From Candidatus Woesearchaeota archaeon (GTDB lineage Archaea; Nanobdellota; Nanobdellia; Woesearchaeales; SKGA01): a DNA stretch of 64,000 nucleotides. The translations under genes and the position numbers were made by a program. The DNA is taken from NCBI GenBank assembly GCA_046543005.1, contig JBKHAG010000002.1, positions 551-64,550 of the forward strand. Reading direction: 5' to 3'. The notes beneath the pieces are model-generated. The model saw nothing but the letters and a program-made list of their open reading frames with translations. It was not told where the DNA came from and did no database searches. Positions 1-64,000 of this stretch are shown here, in pieces (the first letter of the stretch is position 1; every line of letters begins with the position of its first letter).

Positions 1-1
1 T

Positions 2-568
2 CATTTTGTTGGAGATATAATGTATGACGCGGTTAAAGACTTTTCTAACACTCAAACAAACATTTTAGAAAAATATTCATTAGAAAAAGAAAAATACATA
101 TATTGCACTATTCATCGAGCACAAAATACTGATTCTAAAGAAAAACTACAAAACATCTTTGATGCATTAGTTAAAAGTGACGAGCAAATAATAATACCCC
201 TACATCCTCGAACAAGAAAAAAATTAGAAGAATTCAAATTATTTTCAAAGTATGAAAATAAAAACATTCTTTTTTTAGAACCAATAAATTATTTTGAATC
301 TTTAGAACTAACAAAAAACGCTAAAAAAATAGTTACAGACTCAGGAGGAGTTTTGCGTGAAGCATATTTCTTACAAAAAACATGCATTGTTGTAAGAGAC
401 TCAATAGAATTTGTAGAAATGATAAAAGACGAAGAAGGAATTTTAGTTGGTTCTGATAAAGAAAAGATAATTACTGCGATAAAAGAATTCAAAGCAAAAG
501 GAGAATTTAAAAATTACTTTGGAAACGCAACAACAGCAAAACAAATAGTAAAAGTGTTAAGAAGATGA
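2..568 (+). CDS. UDP-N-acetylglucosamine 2-epimerase, C-terminal part (gene runs off the window start)
   Basis: The reading frame is open from the first base of the window. HPRT and VTDSGG(V)LREA motifs match the WecB/MnaA C-terminal half. Confidence 0.65.
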   Translation, partial: HFVGDIMYDAVKDFSNTQTNILEKYSLEKEKYIYCTIHRAQNTDSKEKLQNIFDALVKSDEQIIIPLHPRTRKKLEEFKLFSKYENKNILFLEPINYFESLELTKNAKKIVTDSGGVLREAYFLQKTCIVVRDSIEFVEMIKDEEGILVGSDKEKIITAIKEFKAKGEFKNYFGNATTAKQIVKVLRR

Positions 569-1668
569 AAGAGAGAAAACTAATAATACTAGCTCCAGAA
601 TACGACCGATTCATAAAAGGATCGGGCGAAGAACTAGCGAATTATTTTGACAACATACTTGTGATAATACCTAAATGGAAAAAAATATTTGGGAAAACTA
701 TTTTTCAAACAATTAACAAAAAAAATTTCACAGATAAAAAAAATGTGAAAATAATAACTATAAAAGTTTCTGCAAATATAGGACTTGCAAAAAATAAAAT
801 TAAAAAAATAATAAAAAAAGCAAGATATGAAAATGCAGAAATACTATCACACTTTCTCGTACCTTATGGCGCTCTTGGTAATTTAATTAATAAAGAAAAA
901 AACACAATAATAGGACATGGATTCGACATATATAAATTTCCTCAAAAAAATTTTTTATGTAAATTAATTGCAAAAAATATAATGAAAAAATGTAAAAAAA
1001 TAATCACTGTTTCTTATGCGAATTTAAAACACATTAAAAAATTAGGTTTTAAAGGAAAAACCATTGTTATCCCAAATGGATTTAATTCTGAAAAATTCAA
1101 ACCCCTTAAAAATAAAAATAAATTAAAAGAACAATTACATATTCCTAAAGACAAAAAAATACTTCTCCACGTGGGAAATTTAGTTCCTGTGAAAAATCAT
1201 AAAAACCTCATTAAAGCAATAAACGAATTACGAAAAGAAAGACAAGACTTTATTCTTTATTGTGTTGGAGGAGGAGTTGAAGAAAAAAATATAAGAAATC
1301 AGTTTAAAAATCTAAAATTAAAAAAATATGTTAAACTAATAGGTGTCAGACCCCATGATGAAATCCCGAAATGGATGAATGTGGCTGATTTGTTTGTTTT
1401 ACCCAGTTATATTGAAGGAAACCCAACAGTGATGTTTGAATCATTAGCATGCGGAACGCCATATGTAGGAACAACCGTTGGAGGGGTGGGAGAAATCATA
1501 ACTTCTGATGAATATGGCCTATTATATAAAAATCCAAATAATTATAAAAAATTAAAAGAATTGATAAACAAAGGACTAAATAAAAAATGGAATAAAAAAG
1601 AAATTCTAAGTTACTCAAAAAAATATACTTGGAAAAACATAACAAAAAAACTAAGTGAAGAATTATGA
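565..1668 (+). CDS. Family 1 (GT4-type) glycosyltransferase
   Basis: C-terminal EGNPTVMFESLACGTPYVGTTVGG motif, typical of GT4 retaining glycosyltransferases. Its start overlaps the upstream gene by 4 nt, indicating an operon. Confidence 0.8.
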   Translation: MKERKLIILAPEYDRFIKGSGEELANYFDNILVIIPKWKKIFGKTIFQTINKKNFTDKKNVKIITIKVSANIGLAKNKIKKIIKKARYENAEILSHFLVPYGALGNLINKEKNTIIGHGFDIYKFPQKNFLCKLIAKNIMKKCKKIITVSYANLKHIKKLGFKGKTIVIPNGFNSEKFKPLKNKNKLKEQLHIPKDKKILLHVGNLVPVKNHKNLIKAINELRKERQDFILYCVGGGVEEKNIRNQFKNLKLKKYVKLIGVRPHDEIPKWMNVADLFVLPSYIEGNPTVMFESLACGTPYVGTTVGGVGEIITSDEYGLLYKNPNNYKKLKELINKGLNKKWNKKEILSYSKKYTWKNITKKLSEEL

Positions 1669-2756
1669 AAATAAAAAAAGAAATAGCAGGATTAAATTTT
1701 GAAATAGTATATGATAAAACTAGAAAATATTCTAAAAATTTAGAAAAAGAATTGAAAATTTATTCTAATAGTGAAGAAAAAGAAATAATAAAAATATATA
1801 TAGATACAAAAAAAGAACCAGAAACAGTCATGAATAATCCAAGCATCCAATTCAGTTCAGAAAATATTTTTGGAATAGAAACCACTTTTATGAAAATATA
1901 TTGGATAAAAGAAAAAGAAAAGATAAAAGAAATAATAATAAAAACAAAATACAATAAAGTAAATTATTTAATGAATTTAGCACATTATTTTGCAGGAAAA
2001 GATTTAGAAAAACCAATAAATCTAATTACAAAACAATTACACGAATTAGTTTTTATTCCCACAATTTTTTTTGAAGAAAATAAAACATTGTTTCATGGAT
2101 CTTGTATTAAAAAAAACAATCAAACAATCTTAATTGGAGGAACAGGAGGAGTAGGTAAAACATCTGCACTTCTAAGCCTAAACGGTAAAAAAACATATTT
2201 TTTAGCAGATGATATGACTATTATCAAAAAAAATAGAAACATAGAACCCAATTTTGCGTATCCAAAAATTTATGCATATAATCTAATAGGAAATAGAAAG
2301 TTAAAAAAAGAAACATTAAATAAAACAAACATCCTGAAAAAAATAGCATTTAATATTCTTTCAAAAATAAGTAAAGATATGGTTAGAAAAAGAGTAAATC
2401 CAAAAAAATTATTTCTTACAACAAACAATAGTTCAAAAATAAATAAATACATAATTTTAAGTAAAGGTTCACAAAGTAAAATAACAAAAGAAATAATAAA
2501 TACAGATATAGCTACAAACAACACTTGGAGAATAATTGAAACAGAATATAGTCAATTTATAAATCATTTAAAATGGCACGCATTTAATTGCGAAATAGAT
2601 AATATGAAAAATAATTTTGATTATGCAAAAATTAAACAACAAAAACTATCTATAACAAAAAATATTCTTAAAAATACTGAAAATGTATTAGTAAAAATTC
2701 CAGAAAAAATAAAACATGAAAAATATTTAAAAGAAATAAAAGAAATACTAAAATGA
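1665..2756 (+). CDS. HprK-like P-loop kinase-domain protein (hypothetical)
   Basis: HGSCI..ILIGGTGGVGKTSALLSL..YFLADDMTII resembles the C-terminal kinase domain of HPr kinase/phosphorylase (GxSGxGKS P-loop followed by ADD). It is translationally coupled to both flanking GT genes. Confidence 0.45.
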   Translation: MKIKKEIAGLNFEIVYDKTRKYSKNLEKELKIYSNSEEKEIIKIYIDTKKEPETVMNNPSIQFSSENIFGIETTFMKIYWIKEKEKIKEIIIKTKYNKVNYLMNLAHYFAGKDLEKPINLITKQLHELVFIPTIFFEENKTLFHGSCIKKNNQTILIGGTGGVGKTSALLSLNGKKTYFLADDMTIIKKNRNIEPNFAYPKIYAYNLIGNRKLKKETLNKTNILKKIAFNILSKISKDMVRKRVNPKKLFLTTNNSSKINKYIILSKGSQSKITKEIINTDIATNNTWRIIETEYSQFINHLKWHAFNCEIDNMKNNFDYAKIKQQKLSITKNILKNTENVLVKIPEKIKHEKYLKEIKEILK

Positions 2757-3901
2757 AAAAGATATTATTTGTTTATGATAAAAATATAAATTTGAACAAA
2801 ATAAGTGTTTTATATCAAACGCCAAAAATTTATTCAGAAAATGGTTTTGACGTTCACGTTATTTGTGAAAAACCAATCAACAAAAAATTAAAGAATAAAT
2901 GTAAAAACGTAAGATTCAAAACATATTCACCCGCTAGATTAAATAAAAAAATAACAAACAAATACCTATTATTCTTAAAATTTAAAATTGAAGACCGCAT
3001 AAATAGAAACAAACTAAAGAAAAAAATAAAAAAAGAAAATTTCGATATAATATATCTGATGGGGGTTAATTCAATTCTTGCAGGAAAAAAAATAAAAGAT
3101 AAACAAAAAGTACATCGTTTTTTTGGTACATGGGACCTTTACGAATCAATAAAAAAGAACAAAAAAAAGCGAATTCTATATTTTGAAACGATAAAGGCTA
3201 TGGGCTTAAAAAATAATTTAACAATATTAACTAACGATGGGACTGATTCAGATAAAATTTATAATATTAAAAACAAAGGAAAATATCTTTTTTTAATAAA
3301 CGGAGTAGATAACAAAATATCAAAAAAGAAAAAAAGAAAAAAAGAAAAAAAGAAAAAAATATTTCTAGGAATCAGTAGATTAGTAAATATAAAAAAACCA
3401 GAAAAGTTAATTTATATCGCAAAAGAATATAAAAAATTAAATAAAAACTTTAAATTAATAATTCTGGGCGATGGCCCTGAAAGAAAAAAACTAGAAAAAA
3501 TAATCAACAAAAAAAAATTAGAAACCGAAGTTATTTTAAAAGGAAAAGTTGATAACGAAGTAGTCCAAAATTATTTAAATCAGGCAGATTTAATAATATC
3601 GACATACGATGTTAGTAATTTGGGAAATCCTTTTTTAGAAGCTATGAATGCAGAAAAGCCAATTTTTACTTTTGAAAACAATGAGCTTAAAAAAATAATA
3701 AAGCATAAAAAAAACGGATTTATCTATGAAAACAAATCTTCAAATTATAAAGTAATTGCTAAAGATATAAATAAATATCTTGAAAATAATAAATTTCAAG
3801 AAGAAATGAAAAAAAATATAAAAAAAACAAAAAAAGAGATAATTATTACCTGGGAAGAAAGAATAAAAAAAGAAATTAAAGAAGTCAAAAAATTATTATA
3901 A
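2753..3901 (+). CDS. Family 1 (GT4-type) glycosyltransferase, lysine-rich
   Basis: C-terminal GNPFLEAMNAEKPIFTFEN motif (E-x7-E GT4 signature region). It contains an (A7G)n simple-sequence tract encoding KKKKRKKEKKKK. Confidence 0.7.
   Translation: MKKILFVYDKNINLNKISVLYQTPKIYSENGFDVHVICEKPINKKLKNKCKNVRFKTYSPARLNKKITNKYLLFLKFKIEDRINRNKLKKKIKKENFDIIYLMGVNSILAGKKIKDKQKVHRFFGTWDLYESIKKNKKKRILYFETIKAMGLKNNLTILTNDGTDSDKIYNIKNKGKYLFLINGVDNKISKKKKRKKEKKKKIFLGISRLVNIKKPEKLIYIAKEYKKLNKNFKLIILGDGPERKKLEKIINKKKLETEVILKGKVDNEVVQNYLNQADLIISTYDVSNLGNPFLEAMNAEKPIFTFENNELKKIIKHKKNGFIYENKSSNYKVIAKDINKYLENNKFQEEMKKNIKKTKKEIIITWEERIKKEIKEVKKLL
3321..3360 (+). repeat. Simple sequence repeat, about five 8-nt units of AAAAAAAG, inside the GT4 coding sequence
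   Basis: Read directly: caaaaaagaaaaaaagaaaaaaagaaaaaaagaaaaaaat. Confidence 0.8.
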
Positions 3902-4018
3902 TCCAATTCTTCTCATAGTTTAAACCGACTAAACTAATATTTTTCTATACAGTTTAAAGAATAATTTTTCCTATTTCTGCATAATTAGGACCATTAAATT
4001 CCCAGAATTTAAAAAAAA

Positions 4019-4297
4019 CTAACCTTCATAAAATTTAATTAATTCATCATATAAGTCATCAGATTTTTTAAAAATTATTTTTCTCATTAAAAGAGAAACG
4101 ATCAACAGTATGATTGTTAGTCCTAAAAAAATCAAATAACCAACACCTCCATTTCGTAGAGATAATTCTAAACCAAGTAAAGTCGTAGCGACTGCTAAAA
4201 AAGCCAAACATAAATTAAAATAATTTTTATCTTTTTCCAAAGTATGAGAATAGTTTAGTTTTAGTTTTTCAAGGCGGTTTTGTTTTAAGTTTTCCAT
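4019..4297 (-). CDS. Small membrane protein with two predicted TM segments (hypothetical)
   Basis: Hydrophobic segments LCLAFLAVATTLLGL and LIFLGLTIILLIVSLL. Abuts the oxidoreductase gene on the same strand. Confidence 0.35.
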   Translation of the reverse strand: MENLKQNRLEKLKLNYSHTLEKDKNYFNLCLAFLAVATTLLGLELSLRNGGVGYLIFLGLTIILLIVSLLMRKIIFKKSDDLYDELIKFYEG

Positions 4298-4299
4298 TT

Positions 4300-5271
4300 T
4301 TAATAACCTTTAATTTTTTTAGTCACTGGGTGGTATTGGTTGTTATCAAAGGCTTTTTGCTCAGGCATAAAGCGAAGTTTTTCCACAAGAGATATTGCGT
4401 TTCTCGTATCTTCTATAGTGTATCCTTTCCCGTTTAGTATGGATTGGTATACTTTTGTATGCAAGTCAGTAAATCCTTTTGAAAAGTCAAACTCTTCGTT
4501 ATTAATTGAAAGCGCGCGGTATGCTTTAGTCGTATGTTTACCTAGTGTTTTTAGATCATTTCTATCAACTGAAAGATACCACCTAACATTTGCTTTTTCT
4601 AAAGATAAAAATCCCGCCATTTTATGTTTTGGATCGTTAAGGTGTAGTTCTGCGTATTCTGGTTTTCCAAAAATCCACGTCAGCATATCAAAAAAATGAA
4701 CACCTATATTTGTCGCTACCCCTCCAGATTTTTCTATATCTCCTTTCCAAGAGTAATCATACCATTTTCCTCGCGGAGTTATATAATGTAAATCAATATT
4801 GTGCTTTTGCACAGAAGATTTTGAATCAACTTTCTTTTTCAAATCCAAAATAGCTTGGTGCTCTCGCAGTTGTAAAATAGTATAAATAGTGCCAGGATAT
4901 CTATCTTGGACTTCTAAAAGGCCATCAATATTTTTTTCATTAAGCACTATTGGTTTTTCACAGATAACATCTGCATCATTTCTCAGTCCAAAGCGAATAT
5001 GTGAATCGTGTAAATAATTAGGCGTGCAAATAGACACAAAATCTATTTTTTTATTTTTTTCTTGGCGTAGTTTATCTACATGTCTATCGAATCGTTCAAA
5101 TTCTGTAAAAAAATCAACATCTTCAAAATATGAATCAATAACACCCACTGAATCAGAAGTATCCATAGCAGCAAGAAGTTCATTTCCAGTTTCTTTAATA
5201 GCTTTTAAATGTCTTGGAGCAATATAACCGCCTAATCCCAATAATGCAAAATTTTTTTTAGCCATAAACAT
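4300..5271 (-). CDS. Gfo/Idh/MocA-family NAD(P)-dependent oxidoreductase (sugar-nucleotide dehydrogenase-like)
   Basis: N-terminal Rossmann motif FALLGLGGYIAPRHLKAI and the family-typical length. Confidence 0.75.
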   Translation of the reverse strand: MFMAKKNFALLGLGGYIAPRHLKAIKETGNELLAAMDTSDSVGVIDSYFEDVDFFTEFERFDRHVDKLRQEKNKKIDFVSICTPNYLHDSHIRFGLRNDADVICEKPIVLNEKNIDGLLEVQDRYPGTIYTILQLREHQAILDLKKKVDSKSSVQKHNIDLHYITPRGKWYDYSWKGDIEKSGGVATNIGVHFFDMLTWIFGKPEYAELHLNDPKHKMAGFLSLEKANVRWYLSVDRNDLKTLGKHTTKAYRALSINNEEFDFSKGFTDLHTKVYQSILNGKGYTIEDTRNAISLVEKLRFMPEQKAFDNNQYHPVTKKIKGY

Positions 5272-5337
5272 AACCTCTAAAGAAGAGAAAGTTAAAAGGA
5301 TTTAAAAAACTACTGATGAATGGTATAAAAAGTAGTA

Positions 5338-5354
5338 TCCCGAAAATCTTTCGG
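5338..5354. terminator. Perfect 7-bp stem-loop cccgaaa-atc-tttcggg; on the minus strand it is followed by a T5 run
   Basis: Seen in sequence. On the minus strand it lies downstream of the flippase gene. Confidence 0.35.
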
Positions 5355-5652
5355 GTTTGGTTGCGTTGAGTTTATGAAGAGGGTTTTGTTTTAGCTTTGT
5401 ATGAGATTTGAGATAGTAAGTTTTTTTGGGAAGATAATTAACTTTTCATTTAGAAGAGTAGTGGCAGTTTATGGTAGAAAGTTTATTAGAGTTTCTTTTA
5501 GAGAATTCATCAAACATTATATTAAAAGACTCATCAAGAGTCTTATTAGAAGAGTTTTGTGTAATATTGTTCTTAGAGTAGTATATTGGTTAAGGCGCAG
5601 GTTAAAAAAGAAACGAGAAGTTTACCAAATTAGTTAATTGTTGATAAAAATA

Positions 5653-7197
5653 TTATTTTTGAGCACTTTTTTTCTTAGTTAATTTATGACCTATTACTTC
5701 AGAAAATAACAATAAACTGCCATACATAAGTACACTCGCACCTACGATTAAAAATAATTGTAAGTGAATGATGTAAGATATTAAAAACCACAATCCTGCA
5801 CTTGCTATGAGCGGTAGCCATAGTTTTTTAAGAAAATTAAACCTTAACATGTTCTTTTGAATATAAAAGTACATTATTACAAACATAAGCGCGTACGTTA
5901 TTGTTGTTGCAATTGCTGCTCCGTAGAGTGAATATTTTGGTATTAAGAGGATGTTAAACAAGATGTTTATTCCAGCGCCTATTCCTGCAATGATTGCGAA
6001 TTGTTTTTGTTTATCACACGCAGCCATGAATTGAGAAAGTAGTGTTGTTAAAAACACAAAGACTTGTGCAATAATAAGTATTTGAAATACTAAAGCGGTT
6101 TCAGGTGATTGAAAATCGTAGACAAATTCTATAATTCTTGATGATAAAAGCATTACACCAACTACTATTGGCAATAATAAAACCATAGAATAATATAATA
6201 ATTTTTCAAGAAGTTTTTGTAAATTCTTTTTACTTGTTTTATACAGTTTTGAAAATAAAGGAAAACCAAACGTGAGCAAGACCATAGGTATAACATTTAA
6301 TATGTTAATGAGTTTATACGCTGCGTTATACCATCCAGTCACTACGTCTCCTTGCATGAAGGAAAGAAATAAAGTGTCAATTCGCACATACACCGATGCA
6401 AAAGCGACTATTAAAATAAAAGGGTATCCTTGTTTGAATAAGTCTTTAAGAAACGGCCATTGTAAGCTAAACGCGTAGGTGAAGTGTTTTTTTGCAACCA
6501 GCCACAAGATAAGTGTTTTAATAACTTGTGAAGCAAATAAAACTATAACAAATAAAAATAATGAACGAAACAACCATAAAACTACAATACCAACAAGTAA
6601 AGCCACTAGGCGTTCAATAATGCTTGACCACGCTATTGTTTTTGCCTTGTGTTGCACGCGAAGAATATTTTTAAAAAATCTGCCGTAAGATGACGCAAGT
6701 GTTAACAATCCAACAACAAACAACGCAGAAATTAAATCATTTTTCCCAATAAAAAATATTGTGATTGCATACACTACAAAGGAAATAAGAAGTAATAAAG
6801 TTTTAAATGTTAAAATATTGGATACATATTTATCAACATCTTTAAAGTCTCGCGAAAGATCTCGCACCATAAGTGGCGACATTCCCCAGTCTGAAAAAAT
6901 AAAGAAGAATCCTACGAAGGCAAATAAGAAACTGTATTGTCCTAAGCCTTCTGCACCAAGTGTTCGCGAAAGCACTAAAATAATAATATAAGAAAGAATA
7001 TTTTCAACTGCTGTTGCTATTGCAACCATCCCAGTATTTTTCATATAAGAAAATCCCAGTCCTTGAGTTGGAATACCTAGTTTTGTAAGGATTGTCTTTA
7101 CAAGATTCATGAAGTCGTTAAACCTAACAGTATTTAAAAAAGCTTTGATAAATAGCGCGTTCTTCGCAAATTCTTCGAAAAATTCTCCTAAACACAT
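5653..7197 (-). CDS. Polysaccharide/oligosaccharide flippase (Wzx-like, MOP superfamily)
   Basis: 514 aa with more than 10 hydrophobic helices. Size and topology are typical of polysaccharide-biosynthesis flippases, and it sits in a glycosyltransferase locus. Confidence 0.75.
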   Translation of the reverse strand: MCLGEFFEEFAKNALFIKAFLNTVRFNDFMNLVKTILTKLGIPTQGLGFSYMKNTGMVAIATAVENILSYIIILVLSRTLGAEGLGQYSFLFAFVGFFFIFSDWGMSPLMVRDLSRDFKDVDKYVSNILTFKTLLLLISFVVYAITIFFIGKNDLISALFVVGLLTLASSYGRFFKNILRVQHKAKTIAWSSIIERLVALLVGIVVLWLFRSLFLFVIVLFASQVIKTLILWLVAKKHFTYAFSLQWPFLKDLFKQGYPFILIVAFASVYVRIDTLFLSFMQGDVVTGWYNAAYKLINILNVIPMVLLTFGFPLFSKLYKTSKKNLQKLLEKLLYYSMVLLLPIVVGVMLLSSRIIEFVYDFQSPETALVFQILIIAQVFVFLTTLLSQFMAACDKQKQFAIIAGIGAGINILFNILLIPKYSLYGAAIATTITYALMFVIMYFYIQKNMLRFNFLKKLWLPLIASAGLWFLISYIIHLQLFLIVGASVLMYGSLLLFSEVIGHKLTKKKSAQK

Positions 7198-7260
7198 TTT
7201 AAACTGTTTTTCCTATATACTGTACGTCACGCAACATATCGATCCACACGAGGTGTATAA

Positions 7261-7506
7261 ATGGGATTATCTAATAAAAAAGAAGAACAACTACGAAAAA
7301 TGCCTCTTATTCAGAGCACTTTTCAAAAAAGTAAAGATGGGCGCTACTTAGTCCATAAAACAACAATAACAACAATACGACCTATAGCTTATTTTGAAAA
7401 AGTTATTGAAAACGAAGGCAGTGTTGAAGACTGCGAAGTGCAACAACAACTCAAAGCCACTGATTTGATGATTGAACAAGGAAGCGAATTGTTAGCACAA
7501 GATTAA
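7261..7506 (+). CDS. Hypothetical small protein
   Basis: Intergenic ORF on the strand opposite its neighbours, followed by a hairpin plus T-run. No recognisable motif. Confidence 0.3.
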   Translation: MGLSNKKEEQLRKMPLIQSTFQKSKDGRYLVHKTTITTIRPIAYFEKVIENEGSVEDCEVQQQLKATDLMIEQGSELLAQD

Positions 7507-7516
7507 GTACACTATT

Positions 7517-7590
7517 ATGTGCTCTTGAGATTTCTTTTCTGCCACTAACCCCTCAAACAACAATTCTTAAGAGCACTTTTTATTTTTTTA
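7517..7590. terminator. Bidirectional terminator-like hairpin (gtgctcttgag ... cttaagagcac) followed by tttttatttttttaattc
   Basis: Imperfect 11-bp inverted repeat with a T-rich tract, between convergent genes. Confidence 0.4.
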
Positions 7591-8472
7591 ATTCTTTTTT
7601 ATCAAAGCAATAAAGAATCCTTGCGTGTTAGTTTTATGTGGCCAAAAACGTTTGGTTTTAGATAAAGAATCAGCGAATTGTTTACCCATTGTTTTTGTAT
7701 ACCCCTTATCACCTACGTCCAAATCAATGGTTTCAAGTGTAAGGTCTTTATGAGTTTGTAAGAATTTGTGAATTTGTTCTTCGTTTTCTTCTATTTCAAG
7801 CGAACATGTTGAATAAAGTATGTAGCCTCCTTTTTTAGTAACTAAATAAGCACTGTTAAGGAGTTGAGATTGTTCTTTTAATCGTGATTGTACATCAAGC
7901 AAAGTTCTTTTCATAAAGAAATCTTTTTGCACGCAAAAATTCCCACTACATGGTGCGTCAAGTAAGACCACGTCAAATTCTTGACCTAAATCATCAGAAA
8001 ATTTTGCATCTTTTTTATAGACAACAACGTTACTTGCACCTACTCGTTCAAGATTGTATATGAGTTTTTGAAGACGAGGAGCTTGATTATCTAAAGCAAC
8101 AATAGTTGCGTGAGAAAACACGTCTGCAAGTTGTGTTGTTTTTGAGCCCGGCGCAGCACACATATCCAAGATAAGAGGATTTTTAGGAAGACAAAGAGTG
8201 GATGCGACTTGTACAGGAAGTTGACTTGCCGCTTCTTGAATGTAAAAATATCCTGCTAAGTGTTGCGCAGTTGATGAAAGAGATTCTGAACTAATAACTT
8301 CATATCCTTTATCCAAATAAGGGATTTTTTTAAGCACAATACCTTTTTTTTCAAGTTGTGAAAGTATTTTTTTTTCATCAGCTTTAGTAGTAATACGAAT
8401 AGCTTGAGGAATAGTTATATCTTGTGGGTCAAATTCTTCTCCCCAGTTTTTATATCGTTGTAAAAGGTTCAT
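7588..8472 (-). CDS. NOL1/NOP2/Sun-family RNA (cytosine-C5) methyltransferase
   Basis: Motifs DMCAAPGSKTTQLA (SAM binding), DAPCSGN and TCS (catalytic cysteines). Confidence 0.85.
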   Translation of the reverse strand: MNLLQRYKNWGEEFDPQDITIPQAIRITTKADEKKILSQLEKKGIVLKKIPYLDKGYEVISSESLSSTAQHLAGYFYIQEAASQLPVQVASTLCLPKNPLILDMCAAPGSKTTQLADVFSHATIVALDNQAPRLQKLIYNLERVGASNVVVYKKDAKFSDDLGQEFDVVLLDAPCSGNFCVQKDFFMKRTLLDVQSRLKEQSQLLNSAYLVTKKGGYILYSTCSLEIEENEEQIHKFLQTHKDLTLETIDLDVGDKGYTKTMGKQFADSLSKTKRFWPHKTNTQGFFIALIKKN

Positions 8473-8529
8473 GTATTCACCAAAATTTTTTGTAATAAAA
8501 TAAGTAAGACAAAGTAATTACAGCAATAA

Positions 8530-9663
8530 TTACTTTGAATGACGATCCGGAATGTTTATTGTTATAGTTCCTTGCTTTTCATTTATTGTGCTTACATAAT
8601 CTAAAGCCAAAAGTTCTTTTTTAAGTGCTGACCAATCTTGAATCTTTCTTTTTTTTGCAATAGTATCAAGCAATAGTTGTATTTGTTGGTAGTGTAAATA
8701 TAATAGTTCCCCTTTTTCTTGATTTTCTTGAGAAGATTTTGTTATAGTGCGTAATTGTTTTTCTTGTTTTTTTATAATGGTGTCAATTTTTGAAGTTGAT
8801 TTTTTTGCTTGTTGACGAGTTTTTTCTTGAGATTTTTTTACATTTTGTAAAACTACTTTTGCTAATGCCTGTGAAAACGTATCAACGAATTCATATGTTT
8901 GATCAGCTTGAGATTCTAAAATAAAAGGAAGAGCTGTTGTTTGATTTTGAATACAAGGATTATAACAATCAAATAGGCCTTGTAAAACGTCAAATAGTTT
9001 TTCGATGTCTTGTTGAGAAGAATCTTGCAACGATTTTTTTTGATCAAATTGTGAGCGAACAAGGACTTCTTGAGCAAATAATCCTCCTAGACCACAATCA
9101 ACTGCTAAAAAAGTCACTAAAGTATCTTTTGAAGAATTTTTTTGAAGACGATAAAACTCTTCTTTTGAAAGTGTTGGAATAACAGGTAAAGACAGTTGTG
9201 GAGTGTATTTTTGCTTATGAAGGAGCTTTGTTTTTTCGTTATAAATTTTTTGATGAAAAACACTAAGAATACTATTTTGCTCATCTACATAAATAATATT
9301 TCCTGTTGAGTATAATTCTATATATAGTATTCCTTTGCCTTGTTTTGTAGATAGGTGTAAGGCAATTGTTCTTTCAAAACCTATTTGTTGGATTTTTGTA
9401 ATAAAGGCGCCTTGAATTTTTCTTCGCAAGGACTGACAAAAACTTGGAGGAGTTTGAGGAAATTCAGGTTTAAAATCAGCAAGACAAATTTGTCCAGGTA
9501 AAGAAAGAAAAAGATGTTGTTTTTTTTTTAAAGGAACATGAAACGTGAATAAAAAATCAGGCGATTCTTTTTGTTGAAAGATTTTATCTATTTTTCCACC
9601 TTCTAAAACCAATAGTTCTTTGACAAAAAAAGAAAGTTCTAAAGAGGAAATTGTTGTATTCAT
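8530..9663 (-). CDS. NFACT-N domain protein (short RqcH/Tae2/FbpA-like ribosome quality-control homolog)
   Basis: N-terminus ISSLELSFFVKELL...GGKIDKIFQ matches the NFACT-N start. A lysine-rich coiled coil follows. Start taken at the internal Met, codon 18 of the track ORF. Confidence 0.55.
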   Translation of the reverse strand: MNTTISSLELSFFVKELLVLEGGKIDKIFQQKESPDFLFTFHVPLKKKQHLFLSLPGQICLADFKPEFPQTPPSFCQSLRRKIQGAFITKIQQIGFERTIALHLSTKQGKGILYIELYSTGNIIYVDEQNSILSVFHQKIYNEKTKLLHKQKYTPQLSLPVIPTLSKEEFYRLQKNSSKDTLVTFLAVDCGLGGLFAQEVLVRSQFDQKKSLQDSSQQDIEKLFDVLQGLFDCYNPCIQNQTTALPFILESQADQTYEFVDTFSQALAKVVLQNVKKSQEKTRQQAKKSTSKIDTIIKKQEKQLRTITKSSQENQEKGELLYLHYQQIQLLLDTIAKKRKIQDWSALKKELLALDYVSTINEKQGTITINIPDRHSK

Positions 9664-9849
9664 AACGATAAAGAAGAAGAGATTGTTTAAATAAGTACCG
9701 GAGAAAAAATACATTAATATTTTCTAATATATATTTTATATAATATACATCCTCAATCAAAGAAATATTTATATACTGAGCATCCAACCTTGTTATTAAA
9801 ACACAACAACTAAGGCAGTAACTAAGAGGTTGTGTGAGAAGGGTGTAGA

Positions 9850-10413
9850 GTGGCAATAACAACTAAATTTGGGGATAAAGGAAAGACCATGATTTTATTT
9901 GGTCATGTCGTTGATAAAACACACCCTATTTTAGATGTTGTTGGAACCATTGATGAACTCAGCGCAAATATAGGCATTGCTCGCGCAAGTGTTGTTGCTC
10001 CAGGTCTTAAACAAGAACTTCTTAACATACAAAAAAAATTATTTATTATAGGTGCAGAAGTAGCGACCCGAGAAGAAGATTTTTCCAAACTTAAACAAAC
10101 AATTCAAGCTCAAACAATTCAAGAAATTGAAGAAGAAATTGAAAAATTAGAAGAGTATAACAACATCGATAATTGGTCCATACCAGGAGAAAATCTTAGT
10201 TCTGCATTTATTGAAAAATCTCGAACTGTTGCTAGAAGACTTGAACGACGAATTATTCAACAACAACATCACAATGAACAAACTCGATTATATCTTAATC
10301 GCCTTTCAGATTATTTATGGCTTTTAGCTCAAAAAGAAGAATATTATCTTCGAGGCGTAGAAAAACAAAGCACTGAGCCAGTAAGTAATCAAAAACAACA
10401 AACAATATTCTAA
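9850..10413 (+). CDS. PduO-type ATP:cob(I)alamin adenosyltransferase
   Basis: TKFGDKGKT...GTIDELSANIGIARA matches the PduO/MMAB signature (TGDxGxT ... DELNs.iG). Confidence 0.8.
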   Translation: MAITTKFGDKGKTMILFGHVVDKTHPILDVVGTIDELSANIGIARASVVAPGLKQELLNIQKKLFIIGAEVATREEDFSKLKQTIQAQTIQEIEEEIEKLEEYNNIDNWSIPGENLSSAFIEKSRTVARRLERRIIQQQHHNEQTRLYLNRLSDYLWLLAQKEEYYLRGVEKQSTEPVSNQKQQTIF

Positions 10414-10451
10414 ATACCTACGCCCCCACATTAGTAGTATCGCGTGCAATA

Positions 10452-10784
10452 ATGAAAAGAAAATATTCAAAAGCATGGGTTGAAAGTATTATTGAACTTA
10501 TCATACTCGTTTTTCTCATACCTTTACTTTTTAGTGTTGCGTGGTTTGTTGGAGTAATGTATACAATTGCAATTCTTGGAGCAGTCGTTTCAGGAATTTT
10601 ATTTAAAAAAAAAGGAATAGCTCTTCTTATTATTATTGGAACTGTTCTTTCTTATTGCGTAACATTATTATTTCCTACTGCTAAAGATGCGTATACAACA
10701 GGAGATTATATTAGTTTTGGAGTTATAGCATTACTTGCACTAAGCATTTGGTTTATTGCGTGGAAAATAAAACAAGGAAAATAA
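10452..10784 (+). CDS. Small membrane protein with three TM segments (hypothetical)
   Basis: Three hydrophobic helices. Lies between the adenosyltransferase and the RNR genes. Confidence 0.4.
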   Translation: MKRKYSKAWVESIIELIILVFLIPLLFSVAWFVGVMYTIAILGAVVSGILFKKKGIALLIIIGTVLSYCVTLLFPTAKDAYTTGDYISFGVIALLALSIWFIAWKIKQGK

Positions 10785-10892
10785 TAAGGCAAACCCATAA
10801 AAACAATAAATTATTATTAGTAAGAAAAATAGAGCAAAAACAAAAGAAAAAAAGTTATTTTAAGTCACAATCACGTTACAATCATGAATTGA

Positions 10893-10966
10893 CTGAGTTG
10901 TTCATTTCATATCACAACCGTAGTCAAAAACACTTGGTTCTTCGTTGGTTGCTTATTTCATATCAC
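10893..10966. repeat. Direct repeat of a 17-bp unit (atttcatatcacaaccg), copies 54 bp apart; the second copy is the 3' end of nrdJ
   Basis: Seen in sequence. Both copies read GCDMK-stop on the minus strand. Confidence 0.7.
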
Positions 10967-13295
10967 AACCGCCTTTAAACCCACAACCTGCAGAACACTC
11001 TGTACAACCGCCAAGTTTGACCATTTTCCCTTTTTTGCATACCGGACAAGTATTACCAATTTCGGAACCACACACAACATCTTGTGTATGTGTTGTTGTA
11101 TCTGCTGGTTTTTTGAGTACTTCTTGAGAAGACTCTTCTTTAATATCGTTTTTAGAATCTTCAACACTAGAGGGAACTGCTTGACCAGATCCTTTATCTT
11201 CAAGATTTTTTTCACCTGTGTTTTTATCAGTTGATAAAATTTGTTCATCTCTGGAGCCATCTCTATAAATAGTCATTCCTTTACAACCTAAGTCATAAGC
11301 AAGTTCATAGAGTTGCATAGTGTCATCAACAGTAAAGTTTGCAGGAACATTTGCAGTTTTTGAAATTGAAGAATCTGTCCATTTTTGAATTGCTGCTTGT
11401 ACTTGTACATGTTGTTGAGGACCTAAATCCATTGCACCAACAAAAAAGTCTTGCAAAGAACCATCTTCTTTTTTTACATAATCTTTTACGATATCAATAT
11501 CCACTTCGTGAAAGCCTAATCTACTTTGTTGAAAATATTTAAACGCGAAAAATGGCTCGATGCCAGTAGATGTTCCAAGCATAGAACCAACAGTTCCTGT
11601 GGGTGCTTGAGTTGTTAAAGATACATTTCGCATTCCTTTTTCTTTTATTTTTTCTTGCACGTGTTGAGGAAGTCGTTGCACGAATTGACTTTTTAAAAAT
11701 TTCTCGCCATCATAATAAGGAAAAGATCCTTTTTCTTCTGCTAAATCAGCAGACATAGAATACGCCTCGCTCGTTATTGTTTTATAGAGTTTATCCATGA
11801 ATTCTAAACTTTCTTGGCTTCCAAAAGGAATACGCATTCGAAGAAGAACTTCTGCAAGTCCTAAAGTTCCACAACCTACTCGTCGTTCACTTTTTTGATT
11901 TTTTTCATTTTCCTCAAAAATATAAGGTGTTAAATCAATAACATCGTCTAAAAATCGTACAAGAAGTTGAGCAGATTGTTTGAGTTCTTCCCAATCAAAA
12001 TCATAAATAGGACCTATATTATCTTCTCCCGTTTTATAGAGAAAATTATTAAGAGCAAGATGACCTAAGTTACAAACGCCCCAAGGCGGAAGTCCTTGTT
12101 CCCCGCAAGGATTGGTGCAAACAATGTCATTATAATAATAGGAATTGCTTTGATCATTGTAGCGTCCAGAAAAAATTATTCCAGGCTCTGCGCTTTTCCA
12201 TGCACTACCAATAAGTTCATGCCATAATTTTCGTGCTTTAATAGTTTTATAAACTTTAGTTTTTCTACCATTTTTTTTCCATCGCCAAAGATTTCCATCC
12301 CAATACTCATCATATAATTTTTTAGTTTCAGGATCTTCAATATCAGGATATTCTAAAGACCAATCACTACCTGTTTTTACTGCTTCCATAAATTGATTAG
12401 AAACAAAAACAGAGATGTTTGCATTATCTAAAAAACCTATTTTGTGTTTGGAAGCGATAAATTCTTCTATATCAGGATGCCAGTCTGCAAGAGCAAGCAT
12501 AAGAGCTCCTCTTCGAGAACCACCTTGTTCGATTAGACCTGTTGCGTTTGAATATAAATTTCCCCAAGACACTGCTCCTGAAGATTTTCCATTAACGCCT
12601 TTTACCCGGGCATATCGTGGTCGTAGCGAACTTAGATTTATTCCTACGCCGCCGCCTCGACTCATAATTTCAACAAGTTCAAATAAAGTATCTTGAACAA
12701 TTGAACGCCGAGAATCTTTTGGTGAAGGGATAACAAAACAATTATATAAGGTTAAGTTTGATGTATAATTTCCTTTTTCGTCAACATTTGCTCCAGCCAT
12801 AATTCTTCCTGCTGGTTGAATGTAGCCTTTAAGAAGAGCTTGAGTAAATTTTTGTGCGTATTCATCTTTTTTTATACCTTCAACACTTGCTACTGCTCGA
12901 GCTACTCGACAATAAGCATCATAAATACTTTCTTCAGGTTTATCACATTTTAAAATATCAATTGCTTGCGTGTCATCTTTAAACGCGCCTGTTATAAAAT
13001 ATACTTGAACAATATTTCCTTGTTGTTTTGTAATAATTCCTAAATCTTTTTTTGGATATTTTGGGTGATCTTTTGAAATGGCAACGACTACATCTCCGAT
13101 GCCAATTTTATTTGCAATTGTTTTTTTTGCATAACGATCTAAAAAAATGATCAAACCCATTTCTTTAAGATGAGTAGAATTGTTAAGAATGTTTTTTGCT
13201 TGTTGACTTAAAGGTATTTTTTTTTGTTGTAATTCTTCAACGATTTTAACATCAAGAGTATTTTTTTGAAGAATTTTAGTTTTCATTTCTTGCAT
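10953..13295 (-). CDS. nrdJ: Class II (adenosylcobalamin-dependent) ribonucleotide reductase
   Basis: SRGGGVGINLSSLRPRYARV, active-site NPCGEQ...CNLG, TIYRDGSRDEQIL, and a C-terminal zinc-ribbon/redox tail CPVCKK...CTECSAGCGFKGGCDMK. Confidence 0.9.
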   Translation of the reverse strand: MQEMKTKILQKNTLDVKIVEELQQKKIPLSQQAKNILNNSTHLKEMGLIIFLDRYAKKTIANKIGIGDVVVAISKDHPKYPKKDLGIITKQQGNIVQVYFITGAFKDDTQAIDILKCDKPEESIYDAYCRVARAVASVEGIKKDEYAQKFTQALLKGYIQPAGRIMAGANVDEKGNYTSNLTLYNCFVIPSPKDSRRSIVQDTLFELVEIMSRGGGVGINLSSLRPRYARVKGVNGKSSGAVSWGNLYSNATGLIEQGGSRRGALMLALADWHPDIEEFIASKHKIGFLDNANISVFVSNQFMEAVKTGSDWSLEYPDIEDPETKKLYDEYWDGNLWRWKKNGRKTKVYKTIKARKLWHELIGSAWKSAEPGIIFSGRYNDQSNSYYYNDIVCTNPCGEQGLPPWGVCNLGHLALNNFLYKTGEDNIGPIYDFDWEELKQSAQLLVRFLDDVIDLTPYIFEENEKNQKSERRVGCGTLGLAEVLLRMRIPFGSQESLEFMDKLYKTITSEAYSMSADLAEEKGSFPYYDGEKFLKSQFVQRLPQHVQEKIKEKGMRNVSLTTQAPTGTVGSMLGTSTGIEPFFAFKYFQQSRLGFHEVDIDIVKDYVKKEDGSLQDFFVGAMDLGPQQHVQVQAAIQKWTDSSISKTANVPANFTVDDTMQLYELAYDLGCKGMTIYRDGSRDEQILSTDKNTGEKNLEDKGSGQAVPSSVEDSKNDIKEESSQEVLKKPADTTTHTQDVVCGSEIGNTCPVCKKGKMVKLGGCTECSAGCGFKGGCDMK

Positions 13296-13490
13296 GGTTT
13301 ACACCTCAATAACAGAACAAGTTGTCTCTATAAAACACCATATATAGTGTTTATTTACATGTCTGCACACTACATGTAGTTTGATGATGAAGCTATATAA
13401 ATATAACGATACTATTTCATAAGCGATGAAAAATAGCTTTTTAAAAATACACATCAGAAAATATGTTTTACACACTCTTTAGCAAAAAAA

Positions 13491-15383
13491 TTATAATTCA
13501 TCTAAAAGTAATTCTCCTACAACATCATCAACAACTTCTTGAACGGACTCTTCAACTGCGTCATCTTCAAAAGCCCATAGTTTGGTTTGTTTTTTAGTCA
13601 TTAACGCTTGAGAATCTCTACAACCGTCTCTATATACAGTAATACCTTTACATCCTAATTTGTGAGCCATTTTCATAATTTTTGCGATGTCGTCTTGAGA
13701 ATAAGAATGAGGTAAATTAATAGTTTTGGAAATAGAATTATCAATATATTGTTGAAAGACAGCCATGACTTTAAGGTGCTCTACAGGAGAAACATCCATT
13801 GCTGTACGATACACTGATTTAAAATCATCATCTAACCAAGAAATATTTTGAACAGTATCAACAAACTGAAGTTGAATTTTAGCAGTTCTATCAATAGGCA
13901 AGCCATCAACTGCTTGTTTAAAATAAGGATTAACAATCGAATATTCTTTACCTTGTGAAGTTGTTGTGGTATAGGAAAATGCATACACGGGTTCAATGGA
14001 CTGAGAGGATTGGGCAAGTAAGCTTGTTGAACCTGTTGGTGCAATAGAAGTCATTGTTGCGTGACGCATAGGTCTATCCCACGTACAACGTTCAAACTCA
14101 GGAAAACTACCTCGTTGCTTAGCAAGATCGTGTGAAGCGCTATGTGCTTCCTCTTTAATAATAGACATCCACTCTTTGATAATCTGAAGCGACTGTTTGC
14201 TGCCATAAGATACCCCTAAAGCAAACAATACATCTGCAAACCCCATTACACCAAGACCTATCTTTCGAACTTTAAGAGAAGCAGATTTTATTTTGTCATG
14301 AGCATATACGTGCATGTCTAAAGAATTATCTAAAAAACGTACAGCAACACGAACGGCATATCGTAAAGCGTCAGCATCCAATACGAGACCATTTGTTTTT
14401 TTTGCAGACTCATCTTTTTTTAAAAATTTTGAGAGTACAAGGTGGGTGTAAGGGACACCTTCAAAAGATTCCAACTCGTATTGTCCACACGATCCAGTGC
14501 ATAAAACTTTTTTATCTTTAAAGGGATATGTTTTATTCATCAAATCAATAAAAACAATACCTGGATCGCCTGTCTTCCAAGCTTGTTCAACGATTTCATC
14601 AAATAAAGCTCGAGCTTTAATAGTTTTTACAACTTCATTGTTTCTAGGATTACGAAGCGAAAAATCACCGTCTGATTCTACTGCTTTCATAAAGTCATCA
14701 GATACTGCAACCGATAAATTAAAATTTTGTAATTTAGAAATATCTTGTTTTACACGAATAAATTCTAAAATATCAGGGTGAGAAATGTTTAAAATAGCCA
14801 TGTTAGCCCCTGCTCGTCGTCCACCTTGCAAGATTGCACTAAATGAAGTATCAAAAATATGCATCACACTAACAGGACCAAAAGCAACATTTTTCATACC
14901 TTTAACATCATCTTTTCGAGGACGAATTTTAGAAAAATTAAAACCTAAACCACCACCTTTTTGTTGAACAGAAGCAGCGATTTTTAAAATTTCAAAAATA
15001 GTATCTAAACTATCAGGAACATCAAGAGCGTGATCAGAAAATAAAGATTGAAACGTATTACCAGCATTCATTAAAATGGGAGAAGCAGGCATAAAATATC
15101 CACTCGCTAAATGATGAAAAAATGTAAGTGTCCATTTGTCAACATCAGAAGAATAGTTTTTTTCTGCTTGTGCGATATTTTTTGCAACCCTGTAAAATAA
15201 TTCTAAAGGCGATTCAATAATATTTCCTTGATCGTCTCGTTTTAAATATCTTTGTTTGAAAAAATCTTTAACGACAGGACTCATATCTAATTGTTTTTCA
15301 TATGAAGAGATATCACTTTTTGAAAGCAATGACATAGGCGCGGTAGAATCCTTCTCTGACATAAAAAATACAAAGTACTTCAA
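13491..15383 (-). CDS. Class II ribonucleotide reductase paralog, divergent and lacking the C-terminal Cys-rich tail
   Basis: QKGGGLGFNFSKIRPRKDDV and TVYRDGCRDSQAL are conserved. The NPCGE position reads GSCGQYE. The protein ends in an acidic tail with no CxxC pair. Confidence 0.75.
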   Translation of the reverse strand: MKYFVFFMSEKDSTAPMSLLSKSDISSYEKQLDMSPVVKDFFKQRYLKRDDQGNIIESPLELFYRVAKNIAQAEKNYSSDVDKWTLTFFHHLASGYFMPASPILMNAGNTFQSLFSDHALDVPDSLDTIFEILKIAASVQQKGGGLGFNFSKIRPRKDDVKGMKNVAFGPVSVMHIFDTSFSAILQGGRRAGANMAILNISHPDILEFIRVKQDISKLQNFNLSVAVSDDFMKAVESDGDFSLRNPRNNEVVKTIKARALFDEIVEQAWKTGDPGIVFIDLMNKTYPFKDKKVLCTGSCGQYELESFEGVPYTHLVLSKFLKKDESAKKTNGLVLDADALRYAVRVAVRFLDNSLDMHVYAHDKIKSASLKVRKIGLGVMGFADVLFALGVSYGSKQSLQIIKEWMSIIKEEAHSASHDLAKQRGSFPEFERCTWDRPMRHATMTSIAPTGSTSLLAQSSQSIEPVYAFSYTTTTSQGKEYSIVNPYFKQAVDGLPIDRTAKIQLQFVDTVQNISWLDDDFKSVYRTAMDVSPVEHLKVMAVFQQYIDNSISKTINLPHSYSQDDIAKIMKMAHKLGCKGITVYRDGCRDSQALMTKKQTKLWAFEDDAVEESVQEVVDDVVGELLLDEL

Positions 15384-15405
15384 GTATAAAAAACTACCGA
15401 AGTAA

Positions 15406-15567
15406 GCCTTGTTTAAAATATTGTAAATTTGTATACTGCGCGTTATTTTGATTATTATTATCGCTTTTGGACAAATAACGAGCAGGCGCTAAACAGCTAA
15501 GCACATAGCCAGATTACTGTTTGTGTTGTAATTGACAGGACACATAAAAACTCCTTTTTGAACAATG
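15406..15567 (-). repeat. MITE-like repeat, copy A; inverted relative to copy B, with an internal short (ATT/ATA)n tract
   Basis: About 160 bp, near-identical to the reverse complement of 21605..21791. Termini are CCTTGTTYAAA ... TTTAAACAAGG (imperfect TIR). Confidence 0.7.
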
Positions 15568-15788
15568 TCCCAAAGTAAAAATATTTAAAAAACAGCTTCT
15601 TCTTTAAAAAGAATATTTTTTATAGTATAGCTTCAATGACTTTTTTGCAAGAGTAGTAATGTTGCAACGCCACACTTGTAAAAATCAGCAAATGCATGTG
15701 CCCCATAAAAGCGACAATATACTTTTGTATACCTTTAGGATGCAAGCAAAAGAACAAAACATTTAAAGAAACAAACACAAACAACTAT

Positions 15789-17369
15789 ATGAAAAATATA
15801 TATCAACCTGTTCGCTTTTTTTTAAATTATCAAAAAAGTAAACGATATCCTTATCGCGTCCAAAAAAAAATACTTCGTTATATTCTTAATGAGCAAAAAA
15901 ACACTGCTTATGGAAAAGCACATTCTTTTTCATCTATTTCTTCGGTTAAAGAATTTCAAAAAAAGGTTCCAATAACAAATTATGAAGATATAAAACCATA
16001 CATTCAAAAAATAAAACAAGGAGAACAAAACATTTTAACAAAGAAAAAAGTTATCTTTTTTGCAACTTCAAGTGGGACAACTAGTGCATCAAAATATATT
16101 CCTGTAACTAGCGATCGTATGAAAATATTTACCAACGAATTTCAATTATGGTCTACTCGAGTTTTAAAAAAAGAACAAATAAAAGTTCTTGGAGGTAAGA
16201 CGCTTTACTTTGCAACAGCAAGTAATCTTGGAACAACAAAAGCAAACATTCAATTTGGAAATATTACAGGATATATGGTGCAAAAGCTACCTGCAATGCT
16301 TAAAAGAAAATTAGTTTTACCTGCTCATGTATACAACATAAAAAATGTTAAACAAAGAACTGAAAAAATTGCGCTAGTATCATTACAAGAAGATGTTAGA
16401 CAACTGGGTTTTTTTGCACCAATAGAGACAATTCTTTTTTTAGAATATATATATAAAAATAAAAAAAAACTTATAGCTAAAATAAAAAAAACAAATCCTA
16501 AAAGAGCAAAAGAATTAGAAGAACTCCCTGAATTTAAAGCAAAATATTTCTGGCCCAAACTATCTCTTATTAGTTGTGTAAAAACGCCCAGCACAATATT
16601 TTATCTTGACCAATTATTTGAACTCATAGGTAAAAAAATTCCTACTCGCGATCCAGGTATTTATGCAAGCGAAGGACGAATTAGTTTAGGAATTGTTAAT
16701 AACTCGAGAAATGGAATTATTGTTGCAAACACCTCATTTTTTGAGTTTTGTGAATGTACAAAAAATGCCACGTTTAAAGATCCTGTTTGCATACATAAAA
16801 TAAAAAAAGGAAAAAAATACAAAGTTCTTATAACCACAACAGAAGGGCTATATCGCCACGATATTGGAGATATCGTTGAAGTAAGAGGATTTAAAAAAAA
16901 GCTACCAATAATTCGTTATGCAGACAGGGATAATTATATCAATGTTGCAGGAGAAAACATGTCTGAAATTAACCTTGTAACTTGTGTCAAAGAAGAATTA
17001 CAAAAACAAAATATAAAATCTAAACACTTTACAGTTTGTCCATGCATAAGCTCGCCAAAAAATAAACCTTGTTATGAGGCATTATTAGAATTAGATATGA
17101 CTATTAGTGATAAAAAGCTTTCACGGTTTGCTAAAGAACTTGAAAAAAACCTTCAAGAAAAAGTTCTCACCTATAAAAAGGCACGAAATGAATTTGGAAG
17201 GCTTGAAGCATTGCAGGCAAGTATTGTTAAAACACAAAGTTATGCAAAACACACTACAAAAAAGCAACAAAAGCAAAAAGGACAAATTAAACCAATTCTA
17301 GTAAGTAAAGATCCTACATTTAGAGAACAATTCGACATTATTAAAAGTGTAACAGCAACAAAAAAATAA
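15789..17369 (+). CDS. GH3-family acyl-acid amido synthetase-like adenylating enzyme
   Basis: VPITNYEDIKPYIQKI..GE.NILT...VIFFATSSGTTSASKYIP matches the GH3 N-terminal signature. Start taken at the internal Met (MKNIYQP). Confidence 0.65.
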   Translation: MKNIYQPVRFFLNYQKSKRYPYRVQKKILRYILNEQKNTAYGKAHSFSSISSVKEFQKKVPITNYEDIKPYIQKIKQGEQNILTKKKVIFFATSSGTTSASKYIPVTSDRMKIFTNEFQLWSTRVLKKEQIKVLGGKTLYFATASNLGTTKANIQFGNITGYMVQKLPAMLKRKLVLPAHVYNIKNVKQRTEKIALVSLQEDVRQLGFFAPIETILFLEYIYKNKKKLIAKIKKTNPKRAKELEELPEFKAKYFWPKLSLISCVKTPSTIFYLDQLFELIGKKIPTRDPGIYASEGRISLGIVNNSRNGIIVANTSFFEFCECTKNATFKDPVCIHKIKKGKKYKVLITTTEGLYRHDIGDIVEVRGFKKKLPIIRYADRDNYINVAGENMSEINLVTCVKEELQKQNIKSKHFTVCPCISSPKNKPCYEALLELDMTISDKKLSRFAKELEKNLQEKVLTYKKARNEFGRLEALQASIVKTQSYAKHTTKKQQKQKGQIKPILVSKDPTFREQFDIIKSVTATKK

Positions 17370-17392
17370 GCATAATAAATCATAAAAACATT

Positions 17393-18880
17393 CTAACAAC
17401 ATAAGTGTTTATACTCACGAACACTACAAGCCTTGGCATTTATTCCTTTTTCTTTACATAAAACAACGAGGTTTTTTGCTAAAACTCCGTGCTCGCAAAT
17501 AAAGACATATGAATTTTTTGAAGAGAAAAAATTAGTTTTTTTTGTATCTGTTTGCTTGGTTAAAAAAGTATCTATATCACTTATTAATTCGTAATAATAA
17601 CGAGAAATCGTTTGAGGGAGAACATCTTTTTTTGCAATAGATAAACGTCTTGTATCTACACAAATAGCGTCTTGTACATCTTTTTTAGAAAAATCGCTTT
17701 TGGGTGTTTGCACATATAAAGCTGTTTTCGCACTGTATTTTGTTGCACTCTCACAAAGCAAATGCACGAGTTGTGAAAAATCAGGCAAACGAGTCATATC
17801 TTTGAGTTGAGGAGTCGCGGTAACGCTTTTTCCTTGAGATAAATCACAATACTCTTTTACTTGTGAAGAAAAAGAAAAAGTTCCTATTTTTCTTGCTATT
17901 TGAGTAATTTCTTCTTTATCCATAGTAATAAGAGGGCGAAGAACAAATGCATCTGAACGTGAAGCAATTGCTTGTAGACTCGCCATGGTTTGAGAACTTT
18001 TTTGTGCAAGTGATTCTCCTGTAACAATTGCGCTATAGGCGTGTTTTTTTTCAAACCAAGAACCTATTATGTAAAACGCTATTTTTAAAGCCAATTGGCT
18101 AAAACAAGGTTTAACTGTTTTTTGTATAACAGATACTAATTCTTTAGCATTAACACGGTACAATACCGGCTCGTGATTAAAATTATATCTGTCGCAAATA
18201 TATGTAAAAAGCTGCGCGATGTGAGAAAATGTTGTATCATCGTTTGCTAAATCAATATAAACATAGTCTAAAGCCACACCTCGTTTGAGCATTAAATAAG
18301 ATGCAACAGGACTATCAATACCTCCTGAAAAAAGCGAAAGTGCTCGTCCTGAAGATGCTGGAGGCATACCACCAATTCCTTGAATAAAATCAAAATAAAC
18401 AAATGCTTCATCGTTTCGCACTTCAATAAAAATATCCACATCAGGAGTATCTAAATCAACCCCTGCAGACTCATCAAAAACTTTTTTTGCTATTGCTTTG
18501 GAAAGATCCAAAGAGGAAAAATCATGCTTACCCACTCGTCGAGAACGTACTGCAAACGATTTTTGACAAACACGATCACCCACAACAGTAGCTACTTTAT
18601 TAGCAAGATCTTCAAGTGACGAAAAATTAATTTTTTTAGCTAAAGAAAAACTTTGCACACCAGGTACGAGTTGTAAGGAATCAACAAGGTCAAGAACTTG
18701 AGTAGAATGAATGATAAATCGACCGCCGTAGTTTTTTACATATGCGTCTACTTTTGTATCTTGTATTACATCTTTAATTGCAGATACGTATAAACGTTCA
18801 AAAAAAGGACGTTTACAGGCACTTTTTAAAGCGACTTCACCATATCGAAGAAGAATCGCATCGGGTTTATCAAAATCCAT
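17393..18880 (-). CDS. thiI: tRNA sulfurtransferase ThiI, with a C-terminal rhodanese-like domain
   Basis: THUMP-like N-terminus, PP-loop SGGIDSPVASYLM, and a C-terminal CEHG...CxxxxxC region. Confidence 0.85.
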   Translation of the reverse strand: MDFDKPDAILLRYGEVALKSACKRPFFERLYVSAIKDVIQDTKVDAYVKNYGGRFIIHSTQVLDLVDSLQLVPGVQSFSLAKKINFSSLEDLANKVATVVGDRVCQKSFAVRSRRVGKHDFSSLDLSKAIAKKVFDESAGVDLDTPDVDIFIEVRNDEAFVYFDFIQGIGGMPPASSGRALSLFSGGIDSPVASYLMLKRGVALDYVYIDLANDDTTFSHIAQLFTYICDRYNFNHEPVLYRVNAKELVSVIQKTVKPCFSQLALKIAFYIIGSWFEKKHAYSAIVTGESLAQKSSQTMASLQAIASRSDAFVLRPLITMDKEEITQIARKIGTFSFSSQVKEYCDLSQGKSVTATPQLKDMTRLPDFSQLVHLLCESATKYSAKTALYVQTPKSDFSKKDVQDAICVDTRRLSIAKKDVLPQTISRYYYELISDIDTFLTKQTDTKKTNFFSSKNSYVFICEHGVLAKNLVVLCKEKGINAKACSVREYKHLCC

Positions 18881-19071
18881 AAAAAAAGAACAATAAGAGG
18901 TTATTTATAAAAACAACGGGAAAAAGATACTCTATGTGAGATAAAACAATAAAATAATGAAAATAATAAGAAATAAAAAATATAAATATATTCTCGATAT
19001 AAAAAAAATCGTGACCTTAATACTTCTTAAATATAATCAGCACTATGCTCCTAGCAACTTAATATACGCAA

Positions 19072-19812
19072 CTAATCGTTGTCAACTCGAGGCGCAAGTA
19101 CAAAAGAAAGTTCTACTTTATCTTTAACAACATAACTTATTTTTAAAGGATAATCTGTGCTAAATTCAACACGTACAGTATCGGAAAGTTTTGATCCTTG
19201 AATTATTTTTTTTAAGTATTCAATAGAATATTTTGCTTTAACGTGCTCTTGTGTACTTTCAATAGTTGTTTGGGAATCGCCTGGAATTTCAACAGTAGCC
19301 TTAGAAAGGTCGCCTTTACTTGCAATCACAAAAGTTTCTTTTTGAACTCCAAAAGTTACGCTTTCACCAACAACATCCACGTCATCTACCGCGTCATTAA
19401 GTAATGAAGAAAGCGTAGATATTTTTGATACAAATTCTAAGGAAGGAATTTTTTGTTCTTTATCTTCAATATCAATAAGTGGAAGAAAAAAGGTTCTTGT
19501 AGACGTTGATTGTAAAACTATTTTTAATTTATTTTCATCTTGTTCTAACACTAACGTATCTGAAGATTTAGTTCGACGAAGAATTTGTTTTAAACTGTTT
19601 AAGTTTACTGTAAGGTTAGTATCTTCATCTAACTCATAACCAACAAAAGAACTAGCGGGAAGACGAAAAGCCACCATTGCCACATTAGCAGGATCCATCG
19701 CGATAAGTTCAACAAGATCTTTTGAAACTTTAATCGTTGCTTCAGTCACTATTTCTGAAACTATTGCTAGGCCGTCTTTTAGATATTTTGGTTCTGCTAA
19801 AGTTAATTTCAT
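19072..19812 (-). CDS. pcn: DNA polymerase sliding clamp PCNA
   Basis: 247 aa with the two-domain PCNA pattern (LKDGLAIVSEIVTEATIKVSKDLVELIAMDPANVAMV...). Start taken at the internal Met. Confidence 0.85.
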   Translation of the reverse strand: MKLTLAEPKYLKDGLAIVSEIVTEATIKVSKDLVELIAMDPANVAMVAFRLPASSFVGYELDEDTNLTVNLNSLKQILRRTKSSDTLVLEQDENKLKIVLQSTSTRTFFLPLIDIEDKEQKIPSLEFVSKISTLSSLLNDAVDDVDVVGESVTFGVQKETFVIASKGDLSKATVEIPGDSQTTIESTQEHVKAKYSIEYLKKIIQGSKLSDTVRVEFSTDYPLKISYVVKDKVELSFVLAPRVDND

Positions 19813-19898
19813 AAGTATCACGTAAGTAGTAGTAAACGAGCTAAAGAAGGCGCCGTATATAAAGATTTTGCTTGTAGAGGCTCTGAAAAGATACTTAC

Positions 19899-21212
19899 TC
19901 ATTCAAAAGATGTTTGTACGCCTAAAACTAGTTTTTGACATTTTGTGCACGAAAGCCCTAATTTTGATATTCGTTTACAAAAAGCCTCTTCCATAAGGGG
20001 TTCTGCATGGGCAGGAATAACAACTTCTGGTTTAATAAGGTCAACAAAATCATCAAGATCTTTACCGGCGCCATGACCAGAAGAATGAATAGAAGTAAAA
20101 AGAGAAACATTGTTTTCTTCAAGTCGTTGTTCTAATTGTGCTCGTTGGCGTTGAATTTTTACAGAAGGAATAACAGAACAAGAAAAAATAACTGCGTCTT
20201 GAGATGAAAATAAAAATTGACCTCTACTCATCCTATCTAAAACCGCGCCAGGTTCTCCTTGATGTCCTGTTACCACGATAACATAGTTTTGAGGATGGTC
20301 TTCGTTTGCTAAAAATTTTTTTACTTGACGAGCATAAGTAAAACATTTACCACGAACAGTTAAATCAACAATACCCACATCTTTTGCTGCGCGAATATAA
20401 CGAGTTAATGAACGACCCAAAAAAACAACTTTTCGATTAAGCATGTCTGCAAAATCACAAATAGATTGCAGGCGAGATAGTTGTGAAGAAAAGGTAGAAA
20501 TTACAATGGCTCGTTTAGAAGAGACATCATTTTTTAGATCAAATAATAATTGTCTTGCGTCTTGTTCACTAGTTGCGTATTTATCTTCTTGAGCGTATAA
20601 GGAATCTAATAATAATATTTTTGTTTTTCCTTGCAAGGACTTAATAGCAACAAGATCTGTTGGTTTTTCAAAAGGATGACGTTGATCGTTTTTAAAATCG
20701 TTACCGTATACGACAACGCCGTAAGGTGTATGAAAAGCAATAAGCGCGCTTTGAGGAATTGAATGTGCAACATGGATAAATTCAACGCTTACTTTTGGAG
20801 AAAGTCGTATTTTTTTACCTGTTTTAACAGCTTTTACTTCAGGATTTACTGCGTGGTCTTTACTAAACGATTGTATAAGTTTAGCAGTAAAAGGTGTTGC
20901 GTATACAGGGCGTTTTATCTTATTATACAAAAAAGGAATAGCACCGATATGATCTAAATGTCCGTGAGAACAAAAAATTCCTCGTATAAAAAGTTGTTTT
21001 CGTTGTAAAGGTTTAATATCAGGAATGGCGCCAGCGTTGACTAATTTTCTATACACATGTTTTTTATTAAAAAAATCATTTCCTGTAAGTTCAATATAGT
21101 GTTCTAAATGAACACCCATATCACAAATAAATGCTTCTTCATCTACTATGATTGCAACACAATTTTTACCCACCTCACCAAAACCACCAAGTGGAAGAAT
21201 ACTTAATCCCAT
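19899..21212 (-). CDS. Archaeal beta-CASP ribonuclease (RNase J-like, metallo-beta-lactamase fold)
   Basis: ILPLGGFGEVGKNC at the N-terminus and the HGHLDHIGAIPFL metallo-beta-lactamase motif. About 440 aa. Confidence 0.75.
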   Translation of the reverse strand: MGLSILPLGGFGEVGKNCVAIIVDEEAFICDMGVHLEHYIELTGNDFFNKKHVYRKLVNAGAIPDIKPLQRKQLFIRGIFCSHGHLDHIGAIPFLYNKIKRPVYATPFTAKLIQSFSKDHAVNPEVKAVKTGKKIRLSPKVSVEFIHVAHSIPQSALIAFHTPYGVVVYGNDFKNDQRHPFEKPTDLVAIKSLQGKTKILLLDSLYAQEDKYATSEQDARQLLFDLKNDVSSKRAIVISTFSSQLSRLQSICDFADMLNRKVVFLGRSLTRYIRAAKDVGIVDLTVRGKCFTYARQVKKFLANEDHPQNYVIVVTGHQGEPGAVLDRMSRGQFLFSSQDAVIFSCSVIPSVKIQRQRAQLEQRLEENNVSLFTSIHSSGHGAGKDLDDFVDLIKPEVVIPAHAEPLMEEAFCKRISKLGLSCTKCQKLVLGVQTSFE

Positions 21213-21292
21213 ATGAACACCAAAACTATTTTTTTCAACGAGTTTTCAAAGAACAACACTAATTTCAAGTAGCTATACGCGATTTGAAAAAG

Positions 21293-21550
21293 TGGTGCGG
21301 GGAAAGGGACACACAATACAGGAGACAGTTATCTGTATTCAAAATACAGGTAATGTTTACTCTCGCTGCGTTTTTGAACCCTTGTAGGCACTAAGCCAAC
21401 AGATGACTCACATGATTCTTCATCGCAACGCATCCTCTGATGCGATATGCTCAGCACTCAAATGCCTTGAGTCTGTCCCGTTTGGCCACTCCGGCGCCAA
21501 CGAAAACGGATGTTGGAAAACTTCATTTGACGACTCCGGCATCCCCGCAA
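21293..21550. ncRNA. Candidate structured non-coding RNA, about 250 nt, GC-rich, family unassigned
   Basis: GC-rich island in AT-rich DNA. The ends pair (gcgggga ... tccccgc), nested by gggaca ... tgtccc, with several internal perfect hairpins (cgcatc-ctct-gatgcg, aatacag...ctgtatt, ccaac...gttgg). Confidence 0.35.
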
Positions 21551-21604
21551 ACTCACAAAACAAAGGAACCAATAAAGACTTTATAAAACTACTGGAGATA
21601 GTGG

Positions 21605-21791
21605 CCTTGTTCAAAAAGGAGTTTTTATGTGTACTGTCAATTACAACACAAACAGTAATCTGGCTATGTGCTTAGCTGTTTAGCGCCTGCTCGTTATTTG
21701 TTCCAAGCTGATATAATAATAATTATAATAATAATAATGATAATAACGCGCAGTATACAAATGTACAATATTTTAAACAAGGCCAAAGATA
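21605..21791 (+). repeat. MITE-like repeat, copy B, with an internal (ATA)n microsatellite
   Basis: Near-identical to the reverse complement of 15406..15567. The ATA-rich tract at 21711..21746 is longer than in copy A. Confidence 0.7.
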
Positions 21792-21888
21792 GCATGTACC
21801 CTAAAAAAAGCAATAAAAATAATAATTTAAAAAAGTGTAGGGCAAAATGCAAGAAAAGTACACCTAAGCACATAGCCCTTAATAAGCG

Positions 21889-22302
21889 TTAAGAAAGTTG
21901 AGAAAGTTTTTTTTCGATTGTTGCAAGTGATTCTTTTAGTGCCTCTTCAGGAGATGAAGAATGGGTTTTATTTTTTGAAGAAGATTGAGATTGTTTTTTA
22001 GAAGTAGGCGTTTTTGTTGACGCTTTTTTTGTTATTTTTGAAGAAGCGTTTTGTTTTTGTTGACGCTTTTTTTCTTGAGCAACGAGTTCTTGATGAGGAA
22101 GTATATCAAAAAGATCTTGATACGATTTTTTTAAATCAGTCATTTGTGTAGAAACTTGTTCAATTAAAGCAGATTTTTCTTTTCGAATTTCAAGTAATGA
22201 ATAATATTGTTGCGAAGAAAGTAAAGACCGTTTTGCAATTGTAAGTAGTGCCGACTGTAGGGGTTGATTGTCTTTTACTTGTACAAAATAATCATTTACC
22301 AT
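21889..22302 (-). CDS. Coiled-coil protein with a K/S/T-rich tail (hypothetical); third gene of a three-gene operon
   Basis: Starts YFVQVKDN then heptad-rich helix. No known motif. Confidence 0.4.
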   Translation of the reverse strand: MVNDYFVQVKDNQPLQSALLTIAKRSLLSSQQYYSLLEIRKEKSALIEQVSTQMTDLKKSYQDLFDILPHQELVAQEKKRQQKQNASSKITKKASTKTPTSKKQSQSSSKNKTHSSSPEEALKESLATIEKKLSQLS

Positions 22303-22334
22303 TTTTTACCTTCTTTATTTTCAAGTAATAGTTT

Positions 22335-22565
22335 TTATGAATGATCTGGTTCAAATAATGCGTTATCTACAAAAGATATTTCTTCTTGGACACGAGACAC
22401 ATTATCTTTCCAATCAATAAGTTCTTGTTGTTCTTTTTCTCGAAGTCCGTCTATTTTTTCTAATGTTTTTTTAATTTGAACAATTTGTTTTTTTACAGTA
22501 TCAACTGAAGACATTACTTTTTTGTAATCATCTAGTTTAACAAAAATGGGAGCTTTTTGGTTCAT
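22335..22565 (-). CDS. Small coiled-coil protein (hypothetical), paralogous in outline to 21889..22302
   Basis: Starts IFVKLDDYKK then coiled coil. Overlaps the upstream gene by 4 nt. Confidence 0.4.
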   Translation of the reverse strand: MNQKAPIFVKLDDYKKVMSSVDTVKKQIVQIKKTLEKIDGLREKEQQELIDWKDNVSRVQEEISFVDNALFEPDHS

Positions 22566-23503
22566 TGTTTCACCTCATAATCTGAAAAAATACGTTGCGC
22601 GTTTTGGCACTGTTTTGTTATTCTTCCAAAGGACATATTTAATTTAGTAAATTGTTTTTGTAAAGATTCATCAATAGAACTTAGCGAATCTGATTTGTGA
22701 TGTATAAAACCTGACTTTAAGCGAGAGTCAATCTTGTAAAGCAAGGAAGCATATTTTTTTTCTTCAATAAATAGTAAATCTGATTGCGGGCTTTTATGCG
22801 CTAAATGTTTAGATGAAGAGTCGCGTAAAGATTCAGATGAAGAATTTGGTTGCGAAGGTGTAAACGAATCATCAAAAGAGGGAAGGTCTTGTACGCGCAA
22901 AGAATCAGAATACTTTTGTGGTGTTGACAAAACAGGGCCTTCTTGTTCTACTGGTTCTTCAAAAGAAGGTTTAAGAGTATCAGAAGATGAAAACGAATCC
23001 TGAGAAGATGCGCTATGTAAAGGTCTAGGTTCATAGTCTTCACGTATTTTTGGCGAAACAACATCTTCATCAAAAACACGCCCTTGTTCATCTGGCACGT
23101 AATGACCATTATCCTCAGGTCCTTTAAAAGAAGGAGGAAATTTTTCAATATAATGACCTGTTGGTTGAACAGATTCTTTAGGAGTAGAAAATGTACTTGG
23201 AGAAGGTGAAGATGACTCCTCTTGATTGGTAGAATCTAAAGAAGGAACAAAATCTTTATCAAAAGTAGGCGTGTCTGCAGATGTCTGGCTTGAAGGTTTA
23301 TTAAATGAAAAAGGAGTGGAAGATTTTTTTTCATTAAACGAAGTAGTATTAGGAATAGATGAAGAATTATCAGGAAAAGCTGTTTTTTTTGCATCAATAG
23401 AATCTGCAGGGTTTTGTGGTTGTTCATCTATAGGAGGTAATGAATCAAATGAAGGTACCTCTTTTGTAGCATTCTTTTTATGAAATAAATTACGTAAACT
23501 CAT
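22562..23503 (-). CDS. Protein with a long S/P/D-rich disordered N-terminal region carrying repeated PSF/TF motifs and a small C-terminal folded module (hypothetical)
   Basis: At least 8 short P(S/T)F motifs within about 230 aa of low-complexity sequence. The C-terminal LFIEEKKY...coiled coil resembles the N-termini of the two downstream proteins. Confidence 0.4.
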   Translation of the reverse strand: MSLRNLFHKKNATKEVPSFDSLPPIDEQPQNPADSIDAKKTAFPDNSSSIPNTTSFNEKKSSTPFSFNKPSSQTSADTPTFDKDFVPSLDSTNQEESSSPSPSTFSTPKESVQPTGHYIEKFPPSFKGPEDNGHYVPDEQGRVFDEDVVSPKIREDYEPRPLHSASSQDSFSSSDTLKPSFEEPVEQEGPVLSTPQKYSDSLRVQDLPSFDDSFTPSQPNSSSESLRDSSSKHLAHKSPQSDLLFIEEKKYASLLYKIDSRLKSGFIHHKSDSLSSIDESLQKQFTKLNMSFGRITKQCQNAQRIFSDYEVKQ

Positions 23504-23652
23504 TCTCGACCCCTTTGAACACTTTCAAAGAATTATCCTTTTTAAATGTTTCTTTTTAACAGGCGCTGTTGGGCTAAAAAAAAAATAATAATCGCAATAT
23601 TTTCGAAAAAAAGAGATTAAGATTTTTTAAGAAGAAAAACTAAAACAACCAC

Positions 23653-25413
23653 ATGAAACAAAAACAAAACACGCAATATCTTAAAAAAAATAAATTAACA
23701 GACAACTCATTTAATACTGCAAGGGAGAAAAAATTTTTTATTTTAGGATTGATTTTTTTATGCCTCTTACTAATTACAATGCAAACGAGTGCATGCGAGG
23801 ATAATGTTCAAACGATGCAACCATCATTTAGTACCAACAACAATACTTCTTATGAAGAAATAATATCAATAACGCCTTTATGGATTTGTGAAAAACAAAA
23901 TCTAAGTGAAGAAGAAGGATATGAAAATATAACAACTGCAGAGTTGGATTCTGATTTTTTATTTAAAGTAAAAAGAGAAAATTATAGCCAGTTAGGTGGT
24001 GAAAAAATAATTCAGTATAACATCATAGTAAATTTTACTAACACTTCAACGGCTACTCAAAATGTTTCTAAAACTATTCGCTCATACAGTAGCACAAACA
24101 CAGGAGATAAACCTTGTAAAAATTTTAGCGAAATAGAAAAAATAGTAATTAAATCAGCAAGCACACAAATAGCATGGAGCATAAACAATAACAAAAACAC
24201 AAGCACACAAGTAACTACTAACCAAACCACTAATTCATCAATAAACACAACCACCACGCCTACTTTAAATGAAAGTGAAAATACTAGCAACAACACTCTT
24301 TCAAATACAACAAACCAAACATCTACAAATACGTCCACAAATACGTCTGTAAATCAAACGAGCGACTCAACAAACGAATCAATAATAAATAACACAAATT
24401 CAAATACGCAAACAAATCAAAGCGCAGATTCACATAAAGGCATGTGTATTATTAAAACAGAAAAAAATATTTTTAAAGATGGAGAAAAAGTTTCTTTTTG
24501 GTTTGATAACCCGCATCAAACAATTGACTCTATAACGTATTGGATTGAAGATATTCAAGGAACTAATTTAAAAAAAGAATTTACAAGCGCTAACAGTAAT
24601 GAAAAGTCTTTTACTTGGAATTTAAAAAAAGAACAACAAATTGCCCATATTTACGCACGATGTTGTTTTCAAACACAAAACTGTGTTAATAATAAAAGCA
24701 TGATTGTTGCATACAAAGAAAAAATAAGCTCTGGTGAAGAAAATGAAACTGATGAAGACGAACAGAATACTTTGCAAGATCAAACAACGACAACACAAGA
24801 AGAAGAATCTAACAGCATTAGTTTTTACAAAACAGTGCTTAAAGAAAAGAACAAAGAGTTATTATTGCAAACGCAAATTCGCATTAAAAAAATCAGCGGT
24901 CGCTCGCAACTAACAACATGCGAAATTAAAACTCAAGAAAATACGTCTGCAAGTAAAGATATTATTCTTGTTGCAAAAACAAAAGGTACCTTTGAAGCGC
25001 GTTTACAAATCCCTCTTTTGAGTATGAGTAAAACATACACGCTAGGCTGTCAAGGATTAAAAACCAGCAATCAAACAACCATCATAAATGAGTATTTTAT
25101 AAATGAAACCCCTGTAAAAAAAGAAAAAACAAGCACGACAAGTAACAAACAACAAAGTCTACAATCCGAAGAAAACGACAAGAAACTAACTGCCAAGACG
25201 ACAACAAACGAAGAAAAAATCCTTGAAAAAATCACTGGCATGAGTTATGTCAATCCCGATGTAAAAAATGAAGAAAAAGTGTTTATCTATAGTGGTTTAG
25301 GAGCTATTTTAGTGCTTTTTTTGTGGTTTTTATTTAAATATGATTTGAAACGAAACAATAGTTTTATAAAACAAGTCTCATTAAAACTGAAAAGCATGCT
25401 CAAAAACAGATGA
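23653..25413 (+). CDS. Cell-surface protein: N-terminal signal/anchor, N/T/S-rich region crowded with N-x-S/T sequons, C-terminal TM anchor
   Basis: LGLIFLCLLLITMQTSA is signal-like. Dozens of NxS/T sequons (NTS, NNT, NQT, NES, NIT). C-terminal helix GLGAILVLFLWFLF followed by a basic tail. Confidence 0.6.
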   Translation: MKQKQNTQYLKKNKLTDNSFNTAREKKFFILGLIFLCLLLITMQTSACEDNVQTMQPSFSTNNNTSYEEIISITPLWICEKQNLSEEEGYENITTAELDSDFLFKVKRENYSQLGGEKIIQYNIIVNFTNTSTATQNVSKTIRSYSSTNTGDKPCKNFSEIEKIVIKSASTQIAWSINNNKNTSTQVTTNQTTNSSINTTTTPTLNESENTSNNTLSNTTNQTSTNTSTNTSVNQTSDSTNESIINNTNSNTQTNQSADSHKGMCIIKTEKNIFKDGEKVSFWFDNPHQTIDSITYWIEDIQGTNLKKEFTSANSNEKSFTWNLKKEQQIAHIYARCCFQTQNCVNNKSMIVAYKEKISSGEENETDEDEQNTLQDQTTTTQEEESNSISFYKTVLKEKNKELLLQTQIRIKKISGRSQLTTCEIKTQENTSASKDIILVAKTKGTFEARLQIPLLSMSKTYTLGCQGLKTSNQTTIINEYFINETPVKKEKTSTTSNKQQSLQSEENDKKLTAKTTTNEEKILEKITGMSYVNPDVKNEEKVFIYSGLGAILVLFLWFLFKYDLKRNNSFIKQVSLKLKSMLKNR

Positions 25414-25417
25414 TACT

Positions 25418-26011
25418 ATGAAAGAAAAAGAAATTAAGGAAAAAATTAACGAAGGATATCTGCGAGTAAGAATTCTTTTTGAAATTATTGGCAAGCCAAA
25501 AGAACATGTAGAAAAAACCATGAAGGCTTATTTAGACAAAATCGCTACAGAACAAGACATAACAATTTTAGAGCAAGAAGTTGAACCGGTTGATGAAATT
25601 GAAAAAGGAATGTTTAGCGTTATTGGAGAAATGGAAGTATTAGTTCCAACAGTTGATAAATTAACGTGGCTTGCAATTAATTTTTCTCCAGCATCTATTG
25701 AACTTATTGAACCTGAAAAAATAACCTTGCAACAAAAAGAAATTAGTAACTGGGTTAATGATTTTTTAGCAAAACTTCACGAAATCGGTATAATGCAAAA
25801 AAGTATGCAAAGTCAACAAGAAGGTTTAGTTCGTAATTTTAATGCAATGACTAGAAATGCGATTATTCTTTGTTTAAATGAACCTCGAGACGCTGAATAC
25901 ATAGCAAAAAAAATAGGTATGCAAGCAAGCCACGCCGAAAAATTCTTAGAAGCTCTTATTAAAGAAAATAAAATAAAAAAAGATAAAACCAAATACGCTT
26001 TAGCAAAATAA
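25418..26011 (+). CDS. Hypothetical protein
   Basis: ORF only; no confident motif. Its stop is 10 nt from the scpB start. Confidence 0.35.
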   Translation: MKEKEIKEKINEGYLRVRILFEIIGKPKEHVEKTMKAYLDKIATEQDITILEQEVEPVDEIEKGMFSVIGEMEVLVPTVDKLTWLAINFSPASIELIEPEKITLQQKEISNWVNDFLAKLHEIGIMQKSMQSQQEGLVRNFNAMTRNAIILCLNEPRDAEYIAKKIGMQASHAEKFLEALIKENKIKKDKTKYALAK

Positions 26012-26021
26012 CTCTAAAACA

Positions 26022-26966
26022 ATGGCAGATTTACAAAATAGGATTGAAGCGATTTTGTTTGCATCTGGTAAAGGTGTAAGTGAAGAAGACTTAGCAAATT
26101 TTTGTCAGAGTACTCCAAAAACAATCCATAAATATGCCAAAAGACTTCAAGAAGAATATGCTACTCGAGATACTAGTTTAGTAATTTCTCAACATGAAAA
26201 CAAATGGAAATTAACTGTTCGAGGAAAATATCTTAACGATATCAAACAAATAACTAGTGAAACAGAACTTAGTAATTCCGTTTTAAAAACACTAGCAATT
26301 ATTGCGTTTAAAAGTCCTGTACTTCAATCAACAATAATTGATATGAGAGGACAAGGAGCATATGAACATATTAAAGTTCTTGCAAAGCAAAAATTTCTAA
26401 CTAAAGAAGATCAAGGAAGAACATACGTCCTAAAAATTACTGATAAATTTTATAATTATTTTGATATTGAAGGTGATGATGAGATCAGAGAAGTTTTTGA
26501 CGCGATGAAAAAACAACAAAGTAGAATAATTCAAGAAGGAATTATAGCTGCAGAAAAAGAACAAGCAAAAAGAGATTCTACAAGTCCACAACGACAAGAA
26601 ACAATAATTGGACAAATATATACTCGCCAAGACGCACAAGAAGATAAAGACAAACAAAACGCTTTTTTAGAAGAAATAGATACTCGCCTTTCAAAAACGT
26701 CAAATCGATTAGATCAAGACGATATTACATCAATAAAAAAAGCTGAAGATAAACCCTCAGAAGAAAATTCAAAGCTTGAAGAAAATAAAGATGAAGAATC
26801 CAAAAACACCTCTGATGAGGACGACTCAAACAATACATTTGAAAAGATGCCTAAAAAAAAATCTCAAGAATCACAAGATGAAAAAGAGCACGATTACAAA
26901 AAAGAAATAGAAGAATTTGCTAACGAAGAAAATAGTAAAGATCAAGAAAAAGAGAAATTTATTTAG
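26022..26966 (+). CDS. scpB: Segregation and condensation protein B (ScpB) with a long acidic/charged C-terminal tail
   Basis: IEAILFASGKGVSEEDL...LKTLAIIAFKSPVLQSTIIDMRGQGAYEHIKVL matches the tandem winged-helix ScpB signature. Confidence 0.7.
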   Translation: MADLQNRIEAILFASGKGVSEEDLANFCQSTPKTIHKYAKRLQEEYATRDTSLVISQHENKWKLTVRGKYLNDIKQITSETELSNSVLKTLAIIAFKSPVLQSTIIDMRGQGAYEHIKVLAKQKFLTKEDQGRTYVLKITDKFYNYFDIEGDDEIREVFDAMKKQQSRIIQEGIIAAEKEQAKRDSTSPQRQETIIGQIYTRQDAQEDKDKQNAFLEEIDTRLSKTSNRLDQDDITSIKKAEDKPSEENSKLEENKDEESKNTSDEDDSNNTFEKMPKKKSQESQDEKEHDYKKEIEEFANEENSKDQEKEKFI

Positions 26967-26976
26967 GTGAATTACC

Positions 26977-27105
26977 ATGCAAATGCTTCTCGTACGATGT
27001 CCAAATTGCAAACATCAAATGAAATATCAACCGCGAACACACACAAAAACTCTTAAAAAAAAGTGCGTTTATTGTGGGCGTTCATTTACTATTAAAACTC
27101 ATTAA
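26977..27105 (+). CDS. Unannotated small zinc-ribbon protein (42 aa), C4 type
   Basis: MQMLLVRCPNCKHQMKYQPRTHTKTLKKKCVYCGRSFTIKTH: two CxxC pairs, below the 60-aa cutoff of the ORF track. Vaguely RpoP/Rpb12- or r-protein-like. Confidence 0.4.
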   Translation: MQMLLVRCPNCKHQMKYQPRTHTKTLKKKCVYCGRSFTIKTH

Positions 27106-27214
27106 ATAGGTGTACGAATTAAACAACAAAAAATACTTCTTTTAGCCCGTTAACAGTAGGAATTTTATCTTTAGAGTCGTAAGACTTATAAAGTCAAAAT
27201 CGTTCGTTTTTTAC

Positions 27215-29701
27215 GTGACATCCTACGAAGAAATCCCACAAAAAAAAGAAGAACCAATAGCTCAAAATATTCTTCCAGCAGTCATTGAAGATGAGATGAA
27301 AAACGCTTATTTAGATTATGCAATGAGTGTAATTATTGGGCGCGCACTTCCAGATATTAGAGATGGACTTAAACCCGTTCATCGAAGAATTCTTTATGCA
27401 ATGAATGAAATGGGGATGTTTCATAATAAACCATATAAAAAATGTGCGCGTATTGTAGGGGAAGTATTAGGTAAATACCATCCTCATGGAGATAGTGCTG
27501 TATATGATAGCCTTGTTCGTATGGCTCAAGAATTTTCTTTACGATATCCTCTTATTAGAGGTCAAGGTAACTTTGGAAGTATCGATGGCGATAGCGCAGC
27601 AGCAATGCGTTATACTGAAGCAAAACTTGAAAAAATAAGTGGAGAGCTTCTTAGCGATATTGAAAAAGAAACAGTTACGTTTACTACTAATTTTGATGGG
27701 AGTCTTAAAGAACCTGAAGTTTTACCAACCAAATTACCTCAACTTCTTTTGAATGGAACTAATGGTATTGCAGTAGGTATGGCAACAAACATTCCCCCTC
27801 ATAACATGACTGAAGTTATTTCAGGAACAATTCATCTTCTTGAAAATCCTGATTGCACCATTCAAGAACTTATTGATATTATTCCAGGTCCTGATTATCC
27901 TACAGGCGGAATAATTACAGGGCGAAGCGGTATTTTAAAGGCATATGCAACTGGTCGAGGAAAGGTTAAAGTTCGATCAGTAATTAATGAAGGTCAAAGT
28001 CGAGGAAAAGACGCACTCATAGTAAGCGAAATTCCCTACCAAGTAAATAAAGCAACACTTCTTGAAAGCATTGCAGATAATATTCGAGATAAAAAAATTG
28101 AAGGTATCAAAGATATTCGAGACGAATCAAATAGAAAAGGTATCCGAGTTATTTTTGAATTAAAAAAAGATGCAAACATTGAAGTTGTAAAAAATCAACT
28201 TTTCAAACATTCACGATTACAAACAAGTGCAGGAATTATACTTTTAGCAATAAAAGATAAGCAACCAAAAACATTTACCCTTAAAGAAATTCTTGAAAGT
28301 TTTATTGAACATCGAAAAATAGTCGTTCGTAAACGAACCGAATATGAACTTGATAAAGCGCAAAAAAAAGCTCATTTGTTAGAAGGACTAAATAAAGCAC
28401 TCGACCATATTGATGCAATTATTTCACTTATTAAAAAGGCAGAATCAGGAGTTTTAGCTAAAGAACAATTATGTAAAACGTACGAATTTTCGCAACTTCA
28501 AGCCCAAGCAATCTTAGATATGAAACTGCAAAAACTTACAGGTCTTGAACAAGACAGTATTCGAAAAGAATATGATCAAATTTTACTTAAAATCGCAGAA
28601 CTTGAAGAGTTACTTGCTAATGAAGAAAAAATAAAACAAGTTATTAAAGAAGAACTTGTAGAAATTAAAGAACAGTATGGCGATGAGCGAAAAACTCAAA
28701 TTGTTGAATGTGACTATGAAGATATTGATGACGAAGATTTAATACCTCAAGAAGATCAAGTTGTTACCATTACAAAAACAGGATATGCAAAGCGCCTTCC
28801 TATTGATACGTATCGACTTCAACGTCGAGGAGGCAAAGGAGTTATTGGTGCTCAAATGAAAGAAGAAGATTTAGTTGAACACCTATTCATTGCAAACACT
28901 CACGCACACCTCTTAATATTTACATCAAAAGGTCAAGCACACTGGTTAAAAGTTTATAAACTTCCTGAAACGTCAAGAACATCTAAAGGAAAAGCTCTTG
29001 TTAATCTTGTTTCTTTAGAAAAAGATGAAACAATTGCAGCAATTATCCCAATACAAGAATTCACTCAAGAACATAATCTTATGATATGTACAAAGCAAGG
29101 TATTGTTAAAAAAACTAATATGATGGCATATTCTCGACCTCGACAAAACGGTATTCGAGGAATTACGCTTGATGAAAATGATAGGGTTGTGTCTGTTCGA
29201 AAAACAAATGGCAAACAAGACGTTCTTATAGCTACAAGACAAGGTCAAGCAATAAAATTTAATGAACAAGACGCTCGAACCATAGGTAGAACTAGTCGTG
29301 GCGTGAGAGGAATCCGATTAGGAGCTCAAGACTATGTTGTTGACATGATTATTGCTGATCCTTCTCAAAGCGTATTAACAGTTACCCAAAACGGCTACGG
29401 AAAACGTACAAAAATGGAAGAATATCGACGTATTGGACGAGGCGGAAAAGGCGTACGAAATATTATTTGTAGTCAACGAAACGGCCCAGTCGCCGCAGTA
29501 CGTAGTGTGCAAGGACACGAACAACTCATTTTAATTTCTCAAAAAGGGATAGTTATTAGAACACCAGTAGAACAAATTAATTGTATTGGAAGAAACACCC
29601 AAGGCGTACGCTTAATGAATTTAGCAGACAGCGATTTTGTTCAAAGTGTTGCTAAAATTGCAGAAGCAGAGCAAGAAGAAAAACTAGTCCCTACAGAATA
29701 A
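27215..29701 (+). CDS. gyrA: DNA gyrase subunit A
   Basis: [33 protein letters not shown] (active-site Tyr region), GyrA-box-like C-terminal beta-pinwheel repeats, 828 aa. GTG start. Confidence 0.9.
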
Positions 29702-29763
29702 GAAAAAAAATTGACAGGGTTTTGTATCGTAAAGTATTTAAGCTCTTAAACTATAAAAACTGT

Positions 29764-30282
29764 ATGAACTTCAGAGAAAATCACTTACGAAAAAAAGGTT
29801 GGAGCGAAGAAGAAATAGATTCTGTAAAAGAAATTATTAAACGACGCGAAGAAAAAAGCCCTCAAAAGAAAAAACACGTGTTTGCTCAAGTGAGTCTTTG
29901 GATTTCGTTATGCATGGTTTTATTGCTTGGAATTATAGGAGTTTTACTTGTTGAACCATTTTTATTTGTTGTAAGCCCCGCAGGTGCAATAATAATTATT
30001 GGAATAGCAGGTTTATTTGTTGGAACATTTGCAGGAATAATTGTGCGAGACATTGAGCTAGTTGAAAAAAAACATCATTTATTTATTGGAAGTATTTTTC
30101 CAATCATATCAATTATTACAAGCATTTTTTTAATAGCAACAATTAAAGATATTTTAACATTATACACTACAAACCACTATAGTGCTTTCGTGCTTGGAAT
30201 AGTTTATGGCCTTTGTGCGTTAGCAACCTACTTAATGGTTTTAGAAATAAAAAAACGAGGTGAATCTCGTGGATCTTTATGA
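29764..30282 (+). CDS. Membrane protein with four TM segments (hypothetical)
   Basis: Four hydrophobic helices. Start taken at internal Met (MNFRENH). Overlaps the downstream ORF. Confidence 0.4.
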   Translation: MNFRENHLRKKGWSEEEIDSVKEIIKRREEKSPQKKKHVFAQVSLWISLCMVLLLGIIGVLLVEPFLFVVSPAGAIIIIGIAGLFVGTFAGIIVRDIELVEKKHHLFIGSIFPIISIITSIFLIATIKDILTLYTTNHYSAFVLGIVYGLCALATYLMVLEIKKRGESRGSL

Positions 30283-30667
30283 ATGGACGAAACATTATAT
30301 TGCGTTTAAAGATATTTTAAAACGACAAATCGTTAAAAAAACATATCTTACTACGAGTATTGTTGTAGAAGAAAAAAAAGAAAAAAAGCTATACTTAGTT
30401 ATGGAAACACTTTCAGATAGTGTTGAGAGTATAAAAAAAACTAAAGGTAAAAAAACTATCATTGTCACTCACAATACTATTACCAACTGTAATACGTTAA
30501 TTAAAGAATGGGATATTTTTGCTCAAGAAGCAAACATCACAATCATTTTTGTTAATGTAGATTTAGATGATAAATGGATTATACATCCAGCAACACATCA
30601 GCACATTGCAGATAAAAAAAACCTTAAAGAAGGTATATTTTCACTTCACAATGTAGAGAAAAAATAA
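30260..30667 (+). CDS. Hypothetical protein
   Basis: ORF overlapping the upstream gene by 23 nt and ending 11 nt before radB. No motif recognised. Confidence 0.35.
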   Translation: MNLVDLYEWTKHYIAFKDILKRQIVKKTYLTTSIVVEEKKEKKLYLVMETLSDSVESIKKTKGKKTIIVTHNTITNCNTLIKEWDIFAQEANITIIFVNVDLDDKWIIHPATHQHIADKKNLKEGIFSLHNVEKK

Positions 30668-30678
30668 GGAAAACTACT

Positions 30679-31383
30679 ATGAACTCAACAGAGCATATTA
30701 CAAAGATTACTACAGGAAGTGAAGCTATTGACTGGCTTTTAGAAGGCGGTCTTGAAAGAGAAGTCATTACAACCATATATGGTCCTGCAGGGAGTGGAAA
30801 AACAAATATTTGTTTATTAAGCGCTGCTCATTGCAAAAACAAAAAAGTCATTTATATTGATACAGAAGGTAGTTTTAGTGTTTCTCGCCTTAGACAAATC
30901 AGTGACGATTATAAAGCAGTACTAGACAATACTATTATTTTAAAACCAACAACTTTTGCCGAACAAAAAAAAGCATTTGAAGAATTACGCAGTATAGACC
31001 ATTCAAAAACAGGAATAATTATTGTAGATAGTATTGCGATGCTATATCGTCTTGAAATGGGACAAACTAAAAAAATTTATGAAGTAAATAAACAACTAGG
31101 TATGCAACTTGCGTTCCTTACTGAAATTGCCAGAAAAAATAAAATACCTGTTCTTATTAGTAATCAAGTCTACGCTGACTTTGAAAATAAAGATAAAGTC
31201 AATATTGTTGGCGGAGATTTATTAAAATATCAAAGTAAATGTCTCATAGAACTTAAAAAAATAAGTGATGGCGCACGCAAAGCAATTATTCGAAAACATC
31301 GCTCCATAGAAGAAAACAAAGAAATTGATTTTAGAATTACCGACTTAGGAATTCAAGAAATAAAAAAAGAAAATAAAGAATAA
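30679..31383 (+). CDS. radB: DNA repair and recombination protein RadB
   Basis: ITTGSEAIDWLLEGG...TIYGPAGSGKTNICL (Walker A), 234 aa, RecA core only. Confidence 0.85.
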   Translation: MNSTEHITKITTGSEAIDWLLEGGLEREVITTIYGPAGSGKTNICLLSAAHCKNKKVIYIDTEGSFSVSRLRQISDDYKAVLDNTIILKPTTFAEQKKAFEELRSIDHSKTGIIIVDSIAMLYRLEMGQTKKIYEVNKQLGMQLAFLTEIARKNKIPVLISNQVYADFENKDKVNIVGGDLLKYQSKCLIELKKISDGARKAIIRKHRSIEENKEIDFRITDLGIQEIKKENKE

Positions 31384-31393
31384 AAAAGAAAAA

Positions 31394-31996
31394 TTATTCT
31401 TCTGTGAATTGGTCAACAGTGTATTCAAAAGCTTGACCTTTGTTAATTTGACCACGAAGTTCTAAATAATTTTTTGCAAGTAACCAAAATACTAAACCAA
31501 TGCTTTTTTTACCTTTATTATTACAAGGGATAATATAATCTATATTGTTTGCAGTATTATTAGTATCACAAAGTGCAACGACAGGAATTCCTACTTTAAT
31601 TGCATCTTTAATTGCGTTTTTATCAGGAATTGGATCAATTACAACAATTATTTTTGCTTCAGTAAAATTCTTTAATTGAACATTTGTTAAAATGCCCGGA
31701 GGATATCGTCCTGCAAATCCTTTTGTTCCAGTTACGTGTGCAAACATTCGCACAGGCTTCCAACCATTTTCTCGTCGAGAAACTACTAAAATATCTTCAG
31801 GATCATATTTTGCTAGCAATTGAGCTGCAAATAAAATCCGCTCGTCAATATCTGCGATGTTTAAAACACTTAAACCATCAGATCTTGTTTTGTAAATAAA
31901 ATTCTTCATGAATTCAGTTCGAAATTTAGTCCCAATATGAATTCCAGATTTTAAATAATCTTCTGTAGATATTAATAAATTTTCTTCTTCTACCAT
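31394..31996 (-). CDS. rps2: 30S ribosomal protein S2 (uS2)
   Basis: GIHIGTKFRTEFMKNFIYKTRSDGLSVLNI...VVIDP. Start taken at the internal Met (MVEEENLL). Confidence 0.85.
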   Translation of the reverse strand: MVEEENLLISTEDYLKSGIHIGTKFRTEFMKNFIYKTRSDGLSVLNIADIDERILFAAQLLAKYDPEDILVVSRRENGWKPVRMFAHVTGTKGFAGRYPPGILTNVQLKNFTEAKIIVVIDPIPDKNAIKDAIKVGIPVVALCDTNNTANNIDYIIPCNNKGKKSIGLVFWLLAKNYLELRGQINKGQAFEYTVDQFTEE

Positions 31997-32234
31997 TTTT
32001 TCACCTTGTAGCAAAAGGAATACGTTAGAAAGAAATATGTTCTTTCGCACCATTTTTACCCGTGCTACGTTTGTAACGCTGTTAGAAACTTGGACGTTTA
32101 TACTAAACGCAATACGCAAGGTATTTTAATTCTAACTAAGGTTATATACCTTGAAAATCAAGACCTATTTATAAATATATTGCATTACAGGCCAAAATTA
32201 AGATAAAATGCTAAAAAAATAAACAAGACGATGA

Positions 32235-32585
32235 TTAAAAATCATCATCATCAGCATCATCGCCGAATTCATCAGAATCTCCTTTGGTTGTTAAGAGTTC
32301 TTTAATTTCGGGATCTACTTCTTCTTTTTTTTTAAATCGAGGAAGATTCACACCCGCAGGCTTTGGTTTTCCTTTTTTCTTCTCAAGTAATTGTGCAAAG
32401 GAAACTTTTGCCAAAACTTTAGTTATTTTTACTTTTACAAAATCTCCAGATTCAACACCAGGAACAAAAACGACAAAGCCTTTTACTCGTAAAATACCGT
32501 CGCCTTTTTCACCTACTGAAGAAATATATCCAGTACAAACATCCCCTGCTAAAAGAGGAGGCTGATTATCTTTATAGTCACTCAT
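32235..32585 (-). CDS. TRAM-domain protein with an acidic C-terminal tail
   Basis: GDVCTGYISSVGEKGDGILRVKGFVVFVPGVESGDFVKVKITKV is a TRAM OB-fold signature. Confidence 0.7.
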   Translation of the reverse strand: MSDYKDNQPPLLAGDVCTGYISSVGEKGDGILRVKGFVVFVPGVESGDFVKVKITKVLAKVSFAQLLEKKKGKPKPAGVNLPRFKKKEEVDPEIKELLTTKGDSDEFGDDADDDDF

Positions 32586-32676
32586 TCATAAACCTCATAT
32601 ATTATTTTTAACGTATTATTCTTTAAAGAAATAGATACTAAAAGAAAAAGAAAAAAAGAAATAAAAAGACTCAACA

Positions 32677-33495
32677 TCAATTCTTCACCTTAATGGGTTT
32701 TAAAGAAATCCATGCTAAATCATACAGTTGTCCTAGTGCTGAAGCAAAAAAGGGAGTATTTACCCAAATTCCTACATCGTATGAAGGATGAACTTCTTCA
32801 TCATTTAATACCATAAACAGAACTTCTACACCATCAACAACAACAAACCGCGCACTAATATGATCTATATGACGAACCTGTGCAATTCCTGTTAATTCTT
32901 TTGCTGCTTCTTTTGCCTCATCAGTAGATATTGGTGCTGCAATTTTAATAGTTATTCCACGTTTAGCTAACTCTTCAAAAAGAGGTCGTAAACCTTCCAC
33001 TTTTCGAATAAAACCTTGAGTGGTTGTTAAAATAACAACGCTTTCTTGAGCGCTTTTAATGGTAAACTCCATGTGATTATACAAATTCATTCGTCCACGA
33101 AGCGAACCTGAAAGATCTGTTGGTTCAACAAGCTCTACACCTTGAGTGTGAAGTGTGTTTAATTCATCAACAACATCAGTACCCTTTAAATCATCAAGTT
33201 TTTTAACTTGAGTTTGAGTTGAACTCATTAGATTTTTCTTTACTCGTTCTAATACTTCTGTGGGCGGAACTGCAATATATTTTATTGGCTTTCCAATTTT
33301 CATCACAACAAAACCTTTTTTTTCTAAAGATTCTAATACATCATAACTTCGTGATCGCGGAACATTTGCTATATCTGAAAGTTCTCCTGCAGTACTAACT
33401 CCTCGTGAAAGAAGTGCTACCCACACTTTTGCTTCGTATAAATTTAACGAAAAATATCGTCGTAATTTTGCTAAAAAATCATCTTTTACTATCAT
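32677..33495 (-). CDS. TrmB-family transcriptional regulator
   Basis: N-terminal wHTH LNLYEAKVWVALLSRGVSTAGELSDIANVPRSRSYDVLESLEKKGFV. Confidence 0.75.
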   Translation of the reverse strand: MIVKDDFLAKLRRYFSLNLYEAKVWVALLSRGVSTAGELSDIANVPRSRSYDVLESLEKKGFVVMKIGKPIKYIAVPPTEVLERVKKNLMSSTQTQVKKLDDLKGTDVVDELNTLHTQGVELVEPTDLSGSLRGRMNLYNHMEFTIKSAQESVVILTTTQGFIRKVEGLRPLFEELAKRGITIKIAAPISTDEAKEAAKELTGIAQVRHIDHISARFVVVDGVEVLFMVLNDEEVHPSYDVGIWVNTPFFASALGQLYDLAWISLKPIKVKN

Positions 33496-33595
33496 TGTAT
33501 ACCCCCAAAAGGCACCTCACCCTTTTTACTAGATTAAATAAGCACTACTATTTATATGTTACTGTTTTTAACCTTTGTCGAATAGTTACAAAATG

Positions 33596-34480
33596 TTATT
33601 TTTTAATAATGTAAAAAAGCTCATCTGCTTGTAAAAAAGAAGAATACTTCCACTTTTGTTTTTTAATAAATCGTTCTAACCACCCTCGCACATTCATATC
33701 TAAGGATTTACCACTAATGCAAACAAGAGGAAAAGAAACAACCATGAATCTAGAAGGACAAGCATCTAAAAGAGTTTTAGAATAATGTCTTTTTTTTTGT
33801 TCTATTGAATCAAGTGTTTTTAGAAAAAAACAAAGAGTGGATTTTTGCATGCTAAACCATTTAAGAAACTCGTTTGAAAGTAATGAAAAAGAATATGCAG
33901 ACCCTTTAATGCCGGTTTGTTTAAAAAAATCTTGCACTAAAAACATATCTTCTTTAGACAAGTCAACTGCAGTATAATTAGTTGGTTTTTTAGAAAAATA
34001 ACAATACGAAAAAGGATTATAACCACAAGCCAAATCTAGTAAAGAATACGTTTTGGGAAAATCAAATTTTTCTAGTTCTTCAAATATTTTTTGATATACT
34101 GCTTCATAATGAGAAAATCGTTCTCTAGAGGATTGATGAGAACATAAAATTTTTTCTATTCTTTTATCACAAAAGGAATCCAAATCTAAAATAATTTTTT
34201 TAAAATTTCTAAGAGGTTGTTTTACATACACTCCGTAAGCAACGCGCAGTTTTTTTCGCGTTAATGAAATAAGTTTTTTATACAAAGCGCTTCGTTTATA
34301 ATTTTTAAAAGAATTATATTTACTGGCAAAAGCTTCATATTTTTGTAAAGTAATTTGTTCTTCTCGTAAAACTTGATGAAGTTGTGTAAGCACATACGAA
34401 CGATCTAAAGAACGCAGTTCTTTTTTTTCACAAATAGACGCTATAAGTTGATTTTCAAAAGGAATCATAAAACAACCCAC
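33596..34480 (-). CDS. Putative class I SAM-dependent methyltransferase with an N-terminal extension
   Basis: Motif I-like LLDLACGYNPF and an acidic motif II TAVDLS. Overlaps the pelota 3' end by 16 nt. Confidence 0.45.
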   Translation of the reverse strand: MGCFMIPFENQLIASICEKKELRSLDRSYVLTQLHQVLREEQITLQKYEAFASKYNSFKNYKRSALYKKLISLTRKKLRVAYGVYVKQPLRNFKKIILDLDSFCDKRIEKILCSHQSSRERFSHYEAVYQKIFEELEKFDFPKTYSLLDLACGYNPFSYCYFSKKPTNYTAVDLSKEDMFLVQDFFKQTGIKGSAYSFSLLSNEFLKWFSMQKSTLCFFLKTLDSIEQKKRHYSKTLLDACPSRFMVVSFPLVCISGKSLDMNVRGWLERFIKKQKWKYSSFLQADELFYIIKK

Positions 34481-35517
34481 CGTGTCGTTGCAACAACGCC
34501 ACCCAAACCATCAATTGTTTTTGTTACTGCACAATCTTGAACTATATGAATTTCTCCTTTATGCTTATCAACTATTTTCATAAGTGCGTCTAATTGTTCA
34601 TACCTGTTTTCTTCTCTTGTTTTTTTAATAAAATTTGCTGAAACAACAAGATGGTCTACAGCACCCATTTTTGATGCATCAAAGACGTCTTCTAAACCGT
34701 ACTGTAAAGTATTTTTTTGTAAATGATGTAAAACAGTATGTAATAATTTTTGTTCTTGTTGCACTCTTTGATCTGCTAAAACATTTGCTAGCTCAGGACG
34801 ACTCAATAAAGAATTTATCGCAGATCTTGAAACATCGCCTGAAGTTACAAATAAAACTTTTTTTTTCAATTCAAAACAAAGATCTTTTGAAATATACGTC
34901 TGCCAAAAAGCAGGACTTGCACAAACAATAGTTTTTGGCCCATAGTGTTTATCGAGTTGAGATAATTCTTCAAGTAAAGAACTAAAAAGTTTTTTAGAAG
35001 ATGCAGATTCAACATATTGTTTTTTAGGCACGTCTAAAGATAATTCGCCAACATGAGTTATTCCTGTTTGACGAAGAAGAGAAAACAATGCTTTTTCTCT
35101 GTCAAATAAACAAAATAAAACACAATCTTTTTTAGCGCTTATCGCTTCATGTAATTGTTCTTTTTGAAAACTTAACCATTGAGGTTTTATTAAGGTAAAG
35201 GCATCATTTTGAGAAAAACCAAAGGTATGATATGAACCCTTGGGAACATCTTCAGGTCCTTGATCAACAATTCCTTTGACCCGCAAAGAAGACATATCTT
35301 CTTGCAAAACCACATCTTCAGCTTTTATAGTCAACGTTATTGTTTTTTTTATGACTTTTGTTGAGCTTTCGCTATCGCCAAGTTTTATTTTTCTTTGAGT
35401 TCTTGAAATAAGCATGTCGCCTGGCGAAATAATATGAGATAAATACCACAAGTCTTCTATAGCAGATATTTTCAAAGAGACTCGACCTTTGGAAAAATCT
35501 TTTTTTAATAAGATCAT
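34465..35517 (-). CDS. mRNA surveillance protein Pelota (Dom34 homolog)
   Basis: N-terminus GRVSLKISAIEDLWYLSHIISPGDMLISRTQRKI matches the Pelota Sm-like domain. 350 aa. Confidence 0.8.
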   Translation of the reverse strand: MILLKKDFSKGRVSLKISAIEDLWYLSHIISPGDMLISRTQRKIKLGDSESSTKVIKKTITLTIKAEDVVLQEDMSSLRVKGIVDQGPEDVPKGSYHTFGFSQNDAFTLIKPQWLSFQKEQLHEAISAKKDCVLFCLFDREKALFSLLRQTGITHVGELSLDVPKKQYVESASSKKLFSSLLEELSQLDKHYGPKTIVCASPAFWQTYISKDLCFELKKKVLFVTSGDVSRSAINSLLSRPELANVLADQRVQQEQKLLHTVLHHLQKNTLQYGLEDVFDASKMGAVDHLVVSANFIKKTREENRYEQLDALMKIVDKHKGEIHIVQDCAVTKTIDGLGGVVATTRWVVL

Positions 35518-35582
35518 AGGCAGTAAAAATAAGTCAAAGTATAAATAGTTTACGAGAAAACGAAAATAAAAAAAATAAAAAA

Positions 35583-36533
35583 TTAAGCGTCTCGAACACC
35601 TTCATCAACTACTATAAAAACACATTCAGAATCAGGCAAGTTAGGACTATCTACGAGTTTGGCAACACGAGTGCCTTTTTTACCTTTTCTTAAATAGATA
35701 CGAAAAGTACTATTATGGCCAACGATGTGTCCCCCAATTGCTTCAGTAGGATCACCAAAAAATGCGTCAGGTTTTGCCATGACTTGATTTGTTACATATA
35801 CGCAAATATTATTAATATCTGCAAGTTTTGAAAGAACCCTCATGTGTTTGTTTATTTTTTGTTGACGCTCTGCAAGAGTTCCTCGACCAATAAATTCTGC
35901 TCGAAAATGCGCTGTAAGTGAGTCAACAACAACAACTCGAACACGTTCCCCTGCTTTTACAATATCACTAACTTTTTCTGCCAATAACATTTGGTGATCC
36001 GAATTATATGCTTTTGCAACTTTAATCCTGTTTAATGTTTCTTGAGGATCAAGACCAAAACCTGTTGCTATTTGCATAATGCGTTCTGGGCGAAAGGTAT
36101 TTTCTGTATCTATAAATACAGCTGATGCTTCAGAGTCGTCTATTTGGCACGCCACGCAAAGAATATGTGCAATTTGCGTTTTAGAACTTCCATATTGACC
36201 ATAACATTCAGTAATTGCTCCTGTTTCAAAACCGCCACCAAGCATGTCATCAAATTGACTAGCACCAATTTTTATTTTTTGAACTCGAGAACGTTTTTCT
36301 AGGACGTCACTTCCAGACTGAAAACCCATATCCAGATTCGTTCGTGCTGATTGAATCATTTTTCGAGCAGCAGTTTCTGTAACGCCTGAAGCATCTGAAA
36401 GTTCTGCAGGTGTAGCTACAGCTATTGCCATAAGATTATCAAATCCCGAAGCCATTAATTTTTCTGCGGTCGCGCTTCCCACGCCAGGTAAATCATCAAT
36501 TCCAATTTCTTTATCTTTAGTCATATAAAACAC
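35583..36533 (-). CDS. radA: DNA repair and recombination protein RadA
   Basis: N-terminal HhH DLPGVGSATAEKLMASGF, Walker A GAITECYGQYGSSKTQ, and a RecA/Rad51 core. Confidence 0.9.
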   Translation of the reverse strand: MFYMTKDKEIGIDDLPGVGSATAEKLMASGFDNLMAIAVATPAELSDASGVTETAARKMIQSARTNLDMGFQSGSDVLEKRSRVQKIKIGASQFDDMLGGGFETGAITECYGQYGSSKTQIAHILCVACQIDDSEASAVFIDTENTFRPERIMQIATGFGLDPQETLNRIKVAKAYNSDHQMLLAEKVSDIVKAGERVRVVVVDSLTAHFRAEFIGRGTLAERQQKINKHMRVLSKLADINNICVYVTNQVMAKPDAFFGDPTEAIGGHIVGHNSTFRIYLRKGKKGTRVAKLVDSPNLPDSECVFIVVDEGVRDA

Positions 36534-36535
36534 CT

Positions 36536-36865
36536 CTAGTCTTCTTGTATGATACTGTCTTTTTCTTCTTTGAATGCAATGTATTCATAGGCTTTTTCTA
36601 ATGCTAAAATTGCTTTTGGAAGATCATTTACTCGTAAAGAATGAGAACTTTTCCAAGATCCGTCTTTATCTTTGTAATTTCTTTCCAAAGAAATTGTTCG
36701 AAACAGGCGAGGTGTTCCGTCTGAACTTGTTGTTTCATTCGCCCATACTGTCGCGTTGACAGGGCTTGCTCGAAAACTTTTTTCGGGCTTATTTTTTCCC
36801 ATATTTACTTCATTTTTTTCCATTGTGGTATCTCCTTGGTTATCCCATTTTATTTCACTTAACAA
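36536..36865 (-). CDS. Putative PC4/YdbC-like single-stranded nucleic-acid binding protein
   Basis: VNATVWANETT...LFRTISLERNYKDKDGSWKSSHSLRVNDLPKAI resembles the PC4-fold pattern. Stop is 3 nt from the radA start. Confidence 0.35.
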   Translation of the reverse strand: MLSEIKWDNQGDTTMEKNEVNMGKNKPEKSFRASPVNATVWANETTSSDGTPRLFRTISLERNYKDKDGSWKSSHSLRVNDLPKAILALEKAYEYIAFKEEKDSIIQED

Positions 36866-37147
36866 ATTCGTTTTGCCTATGAAGACAAATATTCATCATT
36901 TATCAAGGGAGTTAAAACCAATAAAATATACATATAGAATGTTCTTTATATAGGTTACGAGAGGCTGACCAGTGTGTCAACAGCATACAGGCATACGGTA
37001 AACAATATAGGGCAACATCAATTACGATCAAAATACAATAAACAATAAAAAACGCATAATAAAAAAATAGAAATAAGAAAAAGAAAATCCAACCGCTTTT
37101 TTGATTGTGTGCCTATGTAAGAGCAACAAAAAAGTTATTCTTGGCAA

Positions 37148-37453
37148 TTATTTTTTAGTAAGTTTTTGTACTCGTTTAGATTGTTGTTTTGGCTTAGCAG
37201 ATTTACTTTTTTTTGGTTTAGAAACAAAAATTTCTTTTTCTTCTAATGCTTTAGCAACAGTTTCTCGATCTGCACCTGAAGATATATCAACAGTCATTTC
37301 GAGAGGTTCTAAATGAGAAACATTACATTTTTTACGTCGCGTATCGCCTTCAATAAGCACATATGTATCATCAATTTTTTCAACAATAACACAGTATTTA
37401 CCAGCATCGCGACCAGCGAGTTTGACGCATACACGTCCAATTTCAAACATCAT
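37148..37453 (-). CDS. rpl14e: 50S ribosomal protein L14e (eL14)
   Basis: KOW motif GRVCVKLAGRDAGKYCVIVEKIDDTYVLIEG. Confidence 0.8.
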   Translation of the reverse strand: MMFEIGRVCVKLAGRDAGKYCVIVEKIDDTYVLIEGDTRRKKCNVSHLEPLEMTVDISSGADRETVAKALEEKEIFVSKPKKSKSAKPKQQSKRVQKLTKK

Positions 37454-37511
37454 TTTTTATTCTCCTTCTTTATAACATGGAAGGGGTCACCCGACTCTTC
37501 CAAGATGGTGT

Positions 37512-37787
37512 TTATTCGCCTTTATTTCGAGTGTCTGTTTTAATAACATCTCGAAGGCATCTACTACAAAGAACTCCACCGTACGGCCGCTCAGGTCGTT
37601 TTTGTGATTTAGTTAGCTTAGCAAATAAAGAAGCTCGAATTCGAGGGATTCCTTGAAGCTTTGCGCCACAACGACCACAATGTGCAACGTGAGGTTTTCT
37701 TTGCTTATAACGTCGGACGGTCTTACCACCAGGGGTCTTCACGTCTTTTCGACGAAGTGTTCTAGATCTATACATTCCTCTAGGCAT
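37512..37787 (-). CDS. rpl34e: 50S ribosomal protein L34e (eL34)
   Basis: MPRGMYRSRTLRRKDVKTPGGKTV...CGRCGAKL...CSRC zinc-binding pattern. Confidence 0.85.
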   Translation of the reverse strand: MPRGMYRSRTLRRKDVKTPGGKTVRRYKQRKPHVAHCGRCGAKLQGIPRIRASLFAKLTKSQKRPERPYGGVLCSRCLRDVIKTDTRNKGE

Positions 37788-37945
37788 TGTAATTACCACT
37801 TATAGTCAAACCTACAAGGTTTAACTATGGTTTTTGTAAAATGCAGAAACATTACACTCTTTATAAAGGTGTGGATTAAAAAAGAAAAAGAAGCTGTAAA
37901 AACAAAATATTTAAAAAAATAAACACCAACAACAAATACACTTAT

Positions 37946-38437
37946 TTGGTGAAACTTATGGAACATATTAAACAAGATTTAAAAATTTTAGATAAAGAAT
38001 TCAAAAATGTTTTTGAAATTGAAAAAAAAGAACATGAACAAGAGTTTTTAAGAACAGCAAATGTTGGTATACAACGAGTTATTTCTAAAAATATTTATTC
38101 AGGCAAGGAACTCATCAAATTCTTAGAAGACGCAAATCATCGAATTCACGAAGCACACCAAAACGATGAAGATTTCAAATATAAAGAACTTGGCGTAGCA
38201 CTTGGTGAATGTATAGGTGTCTTAGAAGTAATGATCAAAAGAGGCTGGCAAGAAAAATTCTATAACGAATGCGTAAAATGGTTTGCTGAAATTAAAAAAA
38301 CACTTAATAAACACGAACATCACGTGAGCACCAAGGCTATTGAAAAACGAGTTTTACAATTAGTTCGTCAACACAACGAACTTCGTCCTGAATTAAAAAA
38401 CGCATTAAAACAAATTGCAAAACTATACGCAAAATAA
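37946..38437 (+). CDS. Hypothetical alpha-helical protein
   Basis: ORF only; the sole plus-strand gene inside a minus-strand block. Confidence 0.35.
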   Translation: MVKLMEHIKQDLKILDKEFKNVFEIEKKEHEQEFLRTANVGIQRVISKNIYSGKELIKFLEDANHRIHEAHQNDEDFKYKELGVALGECIGVLEVMIKRGWQEKFYNECVKWFAEIKKTLNKHEHHVSTKAIEKRVLQLVRQHNELRPELKNALKQIAKLYAK

Positions 38438-38544
38438 AAAAGTAAAACCAACCTATAAATAAGTTTTCTTTTTATATTTTTCTTTAAAAAAAAAAAAAAC
38501 ATAAAAAATTAACAAATAAAAAGAACCAAAAAAGGCCCCTATAA

Positions 38545-39354
38545 TTAAGCCAATTTTAATAATTTCTTCAAACCTAATGAAAAACCTATTGCGAAAAGGA
38601 AGTATATACCAAACCAGCCCCATTTTTTAATAATAGGGAAGTGTTCTAAAAAAGGAACACCTTCTAATATAATAAGTTTTTTAAGACCAACAGATGCTTG
38701 TGAGAAAACCTCTGAGTTTTCAGCCAAAGTAATAGGTTCAATATATCTTTGATTTTTTGTTACCAAAACATCGACAAAAAGCTCTTCACCACTAGCCTCG
38801 TCTATAAATGTTAATGTATAATCCCCTGATACGTTTGCTGCTTGAACTTGCCACGTTCCAATTGCAGGCGAATCTTGTAAAGGAGATAAGTATTTTGTTT
38901 GATTAGATACAATTGTAAACCCTTCAGGAACATCTAAAGTAATGTTACCTGAAACGCCCTCTTGAAGTTGGGTGCTTACATTAACAGTTGATTGAGGAAG
39001 TAAAGGCATAAATGCTAAGTTTACACTTAACCAACCAAAAAAAAGAATAATAGGTAGGAAAGTAAAAAGTGTTGAACGAAATGAAGATTTCATAAACTTA
39101 CCGTTCATCTTCATCATATCTTTTTGCATTTTCATTGCTTTGTCTTTTTTTCCTTCCTTGGAAAGCTGCGTTGCTTTTTTTTGCAAACGCTTCATATCTG
39201 CTTTAAGAGATTTAAGTTTTTCTTGATTTGTCGTATATTTGTAAATAATAGTAGTTAGTAAAGAAATAAATAAACTAACAATAAATAGTGTTGCAAAGGG
39301 ACCCCACTGTAAAAGTGGCCTAAGAATCGGATCTAAAAATGCTGAAAGTGCCAT
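38545..39354 (-). CDS. DUF106-family membrane protein (archaeal YidC/Oxa1/EMC3-like insertase homolog) with an extra C-proximal domain
   Basis: TM1, then K/M-rich coiled coil KADMKRLQKK...MKMQKDMMKMNGKFMKSSFRSTLFTFLPIILFFGWL, matching the DUF106 pattern. Sits next to secY. Confidence 0.65.
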   Translation of the reverse strand: MALSAFLDPILRPLLQWGPFATLFIVSLFISLLTTIIYKYTTNQEKLKSLKADMKRLQKKATQLSKEGKKDKAMKMQKDMMKMNGKFMKSSFRSTLFTFLPIILFFGWLSVNLAFMPLLPQSTVNVSTQLQEGVSGNITLDVPEGFTIVSNQTKYLSPLQDSPAIGTWQVQAANVSGDYTLTFIDEASGEELFVDVLVTKNQRYIEPITLAENSEVFSQASVGLKKLIILEGVPFLEHFPIIKKWGWFGIYFLFAIGFSLGLKKLLKLA

Positions 39355-39394
39355 AGTGTTACCTCAAATAAGTAAAAATAAAAATGAATGGCAA

Positions 39395-40720
39395 TTATTT
39401 TGCCATCATTTTACGAAGAGCCGGATTCATGTCTTCCATGTGTTGTTTTCCGATTTCTTCATATAATTTGTAAATAATCATTACTGTAAGTAATAATCCT
39501 GTTCCGCTACCAAATGCGCCAGTCATATCAGCAATCGCTGCTAAAAAACCTATGAAAAGACCACCCATAATAGTTAAAGGATAAATATATCGTTTTAAAA
39601 GTCGTTCTAATACTCGACCATCTTTTCTAAAACCAGGAATTTGTAAACCTGAAGACATCATCTGACGAGCTTGACTTTTTGGATCAAGGCCAGATGTTTG
39701 CATCCAAAACCAACTAAATAATGCTGCAAGACCCATATAAAATAGTAAATACGTTCCTGCTTGAACAAACATTATTGGTGTTGTTGATCCGGAGGCAATA
39801 TGTGTAAATAAATTATTATTTGTTAAAAAAGGAACAATATTTGCAAGGACTTTACTGTTTAAAAGTTCTGCAAACAATTGCAAATTAGATACTAACGCAG
39901 AAACTAAAATAATTGGAATAACATTCGTATAGACAAAATTAAGAGGCCAACGAATTCCATGACCTCGTATTCTTCCAAAAGATAAAGGAATTTCTACTTT
40001 CATAGCTTGTGCAAATACTACTAAAGCAAATACACCCAAAGTAGCAATAAGAGCAAGCAAGGTTATTTTTACATCCACTATAGATCCAGTTGATAATGCT
40101 TGAAATAAATGAGGAATTGCTCCAACAAATGCTTCACCATTTTTTAATGGGCTAAATGCTTGAATAAATATTTGTTTTGAAACTCCCGCAGCGATAAATA
40201 AACTCACACCACTACCAAAACCCCATTTATTAATAATATCATCCATAAAAACAATAAGCAAACCACCAATGCAAATTTGAATAATAAGGACTATTGGCGA
40301 GATTCCCGCTTCAGGTGTTAACCCACCCAGCGCAACATAAATAATTGCTTCAAGAAGAATAAATCCATATGTGAGAATTTTTTGTGTTCCTTGAAACCAC
40401 GATTTCCCTTCAGTTGTTTGTAAATTTTTATTAATAATACCTGAACCTACTAATAACTGAAGCACAATAGATGCCATAACAATAGGACCAATACCTAAAG
40501 TTACAATAGAACCAAAACTCGCCCCCAAAACTAAAGAAAGGAATTCAAAATTTTGTAAAGCACCACCATCTCCAAGACCAAAAAGAGGTACAGTGCTTAA
40601 TACGAAAAATGTGAGAAGAACAAAAAAAGTCCATTTTAATTTTTCTTTAAAAGGAAGATTTTTTCTTAAAGGAGATTTTACTTCCGGAAGGAATTGCAAT
40701 AATTTTGTATAGCTACTCAT
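39395..40720 (-). CDS. secY: Preprotein translocase subunit SecY
   Basis: 10 TM helices, GIGPIVMASIVLQLLVGSGII motif, and position at the end of the r-protein cluster. Confidence 0.9.
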   Translation of the reverse strand: MSSYTKLLQFLPEVKSPLRKNLPFKEKLKWTFFVLLTFFVLSTVPLFGLGDGGALQNFEFLSLVLGASFGSIVTLGIGPIVMASIVLQLLVGSGIINKNLQTTEGKSWFQGTQKILTYGFILLEAIIYVALGGLTPEAGISPIVLIIQICIGGLLIVFMDDIINKWGFGSGVSLFIAAGVSKQIFIQAFSPLKNGEAFVGAIPHLFQALSTGSIVDVKITLLALIATLGVFALVVFAQAMKVEIPLSFGRIRGHGIRWPLNFVYTNVIPIILVSALVSNLQLFAELLNSKVLANIVPFLTNNNLFTHIASGSTTPIMFVQAGTYLLFYMGLAALFSWFWMQTSGLDPKSQARQMMSSGLQIPGFRKDGRVLERLLKRYIYPLTIMGGLFIGFLAAIADMTGAFGSGTGLLLTVMIIYKLYEEIGKQHMEDMNPALRKMMAK

Positions 40721-40849
40721 AGTATCACGTTACATCAATTATACCATACGCAAGTTGGTTTCTTTTATAAATATACCCAAAATGCTGGCAATATGTGCAA
40801 ATAAATTCAACACACCATATTATAATAAAAATAAAAATAAAATAAAAAA

Positions 40850-41302
40850 TTATTCTTCAGCAACAGGTTGTAATACTTTTCCACCTTGTGCTTCAATTTT
40901 TTTTACTGCGGATTCTGTGGCAGAGTCTACAACAATTTCATAAGTGAAAAGAGGCGAGCCTGTTCCTAAAAGTTTTTTAACTCCAATATCTGCTAAGTTT
41001 ATTTTATAAACATTAGACGATTCAACTGCTTTACCTTGAGCAACTAATTTCTTAATAGAAGAATTTAATTGAGATATGGTTGTTGTAGGAATAACTTTTC
41101 GTGCAGGATTCTTAAAACCATGTTTACCAACAAAATTTTTGATTTTCCAGTAAGAAGGTTTTTTTGCGTCTCCACGTTTTCCTGAACCAGCGTTTCCACG
41201 TCCACCACGACTACCTGCGCCTCGGTGTTTCTTTTTTTCACCAGTTCCGTGAGTCCAAGACCCTCGGTGTCGACTATTTTTTTTTCTGTGATTGAGAACC
41301 AT
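40850..41302 (-). CDS. rpl15: 50S ribosomal protein L15 (uL15)
   Basis: G/R-rich N-terminus HRGSWTHGTGEKKKHRGAGSRGGRGNAG. Cluster position. Confidence 0.85.
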   Translation of the reverse strand: MVLNHRKKNSRHRGSWTHGTGEKKKHRGAGSRGGRGNAGSGKRGDAKKPSYWKIKNFVGKHGFKNPARKVIPTTTISQLNSSIKKLVAQGKAVESSNVYKINLADIGVKKLLGTGSPLFTYEIVVDSATESAVKKIEAQGGKVLQPVAEE

Positions 41303-41310
41303 TTTGCCAC

Positions 41311-41682
41311 CTACATCATTTTTTGCAATAAAGAATCAATTCCTTGCTTTCGTTCTCCTAATGCGCCACCTTGAACTACAGATTTTTTAATACCTTTTCG
41401 TTCAAAGCCACCTATAGGAGGAGCTAAGAAAAATACTTCTTTTGCCTTTTCATTTTTGGAATTTGATCCTCTTTTTGCTTTAAGTTGAGCATATGTTTCT
41501 TGCAAAACAGGACCATATGTTGTAACGTTTTGAATTTTTTTAAGCATACCACGAATACTTGGAGTATCTTCAACAACGACACACGCGTGCTTTTTTTTCA
41601 GATTAAGCATTGCTAATGTATCTTTTGCGTCTTGTCTAATACCTACAAGTCCTCGAATAAGCACTACTGCGATTTTACTCAT
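41311..41682 (-). CDS. rpl30: 50S ribosomal protein L30 (uL30)
   Basis: MSKIAVVLIRGLVGIRQDAKDTLAMLNL. Start taken at the internal Met just past the S5 stop. Confidence 0.8.
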   Translation of the reverse strand: MSKIAVVLIRGLVGIRQDAKDTLAMLNLKKKHACVVVEDTPSIRGMLKKIQNVTTYGPVLQETYAQLKAKRGSNSKNEKAKEVFFLAPPIGGFERKGIKKSVVQGGALGERKQGIDSLLQKMM

Positions 41683-42478
41683 TTTGCTCGCCTCCTTTTT
41701 CAGAAGATTCTTTGGATTTGATAGTTTTATCAAAGCCTTCTGAAATTGCAAGTGTTTCTCTGTGTCCATCTTGAACATTAGTTGATGATAATTTACGCAA
41801 AGCTTGTACAGTTGCTTTAAAAACATTCATTTTGTTTTTCTTTTGACCAAAACTTTTAGACCATACGTTTTTGATTCCTGCTAAAGCTAAAATTTTTGCA
41901 ACTTCTTTATCACAAACTAAACCTTTACCTTTTGGAGCAGGTCGAAGAACAATTCGATACGAACCGCATTTACCTTCAACAGCAAAAGGAATGGAGTGAG
42001 GTTCTGTACTTGCATCAGCCCAAGAGCCTGTTCCTCGTCGTACCATTAACATATTAAGTTTAGCTTGACGAAATGCTTTTTCTCGCGCAGGAACTGTTTC
42101 CTGAGACATACCAAATCCTATACCTACGTGACCATTTCTATCGCCAACAACTGCAGCTGTTGTGAATTTTTGTTTATTACCTTCTCGAGTTTTCTTTTGA
42201 GTTTGACGAAATACTCGACGTTGTCCACCACCAAATTTACCTTTAGATTGACCAATTAAAAGTAATTCAGATTCTGTGTGAAGTAAAGCATCAATAATTT
42301 CAGATTCAAGAATTGGTTTACCAGCTCCTAAAATCGTATCAATATCTTTAATTTCTCCCGATTTAACTTGTTTTCCAAGAATTGTTTTTGGTTGCCAAGC
42401 ATCAAGAATTGATTGTCGTTTTTCTTGAGGTGATTGAGCAGGAGCTCTACTTTTTCGGTTGTCTTGTTGTTTTACCAT
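41675..42478 (-). CDS. rps5: 30S ribosomal protein S5 (uS5)
   Basis: GKFGGGQRRVFRQTQ...AAVVGDRNGHVGIGFGMSQETVPA. Confidence 0.9.
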   Translation of the reverse strand: MVKQQDNRKSRAPAQSPQEKRQSILDAWQPKTILGKQVKSGEIKDIDTILGAGKPILESEIIDALLHTESELLLIGQSKGKFGGGQRRVFRQTQKKTREGNKQKFTTAAVVGDRNGHVGIGFGMSQETVPAREKAFRQAKLNMLMVRRGTGSWADASTEPHSIPFAVEGKCGSYRIVLRPAPKGKGLVCDKEVAKILALAGIKNVWSKSFGQKKNKMNVFKATVQALRKLSSTNVQDGHRETLAISEGFDKTIKSKESSEKGGEQNE

Positions 42479-42480
42479 TC

Positions 42481-43044
42481 TTATTCACCATCACCTACAA
42501 GAGCTTTTTTTAGCTCTTGAACTTTGTTAGGAATATCTTTGTGAGAAAGATTTTTCTTCTTATAACCAGTTGCTATTTCACTTAAAGCATCCCATGACGC
42601 TATGTGTTTTCCAAATAGTCTATCTTCGCTAGGAAATACTTCTTCAGAAATAGGAATGCTTACACCTGCATCAATAACACCTTTAATTGCTGCGTAAAGA
42701 CGTCCTCCTTTTTTAGGAAGTTGTAAGCCTAAATCAACAATTGCTTCAGAAATATTTTTCTTTACAGCAATTGCACCTAATTCTAAACCAGCAACATAAG
42801 ATGCAGGAATAGAATTGCAAGAATAATCCCATCCTTTTTTTGATAAAGATAAAGAATTAAATGTTGCAATTACTTTATCACCATCAGGTAGATAGTCTAT
42901 TAACTGTAATTGAATAGAAGAGTTAGATTTTCGAACTACTAATCTATGTTTATTTCCTTTAAGAAGATCTAAACGTTTTTTGTAATTCGTTTTACCCTGT
43001 CTTTTTCTACGATAAGGAATTGTATGTATTGCGTTAGATGCCAT
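42481..43044 (-). CDS. rpl18: 50S ribosomal protein L18 (uL18)
   Basis: IPYRRKRQGKTNYKKRLDLLKGNKHRLVVRKSN. Confidence 0.9.
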   Translation of the reverse strand: MASNAIHTIPYRRKRQGKTNYKKRLDLLKGNKHRLVVRKSNSSIQLQLIDYLPDGDKVIATFNSLSLSKKGWDYSCNSIPASYVAGLELGAIAVKKNISEAIVDLGLQLPKKGGRLYAAIKGVIDAGVSIPISEEVFPSEDRLFGKHIASWDALSEIATGYKKKNLSHKDIPNKVQELKKALVGDGE

Positions 43045-43046
43045 TT

Positions 43047-43499
43047 TTATTTTTTTTGCACCATATCGTGCTCTTCAATGTAAACTTTGATGTGACGTTT
43101 GTTACGGAAAAATCCTCCTTTGGATTTTTTATACAAAGCAACATAATCTTCTTGATTAAGAAGATTCTTTGATTTAAGCTCTTGTAAAAATGTTCGTTGA
43201 GTTCGAATTTTTACCATCCAAGAAGTTTTCTTGGGAACAAGAGCAGTTTTCTTACCTTTCTTTTTACCAGGCCCTCTTTGAAGACCTTTTCGACGTTGAT
43301 TAGCTCGATGTTTTGCTCGTACTCGAGAAACACCTGTAGCTTGTTTTTTTACAATAATGCCTTCGCCTACAAGACCTTTAATATCTGCGCGAGTTATTGC
43401 TTCTTTAATGTCAGCACTTCTGTCAGCTGCTAAATGAACACGTTTTGGTGAACATTTCAACACATCAGCTGCTAAACGTTTTTGAACTGAAAGTTTCAT
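43047..43499 (-). CDS. rpl19e: 50S ribosomal protein L19e (eL19)
   Basis: MKLSVQKRLAADVLKCSPKRVHL. Confidence 0.9.
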   Translation of the reverse strand: MKLSVQKRLAADVLKCSPKRVHLAADRSADIKEAITRADIKGLVGEGIIVKKQATGVSRVRAKHRANQRRKGLQRGPGKKKGKKTALVPKKTSWMVKIRTQRTFLQELKSKNLLNQEDYVALYKKSKGGFFRNKRHIKVYIEEHDMVQKK

Positions 43500-44089
43500 T
43501 GAGCTTCACCTTTTTCTACAAGAAGTTTATCATGTTCTTTTTTTTCTTGAACTTTTTTTTCTTCATCAGAAAGTTCTTTTTTATCTTCTTTTGTAGTTTC
43601 TTTTGTGGAATCTTTTTTGGAAGATTTCTTTTTATCACGAGCTTGTTTTCTTTTTTCTAATCGTTTTTTCTCTTGAGCTTTTTTTGCTAACCTTTCTTCA
43701 ACAGATTTTTTGAAACGATCAACATCAAATTCAAGAATTGTGAATCCTTTTTCTTGAGCGTAAGCGATTAAATCAAGTTTTTTCTTAGCGCCAAGTGTTC
43801 GTGAAAAAATAATTCCATTTTTTTTAACATCCAACATGTCAATGTCTTTTTTTGTTAAAATAACAGATTTAATTAAACCTTGAGCAGATAATCCTTTAAC
43901 TCCAAGAGGAGAACCATATCCTGTTGAACGTGCACGAGCGTAACCTTTCATACCAAGTCGCATTTTATTTTGACGTCCTTTAGGTCGTCTCCATGTTTTT
44001 GAAACTCGAGATTTTTTATGAGCATCATGACGAATAAAAGTAGGTTTTTTTGCTTTGAGTTTTTTTCGTAATTCAAGTAATGAGTTCAT
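43496..44089 (-). CDS. rpl32e: 50S ribosomal protein L32e (eL32) with a K/E-rich C-terminal extension
   Basis: KPTFIRHDAHKKSRVSKTWRRPKGRQNKMR. Confidence 0.85.
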   Translation of the reverse strand: MNSLLELRKKLKAKKPTFIRHDAHKKSRVSKTWRRPKGRQNKMRLGMKGYARARSTGYGSPLGVKGLSAQGLIKSVILTKKDIDMLDVKKNGIIFSRTLGAKKKLDLIAYAQEKGFTILEFDVDRFKKSVEERLAKKAQEKKRLEKRKQARDKKKSSKKDSTKETTKEDKKELSDEEKKVQEKKEHDKLLVEKGEAQ

Positions 44090-44103
44090 TTTTAATCACC
44101 TAT

Positions 44104-44658
44104 CTAAAAAGACTTACCATCTTTACTAATGATATAAATACCATCTTGAAAGTTACGTCTATCAAAACCATTTCGACGAGTTGCTTTTTCAATGGTTGCT
44201 GCTGTTTGTGAAACTAATTCTTTATCAATGCCGTTAAGATGTATTTTATCACCATTAACTTTAACAGTTACACCTTCTTTAATGGCTACTTTTCGAGGAA
44301 CAACTTCGCCAATAAAATTTTTGATCTCAAGAACATTACCTTTTAAACTTACGTTCATAGGGAAATGACCTGAACAAATTTTAAGTTCGTAGTCGTGACC
44401 TTCACTTACACCTTTACACATATTTTTTACGTGAGCAGCGTATGTTTTTAGCAATTTTTTTGATTGTAAACCACAATTTTTAGAAGAAAATTCAATTCCT
44501 TCATCGGTTTTTTTAAGTTCAATAATTGGGTGTGTAAATGAACGAGTAAGTGTTCCTTTTTCTCCTTTAACACTAAGAGTTGATGTATCCGTATCAATAG
44601 AAGCTTCAACACCTTCAGGGAATACAACAAGTTGTGTGGATATTTTTTCTTCTGACAT
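44104..44658 (-). CDS. rpl6: 50S ribosomal protein L6 (uL6)
   Basis: Two-domain L6 pattern. Cluster position. Start taken at the internal Met. Confidence 0.85.
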   Translation of the reverse strand: MSEEKISTQLVVFPEGVEASIDTDTSTLSVKGEKGTLTRSFTHPIIELKKTDEGIEFSSKNCGLQSKKLLKTYAAHVKNMCKGVSEGHDYELKICSGHFPMNVSLKGNVLEIKNFIGEVVPRKVAIKEGVTVKVNGDKIHLNGIDKELVSQTAATIEKATRRNGFDRRNFQDGIYIISKDGKSF

Positions 44659-44666
44659 TTTAGCAC

Positions 44667-45068
44667 CTAGTAACAATAACTAATTAGTCTTCCACCAATA
44701 CCTAAATCTTTAGCTTTGGTATGAATCATAAGACCTTTATTTGTTGAAACGAGTAAAAATCCAAAACCTTTTGCAGGTAAAAATCGCTTTTCGAATTTTT
44801 CAAAATCGTCGATTTGGATTGCAAAACGTGGTTTAATTACACCACATTTGTTAAGAGATGTGTTAATTTTTACTACACAATAATCTCCTCGTTGGTCATT
44901 TACTACCTGCACATCATCTAAATAACCAACTTCTTTCATAATTAAAAGAGTATTTATTACCAAGCTACCGCCTTGATTGGTTGTAACTGTAAGATTACCT
45001 ACTTTGATTGCATTATTGAGTTGTGAAAGGACATTTGCTAATGGATCGTTGAGTGTCATAATATTCAC
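44667..45068 (-). CDS. rps8: 30S ribosomal protein S8 (uS8)
   Basis: TLNDPLANVLSQLNNA. Confidence 0.9.
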   Translation of the reverse strand: MNIMTLNDPLANVLSQLNNAIKVGNLTVTTNQGGSLVINTLLIMKEVGYLDDVQVVNDQRGDYCVVKINTSLNKCGVIKPRFAIQIDDFEKFEKRFLPAKGFGFLLVSTNKGLMIHTKAKDLGIGGRLISYCY

Positions 45069-45323
45069 CTAATTAAATTTTTTAAAGCCTAATTCGGAGG
45101 CGTTATCACGAAAGCATTGTCGACAAATTGAAAGAGCATATTTTGAAATATGACCTCCTGTTCGGCCGCAAATAGCGCATTTTTTTGTTGATTCACCAAA
45201 TGCTCGCTCTCGTGGTGTATTGTGTTTAAGCCACTTTTGATATTTTCCTGGTTTTTTTTCCAGTTGAACTAAAACTTTTTTATGATCAGATGTAGTCATT
45301 TTATTCCTCCAATACAACACCAA
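45069..45323 (-). CDS. rps14: 30S ribosomal protein S14 type Z (uS14)
   Basis: CAICGRTGGHISKYALSICRQCFR zinc motif. Confidence 0.85.
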   Translation of the reverse strand: MVLYWRNKMTTSDHKKVLVQLEKKPGKYQKWLKHNTPRERAFGESTKKCAICGRTGGHISKYALSICRQCFRDNASELGFKKFN

Positions 45324-45813
45324 ACGTGGTTTTTAGATAATCAATTGCTTCTTCTTTGCTAATTTGATGTGATTTTCCAATTTTTGCTTTTTTGAGTTTT
45401 CGTTTTTTTACTCTAAACCCTGGCCGGGTAAGAGTAACTGAAATTTGTAAACCCAAAATACCTATTTCGGTATCGTATTTTACTCCAGGAATATCAACGT
45501 ATTCATGAATTCCAAAAGAGAGATTACCATAATTATCAAACCAAGAAGGTTTAATTTTATTTTCTTTAGCTCGAAGTAAACGTTGAACTAGATCTACAGT
45601 TTTTTCTTCATCTCGAAGAGTTATTTTTGTACCAATAGGTAAACCTGGTCGAAGACCCCAAGCTGCTAATCGCTTGGTTGTAACAGTTCGCACTGGTTCA
45701 ATACCTGTGATGTTTTTAATAAGTTTAGTTGCTTTTTGCAACACTTTCTCATCACGGCCTGCACCAATATTAATGGTGAGCTTTTCGATTTTGATATTTT
45801 TCATTGCATTCAT
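45301..45813 (-). CDS. rpl5: 50S ribosomal protein L5 (uL5)
   Basis: KLTINIGAGRDEKVLQKATKLIKNITG. Start taken at the internal Met. Confidence 0.85.
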   Translation of the reverse strand: MNAMKNIKIEKLTINIGAGRDEKVLQKATKLIKNITGIEPVRTVTTKRLAAWGLRPGLPIGTKITLRDEEKTVDLVQRLLRAKENKIKPSWFDNYGNLSFGIHEYVDIPGVKYDTEIGILGLQISVTLTRPGFRVKKRKLKKAKIGKSHQISKEEAIDYLKTTFGVVLEE

Positions 45814-45841
45814 TTTACTGACCTTTCGTGTTTGTACAATC

Positions 45842-46531
45842 TCATAGTGTGATGATTGGCTTATCTTTACCAACAACTAAAGCGTATTTTCTTTTTGTTT
45901 GAAATACATCATCATTGGTTTTTACCACTATGTCAGATCCGTTAATTTCTTCAATACGTGCGATAGCACCTACGTGTCGTCCTGCTTGTAAAAGAATAGT
46001 TCCTCCTACTGCAAAAGGTAACACATCCACAATTTTTTGTGAAGGCACTTCAATATGTAATGAATCTCCAATATTGTATTTTTTAGCATCATCAACAATA
46101 ATACTTCGTGAATCAAGCGTAGTAAGTTGTGTTTTATTACCTTTAATAGTTAATTTTTTTACAACTTTACTTATTTTCATTGTAGCTTCCTTTTGAGAAA
46201 TTTCTACAGCTGCAAGTTTATTTTTTTTGTTGATAATAATTCTGTATTGTTTTTTTAATGAAGGAAAAGTAATCACATCAAAAAGGCCAACCGGTCGTTT
46301 ATCGTCATATACTGGTTTTCCATCAACAAAACATAATTTTTTATGTAAAACATATTTTGCTTCTTTATTTGATTTTACAACTTTTGCCATATCTCGCAAA
46401 AATACAGAAATTGAAATTTGAAAATGTAATTTATGAGCACCAGGATATGGTCGTTTTACAAAAGATAGTGTTTTCTTAGGTATGGGCCATGTATTTGGTG
46501 AAGCTAATCGTTTTAAATGTTGTTTTACCAT
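45842..46531 (-). CDS. rps4e: 30S ribosomal protein S4e (eS4)
   Basis: HLKRLASPNTWPIPKKTLSFVKRPYPGAHK. Confidence 0.9.
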   Translation of the reverse strand: MVKQHLKRLASPNTWPIPKKTLSFVKRPYPGAHKLHFQISISVFLRDMAKVVKSNKEAKYVLHKKLCFVDGKPVYDDKRPVGLFDVITFPSLKKQYRIIINKKNKLAAVEISQKEATMKISKVVKKLTIKGNKTQLTTLDSRSIIVDDAKKYNIGDSLHIEVPSQKIVDVLPFAVGGTILLQAGRHVGAIARIEEINGSDIVVKTNDDVFQTKRKYALVVGKDKPIITL

Positions 46532-46532
46532 T

Positions 46533-46940
46533 TTACTTTTTCACCTCATTTTTTGAATCTGAAGATGTTGACTTTTTTTGTTTGAAACGTTTTTTATCTT
46601 CAACAAGAGTTGTTATTTCAACTTTTGAAGGATGAATTGGATAGGGAACTTTACTTCCATCAGTTTTTACAAGATTACAACCCTTTACAAAAAGTCTTGA
46701 TCTGGAAACATCAATTGTTTCAACAACGCCTGTTGTTCCTTTAAATTGTCCTCGTAAAACTTTTACTTTATCTCCTTTTCGAACTCGAGCACTTCGCATT
46801 TCATGTTTTGCCCGAAGTGTTGAACTTAAAAGTGCATTCATGAATTGTCCTCGAATATGATCAGGCGCGTTAAAAGCAAACTTTCTTTGTTTTCGTGGTT
46901 GAATACTCTTCAACCAGTTCATGGAAAATGTAGATTTCAT
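46533..46940 (-). CDS. rpl24: 50S ribosomal protein L24 (uL24)
   Basis: KOW motif RKGDKVKVLRGQFKGTTGVV. Confidence 0.85.
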   Translation of the reverse strand: MKSTFSMNWLKSIQPRKQRKFAFNAPDHIRGQFMNALLSSTLRAKHEMRSARVRKGDKVKVLRGQFKGTTGVVETIDVSRSRLFVKGCNLVKTDGSKVPYPIHPSKVEITTLVEDKKRFKQKKSTSSDSKNEVKK

Positions 46941-46952
46941 TTGTATTCCTCT

Positions 46953-47354
46953 CTAAACAACCATATTTGCTATTTTAGCAACTGCAGGCCATTTACCGGC
47001 AGCTTCTTTAGCAATAGGTCCTTTGAAAATTGTTCCTTTTGGATTTCCTTTATCATCTTTTAATACGACAGCTGAATTATCTTCAAAAGTAACTCGTGAA
47101 CCATCAGGTCTTCGATATTCTTTTCGTTGACGAACAATAATAGCATAAACAACTGTTTTTCGCATATCAGGTCGTCCTTTTTTTACTGCTGCAATGACCA
47201 TGTCACCAACACCAGCTCCAGGAACTCTCCCTTTAACAGTTTTTTTTCTTTTTACACCTGTGATTTTTATTATTTTTGCACCGGAATTATCACACGTTTG
47301 AACGTAAGAACCAACTTGTAATCCTTGCGTAATTTTTGATTTTACTGCCTTCAT
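46953..47354 (-). CDS. rpl14: 50S ribosomal protein L14 (uL14)
   Basis: QVGSYVQTCDNSGAK. Confidence 0.9.
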   Translation of the reverse strand: MKAVKSKITQGLQVGSYVQTCDNSGAKIIKITGVKRKKTVKGRVPGAGVGDMVIAAVKKGRPDMRKTVVYAIIVRQRKEYRRPDGSRVTFEDNSAVVLKDDKGNPKGTIFKGPIAKEAAGKWPAVAKIANMVV

Positions 47355-47357
47355 TTT

Positions 47358-47633
47358 CTAAGCCTCATTTTGCTTTTTTTCAACAATTTCAAGTACAATA
47401 AAATGTTTTGTTTTGGAAAGAGGTCTTGTTTCTTGAATTTTAACAATATCTCCTTCTTCTGCATCAATTGCATCTGGATTGTGAGCTTTAACTGTTGATT
47501 TTCGTTTTTCATAACGTTCAAATTTTGGAATGAGAACTCTTCGTTCCCATTCTACCACAACTGTTCGGTGCATTTTTGCACTAACAACAGTTCCTGTGAA
47601 TGTTTTTCCTCGAACACTAATGTTGTTTTCCAT
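47358..47633 (-). CDS. rps17: 30S ribosomal protein S17 (uS17)
   Basis: GTVVSAKMHRTVVVEWERRVLIPKFERYEKR. Confidence 0.9.
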   Translation of the reverse strand: MENNISVRGKTFTGTVVSAKMHRTVVVEWERRVLIPKFERYEKRKSTVKAHNPDAIDAEEGDIVKIQETRPLSKTKHFIVLEIVEKKQNEA

Positions 47634-47637
47634 GGTA

Positions 47638-47931
47638 CTATCTCCGTAATTTTATTCTATCAGTTAATCTTTTGGCAACATCATCGCCAAAGACTTTTTG
47701 GTTGTTAATTATAAAGACCGTTCCTTTTTTCAAGACGGTTTTTGTAACACCAGCTACTTCAAGCACAAATGTATTTTTTGTATCTTCTACGATACATCCA
47801 CGTAATCCAATCATTGAAGGATTACCTTGAACTACATGAGCTTCTTTGCCAATGAATGATTGTGTTTTATCTGCCACGTGGTTTTTGAACCTCAATTGTT
47901 TCTGGTGCGAAGCCCATACCAACAAGGGCAT
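47638..47931 (-). CDS. rnp1: RNase P protein component 1 (Rpp29/Pop4)
   Basis: FIGKEAHVVQGNPSMIGLRGCIVEDTKNTFVL. Canonical position between SUI1 and S17. The 5' end overlaps the SUI1 gene, so the true start is uncertain. Confidence 0.75.
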   Translation of the reverse strand: MPLLVWASHQKQLRFKNHVADKTQSFIGKEAHVVQGNPSMIGLRGCIVEDTKNTFVLEVAGVTKTVLKKGTVFIINNQKVFGDDVAKRLTDRIKLRR

Positions 47932-48190
47932 CTTTCATGTCATTAAGGTGGTTTCCTTGAAGTTCAACAAAATCTTTTTTTGCTGTCCCTCCGCATGCGA
48001 ATTTATTTTTAAGTTTTTTTGCGATATCTTTGATATCTACTTCACTCGCATTTAAACCTTCAATAACAGTATATTGTTTTCCAAATTTTTTTCGGATTAT
48101 TTTTACTACGATTTTTTGATTTTCTAAGGCGATATTGTCCCATGCGGAAAGTTCCTTTGGGAGGCCTGTAATTGGATCAAATTCAACCAT
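47867..48190 (-). CDS. Translation initiation factor SUI1 (aSUI1/eIF1)
   Basis: KIVVKIIRKKFGKQYTVIEGL...FACGGTAKKDFVELQGNH. Confidence 0.85.
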   Translation of the reverse strand: MVEFDPITGLPKELSAWDNIALENQKIVVKIIRKKFGKQYTVIEGLNASEVDIKDIAKKLKNKFACGGTAKKDFVELQGNHLNDMKDALVGMGFAPETIEVQKPRGR

Positions 48191-48195
48191 TTTAT

Positions 48196-48408
48196 TTATT
48201 CTTTATTTTTTAAAGCACGTTTTGCTTCTTCTTGTTCAAATGTTTTTATTTGAGCAAAAAGTTTTTTTAGCTGTGAAATTTTCCCAGGATTTTTTGGAGC
48301 AGTACCAGTTTGTACTTGTCCTTGGAGTTTTAATAATTCAACTTTAGCTTCTTTTATTTTTTTCTCTTTATCCTGAGGAGATAATTTTTTTATATCTGCA
48401 AATTTCAT
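48196..48408 (-). CDS. rpl29: 50S ribosomal protein L29 (uL29)
   Basis: LSPQDKEKKIKEAKVELLKLQGQ. Confidence 0.85.
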   Translation of the reverse strand: MKFADIKKLSPQDKEKKIKEAKVELLKLQGQVQTGTAPKNPGKISQLKKLFAQIKTFEQEEAKRALKNKE

Positions 48409-49271
48409 TGTGTGTCACCTTCAGGTTTATCTTTAGCTTTAGCTGTTTGTTCAACCTTTTTTGTTTCTTCAGATTTTTTATCTTCAGTCTTCTCTTTAGG
48501 GGAAGATTTTTTACTATTTTTTTTAGTTGAAGATTTTTTTGAAGATTTTTTAGTCGGTTTTTTTTCTGCAGAACTAGAAGTATCTTCAGATTTTTTTGAT
48601 TCTCGTTTTTTCTTAGCAGCTTCTCGAGCAGCAAGTTTTGCTTCTTCTTCTGCTTTTGCTGCTGCTTGTTTTTCTCGCTTATCAAAACTAATCTGATCTG
48701 GAAGAACTACCGTACTTGGTAAAATTCTAACTTGAATTCCAATAACTCCAGTTTTTAATTTTGCAAAGTGAATTGCAGTATCTACACCACTAATTGCAAG
48801 ATCACCACATTTTTTCATGTATCCATCAGTAAATCTCCACGTTTTTGAACGAGCTGCAGGAATTTTTCCAGAAATTAAAATTTCCACTCCAAGAGCTCCT
48901 GCTCGCATAACACTTTCTACCGTCTTGTGACCAATACCTTTGAATCGTTGAGAACCAAATCGTTCAAGTTGAGAAACAATACTTTCTGCAACAACTGCCG
49001 CATCAAGTGTAAAATCTTTAATTTCTTCGATTTCGATTTGAGGATTTTCTAAACTAAATCTTTTCTTTAAATCTTTAGTAAGTTTTTGAATAGTGGATCC
49101 TCCTCGACCTACAATAAGTCCAGGTCGTGATGCTCGAATAACTACTCGTTCACCAAGACTTGTTCGTTGAAGACTAACACTACTTAAACCAACTTTACTA
49201 AGTTCGTCTTTAATGAATTTTTTAATTTCGAATTCACGAACATTTTGTGAAACAAATTTTCGTTCAATCAT
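48405..49271 (-). CDS. rps3: 30S ribosomal protein S3 (uS3) with a long K/E/A-rich C-terminal extension
   Basis: KH-domain motif LIVGRGGSTIQKLTKDLKK. Confidence 0.9.
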   Translation of the reverse strand: MIERKFVSQNVREFEIKKFIKDELSKVGLSSVSLQRTSLGERVVIRASRPGLIVGRGGSTIQKLTKDLKKRFSLENPQIEIEEIKDFTLDAAVVAESIVSQLERFGSQRFKGIGHKTVESVMRAGALGVEILISGKIPAARSKTWRFTDGYMKKCGDLAISGVDTAIHFAKLKTGVIGIQVRILPSTVVLPDQISFDKREKQAAAKAEEEAKLAAREAAKKKRESKKSEDTSSSAEKKPTKKSSKKSSTKKNSKKSSPKEKTEDKKSEETKKVEQTAKAKDKPEGDTQ

Positions 49272-49894
49272 TTTTTCAAAGCCTCGCTTTTTTTAGCAGA
49301 AGGTTGCGCAGTTTCGCTTTTTGTTTCTTTACCTTTTGACACATCTTCTTTTATAGATTGTTTAGAATCTTCTTTTTTAGCAGGTTCTGAGGATTTTTTC
49401 TTAGCTGCCTTTTTACTAGTTTTTTTAGTTGAAGATTTTTTTGATTGAGAATTACTAGCTTCTTCAAGTATAACTTCAACGTGTGTACGTTTCATTTCTC
49501 GTCGTCGTTGACGTCCTTGATGAAGTGGAGATGACGCTTTATGAGCACATACGTGAACAAGTACTAAATCTTCAGATAAACCAATATTTGCAGCGTTTGT
49601 TTTAGCGCCCATTAAGACGGATAAAATTTCTCGAACTGCTTTTTTAGGATATCGTCCAGAAGCAAATGCTCCACGTCGATGACCTACACCATCTGTAAAT
49701 CTCGTAAAAGCAATAGGTCTTTTAAATGACAACACGTCAGCAAGAATATTTTCAGCTTTCTCCAAGGACTTTCCTCGAATTGCCTTACAAATATTAATTG
49801 CTGCTTTAGTTGAAATTGGAAGATCTCGTCCATACGCTTTTGCAGTGGATGCGTTTTCTTTTTGAAATGAATATTTTGTTGTTACCATTCGCAT
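49268..49894 (-). CDS. rpl22: 50S ribosomal protein L22 (uL22) with a K-rich C-terminal extension
   Basis: AKAYGRDLPISTKAAINICKAIRGKSL. Confidence 0.9.
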   Translation of the reverse strand: MRMVTTKYSFQKENASTAKAYGRDLPISTKAAINICKAIRGKSLEKAENILADVLSFKRPIAFTRFTDGVGHRRGAFASGRYPKKAVREILSVLMGAKTNAANIGLSEDLVLVHVCAHKASSPLHQGRQRRREMKRTHVEVILEEASNSQSKKSSTKKTSKKAAKKKSSEPAKKEDSKQSIKEDVSKGKETKSETAQPSAKKSEALKK

Positions 49895-49898
49895 TCAC

Positions 49899-50261
49899 CT
49901 ATACTTTGGGTTTAGTAGTTACTCCAATGTTTGTATGCGTAGCACGTTTTCGTGTTAGTGCAAACTCCCCTAAGAAATGACCTATCATTTCTTCAGTGAT
50001 CATAACTGCTTGAAATCCTTTACCTGTATGAACCTGAATTGTTTTTCCAACCATAAAAGGAAAAATAATCATATCACGTTCATGCGTTTTTACATTGTCT
50101 TTTTTCTCAATCTTTTCTAATAACTTTTTTTTCTCGTCTGAAAATCCTCGTTTGATAGATCTTCGTTGACGTGAAGGTAAAAGTTCAGCAAACTCAGGAA
50201 TACTCATTTCCTTAAGTTCGTCGATTGTTTTTGATCGGTATTTGAATATTTTTAATGCCAT
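49899..50261 (-). CDS. rps19: 30S ribosomal protein S19 (uS19)
   Basis: [32 protein letters not shown]. Confidence 0.9.
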
Positions 50262-50274
50262 TAGCTTTCACCTA

Positions 50275-50991
50275 TTATACTCTTTTTCCACCTGCTCGAC
50301 CAGTTTTTCGAGCTCGGATTGCTCCAACTCGTCGACCTGGAGGCGCGTTTTTAGGAGCTGGCTTTGCTTTGGATTTTCTTGCAGTACGTTTATTTCCGAA
50401 TGGATGCGCTACTGCATTCATTGCACTTGCAGAAACTGATGGCCAGTATTTGTTTCGTGCTTTCATTGCATAGAACTTTCGTCCTGCTTTTAAGAATGGT
50501 TTATCTACACGACCACTTCCCGCAACAGTTCCAATTGTCGCTTTACAATTTGGATTAAATTTTTTTTGTTTACGAGAAGGAAGTTGTACAACTACCGCTT
50601 CTTTTGATTTTGAAACTACTCGAGCAACACCGCCTGAGGCTCGGACAAATCGTCCACCATCATTTGGGTTTTGTTCAATATTAAATATAGCTACTCCTTC
50701 AGGAATATCTTGAAGACGTAATACATTTCCGTGTTGAACTGCTGCGTTTTGAGAAAAGTCAAGTTCATCACCTACAGCCACACCATCTGTTGCAATTGCA
50801 ACGCCTTCATAGCCAGTATCATAATATAAACTAACTAAAGGAGCTGAGTGTCCAGCACAATGAAGAATGTCTGTGACAATTGCTTTGTTTTGCGCGGCGA
50901 AGATTTGAGCTTTACCTTTGTATTTGAAAGGATGAGATCTAAATGTTGCGGATCCTTTTCCTCTTTTTTGAGCTGTAATTCGTTTACCCAT
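50275..50991 (-). CDS. rpl2: 50S ribosomal protein L2 (uL2)
   Basis: GGRFVRASGG, HPFGNK and other L2 motifs. Confidence 0.9.
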   Translation of the reverse strand: MGKRITAQKRGKGSATFRSHPFKYKGKAQIFAAQNKAIVTDILHCAGHSAPLVSLYYDTGYEGVAIATDGVAVGDELDFSQNAAVQHGNVLRLQDIPEGVAIFNIEQNPNDGGRFVRASGGVARVVSKSKEAVVVQLPSRKQKKFNPNCKATIGTVAGSGRVDKPFLKAGRKFYAMKARNKYWPSVSASAMNAVAHPFGNKRTARKSKAKPAPKNAPPGRRVGAIRARKTGRAGGKRV

Positions 50992-51002
50992 TTTTGTTCA
51001 CC

Positions 51003-51248
51003 TTACATAAGCTCCAATTTTGTTGCAAGATCAATTGCAGGCGTATCATCAGAAAATGTTACGTATGCTTTTTTCTTTGCATCAGGACCAATTAATGTTC
51101 GAACATTTACAACTTTTACTTTAAATAATGATTCGAGTTCTTTTTTAATTGACTGTTTTGTTGCTGATTTTTCTACGAGGAAAACGAGCTTGTTTTCTGA
51201 TTCCATTAAACGAATGGATTTTTCAGTTGATAATGGTGCGATAATCAT
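51003..51248 (-). CDS. rpl23: 50S ribosomal protein L23 (uL23)
   Basis: Cluster position and length. Pattern KSATKQSIKKELESLFKVKVVNVRT. Confidence 0.85.
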   Translation of the reverse strand: MIIAPLSTEKSIRLMESENKLVFLVEKSATKQSIKKELESLFKVKVVNVRTLIGPDAKKKAYVTFSDDTPAIDLATKLELM

Positions 51249-52072
51249 TGTACATCACCTGTATTATTTACAAACAATTTGTGCTGTTCTAAAAGATCTA
51301 ATGCTTTATCAGTAAATAATGTTAATCGACCAATATCACTACCGGGAGCTAAAAGTTCTGCATTTAATGCGTGAACCGGAACTACATCAACACCGTTTAG
51401 ATTAGTTGCTGCTTTAAGAAGCGGACAGTCTTTTGAGACAACAAATAAAAAAGATTTTTTTGTTGCGTGTTTTCGTCCTCGACGTTTACCGGCACCAGCT
51501 CGAATAGATCTTTGGGAAGCTCTATTAAGTTCTTCAGAAAAACCTAGTTCGTTTAAAATAGCATAAATATCTTTTGTCTTACTAATATCTTCAAAAGAAG
51601 TATCTAAAGCAAAAGGAAATTCTTTTGGCACTTTATGACCTCGTTTAGATACGAGTTGAGCATCCATTGTTGCTGCAAGAGCGCTTCTGATTGCTTTTTT
51701 TCGTTCCTTAACGTTGATTTTTTGAACCCATGATTTTGTTGCTTTTGGAGGGTGTGCTTCACGACCACCAACAGTTTGTGGCGCAGTTGCACCTACAAAA
51801 TAAAATCGAGTTCCTCTTCGATTAAGAACTTTACGAGGAGTTCGAGATTGTCCAATTCCATATGTTCCTTTATAGTTGTTTCGACGTTTTGATAAAAAAC
51901 TTGAGTAGCGCATTCCCGCGTCAGGTTTTGCACCGTATCTTTGTCGTCGATTTGCTTGAAGTGCGAGAACTGCTCGTTTAATTAAATCAGGCCTAACTGA
52001 TTCAGAAAATTGAACAGGAAGCATTATTGCTTTAGTCTCGTCCTTTTTTTGATTATATACTTTGAGTTTCAT
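51245..52072 (-). CDS. rpl4: 50S ribosomal protein L4 (uL4)
   Basis: Cluster position. Pattern AVLALQANRRQRYGAKPDAG. Confidence 0.85.
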   Translation of the reverse strand: MKLKVYNQKKDETKAIMLPVQFSESVRPDLIKRAVLALQANRRQRYGAKPDAGMRYSSFLSKRRNNYKGTYGIGQSRTPRKVLNRRGTRFYFVGATAPQTVGGREAHPPKATKSWVQKINVKERKKAIRSALAATMDAQLVSKRGHKVPKEFPFALDTSFEDISKTKDIYAILNELGFSEELNRASQRSIRAGAGKRRGRKHATKKSFLFVVSKDCPLLKAATNLNGVDVVPVHALNAELLAPGSDIGRLTLFTDKALDLLEQHKLFVNNTGDVQ

Positions 52073-52081
52073 CTGTCACAC

Positions 52082-53068
52082 CTAATTTCCTTGTTGCGAT
52101 GCTATACTTATATGATCAATTGAAGGTAATGCATTCGCTTTTCCTTTTCGATGAGCAGGAGTACACATAACGAGTCGCTTTTTAGGTCCGGGTAATGAAC
52201 CTTTAACGAGAACGTATGTATTTTTTACTTCGCCATAATTGATAAATCCACCTTGAGGATTTAATTTTGAAACGTCATCTTCAATTCCTACAATATAATT
52301 ACTGTATTGAATTCGTGCATGATACCCTGTTTGACCAGCGTATGCAATCCGATACATCATATGACCTTGTCCTTTCCAACTTCCTAAGGATCCTGGTCCA
52401 CGTACTACTTTCTCGGATTTTTTTGCTCGAAGCGAAACACCAAACCGTTTTACAGGTCCTTGGTAGCCTCTACCGGTTGTTACTGCTCGAACATCAACAA
52501 AAGATCCAGCTTTAAGCACATCTTTTACAGAAACATCTTGTTCAACATTGTCTTTTGCAAAAGTAATTTGTTCTTCAATACTTCCTCCTAAAGGAAGTTC
52601 AAATACTTCGGGTTTTTTCTTACCAAAACCTGCTAATGTTGGTTGTGTTTGAACTTGTACAGTTATATGAGAAGTTGTAGAAATATCAATATTGTCTAAG
52701 TCTTCTTTTTTAGCATAATTTTTAGATACTGCACACTTTCGAGAAAGATCTTTAGTTCCTTTAAAGAAAAATTCTTCAGATACGCCTGTACCATATCCTT
52801 GTGCTTTGTAAACACGTACTGAGGTAATTCGTAAAGGAGGACACTCAATAACCGTTACAGGAATTGAAATTTGTTCTCCTTTCGTGTTTGAATTTTTGTA
52901 CGTATCCGTTGCTATCACATGTGTCATGCCGGCTTTATAGCCTGCGAAACCTAACAATCCTGCTGCTTGCCCTTGGGGTACTGAGCGTACTTTCGCATAT
53001 TGTCGCGAAGCTCGCACCCGTGGCCAGAACTGCATACTTCCGTGTCTTGGATTTACTCGTTTTGCCAT
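52082..53068 (-). CDS. rpl3: 50S ribosomal protein L3 (uL3)
   Basis: FAGYKAGMTHV...GKGFAG; first gene of the cluster. Confidence 0.9.
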   Translation of the reverse strand: MAKRVNPRHGSMQFWPRVRASRQYAKVRSVPQGQAAGLLGFAGYKAGMTHVIATDTYKNSNTKGEQISIPVTVIECPPLRITSVRVYKAQGYGTGVSEEFFFKGTKDLSRKCAVSKNYAKKEDLDNIDISTTSHITVQVQTQPTLAGFGKKKPEVFELPLGGSIEEQITFAKDNVEQDVSVKDVLKAGSFVDVRAVTTGRGYQGPVKRFGVSLRAKKSEKVVRGPGSLGSWKGQGHMMYRIAYAGQTGYHARIQYSNYIVGIEDDVSKLNPQGGFINYGEVKNTYVLVKGSLPGPKKRLVMCTPAHRKGKANALPSIDHISIASQQGN

Positions 53069-53329
53069 TTTTTATTGTTACCAATTAATTTTCGTTATTA
53101 ACCTAAAAAGAACTAGCGATTCGCCACAGAAAAAATCTATGCGTAAAGCGGTACTGAAAATGTTCTTTTCAGGCCTTCAGTATCATAATAATGTATTATG
53201 AGCAGGCGAGAGAAACCCTATCCCACTTATAAATGTTTGGTTTGTGATTGCTCTAAAAGAACTAAAACCTTAAAAAAATGATTAAAATAAATAAAAAAGC
53301 TCAAAATAATCTCTAAATGGAAAATAAAC

Positions 53330-55366
53330 TTATTTTAGGAGTTTTCTAAAAAATATCGTTTTTGATTTTGTATATGCACGAAGAGTTTTAGAATCGTAGT
53401 GCTTTTTTAGCGCAAGGTATTGTGTAAACAAGTCAGAATCAGCATTTTTTGCATGTTTAAGAGCTTGCGTGGTTTGCTTATATGCTTTTGCATGATGTGA
53501 TCCGCTCTGAACCAGTAATAACCGACAACGAACGTGTAAAGGTAAACCTTGTTTTTTAAAATCTTCATCCTCGCCTTCAAAAGTAAACTCCAAAAACTCA
53601 TCACCTATGTTTGCTTGTTGAGTAAAACCTATTTCAAGTAATGAGCTTCTTGTTTTATTTATGAATGATGATTCTATAAGAATATCAACAACATCTCTTC
53701 CCAAACAAACTAATTCATATGTCCCCACCAAAAAAGCAGATGCTTGAGTAGCCTTAATTTGTGCAGTTACCACATCAAGAATTTGTTGAGCTTTAGATTG
53801 TATAATAGTATTTTGTTTGACAAAATGAACACGTTCTTGTTTTTTTCGTTTATCAGAATCTCCTAATTCACTTTTTCGTTTTGCGTACTGAGCAGGATTT
53901 TTAATACGCGAACAAAAACTATCTGGTTGACAAATAAGAAGCGATTTGTAATAATCAGTATTTGCACAACTAGGAGGGGGAAGAATTTTTTTTTCGTGTT
54001 TAATCTGAGAAAGTTGACCTTTTAAATATTGTTCGCGTAAAGGCTCTAGATTTTGTTGATTCCAATCATACACAAAAGCAGTTATACTTTCTTTATTCCA
54101 ACCAACACAACGTAAAAAATTAATTAAAATAAAAAGTGCTCGTTTTTTACCATCCTCTAAACCATTTTGAATAATTTGAATACAAGGAGGAAAAAAATCT
54201 TTAGGTATTGCTTCTTTAGGAATATCAACTTTAGACAATATTTTTTTTGAAGCAAAATAATGATGTTCATGATCAAATGCTTCTCTAAAAAGCAATGAAG
54301 CCTCTCCTTTGCGCACTTTTGTTCGATCTAAAAAAGGAGCAGCATACCAAGAATCACATTCATTGTTTGGATGCGCATATTTTTTATCAAATGTTAAAAC
54401 AGCATCTAAAGAAATAGGGATTGAAGCCAAGCCAGATTTTTCGTGAAGAGAAAAAGGCATACGATATAAATGGCGCGAAGCAATAAGAACTGTATCAACT
54501 TCAACAACTGCAGTAATATCGATTGTTTGTTTAGGAGATTGCGACGAACCACAATGTTTACATGAAGAACTAGTTACTTGAGCATGAACAGGGTAGGAAC
54601 ATTTTTCACAACGAAAAATATCAGGAGTTCCAAAAGGTTTAGACAAGTGACCACATTGAGAACATTGATATGTTAATTTTTGTTTAGGCGTAAGTCTTTT
54701 TGCTGCACAAGAAGGACAAATTGTTTGAAATAAAGAACCACCCGTTAATTCGGCAATTTTTTCTAAATCGCTAAATGAATATTCGTAAGTAGCATCAAAA
54801 ATAACTTTTTCTTCTGATGTATCAATACTAATATAATTTCGTTGAATAAACGAAAGTAAGTAAGCAGCTATTGCTCGAGGTCCTTCAGGAAATATATGAC
54901 GAACGAGTTTTGTCTGAGTACCCACTGGCACAGTGTCAGGAAAAGCTTCAAAAGGGACTGCAATGTGAAATCCTTTATTACCTGAAAATTTAACACTAAC
55001 ACAATCTAACTTGTGATGCTTAAGTGCTTTAATAAATAAATGAGTCGTGAGTTTTGAAAGTTCCCAATCAGGACAATCTATATCTAAAATGAGATCCCAA
55101 CCTCTACGCAACTCATCTAGCTCGTGACGTTTCATTCCTGTTCGAATAGAAAGAGGATTAAACCATATTTCTTCAGAACAATGAAATGAAGAAACTTTCT
55201 TTTTTGCAAGTTCTAAAACATCATTTGAGTATGACAAAACATCAGGACGTTTGCCAAACACGTTCCCAAAAAATACAACACCTACTTCTTTATCTATTGC
55301 TTGAGCTACTAAAGCGTCTCGAATAGATTTTTTTTTATAAAAAAGTAAGGATGTGGAAATGTTCAT
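53330..55366 (-). CDS. Fused DNA primase: PriS catalytic (AEP) domain plus PriL-CTD-like Fe-S domain plus a C-terminal extension
   Basis: AEP motifs DLILDIDC, SGNKGFHIAV and EVDTVLIASRHLYRMPFSLHEKSGL. An internal Zn-ribbon, then FFPPCIQ...ARFILINFL...C...C...C typical of the PriL C-terminal 4Fe-4S domain. Confidence 0.7.
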   Translation of the reverse strand: MNISTSLLFYKKKSIRDALVAQAIDKEVGVVFFGNVFGKRPDVLSYSNDVLELAKKKVSSFHCSEEIWFNPLSIRTGMKRHELDELRRGWDLILDIDCPDWELSKLTTHLFIKALKHHKLDCVSVKFSGNKGFHIAVPFEAFPDTVPVGTQTKLVRHIFPEGPRAIAAYLLSFIQRNYISIDTSEEKVIFDATYEYSFSDLEKIAELTGGSLFQTICPSCAAKRLTPKQKLTYQCSQCGHLSKPFGTPDIFRCEKCSYPVHAQVTSSSCKHCGSSQSPKQTIDITAVVEVDTVLIASRHLYRMPFSLHEKSGLASIPISLDAVLTFDKKYAHPNNECDSWYAAPFLDRTKVRKGEASLLFREAFDHEHHYFASKKILSKVDIPKEAIPKDFFPPCIQIIQNGLEDGKKRALFILINFLRCVGWNKESITAFVYDWNQQNLEPLREQYLKGQLSQIKHEKKILPPPSCANTDYYKSLLICQPDSFCSRIKNPAQYAKRKSELGDSDKRKKQERVHFVKQNTIIQSKAQQILDVVTAQIKATQASAFLVGTYELVCLGRDVVDILIESSFINKTRSSLLEIGFTQQANIGDEFLEFTFEGEDEDFKKQGLPLHVRCRLLLVQSGSHHAKAYKQTTQALKHAKNADSDLFTQYLALKKHYDSKTLRAYTKSKTIFFRKLLK

Positions 55367-55429
55367 AAAAGTAAGTAAGCCCTTATTAGATAAAAAGGTT
55401 TGTAAAATAATATAAGAAAAAAAGAAAAA

Positions 55430-56836
55430 TTATTTTTTTGAAAAAAATGCTTTGTAACAAAGATATGCTTCATACACGTCAGCTTTTGAAACAATTTCAT
55501 AAGGTGAGTGCATCCCTAACATGCAAGGACCAACATCCACACAAGACATTCCATAACGCGAAAAATATTGTGCAATGGTTCCACCACCGCCTAAATCTAT
55601 TCGTCCATTTTCTCCTGTTTGCCAATAAACATTGTTATCATTTAAAAGTTGGCGAATGGTATGCATGTATTCTGCACTAGCATCGTTAGTAGAATATTTT
55701 CCTCCGCCACCACCATATTTTTCAAGACTAACGCCATAACCAAGTCGTGATACGTTTGTTGCGTCTTGAGCATCTTTATAATTAGGATTAAGACCTGAAG
55801 TTACATCTGCACTTAATGAAGATGCTTGACCTAAAAATAAATCAACAGATAAAGATGAACCTACTGAAGCCAAATAGCGTTGTGCAAATTGTCTTAAAAT
55901 GTATGATTGTGCTCCTGTATCACCAGCACTTCCGGTTTCTTCTTTATCTATAAATAATGCAACCGCTGTTGAGGAAGGATTTTTTGTATGAAGTAATGCT
56001 TGTAAAGAAGTGTACACACAAACACCATCATCATGACCGTAGGCTGCAAGTAACGATTTATCAAAACCAACATCTCGAGGTTGAGATTGAGGAACAAAAG
56101 AAAGTTCTGCGCTTACAAAATCCTCTTCTACAAAACCATACTCTTTGTTGAGTTTTTGCAAAACAGATACTTTGAGTTTCTCTTTTAAATTATCATCTTT
56201 AACAGGGATACTACCAACTAATGCCATGAGTTGTTCGCCTGCAATAAATTGAGAAACTTTTTTATCATACTGTTCTCGGGCCAGATGAGGAAGCAAGTCA
56301 GGTATGACAAAAACAGGTTCATCATCTTTTTCACCAATAGAAAGAAAAATTTTCTTTCCTGATTTAGTATAAACCACTCCGTGTAAACTAAGAGGAGTGT
56401 TTACCCAATGATACTTTTTTATACCACCATAATAATGGGTTTTGAATACTGCTAAAGAACTCTCTTCAACTAAAGGAAGAGGTTTAAGATCTAAGCGAGG
56501 TGAATCAGTATGACTTCCAATAAGAGCCATGTGTTCTTTATTTTTACCAACAACCCAAGCCAACACAACTTTTTCTTTATATACTATAAAAAGTTTATCA
56601 CCAGACTTTGTTTTTTGATTGGTAAATTTTACAAAATTATTTTTTTTCAATTCAAAAACCACATAATCTACAGTAAGTCGTTCTGTTTTAGCAAAAGACA
56701 AGAACTGTTTGTACCCTTCATTAAAATCAAATATTTTTTTATGATAATTCTTCGTTGTTTTTTCCCACACAGATTTTTTTTCAAACTGAAGAGAAGAATA
56801 TTTTTTTGAGGATTTTTTTTCTGACATAACTATCAA
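55430..56836 (-). CDS. M18-family aminopeptidase (aspartyl aminopeptidase-like)
   Basis: IGSHTDSPRLDLKP motif, 468 aa. Confidence 0.75.
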   Translation of the reverse strand: MIVMSEKKSSKKYSSLQFEKKSVWEKTTKNYHKKIFDFNEGYKQFLSFAKTERLTVDYVVFELKKNNFVKFTNQKTKSGDKLFIVYKEKVVLAWVVGKNKEHMALIGSHTDSPRLDLKPLPLVEESSLAVFKTHYYGGIKKYHWVNTPLSLHGVVYTKSGKKIFLSIGEKDDEPVFVIPDLLPHLAREQYDKKVSQFIAGEQLMALVGSIPVKDDNLKEKLKVSVLQKLNKEYGFVEEDFVSAELSFVPQSQPRDVGFDKSLLAAYGHDDGVCVYTSLQALLHTKNPSSTAVALFIDKEETGSAGDTGAQSYILRQFAQRYLASVGSSLSVDLFLGQASSLSADVTSGLNPNYKDAQDATNVSRLGYGVSLEKYGGGGGKYSTNDASAEYMHTIRQLLNDNNVYWQTGENGRIDLGGGGTIAQYFSRYGMSCVDVGPCMLGMHSPYEIVSKADVYEAYLCYKAFFSKK

Positions 56837-57110
56837 CCGTTAACTATTCAAAAGATTTTTCTTTAAATAGTTGTTGGTTTAGAAACGCTGTCTTAAGAAG
56901 ATAATTTTTTATATTGTCTTGTGGCTTTCTTTTTGAAGAAGATAAAAAGAATATTTGTATTCGCGCCTATAATCGCTGATTCAAAAATAGTCAACAGGTG
57001 CCAAAGGCGCTAATTAAGTTGGGCAATATACCTCTTTATTCTATTTGAAACAGAGCTACTTTAGAGCATGTTAAAAAAAAACTAACAATAATAATGACTC
57101 AAATATATTT

Positions 57111-59429
57111 TTAATTGCCTTTTTTTAGTGTATCTTTAGATTCTTTATATGATAATTTTCTTAGACGAACAATTTCTTGGGCTTTTTTAGGACCAATAAG
57201 GTCTATAGATTGTAAATCTTTTTCGCTAGCAAGTAAAAAGGATTCTAAAGTGTCATATCTTTGCAGAATTTTTTGTGCTAACAAACCACCAATTGTTGGA
57301 AAACTACTCACAACGTATTCTAATAATTCTTTATCTGTTAAAGGTTTTGCAGTATGATAGGTAAAGACTTGCGAAGAATCAGATTGCTCTCGTGAAGCAA
57401 TAGTTGTTAATAATTTTGCGGTTTCTCGAGGTGAAGAAGTGTATAACAAAGGAATACCATAAGAAACAGTTATTGTTGAAAGCATACCTAAAACTGCAGA
57501 TTCACTTACTCTACGTAAAGATTGTTCTCGCCAATCACCTTGAATAATTACTAAAGGTTTTTTATACTGAACAAGTGCTAAGAGCTGAGAAAGTAATCTC
57601 CCATTTGCAATACTATCTATAAAATCACTTGCTTGTTTGAACTCAACACAACAATCTGCGCTAAGTAAAAAATCACCCACTCCTAGTTGTTTAAGTTCTA
57701 AAGATATATTTTCTCGATGTAGTTGTTTTAATACAAGAGATCCTTTTTCTCTAAAATCAACAATAATTTTTGGTTGTGATAAAGTATTTTTTTCAAGTTT
57801 TTCTTCAGAATTTGACTCTTTTTTTTTAGAAGATAACATTTTTTTTGCTGAAGAAAATTGAGTTAAATTTTTTTGAGAAGTGCCAGCAAAGGATTTTGAA
57901 AATTCTTCTAAAACCGAATACATTCTTTTTTCTTTGTGAAAAGCCACCCAACGATTTGTTTCATCACGAGTATTTTTTGTAACAAGAACACAAACTGATC
58001 CTTGTGAATGTCTTCCCGTTCTTCCTCTTCTTTGAACACTTCGTATTGCGCTAGGAATGGGTTCAAAAAAAAATACGTGATCAACACTAGGTATATCAAG
58101 ACCTTCTTCAGCAACACTTGTTGCAATTAGACAAGAAAAAAGTCCAGCTCTAAAATCATCTAAAATTTTTTTTTGCGTTTTTTGAGAATGTCCAACGCCT
58201 TTCTTTTTTGCTTGGCCAAAAAACAGTTTACAACTAATAATTTTAGAAAGTTGCGATTGAATAAATGAAGCAGAATCTCTAAATTGGGCAAAAATAATTA
58301 TTTTTGCTTGAGGATCTTTATGTAAAATTAAAGCAACTTTATCAAAGAGTTTTTGAACTTTAGGGTGTTCTTCATTATTTTTGACACACTCGCGAGTAAT
58401 TGCAAGCGCGCCCAACACTAAAGGATCTTTAACAAGATATTGCACAGCTTTTACTTTGGTAGTTCGAGATTGTTCTAAAAGCCCATACAAATATTGGTGA
58501 AGAGCATGAATTGTTTGTGTTTGAGCAAGTTCTTGGGCGTGAAGAAGTTTAAGCACTTGAGCTATTAAACTCATTGCAGCATATACTTGTGAGGATGATT
58601 CATCCCTGCTAATTCGAGAATGAAGCATGCCCTGTAATTGTAAAAGAGATGTTTTTGAAAACGAACGAAGTAAGCGTGGTGATTGTAAGGATGCATTAAT
58701 TTCATGCAGGCGTTTATCGATTGCTTGTTGTAAATATGTATCTATTTTTGTAAGCTGTGAAGATAAAGGTAATTGTTCCCAATTAATTATTGTTTCTTGG
58801 CGAAATTTACGAATATCAGGGTCAGTGGGTTTTTTATATTCAACAACTTGCGCGCCTATATTTTGAATAACTTCTTCTATTTTTTCTTTGTTAGCGCCAG
58901 GTGACGCGCTTAAACCAAGCGTTAAAGGATGTTGTGACTTTTCAAAATACTGTTGTGCTAAAAAAACGTAAGCGTAATCACCTACCGCTCGATGAACTTC
59001 ATCAAGAATTAACAAGGAAACGTCACCTAAAGATATATTATTACCCAACACATCATTTTCAACTGTTTGTGGCGTCGAAAAAATTATTCGTGCGTCAAGC
59101 CATTTTTTGTGACGCCTTTTTGGGGCTACAGTTCCAGTAAATAATGCGTACTGAGAATCATTTAAAGGAATGTGTTTTTTAAACGATTCAAATTGTTGTT
59201 CGGCTAAAGGTTTTGTAGGTGTTAAAAAAAGTATTTTTGAATCAGGATACATCATTAAGCGATGAACTGCAAGCATCATCGCAATTGCTGTTTTACCAAG
59301 ACCAGTGGGTAAAACCACTAAAGAATTATCTTTTTTTATTTTATCAAAAATGTCTATTTGATATGGTCGAGGAGTAAAATCAATAAGCATAACAAGAGAA
59401 AAAACGAAATTGTTTATAAGTTTGTGCAA
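57111..59429 (-). CDS. hef: Hef-type helicase-nuclease (SF2 helicase fused to an ERCC4/XPF nuclease and HhH2)
   Basis: PRPYQIDIF...LPTGLGKT, DEVHR, a GRTGRH-like motif, ERCC4 domain VDFRE...GDF..S...VE.K, and a C-terminal HhH pair. Confidence 0.85.
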   Translation of the reverse strand: MHKLINNFVFSLVMLIDFTPRPYQIDIFDKIKKDNSLVVLPTGLGKTAIAMMLAVHRLMMYPDSKILFLTPTKPLAEQQFESFKKHIPLNDSQYALFTGTVAPKRRHKKWLDARIIFSTPQTVENDVLGNNISLGDVSLLILDEVHRAVGDYAYVFLAQQYFEKSQHPLTLGLSASPGANKEKIEEVIQNIGAQVVEYKKPTDPDIRKFRQETIINWEQLPLSSQLTKIDTYLQQAIDKRLHEINASLQSPRLLRSFSKTSLLQLQGMLHSRISRDESSSQVYAAMSLIAQVLKLLHAQELAQTQTIHALHQYLYGLLEQSRTTKVKAVQYLVKDPLVLGALAITRECVKNNEEHPKVQKLFDKVALILHKDPQAKIIIFAQFRDSASFIQSQLSKIISCKLFFGQAKKKGVGHSQKTQKKILDDFRAGLFSCLIATSVAEEGLDIPSVDHVFFFEPIPSAIRSVQRRGRTGRHSQGSVCVLVTKNTRDETNRWVAFHKEKRMYSVLEEFSKSFAGTSQKNLTQFSSAKKMLSSKKKESNSEEKLEKNTLSQPKIIVDFREKGSLVLKQLHRENISLELKQLGVGDFLLSADCCVEFKQASDFIDSIANGRLLSQLLALVQYKKPLVIIQGDWREQSLRRVSESAVLGMLSTITVSYGIPLLYTSSPRETAKLLTTIASREQSDSSQVFTYHTAKPLTDKELLEYVVSSFPTIGGLLAQKILQRYDTLESFLLASEKDLQSIDLIGPKKAQEIVRLRKLSYKESKDTLKKGN

Positions 59430-59533
59430 GAGTTGACCAGTGTTATGATCTCATAGCTAAACAAAAAATAAAAGTTAATAAGAAAATACAAAAAAGCAGA
59501 AAATAAAAGAATTCTTGCTACATACTACTATAC

Positions 59534-59941
59534 TCATAATTTAGTATGTAAAGCATATTTTGCGCCACATGCTTGACAACTTAAAAAATATACGCCAGTA
59601 TCTTTTGAAAGCTTAGTATCTGGTTTTCCACATTCTTTGCAAATAACAAATTGGTCTGCAAATTGTTGTATTCGAACATTAATTTTTGAAGCAGACAATT
59701 TAGAATTAAAAATAACAAAATTTCCTTCAATAAGACCTTTTGTTGCGAGTTGTTTTTCAATAAATTTTACTAGCAATTGTTGTGGACGACGAAGAGTTGT
59801 TGCGATTTGGGAAATATTACTAATAATGGTTTTATTTCCTTGAATATGGCCTTTTACCTTAGGAATTTCAAATCGTTGAGATTTTTCAACATCCTCAGGT
59901 AATTCATTTCTTGCTTTTTGCAATAATTTTTCGTAATCCAT
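59534..59941 (-). CDS. Translation initiation factor 2 subunit beta (aIF2-beta)
   Basis: MDYEKLLQKARNELP..., C4 zinc ribbon CKECGKPDT...CQACGAK. Start taken at the internal Met; the upstream in-frame part looks like 5' leader. Confidence 0.8.
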   Translation of the reverse strand: MDYEKLLQKARNELPEDVEKSQRFEIPKVKGHIQGNKTIISNISQIATTLRRPQQLLVKFIEKQLATKGLIEGNFVIFNSKLSASKINVRIQQFADQFVICKECGKPDTKLSKDTGVYFLSCQACGAKYALHTKL

Positions 59942-60125
59942 TATATCAACTCGCTTAGGTTCAATAACATCAAAAACGCCTTGACGTATCATCAGAGCAA
60001 GTGCCGATTGTTTGCAGGCGCTCGCTTGCAACTAAACCGCTGTGAAAATCGTCGCGTGTAACAAAAAAGTTACAAACCAGTGAAATGAAGAAACAAAGTG
60101 GAGTTTTTAAAGCTTGCTTAAATAG

Positions 60126-60712
60126 TTATTGATTAAAATAGCCTTCTTGTTCTAAATAAAAAAGCAGTTCTTCAAAAATTTTTTGTAGCTGAGGGAATTC
60201 TTGAAAATATTTTGCTTTTTTTAAACGTAAAAAATCTGCAGACCACTCCTTCCAATCTTTTTTATAATCCACTTCATGAAGTTGAGAATCTAACACATCT
60301 ATTGCTTTTGCAAAGCGAGCTTCTTTAGAAGAAAGCGTTTCAAATTCTTTTTGTAAACGTACATATTTTTCTTTCATGAAAACAGGAATTTTTTCTGAAA
60401 TTATTTGTATTGCTTTTTCTTCTTTTTCTTTTTTATGAAGATGTTTAATGTTTGGGTGTAATGCAAAATCACCCGATTCTATTTCATGAACATCGTGATA
60501 CATAAGTAATTCATAAATTTTTAATCGATCTAAATTAATATCTAATAAAGATAAAAAATAGTCTGCTAAAATAAGACAACTCCACGTATGCTCAGCAGTA
60601 CTTTCTTTTCGAGAATCAACAGAACTTAAGCGATAAATAGATTTAAGCTTATAGAGGTATTTTAATGAAAAAATATTTTGTAACGTGTTTTTTCTTCTTG
60701 ACTATTTACCAT
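60126..60712 (-). pseudogene. HD-domain phosphohydrolase (YfbR-like 5'-deoxynucleotidase) with its 5' region out of frame because of a 1-nt indel in a T6 run
   Basis: ESTAEHTW...LMYHDVHEIESGDF (H..HD..E..GD) continues upstream of the annotated ATG with no in-frame start. A clean start MVNSQEEKTRYKIFF lies in the -1 frame and joins at the homopolymer near 60668-60673. Confidence 0.5.
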
Positions 60713-60727
60713 TTTTACTACACCTTC

Positions 60728-63700
60728 TTATATAAAATCTCCAAGACCTGCTTGTTTTTCTTTTTCAATACCAAAGACGTCCGTTATTCGATGTTTTGTT
60801 AAGTACAAAGATTCTTTAAGATAATCGCTTACATTAAATTCTTCTGCAAGAGTAATACTCATTTCTAAATATTTCATAATACTACCTTCAGAAATTGTAA
60901 AAATTATTTTACCACCACAAGTAGTGCATTTACCACTTAAAGGCGGACGACGATATTTTTCATTACAACCCACGCAACGAAATTGTTGAAGCGAAAACTT
61001 TCTCAAATTACCTTTGGTGTCTCTAATAAAATGTTTTTCAATAACAAGGCGAGCAACATCGCTTTGATTAACTGCTCTTATTTTTTTTGCTAAATCCATT
61101 TGGCGTTCAATTTTTTCAGGCATGGAAGGCAATGTTTTATACGCCGAACATAAAATTCCTTCGTTAATATTGCTCACAGGATGAGTAAACATCATTCCTT
61201 CAAATTGTTTTTGAGTAAATAAATTATCATCAATACGTTCAATTTTTACGTCCCAAGGTTTTTTGTATGCGTTGCAAGCTTCATAAAAATCTAAAGGGTA
61301 CGATGAAACAGTATCAACATTAAAAGCCATATCATCAACTTCTGCAGGATTAAGAAGTGTTGTTAATACTAAAGGTGCGTCCATTGTTGAACCACGACTT
61401 CTTCCTAAAAATTTTTGTGAAAAATTCAAAAAGGCATCTAATTGTAAAAAAAAGCAACTCTCATCACCATCACAATCTCTACGCATTGCAGCGTGAAATA
61501 ATGGATGAGCAAGCATACCTTGAGTTTGAGAAAAACCAATAATTCTACCAACAGATCCTGCTGACGTGTGAGGCGCAAGACCTATAATTAAATGACCAAT
61601 CAAATCTTCTTGAGTTTTTACATTATAAAAAGCAGGCAGATCATATAATTTTTCAAGTTCTTCATCAACAAATTGTGTTGCCCTAATTAAAACATCTGCA
61701 CTTCCTTCTTCAGGAGAATCAGGACATTGAGGTAATACTAAATCTTGAGAACGAAGTTCTAAAACTTGATCGTCTTTTGTTAAAGGACTACCATATACAT
61801 CGTGAGTATAACCTAACTCCACAAGTTTTTTTACAGGCGCGCCTATTTCAAAAGGTTTGAAATGAGTAAGAGTAAGTTCACTTGCATCGTAACGTATAGT
61901 GCCATCTTTATTTACATGAACTCCGTGTTTTGCTCGAAGTATTGCTTTTAGTAAATGTTCTGTTGAGTGATCTTTTCCAACAGTTCCACGAACACCTTTA
62001 ATTAAGTCAGGATAAATTTTAGTATTCATTTTTTTAAGACAATACTCAAAAAGGGATCGTATAGGAACAGACCATTCTTTGTAATCCATAAAATCAGGAT
62101 CATCATTTTCAACTGCTTGACTAGAAACTGTTTCCTTTGTTTTTCTATTAATTTTTTGTCGGATGGTTTTTGTTTCACACATTTCACAAATACGAAGAGG
62201 TGTTTTGTTTTGACAATTGGGACATTCAAACACTGGAAAATTACTCGTTACTTTACCTTTTTCAAGGGCTGATTGAAAACTTCTAAGACGTCCTCCTTCT
62301 TCTCCAACAGGAAATAAACCGTGAGGGCTGCCCGTGAGTTTTCTCATCTTTGCTTTTTCTGGACGACCCATTCGAGCACCAATAAAAATACCGCTTTTAT
62401 CACGGATAGGAACAGGAGATAATTCATTAATAATATCTAAAACAAAAGCGTTTTTTTTATCAAAAGAATTAAAAACTTCCAAAGCATCTTTTGCATCAAA
62501 TTGTGAACGAATATTAAGTGTGTATGATAAAGCTAAAGCTTCATCTCCTGTTATTTCAACACGGTTTTCATCAACTGTATGAGCAACTCCTAAGAGTTCT
62601 AAAGCTCTTTTTGCTTTGTTGAATTCTTCACTTAAAGGAAAAACTATTTTTGGTGTTTCAAGCATATAATTTGCATTTGCAAACCAAAATAATAAATCTT
62701 TTAATTGATCAAAGGTTATTTCGTTATAGTAAAAAATGTGCTGGGGATGTAAGGCAACATTAAGAATAGAAGATATTTTTTTTGCCGAAGAAAAGGACAC
62801 CTTAGTAGTTAAGGGTTTTACTAAAAGAGAGCTTACAAAATCTTGGGGAAGATCTAAAACTTGAGCAAAAGATGCTTTATCTTTTGTTTTTTCATGTAGT
62901 GCTTTTTTTACATAATGAATCCAAATTTCTTCAACAAAACCCGGAGGAATAAGTGTTGCTGCCCTATCAAAAAAATCACCATAATTAATTAATACATCAC
63001 CAACATAAATTATTTCTTCAATAGCATTATTTATTTCACTACCTTGTTGGGCGGTTCGTACTTTAATTACTGAACCATTTTTTAATTTAACAATAGGACC
63101 ATCAATAGAATCACAAGGAGTAAACGCTGCTGCTTTACCGGGACGTTCTACTTTGAGTTGAGTTCCTATAGCAATTAAATCATTAAGAACGCTTGTGGTT
63201 GCAGGATGAATACTTTGACCTGAATATCCTGAGGCTCTACTTCGTCCATAGCGAAGTCTAAAACCTCCGCTTTTCATAGGATGACCTATGACTGGACGCC
63301 CACCAACTAAATCTTTAACAAAAGTAGGATCGGGTTTTACATGTGAATGAACATCATATGCTTTATGCAGTTCGCTTTGATTTATATCAACAGCCACTTC
63401 TTCAGAAGAATCTTTTGAATCACCATCTTTTGCAAACTTAGCTTTAAGTTCTTTTTGAAACGTGACGTGTTCACCTAAAAAATCCCAATCATGCATTCCA
63501 AAATCATGACCCCACTCTTTAAGCTTCTTCCACAATTTTGGTGACTTTAAAGGAATACAAGAAGAATGAATAAGACAATATCCGCTTCGCAAAAAATTAG
63601 TTTCTACCCTTGGCAAATCTTTTAATCCTGCGTTTGATAATTCTCTTTTTTCACTGGCATCACCAGCAATTTCAACAGGAATATTTTTGAGTAAAAATTC

Positions 63701-64000
63701 ACTCTCTTCTTTGTAAGGAAAATATTGTAAATTAGCAACATATTGATGATAATCTTCAAGTTCGGCAAAACAACGTTTTATTTCTTTTTCATCAGGGTCA
63801 TATTTAGCATAACCCATTTGTTTTCGAACATAATCTGCAATTAAAACACTCGTTGCAGCAGCTGTTCCTCCAGCATTTCGAATAGGACCTGCATAATTAA
63901 GTCGAAAAAATTTTCCCTTACCATCGCGACGTTCTATAAGTTCAATACTTGTAAGCCCTTCTAAAGGAGAAGATACCACTCCCACTGTTACATATGCAAA
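60728..64000 (-). CDS. DNA polymerase II (PolD) large subunit DP2, C-terminal ~1085 aa (N-terminus lies beyond the window end)
   Basis: Conserved DP2 blocks and a C-terminal zinc-finger CVGCNEKY...CTTCGGK. The ORF is open to the window edge. Confidence 0.9.
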   Translation of the reverse strand, partial: FAYVTVGVVSSPLEGLTSIELIERRDGKGKFFRLNYAGPIRNAGGTAAATSVLIADYVRKQMGYAKYDPDEKEIKRCFAELEDYHQYVANLQYFPYKEESEFLLKNIPVEIAGDASEKRELSNAGLKDLPRVETNFLRSGYCLIHSSCIPLKSPKLWKKLKEWGHDFGMHDWDFLGEHVTFQKELKAKFAKDGDSKDSSEEVAVDINQSELHKAYDVHSHVKPDPTFVKDLVGGRPVIGHPMKSGGFRLRYGRSRASGYSGQSIHPATTSVLNDLIAIGTQLKVERPGKAAAFTPCDSIDGPIVKLKNGSVIKVRTAQQGSEINNAIEEIIYVGDVLINYGDFFDRAATLIPPGFVEEIWIHYVKKALHEKTKDKASFAQVLDLPQDFVSSLLVKPLTTKVSFSSAKKISSILNVALHPQHIFYYNEITFDQLKDLLFWFANANYMLETPKIVFPLSEEFNKAKRALELLGVAHTVDENRVEITGDEALALSYTLNIRSQFDAKDALEVFNSFDKKNAFVLDIINELSPVPIRDKSGIFIGARMGRPEKAKMRKLTGSPHGLFPVGEEGGRLRSFQSALEKGKVTSNFPVFECPNCQNKTPLRICEMCETKTIRQKINRKTKETVSSQAVENDDPDFMDYKEWSVPIRSLFEYCLKKMNTKIYPDLIKGVRGTVGKDHSTEHLLKAILRAKHGVHVNKDGTIRYDASELTLTHFKPFEIGAPVKKLVELGYTHDVYGSPLTKDDQVLELRSQDLVLPQCPDSPEEGSADVLIRATQFVDEELEKLYDLPAFYNVKTQEDLIGHLIIGLAPHTSAGSVGRIIGFSQTQGMLAHPLFHAAMRRDCDGDESCFFLQLDAFLNFSQKFLGRSRGSTMDAPLVLTTLLNPAEVDDMAFNVDTVSSYPLDFYEACNAYKKPWDVKIERIDDNLFTQKQFEGMMFTHPVSNINEGILCSAYKTLPSMPEKIERQMDLAKKIRAVNQSDVARLVIEKHFIRDTKGNLRKFSLQQFRCVGCNEKYRRPPLSGKCTTCGGKIIFTISEGSIMKYLEMSITLAEEFNVSDYLKESLYLTKHRITDVFGIEKEKQAGLGDFI

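Follow-up and report, generated by a model that had tools for sequence, protein, structure and literature searches.

Background

[quoted passage not shown] 2021, PMC7986276). ISfinder holds two such derivatives, of 227 and 336 bp (PMC7986276). The archaeal IS6-like members have GG and G7, no G10, terminal repeats of 12-22 bp and mostly 8-bp duplications (Harmer and Hall 2019, PMC6807381). In a MITE-Tracker census of DPANN and Woesearchaeal genomes, one Woesearchaea genome carried 105 MITEs per Mb (PMC11602168). In their sequence records, the Sulfolobus elements ISSte1 (pTC) and ISSis1 (pARN4) show TTTGTGAT and TTTTTCTC, respectively, at the terminal repeats. In Saccharolobus solfataricus, transposon-derived antisense small RNAs, the RNA-257 family, reportedly target the 3' UTR of an mRNA.

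Here we describe two inverted copies of a short repeat, A and B, in a 64-kb stretch of DNA from a DPANN archaeon, a member of the Nanoarchaeia with a tiny genome; the whole stretch is called the window below. It is probable that they are copies of a non-autonomous MITE moved in trans by a DDE transposase whose gene lies elsewhere, the archaeal IS6-like type being the likeliest. Like the IS6-family MITEs, they are short and non-coding and have both IS ends, a GG tip, the TGTT...AAA motif and an 8-bp duplication. Unlike them, they are shorter (165-182 bp), lie in a DPANN archaeon and have no known parent IS, and their ends agree with the bacterial consensus of IS6/IS26, GGTTCTGTTGCAAA, at just 9 of 14 positions and lack G10. 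ISSte1 and ISSis1 resemble the present element in their 14-18 bp terminal repeats, in G1, T6-G7-T8 and C10-A11-A12, in the lack of G10 and in an 8-bp duplication abutting the repeats. In contrast, these two elements are autonomous, measure 735-746 bp and encode a DDE transposase of 215-217 aa, and their terminal repeat, G[T/A]GTGTGTCCAACAAT, has only 8 of 14 positions in common with the ends described here. The MITEs catalogued in DPANN genomes are similar by description: they too are short, intergenic, bounded by terminal inverted repeats and hosted in small genomes, but only two copies occur here in 64 kb. Since MITEs have already been reported in DPANN genomes, the pair extends a known kind. 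The insertion of a mobile element is real here but of a fairly ordinary sort; it is not a new kind of system and reveals no new mechanism.

An inverted pair of repeats

A repeat search of the window returned inverted arms at 15459-15565 and 21607-21713 (107 nt, 94%) and a second pair of arms at 15406-15461 and 21728-21783 (56 nt, 95%). Together, copies A and B form the sole substantial repeat in the window. A 43-nt core occurs exactly twice, while none is expected in shuffles, and in a global alignment the two copies agree at 156 of 163 aligned positions and differ at 7, with 21 further columns taken up by gaps, which corresponds to a divergence of 4%. Almost all gap columns fall in the (ATT)n tract, longer in copy B by 17 nt, and a 68-nt core common to both copies shows no difference at all. 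These data confirm, far beyond chance, the near-identical inverted pair noticed in the preliminary description, which had also rightly placed the main difference between the copies in the (ATT/ATA)n tract.

Copy A (15405-15569, plus strand) is 165 bp long and lies between two divergent genes, RNR on its left (13491-15362, minus strand) and GH3 on its right (15789-17369, plus strand). Copy B (21603-21784, minus strand) is 182 bp long and lies between the gene of a 137-aa hypothetical protein (21889-22302, minus strand) and tRNA-Leu(CAA). Homology extends from 15405/6 to 15565(9) in copy A and from 21603(7) to 21784 in copy B, and the flanks of the two copies are otherwise unrelated. The limits first given to the pair, 15406-15567 and 21605-21791, therefore had to be shifted, as positions 21785-21791 are flank outside the element. 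The statement that the copies are GC-richer than their surroundings is weakly true: it applies to the core (about 0.39), whereas the whole elements (0.32-0.34) hardly depart from the window (0.324); the flanking intergenic DNA is at 0.24-0.31.

All six frames of both copies contain stop codons. Neither Pfam nor tblastn detected a transposase in the window, as had been claimed before. With the ISSte1 transposase as query, tblastn at E<=10 found nothing in the window or in 34 of the 36 other loci (pARN4 and pTC being excluded), and no parent IS or transposase with matching ends was found in the window or the loci compared. Searched exactly, a 20-mer of the core was absent from all 185,579 species-representative genomes, from the 241 million metagenome records and from IMG/VR. 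The copies seen are two in the 64-kb window, plus a related one from a different metagenome.

Element ends, target-site duplications and a third family member

The element is bounded by terminal inverted repeats of 14-15 bp (GGCCTTGTTYAAAA). Those of copy B, at 21771-21784 on the left (GGCCTTGTTTAAAA, minus strand) and 21603-21616 on the right (GGCCTTGTTCAAAA, read on the plus strand), agree at 13 of 14 positions, or at 14 of 15 when an extra T/A pair is included, and the limit of homology coincides with them exactly. In copy A, decay has left 10 matches over 14-16 positions: the tip G of the left repeat (15405-15418, plus strand, AGCCTTGTTTAAAA) is changed to A, and the right repeat (15556-15569, GACATTGTTCAAAA on the minus strand) has a degenerate tip. 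Imperfect terminal repeats had been seen before at about 11 bp; they are present, but longer.

Both copies are flanked by 8-bp repeats. At copy A, CCGAAGTA (15397-15404, plus strand) and CCAAAGTA (15570-15577, plus strand) directly abut the element and match at 7 of 8 positions (p ~0.0015 for random sites). At copy B, CTATCTTT (21785-21792) and CTATCTCC (21594-21601), both read on the minus strand, match at 6 of 8 with a 1-nt offset, the latter being separated from the terminal repeat by an extra A at 21602 (p ~0.04 with the offset allowed). As a control, the same method recovered perfect 8-bp duplications at the known archaeal IS6-like elements ISSte1 and ISSis1. The imperfection of the duplications, the offset needed at copy B and the two copies seen are points against a MITE.

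Inside the element lies a hairpin. In copy A it spans 15436-15485 (plus strand, CTGCGCGTTATTT ... AAATAACGAGCAG) and has a short (ATT)n loop; in copy B (21687-21753, minus strand) the loop holds the expanded (ATT/ATA)n microsatellite, at about 21711-21746.

A contig from another metagenome (Ga0114934_10136375, here L009) carries the same 33-nt and 17-nt ends around an unrelated interior. Its ends read GGCCTTGTTCAAAA...TTTTGAACAAGCCC, with a subterminal TTTGTATACT at the same offset and also CTCCTTTTTGAACAAG, and its flanks GAAAAAAC and AAAAAAAC form an 8-bp duplication matching at 7 of 8 positions. Outside the search pattern 20 of 35 positions match, compared with 6-12 for 16 chance hits to the pattern, whose 8-bp flanks match at 0-5 of 8 positions. 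At least one further environmental archaeon thus carries this family as well.

Empty sites in relatives and the 6-kb block

Syntenic relatives (L003/L004/L005 and L006/L007; RNase J 74-78% identical in amino acids) have the same gene order and orientation as the window. The element is missing from them at every site covered by their contigs, that is, from the orthologous spacer of copy A in L003, L004 and L005 and from that of copy B in L003 and L006/L007. The spacer between GH3 and RNR measures 183 bp in the relatives and 427 bp here, and that between the 137-aa gene and RNase J 307 and 677 bp, respectively. When the element and one copy of the duplication are taken out of site A, the remaining sequence can be aligned with L003 through the junction; at site B the intergenic DNA is too diverged from the relatives for a base-by-base reconstruction of the empty site. 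Both insertions are present in three conspecific datasets, and copy B is identical in the conspecific metagenome-assembled genome (MAG) L029. This species therefore carries two independent insertions.

Between the copies lies a 6-kb block with GH3, ThiI, PCNA, RNase J (names given earlier and confirmed by Pfam) and tRNA-Leu, in the ancestral synteny and orientation of L003-L007, which lack the element. Its inversion by recombination between the copies, suggested earlier, is possible in principle. There is, however, no sign that a net inversion has occurred, because the block keeps its ancestral orientation and each copy its own duplication. The signature of intramolecular replicative transposition, namely 8-bp repeats split between the copies and an inverted segment, was not found either; a direct duplication of its own at each copy and an unchanged block point to two separate simple insertions. 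We also rejected a compound or pseudo-compound transposon, in which two IS-type ends would move the 6-kb block as a unit, given the ancestral synteny of the block in L003-L007, the inverted arrangement of the copies and their own duplications.

Mechanism and source of the ends

The 8-bp duplications, the empty sites, the copy in L009 and the absence of a transposase from the window support the non-autonomous MITE proposed in the preliminary description. A transposase acting on it would recognise its conserved ends, 33 nt on the left and 17 nt on the right, make staggered target cuts 8 bp apart and then insert the element, of which the interior (the hairpin with its (ATT)n loop and the 68-nt core) would be passenger sequence. 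Later drift would have produced the 4% divergence, the decayed tips of copy A, the 1-2 mismatches in the duplications and the slippage of the microsatellite. Because of these four features the copies are probably old and no longer mobile. Such insertions would not require any function of the element for its host.

The ends, GGCCTTGTTCAAAA, have G1, G2, T6-G7-T8-T9, C10 and A12-14. Their GG tip, G7 and TGTT...AAA motif, together with the 8-bp duplication, fit the published archaeal IS6-like elements, which is supportive but not decisive since the match is partial (9 of 14 positions to the bacterial IS6 consensus and 8 of 14 to ISSis1). The assignment to an IS6-like family is tentative because the parent transposase was not found. 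GG or GGC tips and 8-bp duplications also characterise the ISL3 and ISH6 families, and either may be the source of the ends. If the parent IS is found, the family could become a marker for tracing how mobile elements pass among DPANN archaea and their hosts.

Alternative explanations

The repeat could be intergenic or regulatory DNA copied between the two sites by recombination or gene conversion, with the inverted ends and flanking repeats arising by coincidence. In its favour, no more than two copies were observed, copy A has tips that make a poor inverted repeat (10/14-16), and the duplications are imperfect. We nevertheless hold this to be very unlikely: homology in copy B stops exactly at the terminal inverted repeats, 8-bp flanking repeats accompany three independent insertions, including that of L009, and neither site carries the sequence in the relatives, so that no ancestral source locus exists. 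Even less credence, close to none, is due to an artefact of assembly or binning, in which sequence was mis-joined or duplicated. The source is indeed a MAG contig (GCA_964409805.1), and contigs from a short-read graph of another sample break inside the repeats. Nonetheless, 7 substitutions and a difference of 17 nt in tract length separate the copies, the flanks of each are unique, the independent MAG GCA_048618355.1 contains an identical copy B, and independent Logan contigs join the copy-specific variants to the correct flanks.

A different reading starts from an 18-nt fragment (21860-21877, plus strand, ACACCTAAGCACATAGCC) in the 3' UTR of the 137-aa gene, which matches the MITE core at 17 of 18 positions (15493-15510 in copy A, 21662-21679 in copy B) and is inverted relative to copy B. 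The match is exact over 14 nt at 21864-21877, 76 bp beyond copy B; the preliminary description had this 14-bp stretch in the right orientation, yet at about 21863-21876 and 70 bp away. With an alignment score ~6.8 sd above shuffles, the antisense fragment is non-random, and its origin is unexplained. For a read-through RNA, both the minimum-energy fold and the centroid fold are predicted to pair it with the core in the dominant helix. The long hairpin with copy B envisaged earlier is thus recovered as a prediction from the sequence match. The repeat-derived stretch recalls the RNA-257 family in that it complements a neighbouring gene's 3' UTR over 17 of 18 nt, a likeness confined to sequence complementarity.

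The element might be, or have become, a gene for a small RNA of ~115-135 nt, in which an 18-nt core segment would bind the 3' UTR of the adjacent 137-aa gene and regulate its mRNA; an origin as a MITE would be compatible with this. A putative TATA-like box (TTTAAAATA, 15412-15420) and a T5 run at 15555-15559, where transcription begun near G15438-15442 would terminate, are plausibly spaced, and the identity of the 68-nt core in both copies, the non-random antisense match in the adjoining 3' UTR and the dominant helix predicted for it would agree with such a gene. We still regard it as unlikely. TATA-like strings are frequent at 32% GC, and neither they nor oligo-T motifs are specific in an AT-rich genome; a second target site near copy A is absent; in L009 the box (TTCAAAATG) is weaker and the interior wholly different, which indicates that the conserved parts are the transposon ends and not the putative RNA body. 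Rfam gave nothing at the gathering threshold and chance-level matches only at E<=10. Copy A folds no better than shuffles (z-score -0.45), and the z-score of copy B (-3.7) is due to pairing of its terminal repeats. A structured archaeal small-RNA gene thus finds no support from conserved structure or known RNA families: there was no Rfam match, the z-score of copy A was -0.45 and the interior is not conserved in L009. Somewhat less likely still is a MITE domesticated as an antisense regulatory RNA, which would be transcribed from the promoter-like left end and act on the 3' UTR in trans or, in a read-through transcript, in cis, or, as a separate proposal, an inverted pair serving as a switch that would flip the 6-kb block in part of the population. 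If true, the former would mean that a DPANN archaeon has an antisense regulator born of a transposon.

Genomic setting

Both MITE insertions are intergenic, each with an archaeal TATA box 12-15 nt downstream of it. The left end of copy A is 12 nt from that of RNR (15384-15392), and the right end of copy B is 15 nt from that of tRNA-Leu(CAA) (21580-21587), each copy being upstream of the box. Positions just outside BRE/TATA would be places where a compact genome tolerates insertion. The pair documents transposon activity in a lineage of ultra-small and poorly sampled Nanoarchaeia and shows where a compact archaeal genome can tolerate insertions, namely immediately upstream of BRE/TATA elements. 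A practical caution follows as well: at this locus the repeats break short-read assemblies, and they misplace the start codon called for RNR. On the side of copy A, the gene caller drew this codon into the element.

Structure of the element

A repeat search of the 64-kb window returned two pairs of inverted arms, of 107 nt (15459-15565 and 21607-21713) and 56 nt (15406-15461 and 21728-21783), and no further repeat of similar size. Global alignment refined these to two copies of one element, at 15405-15569 on the forward strand (copy A, 165 bp) and 21603-21784 on the reverse strand (copy B, 182 bp), with 156 matches, 7 mismatches and 21 gap columns between them. Their 43-nt core, an interior segment common to both, occurs exactly twice in the window, versus none expected by chance. 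Almost all gap columns fall in an (ATT/ATA)n tract, which makes up the loop of a hairpin inside the element (CTGCGCGTTATTT...AAATAACGAGCAG). The near-identical inverted pair, with this tract as its chief difference, is thus as the preliminary description had it. The coordinates proposed there hold within a few bases, except that 21785-21791 is flank and lies outside the element, and the higher GC content attributed to the copies is only weakly true (0.32-0.34, compared to 0.324 in the window).

The element has the ends GGCCTTGTTYAAAAT...TTTGTATACT, and end-like motifs occur in the window at copies A and B only. Copy B starts with GGCCTTGTTTAAAA and ends with TTTTGAACAAGGCC, which gives a terminal inverted repeat with 13 of 14 matches, or 14 of 15 when an extra T/A pair is included. 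The tips of copy A have decayed (AGCC... and ...AATGTC). Terminal repeats had been expected at about 11 bp; they are present, with a length of 14-15 bp in copy B. Target-site duplications of 8 bp, which had been left to be looked for, were found at both copies when we placed the bounds at the GG tips, compared the 8 bp on each side and derived P-values from 200,000 random pairs of window sites. The flanks of copy A (CCGAAGTA and CCAAAGTA) match at 7 of 8 positions with zero offset (P-value ~0.0015), while those of copy B (CTATCTTT and (A)CTATCTCC) match at 6 of 8, and only with a 1-nt offset (P-value ~0.04). As a positive control, the same procedure was applied to two archaeal IS6-like elements of Sulfolobus plasmids, ISSte1 (pTC, 776-1521) and ISSis1 (pARN4, 14087-14821), and in both cases the 8-bp duplications (TTTGTGAT and TTTTTCTC) are perfect and directly adjoin the terminal repeats.

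Insertion sites and their empty counterparts

Copy A lies in the spacer between two divergent genes, one for ribonucleotide reductase (RNR; 13491-15362, reverse strand, in tandem with a second RNR gene at 10953-13295 on the same strand) and one for a GH3 protein (15789-17369, forward strand). Its left end is 12 nt upstream of the RNR TATA box TTTTTATAC (15384-15392), and both this box and the leaderless ATG at 15362 are kept in the relative L003. Copy B is found between a hypothetical gene of 137 amino acids (21889-22302, reverse strand) and a GC-rich stretch that corresponds to a tRNA-Leu(CAA) gene (21293-21548, reverse strand), and its right end is 15 nt upstream of the conserved tRNA TATA box TTTATAAA. 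In the 6-kb block between the copies, the genes for ThiI, PCNA and RNase J are all on the reverse strand; Pfam bears out these names, as well as those of GH3 and the two RNR genes.

With RNase J as query, no close relative was found among GTDB representatives. The closest relatives that we found are Logan contigs: L003, L004 and L005 (78% amino acid identity in RNase J and ~75-82% nucleotide identity), and L006 and L007 (74% amino acid identity). They keep the gene order and orientation of the window, that is hypothetical genes, tRNA-Leu, RNase J, PCNA, ThiI, GH3 on the opposite strand, and RNR, and none of the five contigs contains any trace of the element. The spacer between the 137-aa gene and RNase J is 307 bp in L003 and 677 bp in the window, and that between GH3 and RNR is 183 bp and 427 bp, respectively. 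At site B, the alignment with the relatives picks up again at the tRNA TATA box, immediately past the element. Site A, once the element and one copy of the duplication are removed, aligns with L003 across the junction. Site A is covered by L003-L005 only and site B by two separate lineages; neither of these lineages carries the element at site B, so the parsimonious reading is that it inserted in the lineage of the window.

Among conspecific contigs, L029 (MAG GCA_048618355.1) is 99.7% identical to the window over 7.3 kb and has an identical copy B, and Logan contigs L028, L031 and L033 (SRR11308339), at least 99.9% identical, show the copy-specific variants joined to the expected flanks. Both insertions appear to be fixed within the species. 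The differences between the copies, together with the independent assemblies, exclude an assembly artefact. The three Logan contigs break inside the repeats, as a de Bruijn graph would. Their ends (for L031, window ~21487) lie inside the copies and also in the exon of tRNA-Leu that immediately precedes the D-arm intron, so that the copies and the conserved tRNA exons both fragment assemblies of this locus. Since these two known causes explain the break points, the latter are uninformative about additional copies.

Taken together with the related contig L009 reported below, the terminal repeats, the 8-bp duplications and the empty sites bear out the proposal of a non-autonomous MITE-like element, and its interpretation as a transposon insertion is well supported. 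When an IS6-type element transposes replicatively within one molecule, the resulting copies are inverted relative to each other and bracket an inverted segment, and the target repeats are divided between them. We rejected such an origin here, as copy A and copy B are each bounded by a direct duplication of their own and the block has kept its ancestral orientation. The same two features argue for two simple insertions with no net recombinational inversion since then, so that the block, previously regarded as a candidate for inversion, has undergone no net change of orientation. The block is also syntenic in genomes without the element, and we rejected the possibility that it is a compound transposon.

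Related ends and transposase family

A metagenome scan with the pattern GCCTTGTTYAAAA-N(130-160)-TTTTRAACAA returned 17 stretches, a number near chance expectation. Sixteen are chance matches, with 6-12 of 35 positions agreeing with copy B outside the forced pattern and flanks matching at 0-5 of 8. The remaining one, on a contig from another metagenome (L009, Ga0114934_10136375, GC 0.33), agrees at 20 of 35 positions. It shares TTTGTATACT on the left at the same offset and, on the right, CTCCTTTTTGAACAAG. Its tips are complete (GGCC/GCCC), and its flanks, GAAAAAAC and AAAAAAAC, match at 7 of 8 positions; its interior is unrelated to that of the window element. The sole detectable homologue of its neighbouring gene is on a contig of archaeal origin, together with genes for a tRNA-intron endonuclease and ribosomal protein S17e. 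Conserved ends, an unrelated interior and equal duplication length indicate a non-autonomous set recognised by one type of transposase, a pattern that neither an RNA gene nor a regulatory module would show. Exact scans of genome, metagenome and viral contig collections with a 20-mer of the core gave no match, and neither did end-based patterns in the viral contig collection or blastn in 'distant' mode against plasmid and phage collections. Six-frame translations of the element, joined into one chimeric peptide and compared with 5.8 billion proteins for spurious ORFs in other copies, also returned nothing.

Members of the IS6 family have terminal repeats of 15-20 bp with a GG tip, cTGTt and caaa motifs and 8-bp direct repeats, and two IS6-derived MITEs are listed in ISfinder (PMC7986276). 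Most IS6-like members in archaea begin with GG; they retain G7, have no G10, carry terminal repeats of 12-22 bp and mainly produce duplications of 8 bp (PMC6807381). The end of the element, GGCCTTGTTCAAAA, has G1, G2, T6-G7-T8-T9, C10 and A12-A14. Its match is partial, with 9 of 14 positions shared with the published bacterial consensus GGTTCTGTTGCAAA and 8 of 14 with the real end of ISSis1. On this basis we call the ends IS6-like, with odds that are about even. Duplications of 8 bp are also made by ISL3 and ISH6, whose tips are GG or GGC, and any family assignment is tentative. The window had been described as free of transposases; Pfam on 30 window ORFs likewise detected none, and tblastn with the ISSte1 transposase gave no hit in the window or in the remaining loci examined (34 of 36).

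Archaeal MITEs are nothing unusual, and in a census of 2024 DPANN genomes, one from Woesearchaea among them, were reported to be dense in MITEs (PMC11602168). As archaeal, DPANN and IS6-derived MITEs are already known, the element adds to a known type, and its limited interest lies in the lineage, in insertion sites next to promoters and in an unexplained antisense fragment.

An antisense fragment and a possible transcript

This fragment, reported earlier as 14 nt of the element beyond copy B, is exact at 21864-21877 and extends to 17 of 18 positions over 21860-21877. It lies in the 3' UTR of the upstream 137-aa gene and is complementary to the core, with a non-random alignment score (31, compared to 16.5 +/- 2.1 in shuffles). 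The hairpin that it had been suggested to form with copy B appears in the predicted fold of a read-through RNA, where it is the dominant long-range helix. We rejected the reading of the spacer at 21785-21888 (103 nt) as the remnant of a decayed second copy, since only the 18-nt island in it resembles the element.

The non-random complementarity and the prevalence of this pairing in the predicted fold would fit an element that, in addition to its MITE origin, yields an internal transcript. A product of ~115-135 nt is conceivable given a TATA-like TTTAAAATA at the left end and a T5 run ahead of the right end. However, the fold of copy A is no better than that of shuffled sequences, copy A has nothing comparable to the fragment nearby, the interior is not conserved in L009, and Rfam returned no credible RNA family, either at the gathering threshold on the whole window or at E<=10 on 15300-22000. 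We consider such a transcript improbable. ARAGORN detected no tRNA-like origin of the element, single-sequence folding showed one hairpin and the terminal repeats paired with each other but no further structure, and we saw no evidence of a host function.

Neighbouring genes

The public call of the RNR gene next to copy A (645 aa) begins at 15428 on the reverse strand, within the copy. The start kept in relatives is the ATG at 15362, ~22 nt downstream of the conserved TATA box, and gives 623 aa (624 aa in L003). The insertion therefore misled start-codon prediction. The two RNR large-subunit genes are an adjacent, diverged tandem pair (780 and 623 aa), an arrangement kept in L003-L005. The GH3-family gene (acyl acid amido synthetase-like), here in a DPANN archaeon, is also kept in syntenic relatives; the family is more familiar in plants and certain bacteria.

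The 137-aa gene contains an internal direct repeat of 24 nt (GTTTTTGTTGACGCTTTTTTTGTT; 22010-22033 and 22053-22076, 96% identical, 43 nt apart), and the 46-nt stretches 8786-8831 and 22034-22079, 13 kb apart, are 80% similar. A GC-rich island at 36696-36775 was checked for a hidden RNA gene, and none was found.

The tRNA-Leu(CAA) gene has an encoded CCA end and three introns: one of 45 nt in the D-arm region, a second of 61 nt at the canonical 37/38 position and a third of ~63 nt within the T-loop. Intact, it is missed by both ARAGORN and Rfam; with the three segments cut out, ARAGORN calls an 87-nt tRNA-Leu(caa). The gene is found at ~4840-5100 in L003, without the T-loop intron, and at ~1-440 in L006 and L007, without the D-arm intron and with a much longer T-loop intron. 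This variation among close relatives suggests recent intron gain or loss in this group of Nanoarchaeia.

Follow-up and report, generated by a model that had tools for sequence, protein, structure and literature searches.

Archaeal tRNA genes carry up to three introns, at canonical as well as non-canonical sites, and such genes have been described mostly in Thermoproteales and Thaumarchaeota (PMC8450103). DPANN lineages are reported to have more disrupted tRNA genes and incomplete predicted tRNA sets, and further disrupted genes are suspected to have gone undetected; an intron at position 59/60 has been documented in the tRNA-Cys of the DPANN archaeon ARMAN-2 (PMC5829648). Standard tRNA finders are known to miss archaeal genes with several introns (PMC8450103, PMC5829648). 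Introns can also harbour modification guides: intron-borne C/D guides have been described in archaeal tRNA-Trp and in the tRNA-Met of N. equitans, and in Pyrococcus trans-acting C/D sRNAs target the wobble base of tRNA-Leu(CAA) (PMC7994747, PMC3491384).

In this work a GC-rich island was analyzed within the window, i.e., the whole 64,000-nt stretch of DNA under study. The island is, with high confidence, a tRNA-Leu(CAA) gene of a DPANN archaeon of the Nanoarchaeia, which is read on the minus strand (21548..21293) and is interrupted by three introns at positions 15/16, 37/38 and 59/60. It is a new example of a known gene type and does not represent a new class of RNA. Like the multi-intron tRNAs of Pyrobaculum, Thaumarchaeota and ARMAN it has no more than three short introns, these occupy the 37/38 site and sites in the D- and T-loops, and the extra introns show relaxed motifs of the HBh'/hBH type. 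Unlike those tRNAs it belongs to a mesophile-like, AT-rich host of Woesearchaeota type and not to a thermophilic crenarchaeon, and its introns come and go between lineages with 74-78% protein identity, with unrelated sequences at the 59/60 site. The split and permuted tRNAs of Nanoarchaeum equitans, Caldivirga and Thermofilum are likewise disrupted genes that depend on BHB processing and broad-specificity endonucleases, but the four exons reported here are collinear and ordered within one predicted transcript, and neither trans-splicing nor permutation is needed.

Exons, introns and splice junctions

Two minus-strand reading frames flank the spacer in which the island (21293-21550) lies: an RNase J-like gene of archaeal type at 19899-21212 and, at 21889-22302, a small ORF. 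That it is a GC-rich segment of an AT-rich spacer, as the sequence-only reading had put it, is borne out by base composition, with 42-55% G+C over 21300-21550 against a mean of 32% for the window. The host is archaeal, as indicated by the proteins encoded in the neighboring genes: PCNA, an archaeal RNase J, RadA, aRF1 and L34e. A MITE-like repeat reported to adjoin the island was confirmed: the segments 21607-21701 and 21728-21783 match 15565-15471 and 15461-15406 at 99% and 95% identity, respectively. This repeat sits 58 nt upstream of the tRNA gene.

The layout of the gene, together with its flanking signals, is as follows (all features on the minus strand).

21587-21580, minus strand: TATA-box-like element TTTATAAA, 32-39 nt upstream of tRNA nt 1
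21548-21534, minus strand: exon 1, 15 nt (nt 1-15), GCGGGGAUGCCGGAG; acceptor 5' strand, U8, G9, D-stem 5' strand and start of the D-loop
21533-21489, minus strand: intron 1, 45 nt, in the D-loop at 15/16
21488-21466, minus strand: exon 2, 23 nt (nt 16-37), UGGCCAAACGGGACAGACUCAAG
21469-21467, minus strand: anticodon CAA, within exon 2
21465-21405, minus strand: intron 2, 61 nt, at the canonical 37/38 site
21404-21373, minus strand: exon 3, 32 nt (nt 38-59), AUCUGUUGGCUUAGUGCCUACAAGGGUUCAAA; anticodon-stem 3' strand, long variable arm, T-stem 5' strand and most of the T-loop
21372-21310, minus strand: intron 3, 63 nt, in the T-loop at 59/60
21309-21293, minus strand: exon 4, 17 nt (nt 60-76), UCCCUUUCCCCGCACCA; end of the T-loop, T-stem 3' strand, acceptor 3' strand, A73 and CCA encoded at 21295-21293
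21287-21291, minus strand: oligo-T run TTTTT, beginning 2 nt after the CCA

On its minus strand the island begins with GCGGGGAUGCCGGAG and finishes with UCCCCGC-A-CCA, which corresponds to acceptor strand, discriminator and encoded CCA. The island ends given by the sequence-only reading thus fall within 2 nt of the ends of the tRNA gene, and the complementarity it had seen between them (gcgggga/tccccgc) is the 7-bp acceptor stem. Joined, the exons make up 87 nt; ARAGORN identifies this sequence as tRNA-Leu(caa), with every stem fully paired (acceptor 7 bp, D 3 bp, anticodon 5 bp, T 5 bp). The D-arm of the spliced tRNA reads GCCGGAGUGGCCAAACGG. Its anticodon arm is ACAGA-CUCAAGA-UCUGU, where the 7-nt loop CUCAAGA contains U33, and its T-arm is AAGGG-UUCAAAU-CCCUU, where the loop UUCAAAU fits UUCRANY. 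Class II features are evident in the ARAGORN drawing, i.e., a long variable arm with a GGC/GCC stem together with A73. A long variable arm and the discriminator A73 are leucine identity features in archaea. The earlier failure to match the island to a tRNA, and the suggestion of a lineage-specific or highly reduced RNA, therefore give way to a standard class II tRNA-Leu(CAA) with three introns.

BHB motifs were considered only at the junctions set by the tRNA sequence; a free scan finds many such motifs by chance within 256 nt, so that a BHB on its own is not evidence. For intron 1 (through an 8-nt repeat) and intron 3 (through a choice of 1 nt) the junctions are ambiguous in sequence and were set by the BHB register. 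Intron 2 has a perfect hBHBh' motif with an outer helix of 6 bp, a central helix CUCA/UGAG, the bulges AG|G and UC|A and an inner helix CAU/AUG. Intron 1 has a relaxed HBh' motif in which the outer helix is absent, the central helix is the palindromic CCGG/CCGG (4/4 pairs), the bulges are AG|U and AG|U and the inner helix CGUCAA/UUGGCG has 6 bp; this motif is reproduced by the local MFE fold, and in the relative L003 it shows base changes with the pairing kept. This BHB geometry also accounts for the 8-nt direct repeat GCCGGAGU found at either end of intron 1, for which a target-site duplication need not be invoked. In intron 3 the BHB is likewise relaxed; the 5-bp T-stem serves as outer helix, and the bulges are AA|A and UG|U. 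The central helix of this motif, UUCA/UGUG, has 3/4 pairs with one U.U and does not form in the MFE structure, the inner helix ACGCAG/CUGUAU has 5/6 pairs, and the intron contains an internal hairpin CUGUAUU/AAUACAG. With no outer helix in intron 1 and a mismatch in intron 3, both would need an endonuclease of broad specificity. A Pfam scan of the approximately 40 ORFs of the window did not find a splicing endonuclease (EndA).

While the exon-intron structure and the BHB-like geometry can be read directly from the gene, transcription, cleavage and ligation are proposed by analogy to the known archaeal pathway. A 256-nt precursor would be transcribed from the TATA box approximately 35 nt upstream, for which TTTATAAA is the putative promoter, and would end at the oligo-T run after the CCA, which is likely an archaeal transcription stop. 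In each 3-nt bulge the tRNA splicing endonuclease would then cut between the second and third nucleotides, and an RNA ligase would join the four exons to yield the 87-nt class II tRNA.

Syntenic relatives and alternative readings

The relatives used for comparison are contigs encoding an RNase J that is 78% (L003) or 74% (L005/L006) identical to that of the window; a search of GTDB genomes with the RNase J protein confirmed no relative. In these contigs the gene order RNase J-PCNA-ThiI-GH3 is kept and the tRNA gene lies just upstream. L003 and L006 are represented in SRR28369933 and JGI 3300005910, respectively, and an RNase J identical to that of the window occurs in SRR11308339. L003 carries introns 1 and 2 and has an uninterrupted T arm (AAGGGTTCGAACCCCTT). 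In L005/L006 the D arm is continuous (GCCGGAGCGGCCAAACGG), intron 2 is present and an intron of 146 nt occupies 59/60; the latter intron is unrelated in sequence to intron 3 of the window and, in L005, has a perfect UUCA/UGAA central helix. The genes without intron 1 (L005/L006) or intron 3 (L003) read the exact joined sequence, and in a three-way alignment of window, L003 and L005 the gap in L005 measures exactly 45 columns and is located at the predicted intron 1. In this alignment the exons are invariant whereas the introns and the spacers diverge: the sequence of exon 1 is the same in L003 and L005, that of exon 3 is unchanged as far as the T-loop, and the homologue of intron 2 measures 62 nt in L003 and 59 nt in L005. 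Once the introns are removed, window, L003 and L005 all give an 87-nt tRNA-Leu(CAA), and the only differences among the three products are at nt 16 and within the T-loop. Outside the gene, L003 and L005 have TTTATAAA at a constant distance within a spacer that otherwise diverges, the leader GUGAGUU is conserved in all three, and L005 has a T-run at the matching place. Judged by RNase J identity, L003 is the sister of the window lineage and L005 falls outside this pair. In the more distant L007 (RNase J 51% identical) the tRNA-Leu(CAA) gene is located elsewhere and has the anticodon intron only. A comparison with syntenic relatives in search of compensatory changes had been suggested by the sequence-only reading; it did reveal a covarying hairpin in intron 2 (see below), and the conserved positions turned out to be the tRNA exons.

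Could the gene be a decaying tRNA-Leu pseudogene, with interruptions that are unspliced junk or mobile-element insertions, in a cell which uses another tRNA-Leu(CAA) or wobble reading by tRNA-Leu(UAA)? The imperfect central helix of intron 3 and the missing outer helix of intron 1 would fit such decay, the MITE-like repeat 58 nt upstream means that the spacer does receive insertions, and the window covers only 64 kb of the genome. This reading is nevertheless improbable, as all exon nucleotides keep a perfect cloverleaf and the exons are identical, with diverging introns, across lineages whose proteins are 74-78% identical. BHB geometry is moreover found at every insertion site, the putative promoter element is conserved, and none of the introns has another copy within the 64-kb window. 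Substrates with relaxed HBh'/hBH motifs, and the 59/60 site, are already known from DPANN archaea (PMC5829648). A phage similarity search produced no match.

The sequence-only reading had proposed a candidate structured non-coding RNA with a terminal helix and several perfect hairpins. In its strongest form, as a single lineage-specific RNA of approximately 250 nt, on either strand, with the hairpins as its domains, this is very improbable, and only part of the proposal stands: the island is a gene for a structured non-coding RNA and does not encode the two ORFs, but it is read from the opposite strand and the product is an ordinary tRNA. The four hairpins that had been listed are all found in the sequence; they are structures of the introns, or a pairing between anticodon and intron, and not domains of one RNA.

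21429-21444: cgcatc-ctct-gatgcg, hairpin of the intron 2 K-turn-type module
21457-21471: ctcaa-atgcc-ttgag, anticodon loop paired with the antisense stretch at the start of intron 2
21497-21516: ccaac-N10-gttgg, within intron 1
21315-21349: aatacag/ctgtatt, three arms, within intron 3

The complementarity gggaca (21307-21312)/tgtccc (21474-21479), reported as a second terminal helix, is likewise present in the sequence, but the functional fold does not contain it; the T-stem 3' strand and the end of intron 3 would here pair with the junction of D-stem and anticodon-stem, and the helix is for this reason treated as fortuitous. The case for one large RNA draws on the GC-rich island within an AT-rich spacer, on the lack of a matching Rfam family and on a plus strand that folds well (z = -4.1, against -2.1 for the minus strand). 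Since the gene is on the minus strand and the plus strand folds better, folding energy alone would have selected the wrong strand. The relatives lack the 45-nt or the 63-nt block cleanly and a complete tRNA always remains; the conserved positions are those of the tRNA exons, and introns 1 and 3, which would be such domains, can be dispensed with or are exchanged for unrelated sequence. The least probable reading is that of small protein genes at 21403-21675 (plus strand) or 21420-21614 (minus strand), as these frames, although open for 90 and 64 codons, have no Pfam match (in agreement with the earlier view that they are not protein-like), overlap each other and the tRNA gene, and in the case of the plus-strand ORF extend into the MITE-like repeat, an element that L003 lacks.

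The anticodon-loop intron and its K-turn-type module

The intron at the canonical site of the tRNA-Leu(CAA) gene has an internal organization of its own, with the order GCA-UUUGAGUG-CUGA-[GCA..CGCAUC AGAG GAUGCG..UGC]-GAU-GA-AGAAUCAUG-UGAG-UC.

21455..21462, minus strand: antisense stretch UUUGAGUG, which pairs with A31-G37; the 5th nt upstream of the box is opposite C34
21420..21454, minus strand: K-turn-type module of box D'/C' topology
21454-21451, minus strand: CUGA of the module
21450-21425, minus strand: hairpin GCA..CGCAUC-AGAG-GAUGCG..UGC of the module
21424-21420, minus strand: GAU bulge and GA of the module

The sequence UUUGAGU, complementary to A31-G37, stands directly 5' of the NNGA box, and a helix between this antisense stretch and the anticodon stem-loop is predicted by RNAalifold. 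The hairpin covaries, from CGCAUC/GAUGCG in the window to CACAUC/GAUGUG in L003 and L005. At E<=10, Rfam returned a weak match (E=0.098) to the C/D-box snoRNA SNORD10 on the same strand.

The distribution of this arrangement was addressed by searching JGI metagenomes with an exon-only pattern, which found at least 120 loci. Among the matches listed, 63 of the tRNA-Leu(CAA) genes were intronless, 40 had the anticodon intron only and 6 had a T-arm intron as well; a D-loop intron was not seen in any of the matches listed. Automatic spliced alignment to the metagenome matches placed T-arm introns unreliably and was therefore replaced by a structure-based parser. A genome-wide search with the pattern CTCAAG..TTGAGTGNTGA gave mostly chance bacterial matches, together with at least about a dozen true DPANN tRNA-Leu genes. 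Introns of at least 40 nt were assembled into a comparison set (n = 40) composed of 36 unique introns from the JGI matches listed plus those of the window, L003, L005 and L007. At its best, the succession NNGA-hairpin-3-nt bulge-GA had a perfect stem of 6-9 bp in 25/40 introns of this set, as compared to 1.6% of shuffled sequences with at least 6 bp. The sequence of the hairpin varies between introns and its pairing is retained. For 24 of the 25 introns with a stem of at least 5 bp among the matches listed, the best register sets C34 opposite the fifth nucleotide upstream of the box, which is the rule by which box C/D guides select the ribose to be methylated.

The arrangement CUGA-hairpin-GAU-GA is, at the level of sequence, the signature of a K-turn of box D'/C' topology, and thereby supplies the internal D'/C' motif by which a box C/D guide is recognized. 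A terminal pair is missing, with no box C (RUGAUGA) upstream of the antisense stretch and no box D (CUGA) at the 3' end of intron 2, and the antisense helix has 6-7 pairs against the 10-12 nt that are usual for box C/D guides. Within the fetched loci, Leu(CAA) introns alone contained the module; it was not seen in the Arg, Gly or Ile tRNA introns, and no stand-alone combination of antisense and box elements was present in the 752 kb of these loci. The Pfam scan of the approximately 40 window ORFs found neither fibrillarin nor Nop5 nor L7Ae.

By analogy with known guides, intron 2 may bind L7Ae through the K-turn and, with the adjacent 7-nt antisense stretch, direct the 2'-O-methylation of the wobble base C34, a possibility that we put forward tentatively and hold to be somewhat the less probable side of the matter. 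Such a guide would act before splicing, or afterwards as the excised intron RNA. As the antisense pairing and the central helix of the BHB both use C32-A35, the two folds are mutually exclusive and would form in sequence. Alternatively, the K-turn may only recruit L7Ae, and would then shape or stabilize the precursor or the excised intron. The more specific proposal, that the DPANN tRNA-Leu(CAA) anticodon intron is a minimal "half" box C/D guide with a single K-turn which would act on its own C34 prior to splicing, has perhaps a third of our belief.

The guide introns of pre-tRNA-Trp (Haloferax, Pyrococcus sR50) and of N. equitans tRNA-Met resemble intron 2 in their 37/38 position, in GA motifs able to form K-turns and in a register that sets position 34 against nucleotide 5 upstream of a D'-type box, and in both groups guide pairing and BHB fold are mutually exclusive (PMC7994747, PMC3491384). 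Unlike them, intron 2 has one K-turn of D'/C' topology with a hairpin of 3-9 bp, lacks a terminal C/D pair and a second guide, has an antisense stretch of 7 nt and resides in tRNA-Leu(CAA); the case for it comes from sequence comparison. If intron 2 does act as a guide, the intron-borne guides of tRNA modification known from tRNA-Trp and tRNA-Met would be joined by a third class of simpler structure, the module of intron 2 would define a minimal guide architecture, and a large group of uncultured archaea would have RNA-guided methylation of the wobble base built into their tRNA-Leu(CAA) genes.

Detection and turnover of the introns

The covariance-model scan suggested by the sequence-only reading was carried out and was blank: Rfam gave no match for the whole 64-kb window at the gathering threshold and only chance-level matches for 21100-21900 at E<=10, which upholds the earlier statement that the island is neither RNase P RNA nor SRP RNA. 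The Rfam tRNA model RF00005 did not match the unspliced gene even at E<=10, and ARAGORN with default settings found neither tRNA nor tmRNA in the 64-kb window. With lax intron settings ARAGORN made three calls. Those at 6637-6756 and 36628-36891 are both inside long ORFs and were rejected as spurious; the third was the present locus, mis-parsed as tRNA-Thr. A tmRNA reading, prompted by the acceptor stem and the CCA, was dropped, as the host is archaeal and the exons make up a full tRNA. An intronless gene, L157 (425-508), with 78/84 identity to the spliced exons, is scored by the Rfam tRNA model at 59.7 bits, the upper end of the range for intronless relatives; the one-intron gene of L007 receives 44.3 bits, while genes with two or three introns are not matched. 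The negative Rfam scans are thus explained by a model that recognizes the intronless and one-intron relatives and misses the genes with two or three introns.

This behavior has practical consequences: pipelines resting on ARAGORN or on the Rfam tRNA model would overlook such a gene, and the oversight can mislead into the claim that a DPANN genome is without tRNA-Leu(CAA). The present locus provides a concrete, comparatively validated case of the disrupted tRNA genes that have been suspected to go undetected in this group.

What goes beyond a routine example of a multi-intron tRNA gene is that close relatives differ in their intron content, that unrelated introns share the 59/60 site and that intron 2 bears the conserved module of K-turn and antisense stretch. 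Intron gain and loss in the tRNA-Leu(CAA) family of Nanoarchaeia may be unusually fast, and one further locus (L064) appears to have four introns. The occurrence of different intron sets in lineages that are still 74-78% identical in protein makes these genes a small system in which the gain and loss of archaeal tRNA introns can be followed.

Detection of the tRNA gene in the window

No tRNA was found in window 1-64000 by standard tools. Under lax settings ARAGORN reports candidates at 6637-6756 and at 36628-36891; both lie within long ORFs and are spurious. Rfam gives a weak match to the box C/D snoRNA family SNORD10 at window 21368-21431, minus strand; its score of 19.2 bits (E=0.098) falls far short of the gathering threshold. 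The match stems from GCGAUGA and CAUCUG, located in intron 2 and exon 3 of the tRNA-Leu(CAA) gene. It agrees with the C/D-like motifs of the intron 2/exon 3 region; alone it is not evidence.

Repeat and protein genes around the tRNA gene

The element described as MITE-like in the sequence-only reading was confirmed as a repeat of about 180 bp, present in the window in two inverted copies with 99% and 95% identity for its two segments. One copy is located 58 nt upstream of the tRNA-Leu(CAA) gene, and the other adjoins a ribonucleotide reductase (RNR) ORF.

Features of the window
10953-13295, minus strand: ORF, RNR large-subunit barrel domain (domain match)
13491-15383, minus strand: ORF, RNR large-subunit barrel domain (domain match)
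15471-15565 and 15406-15461: MITE-like repeat, inverted relative to the copy near the tRNA gene
21607-21701 and 21728-21783: MITE-like repeat near the tRNA gene, inverted relative to the other copy
30679-31383 and 35583-36533: Rad51/RadA-family ORFs

The spacer measures 676 bp in the window versus 307 bp in L003, a syntenic relative's locus, because the MITE-like repeat is absent from the L003 spacer. The two adjacent RNR ORFs match the same large-subunit barrel domain (E ~1e-117 and ~1e-112) and may represent a tandem duplication or two RNR classes. The Rad51/RadA-family pair comprises a short RadB-like protein (234 aa) and a full RadA (316 aa). Genes for aRF1, a TrmB-family regulator and a methyltransferase of FmrO-like type are situated between the two, and the whole is an ordinary archaeal housekeeping context.

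Introns of tRNA-Leu(CAA) in related loci

The 59/60 introns of the window (21310-21372; 63 nt) and of L005, a second syntenic relative's locus (201-346; 146 nt), occupy the same T-loop site with unrelated sequences, and the sister lineage L003 has no intron there. This pattern suggests repeated insertion at 59/60, or very fast intron turnover.

Two further fetched loci carry the gene.

L060, CAZYEG010000019.1, 4215-4431, minus strand as fetched: tRNA-Leu(CAA) gene
L064, CAZVWU010000001.1, 6799-7172, minus strand as fetched: tRNA-Leu(CAA) gene, 373 nt
L064 putative insertion 1: D-loop, 39 nt
L064 putative insertion 2: 37/38, 47 nt
L064 putative insertion 3: variable arm, 119 nt
L064 putative insertion 4: T-loop, 83 nt

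The L060 gene has three introns, the first between anticodon stem and loop (~31/32), the second at 37/38, bearing the same K-turn module as window intron 2, and the third in the T-loop; its spliced 84-mer is called as tRNA-Leu(caa). The contig belongs to a MAG labelled Methanosarcinales, a label which looks doubtful.

The L064 gene seems to be interrupted by four insertions, all putative introns, and its joined 85-mer is called as tRNA-Leu(caa) by ARAGORN; the contig comes from a GTDB MAG named "uncultured archaeon". The literature ceiling is "up to three" introns per archaeal tRNA gene (PMC8450103); if true, the four introns of L064 would exceed it.

What the first reader, a model, noticed from the sequence alone, without database searches (positions are those of the whole stretch)
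21889..23503. Three-gene operon of paralogous coiled-coil proteins, the first carrying a long disordered region studded with P(S/T)F motifs
The genes 22562-23503, 22335-22565 and 21889-22302 are tightly coupled (4-nt overlap, 32-nt gap). Each contains a similar module: a short beta-like start (LFIEEKKY / IFVKLDDYKK / YFVQVKDNQP) followed by a heptad-rich helix. The first protein prepends about 230 residues of S/P/D-rich low-complexity sequence. This region has at least eight short P-S/T-F-like motifs (VPSFDSLPP, TPFSFNKP, PTFDKDF, PSTFSTP, PPSFKGP, KPSFEEP, LPSFDDSFTPS). I recognise no known family. The architecture (IDR with repeated short linear motifs plus small oligomerising coiled coils) is reminiscent of scaffold or adaptor systems such as cell-division or envelope tethering proteins. 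It is divergently arranged with the large glycosylated surface protein gene. This is a candidate for an undescribed system.
Basis: partly seen in the sequence, partly recalled or inferred. Interest (0 to 1): 0.55.

Follow-up and report, generated by a model that had tools for sequence, protein, structure and literature searches.

The report
Conserved coiled-coil gene trio in Nanoarchaeia
Three tightly coupled genes of a DPANN archaeon encode related single-helix coiled-coil proteins, one with a long disordered tail carrying short proline-phenylalanine motifs; the trio is conserved in at least 199 related species and matches no described protein family, so it is a real and undescribed module whose function is still unknown.

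Summary
Three minus-strand ORFs are coupled by a 4-nt overlap and a 32-nt gap: P1 (22562-23503, 313 aa), P2 (22335-22565, 76 aa) and P3 (21889-22302, 137 aa). The host is a Candidatus Nanoarchaeia MAG.

- **No known family.** Pfam, NCBIfam, PHROGs, PADLOC and PDB sequences give only sub-threshold coiled-coil noise.
- **Large family.** A P2 profile finds 1213 clusters among 1.84 billion proteins. At least 199 GTDB species genomes carry it.
- **Conserved order.** Of the 80 best loci, 77 have a P1-like gene upstream and 74 a P3-like gene downstream.
- **Paralogy.** The P1 C-terminus and P2 are paralogues (hhalign 99.5%, E 3e-23). P3 is probably a third, more divergent one.
- **Shared module.** Each has a short hydrophobic strand followed by a helix of about 60 residues with 3.5-residue periodicity.
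- **P1 extras.** An N-terminal hydrophobic-basic motif and an acidic, proline-rich disordered linker. One conserved motif, [DE][LM]PxF, gives the window's DLPSF.
- **P3 extras.** A basic linker and a conserved three-heptad C-terminal helix.

Best reading: a hetero-oligomeric, probably membrane-tethered coiled-coil adaptor. Its cellular process is unknown. ESCRT, SepF, FtsZ-tail and Dip memberships were tested and not met.

Side find: a three-intron tRNA-Leu(CAA) gene lies just downstream.

The parts
22562..23503 (-). P1, the long form (313 aa): N-terminal hydrophobic-basic motif, acidic S/P-rich disordered linker with PxF motifs, and a C-terminal coiled-coil module
   Evidence: ORF. Orthologue of 256 aa with conserved islands. 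Family architecture in 77 relatives.
23429..23503 (-). P1 residues 1-25: MSLRNLFHKKN, then VPSFDSLPPI. In relatives this is MG[FLW]..F.KKK followed by [DE]LPP.PP
   Evidence: 73 of 77 P1 relatives carry the N-terminal motif. The hydrophobic moment is modest: family median 0.41, window 0.27, linker median 0.23. Membrane binding is inferred, not shown.
22868..22888 (-). P1 residues 206-212, DLPSFDD: the one short motif conserved across the subclade, [DE][LM]P.F[DE], about 30-40 residues upstream of the module
   Evidence: Conserved in L001 and in L018, L019, L021 and L024 as DLPSF, DLPAF, DLPDF and ELPDF. The family-wide context of PxF is [ED][LMF]P[DESK]F[PDE][ED].
22565..22783 (-). P1 C-terminal module (about residues 241-313): short strand LFIEE plus a heptad helix; paralogue of P2
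   Evidence: hhalign P1 C-terminus against P2: 99.5%, E 3.4e-23. Periodicity 3.5.
22335..22565 (-). P2, the short form (76 aa): the module alone (PIFVKLDDYK ... helix ... LFEPD)
   Evidence: 1213 clusters at E<=1e-3 and 678 hits with an alignment query. AlphaFold2 single helix 11-71, pLDDT 88.5. Nearly invariant P6, F8, Y14, E45, W52 and P73.
22096..22302 (-). P3 residues 1-69: strand YFVQV plus a helix of about 60 residues ending at a conserved LP
   Evidence: AlphaFold2 helix 9-67. Weak profile similarity to the P1/P2 module. P69 is invariant in 27 homologues.
21952..22095 (-). P3 residues 70-117: basic K/S-rich linker (its first part is predicted as a low-confidence helix)
   Evidence: Net charge +11 in the window. 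Family median +5, with 30% basic residues. pLDDT below 50 for residues 95-112.
21892..21951 (-). P3 residues 118-137: conserved C-terminal three-heptad amphipathic helix (ELxxLExELxxIExKLxxL)
   Evidence: The most conserved part of P3. AlphaFold2 helix 118-136, pLDDT about 92.
23504..23652 (.). 149-nt divergent intergenic region shared with the surface-protein gene. It holds a TATA-like TTTAAAAA (23539-23546, minus strand) 36-43 nt upstream of the P1 ATG
   Evidence: Read directly from the sequence. Promoter function is inferred.
22571..22576 (-). Shine-Dalgarno-like GAGGTG, 5 nt upstream of the P2 start and inside the P1 coding end (translational coupling)
   Evidence: Read directly from the sequence.

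Best explanation
The three genes are a vertically inherited housekeeping operon of Nanoarchaeia (Woesearchaeota-type DPANN archaea).

Proposed assembly. All three products share one module: a short hydrophobic strand followed by a heptad helix of about 60 residues. The helices most likely co-assemble in parallel into a hetero-oligomeric coiled coil, most simply 1:1:1 and about 85 Angstrom long.

What each subunit adds:
- P1 hangs this rod from an N-terminal hydrophobic-plus-polybasic motif, presumably lying on the cytoplasmic face of the membrane. The connection is a long, acidic, proline-rich disordered linker. It carries short [DE][LM]PxF / phi-P-x-phi-P motifs that could recruit a partner.
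- P2 is the bare module. It probably arose by duplication of the P1 module, because some lineages have only a long form plus P3.
- P3 adds a basic disordered linker and a conserved three-heptad C-terminal helix, either a second binding surface or a fold-back element.

The complex would act as a membrane-tethered scaffold or adaptor. My best guess for the process is cell division, chromosome handling or envelope organisation.

Shown: gene coupling, family-wide conservation of gene order, P1-P2 paralogy, helix and heptad character, and the composition and motif features.
Inferred: co-assembly, stoichiometry, membrane binding, motif function and the cellular process.
For: - Operon coupling.
- Trio conserved in close relatives, in distant Woesearchaeota and in 77 of 80 (P1) and 74 of 80 (P3) species-representative loci.
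- The family is large: 1213 clusters at 50% identity.
- P1-P2 paralogy and a weak P3 relation.
- Single long helices in AlphaFold2 models, with 3.4-3.5 residue hydrophobic periodicity and matching hydrophobic patterns.
- N-terminal motif in 73 of 77 P1 relatives. The P1 linker has a median net charge of -17 and is 18% proline. The P3 linker has a median net charge of +5.
- A conserved DLPxF motif.
- P[ST]F enrichment in the window's P1.
- Two-gene forms with a long form plus P3 and no P2.
- Neighbours are informational or housekeeping genes, and there are no mobile-element or defence signals.
Against: - No experiment, and no multimer model, shows that the three proteins bind each other.
- The N-terminal amphipathic moment is only modest, and in the window's own P1 it is weak (0.27, within the linker range).
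- The motif partner is unknown.
- No division gene, SMC gene or membrane-remodelling gene is consistently in the operon.
- Synteny with ScpB, RNase J, PCNA and the surface protein is lost in some lineages.
- The P3 paralogy rests on marginal scores.
Confidence: 0.45

Rival explanations
1. Chromosome-organisation adaptor. The complex links the SMC-ScpB machinery or the nucleoid to the membrane. The basic linker of P3 would bind DNA and P1 would anchor to the membrane.
For: ScpB and the adjacent MJ0538-family gene lie 1-4 genes upstream, divergently, in 53 of 80 loci, and GyrA in 31. PCNA and RNase J lie downstream in 31 and 44 loci. The P3 linker is basic.
Against: The genes are on the opposite strand and are not co-transcribed. 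The linkage is absent in L014/L026, L016, L017 and others that keep the system. No DNA-binding fold was detected, and lysine-rich linkers are not specific.
Confidence: 0.15
2. Divisome component. P1 would be a SepF- or ZipA-like membrane tether (membrane motif, flexible linker, binding domain) that works with FtsZ, with P2 and P3 as coiled-coil partners.
For: The architecture parallels archaeal SepF, which has an N-terminal amphipathic helix at residues 1-12, a flexible linker and a C-terminal core (PMC8178401). Archaea lack most bacterial divisome parts, so unknown factors are expected. New three-gene division systems are still being found (the Dip system, PMC13228585).
Against: There is no SepF, ZapA, EzrA or DivIC family match above threshold. 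No ftsZ or sepF gene lies in the window or in the conserved neighbourhood. The archaeal FtsZ tail is built around a GID motif, not a proline motif, so the DLPxF motif is not an archaeal FtsZ-tail mimic.
Confidence: 0.15
3. Partner of the divergently transcribed surface (S-layer-like) protein, for example in its anchoring, secretion or patterning, under a shared regulatory region.
For: A large secreted protein with a C-terminal membrane anchor is the immediate divergent neighbour here and in about 46 of 80 loci, even though the surface proteins belong to different sequence clusters.
Against: The surface proteins have almost no cytoplasmic tail in most loci, ending in ...WKR. P1, P2 and P3 have no signal peptide or transmembrane segment. 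The adjacency is interrupted by PhoU/PHO4 genes in some loci and is absent in others.
Confidence: 0.1
4. ESCRT-like logic. The proline motifs of P1 (MIM2-like) and the C-terminal helix of P3 (MIM1-like) would be handles for a MIT-domain AAA ATPase that remodels the assembly.
For: The published MIM2 core expression (phi-P-charged-phi-P, PMC8970359) matches 58 of 77 P1 relatives, 1.64 per protein against 0.24 in shuffles. The P3 helix sits at the extreme C-terminus after a flexible linker, as MIM1 does.
Against: The window's own P1 has no MIM2 core match, and no relative has the full MIM2. The MIM1 consensus, in strict or relaxed form, is met by 0 of 73 P3 tails. There is no Snf7 domain. Cdv proteins are reported in three of the four archaeal superphyla, with Euryarchaeota, Asgard and TACK named and DPANN not. 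No AAA ATPase is a conserved neighbour.
Confidence: 0.03
5. Chance ORFs or low-complexity artefacts with no function.
For: P1 is compositionally biased, and none of the three has a family match.
Against: Order, lengths and end-to-end alignments are conserved across hundreds of species at 30-45% identity. Invariant residues exist. Ribosome-binding sites are coupled.
Confidence: 0.01

Closest known systems
SepF / ZipA-type membrane tethers of the FtsZ ring
   Same: P1 has the same layout: a short N-terminal membrane-type motif, a long flexible proline-rich or charged linker, and a small C-terminal interaction domain (SepF layout from PMC8178401; ZipA from my own knowledge).
   Different: There is no sequence or profile similarity to SepF. 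The C-terminal domain is a single coiled-coil helix, not the SepF alpha/beta core. It comes with two paralogous partners. No link to FtsZ is shown.
ESCRT-III / CdvB proteins with MIM1 and MIM2 tails
   Same: Proline motifs of the phi-P-x-phi-P type occur in a flexible region, and a conserved amphipathic helix sits at the very C-terminus after a linker. An N-terminal MG-hydrophobic-KKK start recalls CHMP6/Snf7-type membrane anchors (from my own knowledge).
   Different: There is no Snf7 fold. The MIM1 consensus is not met. MIM2 is not met in the window's own protein. DPANN is not among the superphyla named as having Cdv proteins.
Dip system of Haloferax (DipA GTPase, DipB DUF2073, DipC zinc ribbon with a disordered region; PMC13228585)
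   Same: It is a recently found archaeal three-gene operon. One member has a long disordered region of variable length between conserved termini.
   Different: The trio has no GTPase, no DUF2073 and no zinc ribbon. The Dip system is reported in DPANN only for Nanohalarchaeota.
Small bacterial divisome coiled-coil proteins (FtsB/DivIC, FtsL, ZapA, ZapB, EzrA)
   Same: They are small proteins that work as hetero-oligomeric coiled coils, with short strands that join partner sheets.
   Different: Only sub-threshold hits were found (DivIC E 0.09; EzrA in 6 of 85 members with E >= 0.003). The trio has no transmembrane helices and is of archaeal origin.
MtrG (PF04210)
   Same: It is the most recurrent weak Pfam hit: 34 of 85 P2 relatives, best E 3.6e-4. 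It is a small archaeal protein with an N-terminal helix.
   Different: All hits are below the curated threshold. By my own knowledge MtrG has a C-terminal membrane helix and belongs to methanogen Mtr operons, and neither applies here.

Membership tests
SepF (PF04472) | C-terminal SepF alpha/beta core that binds the FtsZ tail | tested here: not met
   No Pfam or NCBIfam hit for P1, P2, P3 or ten relatives. The predicted structure is a single helix.
SepF (PF04472) | N-terminal amphipathic membrane-targeting helix followed by a flexible linker | tested here: inconclusive
   The motif is present in 73 of 77 P1 relatives. The hydrophobic moment is modest, and 0.27 in the window.
ESCRT-III / CdvB | Snf7 helical core domain | tested here: not met
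   No Snf7 hit in any scan.
ESCRT-III / CdvB | MIM1 consensus (D/E)xxLxxRLxxL(K/R) at the C-terminus | tested here: not met
   0 of 73 P3 C-termini match, in strict or relaxed form.
ESCRT-III / CdvB | MIM2 motif (phi-P-charged-phi-P, with or without xxP-phi-P; PMC8970359) | tested here: not met
   The window's P1 has 0 matches and no relative has the full MIM2. The core alone is matched in 58 of 77 relatives.
ESCRT-III / CdvB | A cognate MIT-domain AAA ATPase (Vps4/CdvC) in the genome | not testable with these tools
   Only 64 kb of this genome is held and none is in the window. The literature names Euryarchaeota, Asgard and TACK as having Cdv proteins, and not DPANN.
Archaeal FtsZ C-terminal tail mimic | Nearly invariant GID-centred motif (PMC8178401) | tested here: not met
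   No GID is present in P1 (sequence). The proline-containing tail motif is the bacterial type.
Dip system (DipABC) | Membrane-binding small GTPase, DUF2073 protein and zinc-ribbon protein | tested here: not met
   No such domains occur in the trio.
Anti-phage defence or phage-derived module | A match to PADLOC or PHROG families, or presence on viral contigs | tested here: not met
   Only coiled-coil noise was found, E >= 7e-5 and 13-21 bits. There is no relative in IMG/VR.
New family defined here (P2-type module) | P-[VI]-F-[VI]-K-x-[DE]-x-Y start, a heptad helix of about 60 residues with a conserved E...W, and an LFEP end; found alone or at the C-terminus of a long form; followed by a P3-type gene | tested here: met
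   The window's P2 scores 105 bits against the 40-sequence profile. The window's P1 and P3 are in the expected positions.

The most novel reading that the evidence does not exclude
The trio is the core of a previously unrecognised, DPANN-specific membrane-associated coiled-coil apparatus. For example, it could be a new tether or filament system acting in cell division, chromosome partitioning, or the organisation of the cell surface and host-contact site in these tiny episymbiotic archaea. The acidic linker of P1, with its multiple motifs, would recruit an as yet unknown partner.
Probability: 0.2. Interest if true: 0.75.

Novelty: categorically new. Interest (0 to 1): 0.55.

Why it matters
Woesearchaeota-type Nanoarchaeia are abundant and almost entirely uncultivated, and their cell biology is essentially unknown. 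A three-gene module that is kept in order across at least 199 species, and that has no counterpart in any curated family library, is a concrete handle on that biology.

It can be tested directly: multimer modelling, co-expression, liposome binding and motif pull-downs. If it proves to be a membrane tether for division, chromosome handling or surface organisation, it would add a new component class to archaeal cell biology.

At minimum, the work defines protein families that are not yet in Pfam and deserve entries. It also corrects the annotation of a nearby tRNA gene that standard tools miss.

Tried and rejected
**Homology searches that found nothing**
- Pairwise BLASTP among the three proteins found nothing. 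Only profiles show the relation.
- Word-indexed searches with single proteins found only near relatives.
- Pfam, NCBIfam, PADLOC, PHROGs and PDB sequence searches gave only sub-threshold coiled-coil hits, whether run with single proteins or with whole alignments. Examples are MtrG, NPV_P10, COG6_N, LmuB/JetC arms and tricellulin.
- An IMG/VR scan found no relative.
- Five literature searches found no description of the trio.

- An RNase J anchor scan of species genomes found nothing.
- The 40-sequence alignment was too diverse for the locus scan. A six-sequence alignment worked.
- Fold searches were not run, because both models are isolated helices and would match any coiled coil.

**Ideas rejected**
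- ESCRT MIM1/MIM2 handles: rejected by regular-expression tests and the literature.
- FtsZ-tail mimicry: rejected because archaeal tails use a GID motif.
- The Dip system was read and excluded.

**RNA searches**
- Rfam and ARAGORN found no RNA in the window. The conserved element downstream of P3 was solved only by comparison with related loci.
Full report
**1. What is in the window**

- P1: 22562-23503, 313 aa.
- P2: 22335-22565, 76 aa.
- P3: 21889-22302, 137 aa.

P1 and P2 overlap by 4 nt (ATGA). P2 and P3 are 32 nt apart. GAGGTG lies 5 nt upstream of the P2 start and GAAGGT lies upstream of P3. A TATA-like TTTAAAAA lies 36-43 nt upstream of the P1 start, in the 149-nt spacer shared with the divergent surface-protein gene.

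The window is about 32% G+C. It carries archaeal informational genes: PCNA, RNase J, ScpB, GyrA, RadA paralogues, PolD large subunit, Hef and a ribosomal protein operon. Identical proteins occur in MAGs named Candidatus Nanoarchaeia archaeon.

**2. The motif claim**

Strict P[ST]F occurs five times against 0.51 expected from shuffling the disordered region (p about 1.5e-4). The looser pattern occurs eight times against 1.04 expected.

Comparison with the 256-aa orthologue shows that the disordered region changes length, while several islands are conserved:
- MSLRNLFHKKN..PSFDxLPPI.
- FPPxFKGPEDN..VFDEDVVSPKIR.
- DLPSFDDS.
- The last 75 residues or so.

Across the wider subclade only three features persist: the N-terminal motif, an LPP[IV] motif, and a [DE]LP[SAD]F motif 30-40 residues before the module.

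**3. No known family**

Scans of Pfam, NCBIfam, PHROGs and PADLOC, and profile searches of PDB sequences, give only sub-threshold coiled-coil noise. This holds for the window proteins and for distant relatives. Precomputed Pfam tables from a newer release also show nothing for these genes, although they name the neighbouring gene PF27325. Five literature searches found no description.

**4. The family is large and the trio is conserved**

- A profile of P2 and three close relatives, searched exhaustively against 1.84 billion representatives, found 1213 clusters at E<=1e-3. Most are 72-80 aa and align end to end.
- About a quarter of the best 150 are longer proteins (117-299 aa) with the module at the C-terminus. 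These have an MG[LF]F.KKK start and LPE[LF]P-type proline motifs.
- A 40-sequence profile found 678 further proteins. The named ones are all Woesearchaeota or Nanoarchaeota 'hypothetical protein'.
- In contigs from distant Woesearchaeota the same order is found: long form, short form, then a gene of 126-142 aa.
- A scan of one genome per GTDB species found 199 genomes with a relative.
- In the best 80 loci, 77 have a P1-like gene immediately upstream and 74 a P3-like gene immediately downstream. The rest are mostly at contig ends.
- Some lineages have only a long form followed by a P3-like gene (L016, L017, L046, L047). This suggests that P2 arose by duplication of the P1 module.
- No relative is on viral contigs.

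**5. Paralogy and structure**

Pairwise BLASTP of the window proteins finds nothing. At family level the relation is clear for P1 and P2:
- The P2 HMM detects the C-terminus of the upstream gene in most loci, at E 1e-5 to 5e-21.
- hhalign of the P1 C-terminus against P2 gives 99.5% probability, E 3.4e-23, over 73 columns.
- P1 and P2 relatives form one BLAST cluster.

P3 is more distant:
- hhalign against the P1 module gives E 2e-4, 46% probability, in register from the hydrophobic strand.
- Five P3 proteins hit the P2 HMM at E 4e-5 to 1e-3. No unrelated ORF among 5,935 does.

Structure predictions agree on the shared architecture:
- AlphaFold2 with 85 sequences models P2 as an extended N-terminus plus one helix, residues 11-71 (pLDDT 88.5).
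- P3, folded alone, gives helix 9-67 (pLDDT about 97), a weaker helix 70-90, disorder to residue 117, and helix 118-136.
- Family hydrophobicity profiles have a dominant period of 3.5, 3.5 and 3.4 residues. P1 and P2 show nearly superimposable patterns.

In isolation it is one long helix, not a hairpin.

**6. Accessory features**

- Of 77 P1 relatives, 73 start with a hydrophobic-then-polybasic motif.
- P1 linkers are acidic (median net charge -17) and 18% proline.
- The PxF context is [ED][LMF]P[DESK]F[PDE][ED].
- P3 linkers are basic (median net charge +5, and +11 in the window).
- The helical hydrophobic moment of the P1 N-terminus is modest: family median 0.41 against 0.23 for linker windows. 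It is weak in the window (0.27). Membrane binding is therefore an inference.

**7. Neighbourhood**

Clustering of all ORFs in the 80 loci gives a common arrangement:

GyrA < ScpB < MJ0538-family < (PhoU, PHO4) < surface protein | P1 > P2 > P3 > tRNA-Leu > RNase J > PCNA

The counts out of 80 loci are:

| Neighbour | Loci |
|---|---|
| ScpB and the MJ0538-family gene | 53 |
| RNase J | 44 |
| Surface protein | about 46 |
| PCNA | 31 |

Other lineages keep the trio or the pair in a different setting, such as a DRG GTPase with CysRS, or TFIIE-alpha with AlaRS. The core unit is thus P1-(P2)-P3. The linkage may simply be inherited synteny.

**8. Mechanism**

The most economical reading is a hetero-oligomeric parallel coiled coil of the three homologous helices. 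P1 would tether it to the membrane through a long acidic linker carrying motifs. P3 would add a basic linker and a C-terminal helix. Only the sequence-level facts are shown. Assembly, membrane binding and partner recruitment are inferred.

Specific known systems were tested and failed:
- **ESCRT:** no Snf7 domain. MIM1 is met in 0 of 73 P3 tails. The MIM2 core is absent from the window's P1, although it is enriched in relatives. The cited review does not name DPANN among the superphyla with Cdv proteins.
- **SepF:** no core domain.
- **FtsZ-tail mimicry:** archaeal tails use GID.
- **The Dip system:** it has different domains.
- **Defence or phage origin:** no match.

**9. Side finding**

The 676-nt 'empty' gap between P3 and RNase J holds a 125-nt stretch that is 72-93% identical across many loci. 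Comparison with an intron-less copy in L020 shows it is tRNA-Leu(CAA).

In the window the gene spans 21296-21548 on the minus strand, with CCA encoded at 21293-21295. Three insertions of 45, 61 and 64 nt interrupt it. After removing them, ARAGORN calls tRNA-Leu(caa). ARAGORN and Rfam both miss the unspliced gene.

**10. Verdict**

The families are new to the curated libraries. Interest is moderate because the function is still unknown.

Noticed in passing
window 21293-21548 (minus strand): This is a tRNA-Leu(CAA) gene interrupted by three putative introns: about 45 nt in the D-arm region (21489-21533), 61 nt after position 37 (21405-21465), and 64 nt in the T-loop (21309-21372). ARAGORN and Rfam miss it. 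After manual splicing ARAGORN calls tRNA-Leu(caa). The gene sits just downstream of P3 in 30 or more related loci, mostly with only the anticodon-loop intron, and is intron-less in L020.
   Followed up: yes
window 21405-21465 (minus strand), inside the tRNA-Leu gene: The anticodon-loop intron carries C/D-box-like elements (GCGATGAAG ... CTGAG) that are conserved between loci. It gave a weak SNORD10 hit (E 0.098). It might encode a guide RNA, as some archaeal tRNA introns do (my own knowledge).
   Followed up: partly
window 25418-26011 (+), next to scpB at 26022-26966: A 197-aa MJ0538-family protein (PF27325 in the precomputed tables) has a weak C-terminal winged-helix signal. It sits directly upstream of ScpB, where ScpA normally lies. 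The pair is conserved in 53 of 80 related loci. It could be a divergent kleisin or ScpA.
   Followed up: partly
L022, L028, L034, L056, L086 and other loci; window 23653-25413: The divergent surface proteins differ greatly in length (168-764 aa) and some start with a lamin-tail-like domain. Most end in a shared tail, [VI]Y.SS..KA, then a membrane helix, then K/R. This looks like a sorting signal of the archaeosortase type. The window's protein has a different and longer basic tail.
   Followed up: no
L018-L020, L022, L025, L026 and others (record titles): Many MAGs titled 'uncultured Methanosarcinales archaeon' carry the same trio and the same Woesearchaeota-type synteny. They are probably mislabelled in the public records.
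   Followed up: no
window 29722-30282 and 30260-30667 (+): Two small genes with no Pfam match lie between gyrA and a RadA/RadB-like gene. They are conserved in the close relative L002 (166 and 135 aa).
   Followed up: no
window 19072-19902 (minus strand): The PCNA ORF can be read as 276 aa, overlapping the RNase J stop by 4 nt, but one MAG annotates it as 246 aa. The first 30 residues are hydrophobic and may not be translated.
   Followed up: no
L012 1-1968: GyrA in one Woesearchaeota relative carries an intein, giving a 1345-aa product. L031 also has a 1251-aa GyrA.
   Followed up: no

What the first reader, a model, noticed from the sequence alone, without database searches (positions are those of the whole stretch)
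53330..55366. Single-polypeptide primase fusing the PriS catalytic domain, a PriL-type Fe-S C-terminal domain and an additional ~200-aa C-terminal extension
The 678-aa protein has all three AEP motifs (DLILDIDC; SGNKGFHIAV; EVDTVLIASRHLYRMPFSLHEKSGL) and an embedded zinc ribbon. Then follows a region with the PriL-CTD hallmarks (FFPPCIQ..., ALFILINFL, three further Cys in PPPSCANTDYYKSLLICQPDSFC). In most archaea PriS and PriL are separate genes. A fused PriS-PriL has been described for Nanoarchaeota, which supports a DPANN affiliation. Here there is an additional uncharacterised C-terminal segment (...LVGTYELVCLGRDVV...HVRCRLLLVQSGSHHAKAY...), so the protein is larger than a minimal fusion.
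Basis: partly seen in the sequence, partly recalled or inferred. Interest (0 to 1): 0.6.

Follow-up and report, generated by a model that had tools for sequence, protein, structure and literature searches.

The report
DPANN fused primase with GrpB tail
This gene encodes the already known single-chain DNA primase of tiny DPANN archaea, with a rare extra C-terminal domain: a nucleotidyltransferase-like (GrpB) module that has lost its predicted metal-binding residues yet is still conserved, so it probably serves as a non-enzymatic helper domain.

Summary
Window 53330-55366 (minus strand) is a 678-aa ORF with AEP motifs I-III, eight conserved Cys forming two zinc ribbons, a PriL-type C-terminal domain with four conserved Fe-S cysteines, and about 175 extra C-terminal residues.

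The PriS-PriL fusion itself is not new. It is the characterised primase type of Nanoarchaeum (NEQ395) and a reported synapomorphy of Undinarchaeota plus DPANN cluster 2. Thousands of 500-550-aa homologues exist in Woesearchaeota/Nanoarchaeota.

The added value is the tail. After a Lys-rich disordered linker (505-519), residues 520-678 form a GrpB-family (PF04229), Pol-beta-type nucleotidyltransferase fold (pLDDT 94). Only four other proteins share this architecture. In all five the third predicted metal ligand is replaced (R/Q/Q/T/K), and four have also lost the first acidic residue. The tail is nevertheless under purifying selection (dN/dS about 0.17), so I read it as a retained non-catalytic accessory domain.

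A sister clade carries a NUDIX domain with a degenerate Nudix box at the same junction, acquired independently. All forms sit at the same chromosomal locus (Hef - peptidase - primase - L3 operon).

Verdict: a new variant of a known kind, of moderate interest. The tail's function is inferred, not shown.

The parts
53330..55366 (-). Complete CDS, 678 aa: fused PriS - PriL-CTD - GrpB-like primase
   Evidence: ORF list; 3733 homologues, P0001 76% identical over 100% of the length; full-length AlphaFold model pLDDT 87, pTM 0.62
54332..55366 (-). PriS (AEP catalytic) domain, aa 1-345. Motif I DLILDIDC (aa 91-98; window 55073-55096), motif II SGNKGFHIAV (aa 128-137; 54956-54985), motif III EVDTVLIASRH (aa 289-299; 54470-54502)
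   Evidence: PF01896 aa 98-319, E=3.5e-5, 24.7 bits vs cutoff 26.8. PF01896 is precomputed for most homologues. D95, D97, H134 and D291 are invariant in 70 sequences. Foldseek hits to Pri1, PriS and Prim-PolC at probability 1.00
54521..54730 (-). Double zinc-ribbon insert within PriS, aa 213-282 (four CxxC pairs: C217/220, C235/238, C253/256, C269/272)
   Evidence: Cys positions. All eight Cys invariant or at least 90% conserved. Weak Zn_ribbon_8, L37ae and TFS4 matches. Short beta-hairpins in the model
54215..54331 (-). Inter-domain connector, aa 346-384, including helix 357-371 and a low-confidence stretch around aa 371-380
   Evidence: Secondary structure and pLDDT of the full model. NEQ395 has an analogous long linking helix whose length tunes primer length (PMC10250227)
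53855..54214 (-). PriL C-terminal ([4Fe-4S]-type) domain, aa 385-504, with ligand candidates C395, C467, C479, C485
   Evidence: PF04104 at 25.5 bits vs cutoff 22.4 for aa 350-505 alone, and 19/19 homologues match. Profile hit to P. abyssi PriL 9f26_B, E=1.2e-8, aligned at the Cys motifs. NCBIfam PriL models match aa 374-512 weakly. Cys spacing matches NEQ395
53810..53854 (-). Lys/Arg-rich flexible linker, aa 505-519 (DKRKKQERVHFVKQN)
   Evidence: pLDDT 54-55 for residue blocks 501-520, below 50 at 505-509. Highest dN/dS of any segment, 0.40. Tail-less homologues end in a comparable Lys-rich tail
53333..53809 (-). GrpB-like Pol-beta-type nucleotidyltransferase-fold domain, aa 520-678. Key residues: G548-T549, V559 (first acidic position), D561, R615 (third ligand position), L617, K654, Y665, K669, F672-F673. 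The stop codon is at 53330-53332
   Evidence: PF04229 at aa 557-678, 20.4-21.6 bits vs cutoff 25.5. Orthologous tails score 26.4 (P0001) and 43.6 (P0004). Profile A3 hits PDB 2NRK GrpB at E=9e-20. Tail model pLDDT 93.9, pTM 0.88. Foldseek matches Cid1 and Pol beta/lambda/mu at probability 1.00. Catalytic-column table. dN/dS 0.17 vs P0001

Best explanation
The gene encodes the cell's replicative primase, in the single-chain form typical of DPANN cluster 2 archaea. SHOWN: an AEP catalytic PriS domain carrying a double zinc ribbon is joined by a helical connector to a PriL C-terminal domain with four conserved cysteines. INFERRED by analogy with N. equitans NEQ395: the cysteines hold a [4Fe-4S] cluster, PriS makes the primer, the tethered PriL-CTD supplies the initiation site, and the connector length sets primer length. 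SHOWN: in this lineage a third module is attached through a disordered, Lys-rich linker of about 15 residues, namely a GrpB-family domain with the Pol-beta nucleotidyltransferase fold. It keeps the G[ST] loop, one Asp (D561) and the conserved C-terminal K..Y...K..FF helix. It has V in place of the first acidic residue and R615 in place of the third metal ligand. INFERRED: because the domain is nevertheless under purifying selection, it most likely acts as a non-catalytic accessory module. The preferred role is a nucleotide- or nucleic-acid-binding or regulatory appendage held close to the PriL-CTD initiation site. A stabilising or partner-docking role is the fallback.
For: Architecture and homology. 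Structure.

Resident chromosomal primase: the same neighbourhood (PolD DP2 / aIF2-beta / Hef / peptidase / primase / L3-L4-L23 operon) is found in the window, in the GrpB-tailed P0004 and P0001 loci, in tail-less P0008 and, without DP2 and aIF2-beta, in NUDIX-tailed P0026. No second primase-like ORF is in the window.

Mechanism of the core: NEQ395 biochemistry, PMC10250227.

Degenerate active site: among 42 free relatives, the first acidic position is E/D in 38, the second is D in 42, and the third position is E/D/H in 39. The five fused tails have V,V,C,N,E / D,D,D,D,D / R,Q,Q,T,K.

Retention: 17 invariant tail columns, K654, Y665, K669 and F672 conserved as in free GrpB, dN/dS 0.17, confident fold.

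Precedents: the UPF0157/GrpB domain appended to M. tuberculosis CoaE was assigned a folding role rather than a catalytic one (PMC2765170). GrpB is fused to many nucleotide- or phosphate-handling enzymes.

Parallel case: a sister primase clade carries a NUDIX tail with a degenerate Nudix box at the same junction.
Against: No GrpB protein has an experimentally defined activity or active site that I could find. Calling the site 'degenerate' therefore rests on the general Pol-beta nucleotidyltransferase rule, which is established knowledge rather than something tested here. Canonical GrpB proteins such as 2NRK also lack the first acidic residue (IID) and use His at the third site, so only the loss of the third ligand is strongly diagnostic. 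P0004 keeps E-x-D. The query's own tail scores below the Pfam cutoff. dS is close to saturation (1.8), which makes dN/dS approximate. No ligand, partner or contact with the primase core was demonstrated, and model coordinates could not be inspected. Only five sequences carry this architecture.
Confidence: 0.62

Rival explanations
1. The tail is still an active nucleotidyltransferase using a non-canonical ligand set. It might add untemplated nucleotides to primers, or adenylylate or uridylylate a small molecule or protein, so the protein would be a bifunctional primase-transferase.
For: The fold is that of Cid1 and Pol beta/lambda/mu. G548, D561 and the K/Y/K helix are conserved. P0004 keeps the E-x-D pair. 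Canonical GrpB also lacks the first acidic residue. The domain is under purifying selection.
Against: The third ligand position, E/D/H in 39 of 42 free relatives, is R/Q/Q/T/K in all five fused tails, and the following His is L/I/F/I/Y. No compensating acidic residue is conserved across the five: the upstream D in the query is Q, P or K in the others, and the E after the motif is Q in two of them.
Confidence: 0.12
2. The tail binds no ligand. It would be purely a folding or solubility aid, or a docking surface for another replisome protein, compensating for the missing PriL N-terminal domain in a reduced DPANN replisome.
For: There is a UPF0157 precedent in mycobacterial CoaE (PMC2765170). The fused primases lack the PriL-NTD, since PF04104 matches only profile positions 93-218. 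A structurally unrelated NUDIX domain occupies the same position in a sister clade, which argues that exact chemistry matters less than having a domain there. Most relatives manage without any tail.
Against: The residues best conserved between fused and free GrpB domains are G, D, K, Y, K and F, which look like ligand-contacting residues rather than a hydrophobic core. That pattern is not expected for a pure scaffold. No partner is known.
Confidence: 0.22
3. The extension is an artefact: a misassembly, a frameshift or read-through joining the primase to a neighbouring GrpB gene.
For: Only a few sequences carry it. One database entry (P0123) is a fragment identical to the C-terminal 321 aa.
Against: The same uninterrupted architecture occurs in five distinct sequences (24-61% tail identity) from independent sources, namely an NCBI MAG, Logan runs and JGI. 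Tail-less relatives have no separate GrpB gene or remnant downstream. The junction is the same in all five. The tail shows purifying selection in frame.
Confidence: 0.02
4. It is a primase of a plasmid, virus or integrated element rather than the host's replicative enzyme.
For: Monomeric AEP-helix-bundle primases are typical of mobile elements (PMC10250227). The C-terminal domains are variable.
Against: The protein lies in a conserved core-gene neighbourhood shared with relatives, and composition is uniform around the gene. It clusters with the cellular DPANN fused primases.
Confidence: 0.02

Closest known systems
NEQ395, the monomeric PriS-PriL primase of Nanoarchaeum equitans (NAR 2023, PMC10250227), and the fused primases of Undinarchaeota and DPANN cluster 2 (PMC7414124)
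   Same: A single chain with PriS followed by a helical connector and the PriL C-terminal Fe-S domain. There are four Cys with nearly the same spacing and no PriL N-terminal domain. It is the chromosomal, presumably sole, primase of a DPANN archaeon.
   Different: This protein is much longer. It has a double zinc ribbon inside PriS and, above all, an extra C-terminal GrpB-like domain after the PriL-CTD. I found no mention of such a domain in that paper (no match for 'C-terminal extension' or 'Nudix'). I did not align the query to NEQ395 directly.
GrpB / UPF0157 family (PF04229; PDB 2NRK; C-terminal domain of mycobacterial dephospho-CoA kinase CoaE, PDB 6N39)
   Same: The sequence family is the same and so is the Pol-beta-type nucleotidyltransferase fold. 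The G[ST] loop, the Asp and the C-terminal K..Y...K..FF helix are conserved. As in CoaE, the domain is appended C-terminally to another enzyme.
   Different: The third metal-ligand position and the following His are replaced in all primase-fused copies, and the first acidic residue is replaced in four of five. The query's own score is below the Pfam cutoff. The partner, a replicative primase, is new among the partners seen here (NUDIX, His phosphatase, cytidylate-kinase-like, APH kinase, PIG-L, GT4, YunG).
Free GrpB-NUDIX two-domain proteins (P0121, P0122, P0141)
   Same: They are among the closest free relatives of the primase tail: the only two hits of the word-indexed profile search, with 34% identity and E=8e-17 to P0004's tail.
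   Different: They keep E-x-D, the third Asp and His, and a perfect Nudix box. They have no primase. Their Nudix half is not the source of the NUDIX tails seen on sister primases.
Heterodimeric or heterotrimeric archaeal and eukaryotic primases (PriS/PriL, PriS/PriL/PriX, Pri1/Pri2)
   Same: The catalytic motifs, the PriS fold and the PriL-CTD Fe-S motif are shared.
   Different: In those enzymes the subunits are separate genes, PriL has an N-terminal scaffold domain, and none carries a nucleotidyltransferase-fold appendage. PriX, an extra nucleotide-binding helper subunit in Sulfolobus, is a functional analogy only, not a homologue.

Membership tests
AEP small-subunit primase (PriS, PF01896) | Catalytic motifs I (DxD), II (SxH) and III (hD) | tested here: met
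   D95/D97, S128...H134 and D291 are present and invariant in 70 homologues
AEP small-subunit primase (PriS, PF01896) | Profile score at or above the Pfam gathering cutoff | tested here: inconclusive
   The query scores 24.7 bits against 26.8 (E=3.5e-5). PF01896 is on record for most close homologues. The family profile finds no PriS in the PDB by sequence.
AEP small-subunit primase (PriS, PF01896) | PriS/Pri1 fold | tested here: met
   Foldseek probability 1.00 to human Pri1, P. furiosus primase 1G71, P. abyssi PriS and Prim-PolC
PriL C-terminal Fe-S domain (PF04104) | Profile score at or above the cutoff over the CTD part of the model | tested here: met
   aa 350-505 alone scores 25.5 bits against 22.4, over profile positions 93-217. 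19 of 19 family members match, best E=6e-11. The sub-profile hits 9f26_B PriL at E=1.2e-8.
PriL C-terminal Fe-S domain (PF04104) | Four conserved cysteines able to bind a [4Fe-4S] cluster | tested here: met
   C395, C467, C479 and C485 are conserved and align to the PriL Cys motifs. The spacing matches NEQ395's C289, C364, C376 and C384. Actual cluster binding cannot be tested with these tools.
Canonical PriL (full length) | N-terminal helical domain that docks onto PriS | tested here: not met
   PF04104 and NCBIfam PriL models match only their C-terminal parts. This is as expected for the DPANN fused type, so the protein is a PriL-CTD carrier and not a full PriL.
DPANN fused PriS-PriL primase (NEQ395 type) | Single chain with PriS, a connector helix and PriL-CTD, in a DPANN cluster 2 genome | tested here: met
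   Model domain order; thousands of collinear homologues named Woesearchaeota or Nanoarchaeota; literature
DPANN fused PriS-PriL primase (NEQ395 type) | No separate priS or priL in the genome | tested here: inconclusive
   The 64-kb window has no second PriS or PriL-CTD ORF. The rest of the genome is not available.
GrpB family (PF04229) | Profile score at or above the cutoff | tested here: inconclusive
   The query tail scores 20.4-21.6 bits against 25.5. The orthologous tails of P0001 (26.4) and P0004 (43.6) pass. The combined profile hits 2NRK at E=9e-20, but that profile is dominated by free relatives.
GrpB family (PF04229) | Pol-beta-type nucleotidyltransferase fold with a C-terminal helical part | tested here: met
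Pol-beta nucleotidyltransferase superfamily (active enzymes) | hG[GS] loop, [DE]h[DE]h pair and a third carboxylate | tested here: not met
   G548-T549, V559-V-D561 and R615. This concerns catalytic competence, not homology.
NUDIX hydrolases (sister-clade tails only) | Nudix box Gx5Ex7REUxEExGU | tested here: not met
   PF00293 passes its cutoff for 3 of the 5 tails. The box is degenerate in all five, while it is perfect in free P0121, P0122 and P0141. The window protein has no NUDIX domain.

The most novel reading that the evidence does not exclude
The C-terminus of the DPANN single-chain primase may be a recurrent docking point for captured nucleotide-binding enzyme folds (GrpB here, NUDIX in a sister clade). 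These would have been converted into sensor or pseudo-enzyme domains that couple primer initiation to the state of the nucleotide pool, for example NTP/dNTP level or damaged nucleotides, or that bind the primer end. That would be an allosterically regulated replicative primase with no described counterpart.
Probability: 0.2. Interest if true: 0.65.

Novelty: new variant of a known kind. Interest (0 to 1): 0.4.

Why it matters
The core finding, a fused PriS-PriL primase, is textbook for DPANN archaea and adds nothing new on its own. The appended domain is the interesting part. Replicative primases are highly conserved machines, and an added nucleotidyltransferase-fold domain that lacks its predicted metal ligands yet is kept by selection would be a natural experiment in how primase initiation can be modulated. 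A sister clade has made a parallel, independent addition of a degenerate NUDIX domain at the same junction. If the tails bind nucleotides or primer ends, they would play a role comparable to PriX or the PriL N-terminal domain in other lineages, and they would give biochemists working on NEQ395-type enzymes a simple deletion or swap experiment. The finding also corrects a database label: NCBI names one orthologue simply 'GrpB family protein', which hides the organism's primase.

Tried and rejected
1. Sequence searches of the whole protein, and of the five-tail profile, against the PDB found only zinc-ribbon noise or nothing. The GrpB link needed the broader profile A3.

2. I tested whether the primase once captured a GrpB-NUDIX gene whole and then lost one half or the other. 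This is not supported. The NUDIX tails' nearest free relatives are stand-alone IDI-like Nudix proteins (P0204, P0205), and their similarity to P0121's Nudix half is insignificant (21%, E=0.035).

3. I looked for remnants of a GrpB domain downstream of tail-less primases, which would indicate loss. None turned up in L003 or in 11 reference-genome loci. Whether P0004's tail reflects ancestry or a second gain stays open. The NJ tree places P0004 among tail-less proteins, but that tree is distance-based and has no support values.

4. dN/dS against P0004 is saturated and uninformative.

5. The reference-genome scan found only 19 relatives, none with a GrpB tail, so the source organism could not be named below Woesearchaeota/Nanoarchaeia.

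7. Literature searches for GrpB with nucleotidyltransferase or with primase found nothing relevant.

8. There are no tRNA genes or Rfam families in the window that would help with taxonomy.
Full report
OBSERVATION. Window 53330..55366 holds, on the minus strand, an ATG-initiated ORF of 678 aa. The 'embedded zinc ribbon' is in fact four CxxC pairs between aa 217 and 272, which makes two ribbons. The gene sits in an archaeal core-gene neighbourhood: PolD large subunit DP2, an HD-domain protein, aIF2-beta, Hef helicase/nuclease, an M18 aminopeptidase, the primase, and then the L3-L4-L23 ribosomal operon. GC content is about 0.33-0.37 around the gene, in line with the window apart from its first 4 kb.

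THE PRIMASE CORE. Pfam gives PriS (PF01896, aa 98-319, 24.7 bits against a cutoff of 26.8) and PriL (PF04104, aa 375-489, 21.7 against 22.4). NCBIfam PriL models match aa 374-512 weakly. The homology search returned 3733 proteins, typically 500-550 aa. Most carry PF01896 and/or PF04104 on record, and those that are named are Woesearchaeota, Nanoarchaeota or Nanobdellota. In a 70-sequence alignment D95, D97, H134, D291, R298 and H299 are invariant. The eight zinc-ribbon cysteines and C395, C467, C479 and C485 are invariant or at least 90% conserved.

Region 350-505 scanned alone passes the PF04104 cutoff (25.5 bits), and 19 of 19 family members match. Its profile aligns to P. abyssi PriL (9f26_B, E=1.2e-8) exactly at the FPPC and PPNC..C..C..NP motifs. 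The full-length AlphaFold model (pLDDT 87) matches human Pri1, P. furiosus and P. abyssi PriS, and Prim-PolC. The cysteine spacing of 72/12/6 mirrors the experimentally mutated Fe-S cysteines of N. equitans NEQ395, whose spacing is 75/12/8 (PMC10250227).

The fusion has been characterised biochemically in NEQ395. It is also described as a synapomorphy of Undinarchaeota plus DPANN cluster 2 (PMC7414124). No second PriS, PriL-CTD or GrpB-like ORF exists in the 64-kb window. The rest of the genome cannot be examined.

THE EXTENSION. Typical homologues stop 20-60 residues after the NPxxY motif, in a Lys-rich tail. This protein continues for 184 residues. Only P0001-P0004 cover the query end to end. 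Pfam matches aa 557-678 to GrpB (PF04229) at 20.4-21.6 bits, below the 25.5 cutoff. The orthologous tails of P0001 (26.4) and P0004 (43.6, E=4.5e-11) pass it, and NCBI has named P0004 'GrpB family protein'.

An exhaustive profile search of 1.84 billion representatives found only two proteins at E<=1e-30 and 82 at E<=1e-3. One of the two is a fragment of the query itself. Most of the rest are 150-180-aa stand-alone proteins. The ten fusion proteins I scanned include eight that pass the GrpB cutoff. A profile of the tails plus these relatives hits PDB 2NRK ('hypothetical protein GrpB', E=9e-20) and the C-terminal domain of a mycobacterial dephospho-CoA kinase (6N39).

The tail folds confidently (pLDDT 93.9, pTM 0.88). 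Foldseek places it in the Pol-beta nucleotidyltransferase fold (Cid1, Pol beta, lambda and mu; probability 1.00; TM(query) 0.41-0.54). In the full-length model it is separated from the PriL-CTD by a disordered Lys/Arg-rich linker at aa 505-519.

IS THE TAIL AN ENZYME? I aligned the five fused tails with 42 free relatives.
- Free proteins: G[SA] in 41 of 42; an acidic residue two positions before an invariant Asp in 38 of 42; E, D or H on a later strand in 39 of 42; often a His two residues further on (22 of 42).
- Fused tails: G, then T/T/A/S/S. First acidic position V/V/C/N/E. Asp retained in all five. Third position R/Q/Q/T/K, followed by L/I/F/I/Y.
- In the query these residues are G548, T549, V559, D561, R615 and L617.

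By the general rule for Pol-beta-type transferases (established knowledge, not tested here), a site with one carboxylate and a basic residue where a metal ligand should be is unlikely to catalyse nucleotidyl transfer. One caveat applies. Canonical GrpB proteins such as 2NRK also lack the first acidic residue and use His at the third site, and no GrpB activity is known. The strongest argument is therefore the uniform loss of the third ligand.

The domain is not decaying. K654, Y665, K669 and F672 are conserved as in free GrpB proteins, and 17 columns are invariant among the five tails. Between the query and P0001 the tail has dN/dS of about 0.17 (pN/pS 0.37), against 0.16 for PriS and 0.06 for PriL-CTD. 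Synonymous sites are near saturation, so these values are approximate.

COMPARATIVE CONTEXT. Five other primases of about 670 aa in the first search (P0026, P0027, P0030, P0040, P0041) carry a NUDIX domain (PF00293) at the same junction. Three GTDB reference genomes carry such NUDIX-tailed primases; two of them encode proteins identical (L008 = P0030) or nearly identical (L009 vs P0026) to members of this group. Their Nudix box has lost the REUxEE glutamates in every case, while free relatives keep a perfect box.

In a neighbour-joining tree of the cores the NUDIX-tailed proteins form one clade. The query, P0001, P0002 and P0003 form another. P0004 sits among tail-less proteins in the sister group (distance tree, no support values). 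All three forms occupy the same Hef - peptidase - primase - L3 locus. Tail-less relatives have neither a neighbouring GrpB gene nor a remnant downstream.

The only two hits of the word-indexed profile search with the GrpB tails were GrpB-NUDIX two-domain proteins (P0121, P0122). P0121 is 34% identical to P0004's tail (E=8e-17). That suggested a single capture of a GrpB-NUDIX gene. The NUDIX tails' closest free relatives, however, are stand-alone IDI-like Nudix proteins, and they do not resemble P0121's Nudix half significantly. I therefore treat the two tails as independent additions. GrpB domains are fused to many partners: NUDIX, histidine phosphatase, cytidylate-kinase-like P-loop, APH kinases, PIG-L, GT4 and YunG. 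In M. tuberculosis CoaE the appended UPF0157/GrpB domain was assigned a role in folding rather than catalysis (PMC2765170).

MECHANISM.
- Shown: domain order, conserved motifs, folds, chromosomal context, loss of the predicted metal ligands, and purifying selection on the tail.
- Inferred from NEQ395 biochemistry: PriS synthesises the primer, the tethered PriL-CTD supplies the initiating-nucleotide and template site, and connector length tunes primer length.
- Inferred, at moderate confidence: the GrpB-like tail is a non-catalytic accessory domain on a flexible leash next to the PriL-CTD. It most likely binds a nucleotide or nucleic acid, or regulates the enzyme.
- Rivals: a pure folding or docking module (0.22), a still-active transferase (0.12), an assembly artefact (0.02), or a mobile-element primase (0.02).

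NOVELTY AND VERDICT. The fused primase is already known. The GrpB-tailed architecture appears in one automatically named database entry, and I found no description of it in the searchable literature. It is rare: five sequences. I rate it a new variant of a known kind, with interest 0.4. The most novel reading not excluded is that the primase C-terminus recurrently recruits captured nucleotide-binding folds as sensor domains that regulate priming (probability about 0.2).

Noticed in passing
P0026, P0027, P0030, P0040, P0041; loci L005 8001-10013, L007, L008, L009: A sister clade of fused primases (~670 aa) carries a C-terminal NUDIX domain in place of GrpB. Its Nudix box is degenerate (the REUxEE glutamates are lost). 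The nearest free relatives are stand-alone IDI-like Nudix proteins (P0204, P0205).
   Followed up: yes
L021 3001-5790: A Nanoarchaeota fused primase ORF of 930 aa is interrupted by an intein (Intein_splicing plus LAGLIDADG, aa ~147-561) inside the PriS part.
   Followed up: partly
window 53537-53590 (aa 593-610 of the primase): The query and P0001 alone have an acidic insertion (FEGEDEDFKKQGLPL) in a loop of the GrpB-like domain. Model confidence is lower there (pLDDT 83-87 in the tail-only model). Its role is unknown.
   Followed up: no
window 1-4000: This stretch is very AT-rich (GC 0.22-0.25, AT skew about +0.29) compared with ~0.33 elsewhere. It encodes a UDP-GlcNAc 2-epimerase fragment, two GT4 glycosyltransferases and an HPr-kinase-like ORF, followed by a polysaccharide flippase at 5653-7197. 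It is probably a surface-glycan island, possibly acquired horizontally.
   Followed up: partly
window 10953-13295 and 13491-15383: Two adjacent ribonucleotide reductase large-subunit ORFs (780 and 630 aa) lie on the same strand. The second matches the barrel domain in two stretches. This could be a duplication or an interrupted gene.
   Followed up: no
window 15696-17369: A complete GH3-family (acyl-adenylate-forming, plant auxin-conjugating type) protein is encoded in a DPANN archaeon.
   Followed up: no
window 23653-25413: A 586-aa ORF has no Pfam match at E<=1e-3.
   Followed up: no
window 27215-29701: A DNA gyrase A subunit (828 aa, bacterial type) is present in this archaeal genome.
   Followed up: no
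window 53069-63985; L001, L003, L005, L025, L026: The replication/repair and translation genes form a gene block ending in the primase next to the L3 operon. Hef, a peptidase (M18 or M3), the primase and L3 occur in that order in every locus read. DP2 and aIF2-beta lie upstream in most of them, with varying order and orientation, and in L005 MCM and TBP lie upstream instead. This recalls the replication-translation gene linkage reported for Archaea (PMC2643942; seen only as a title and abstract).
   Followed up: partly
P0125, P0128, P0139, P0140, P0154, P0187, P0188, P0194: GrpB domains closely related to the tail are fused to very different enzymes: histidine phosphatase, cytidylate-kinase-like P-loop, YunG, APH-type kinases, PIG-L deacetylase, GH26-like and GT4 glycosyltransferase. 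GrpB looks like a promiscuous companion of nucleotide- and phosphate-handling enzymes, and its own activity is unknown.
   Followed up: partly
P0004 (NCBI GCA_034722215.1, JAYENS010000022.1; locus L001 10001-11986): The public annotation names this orthologue only 'GrpB family protein', which hides the fact that it is the organism's primase. P0043, a homologue of this archaeal primase, is filed under a bacterial 'Simkania sp.' MAG, which probably reflects binning contamination.
   Followed up: no
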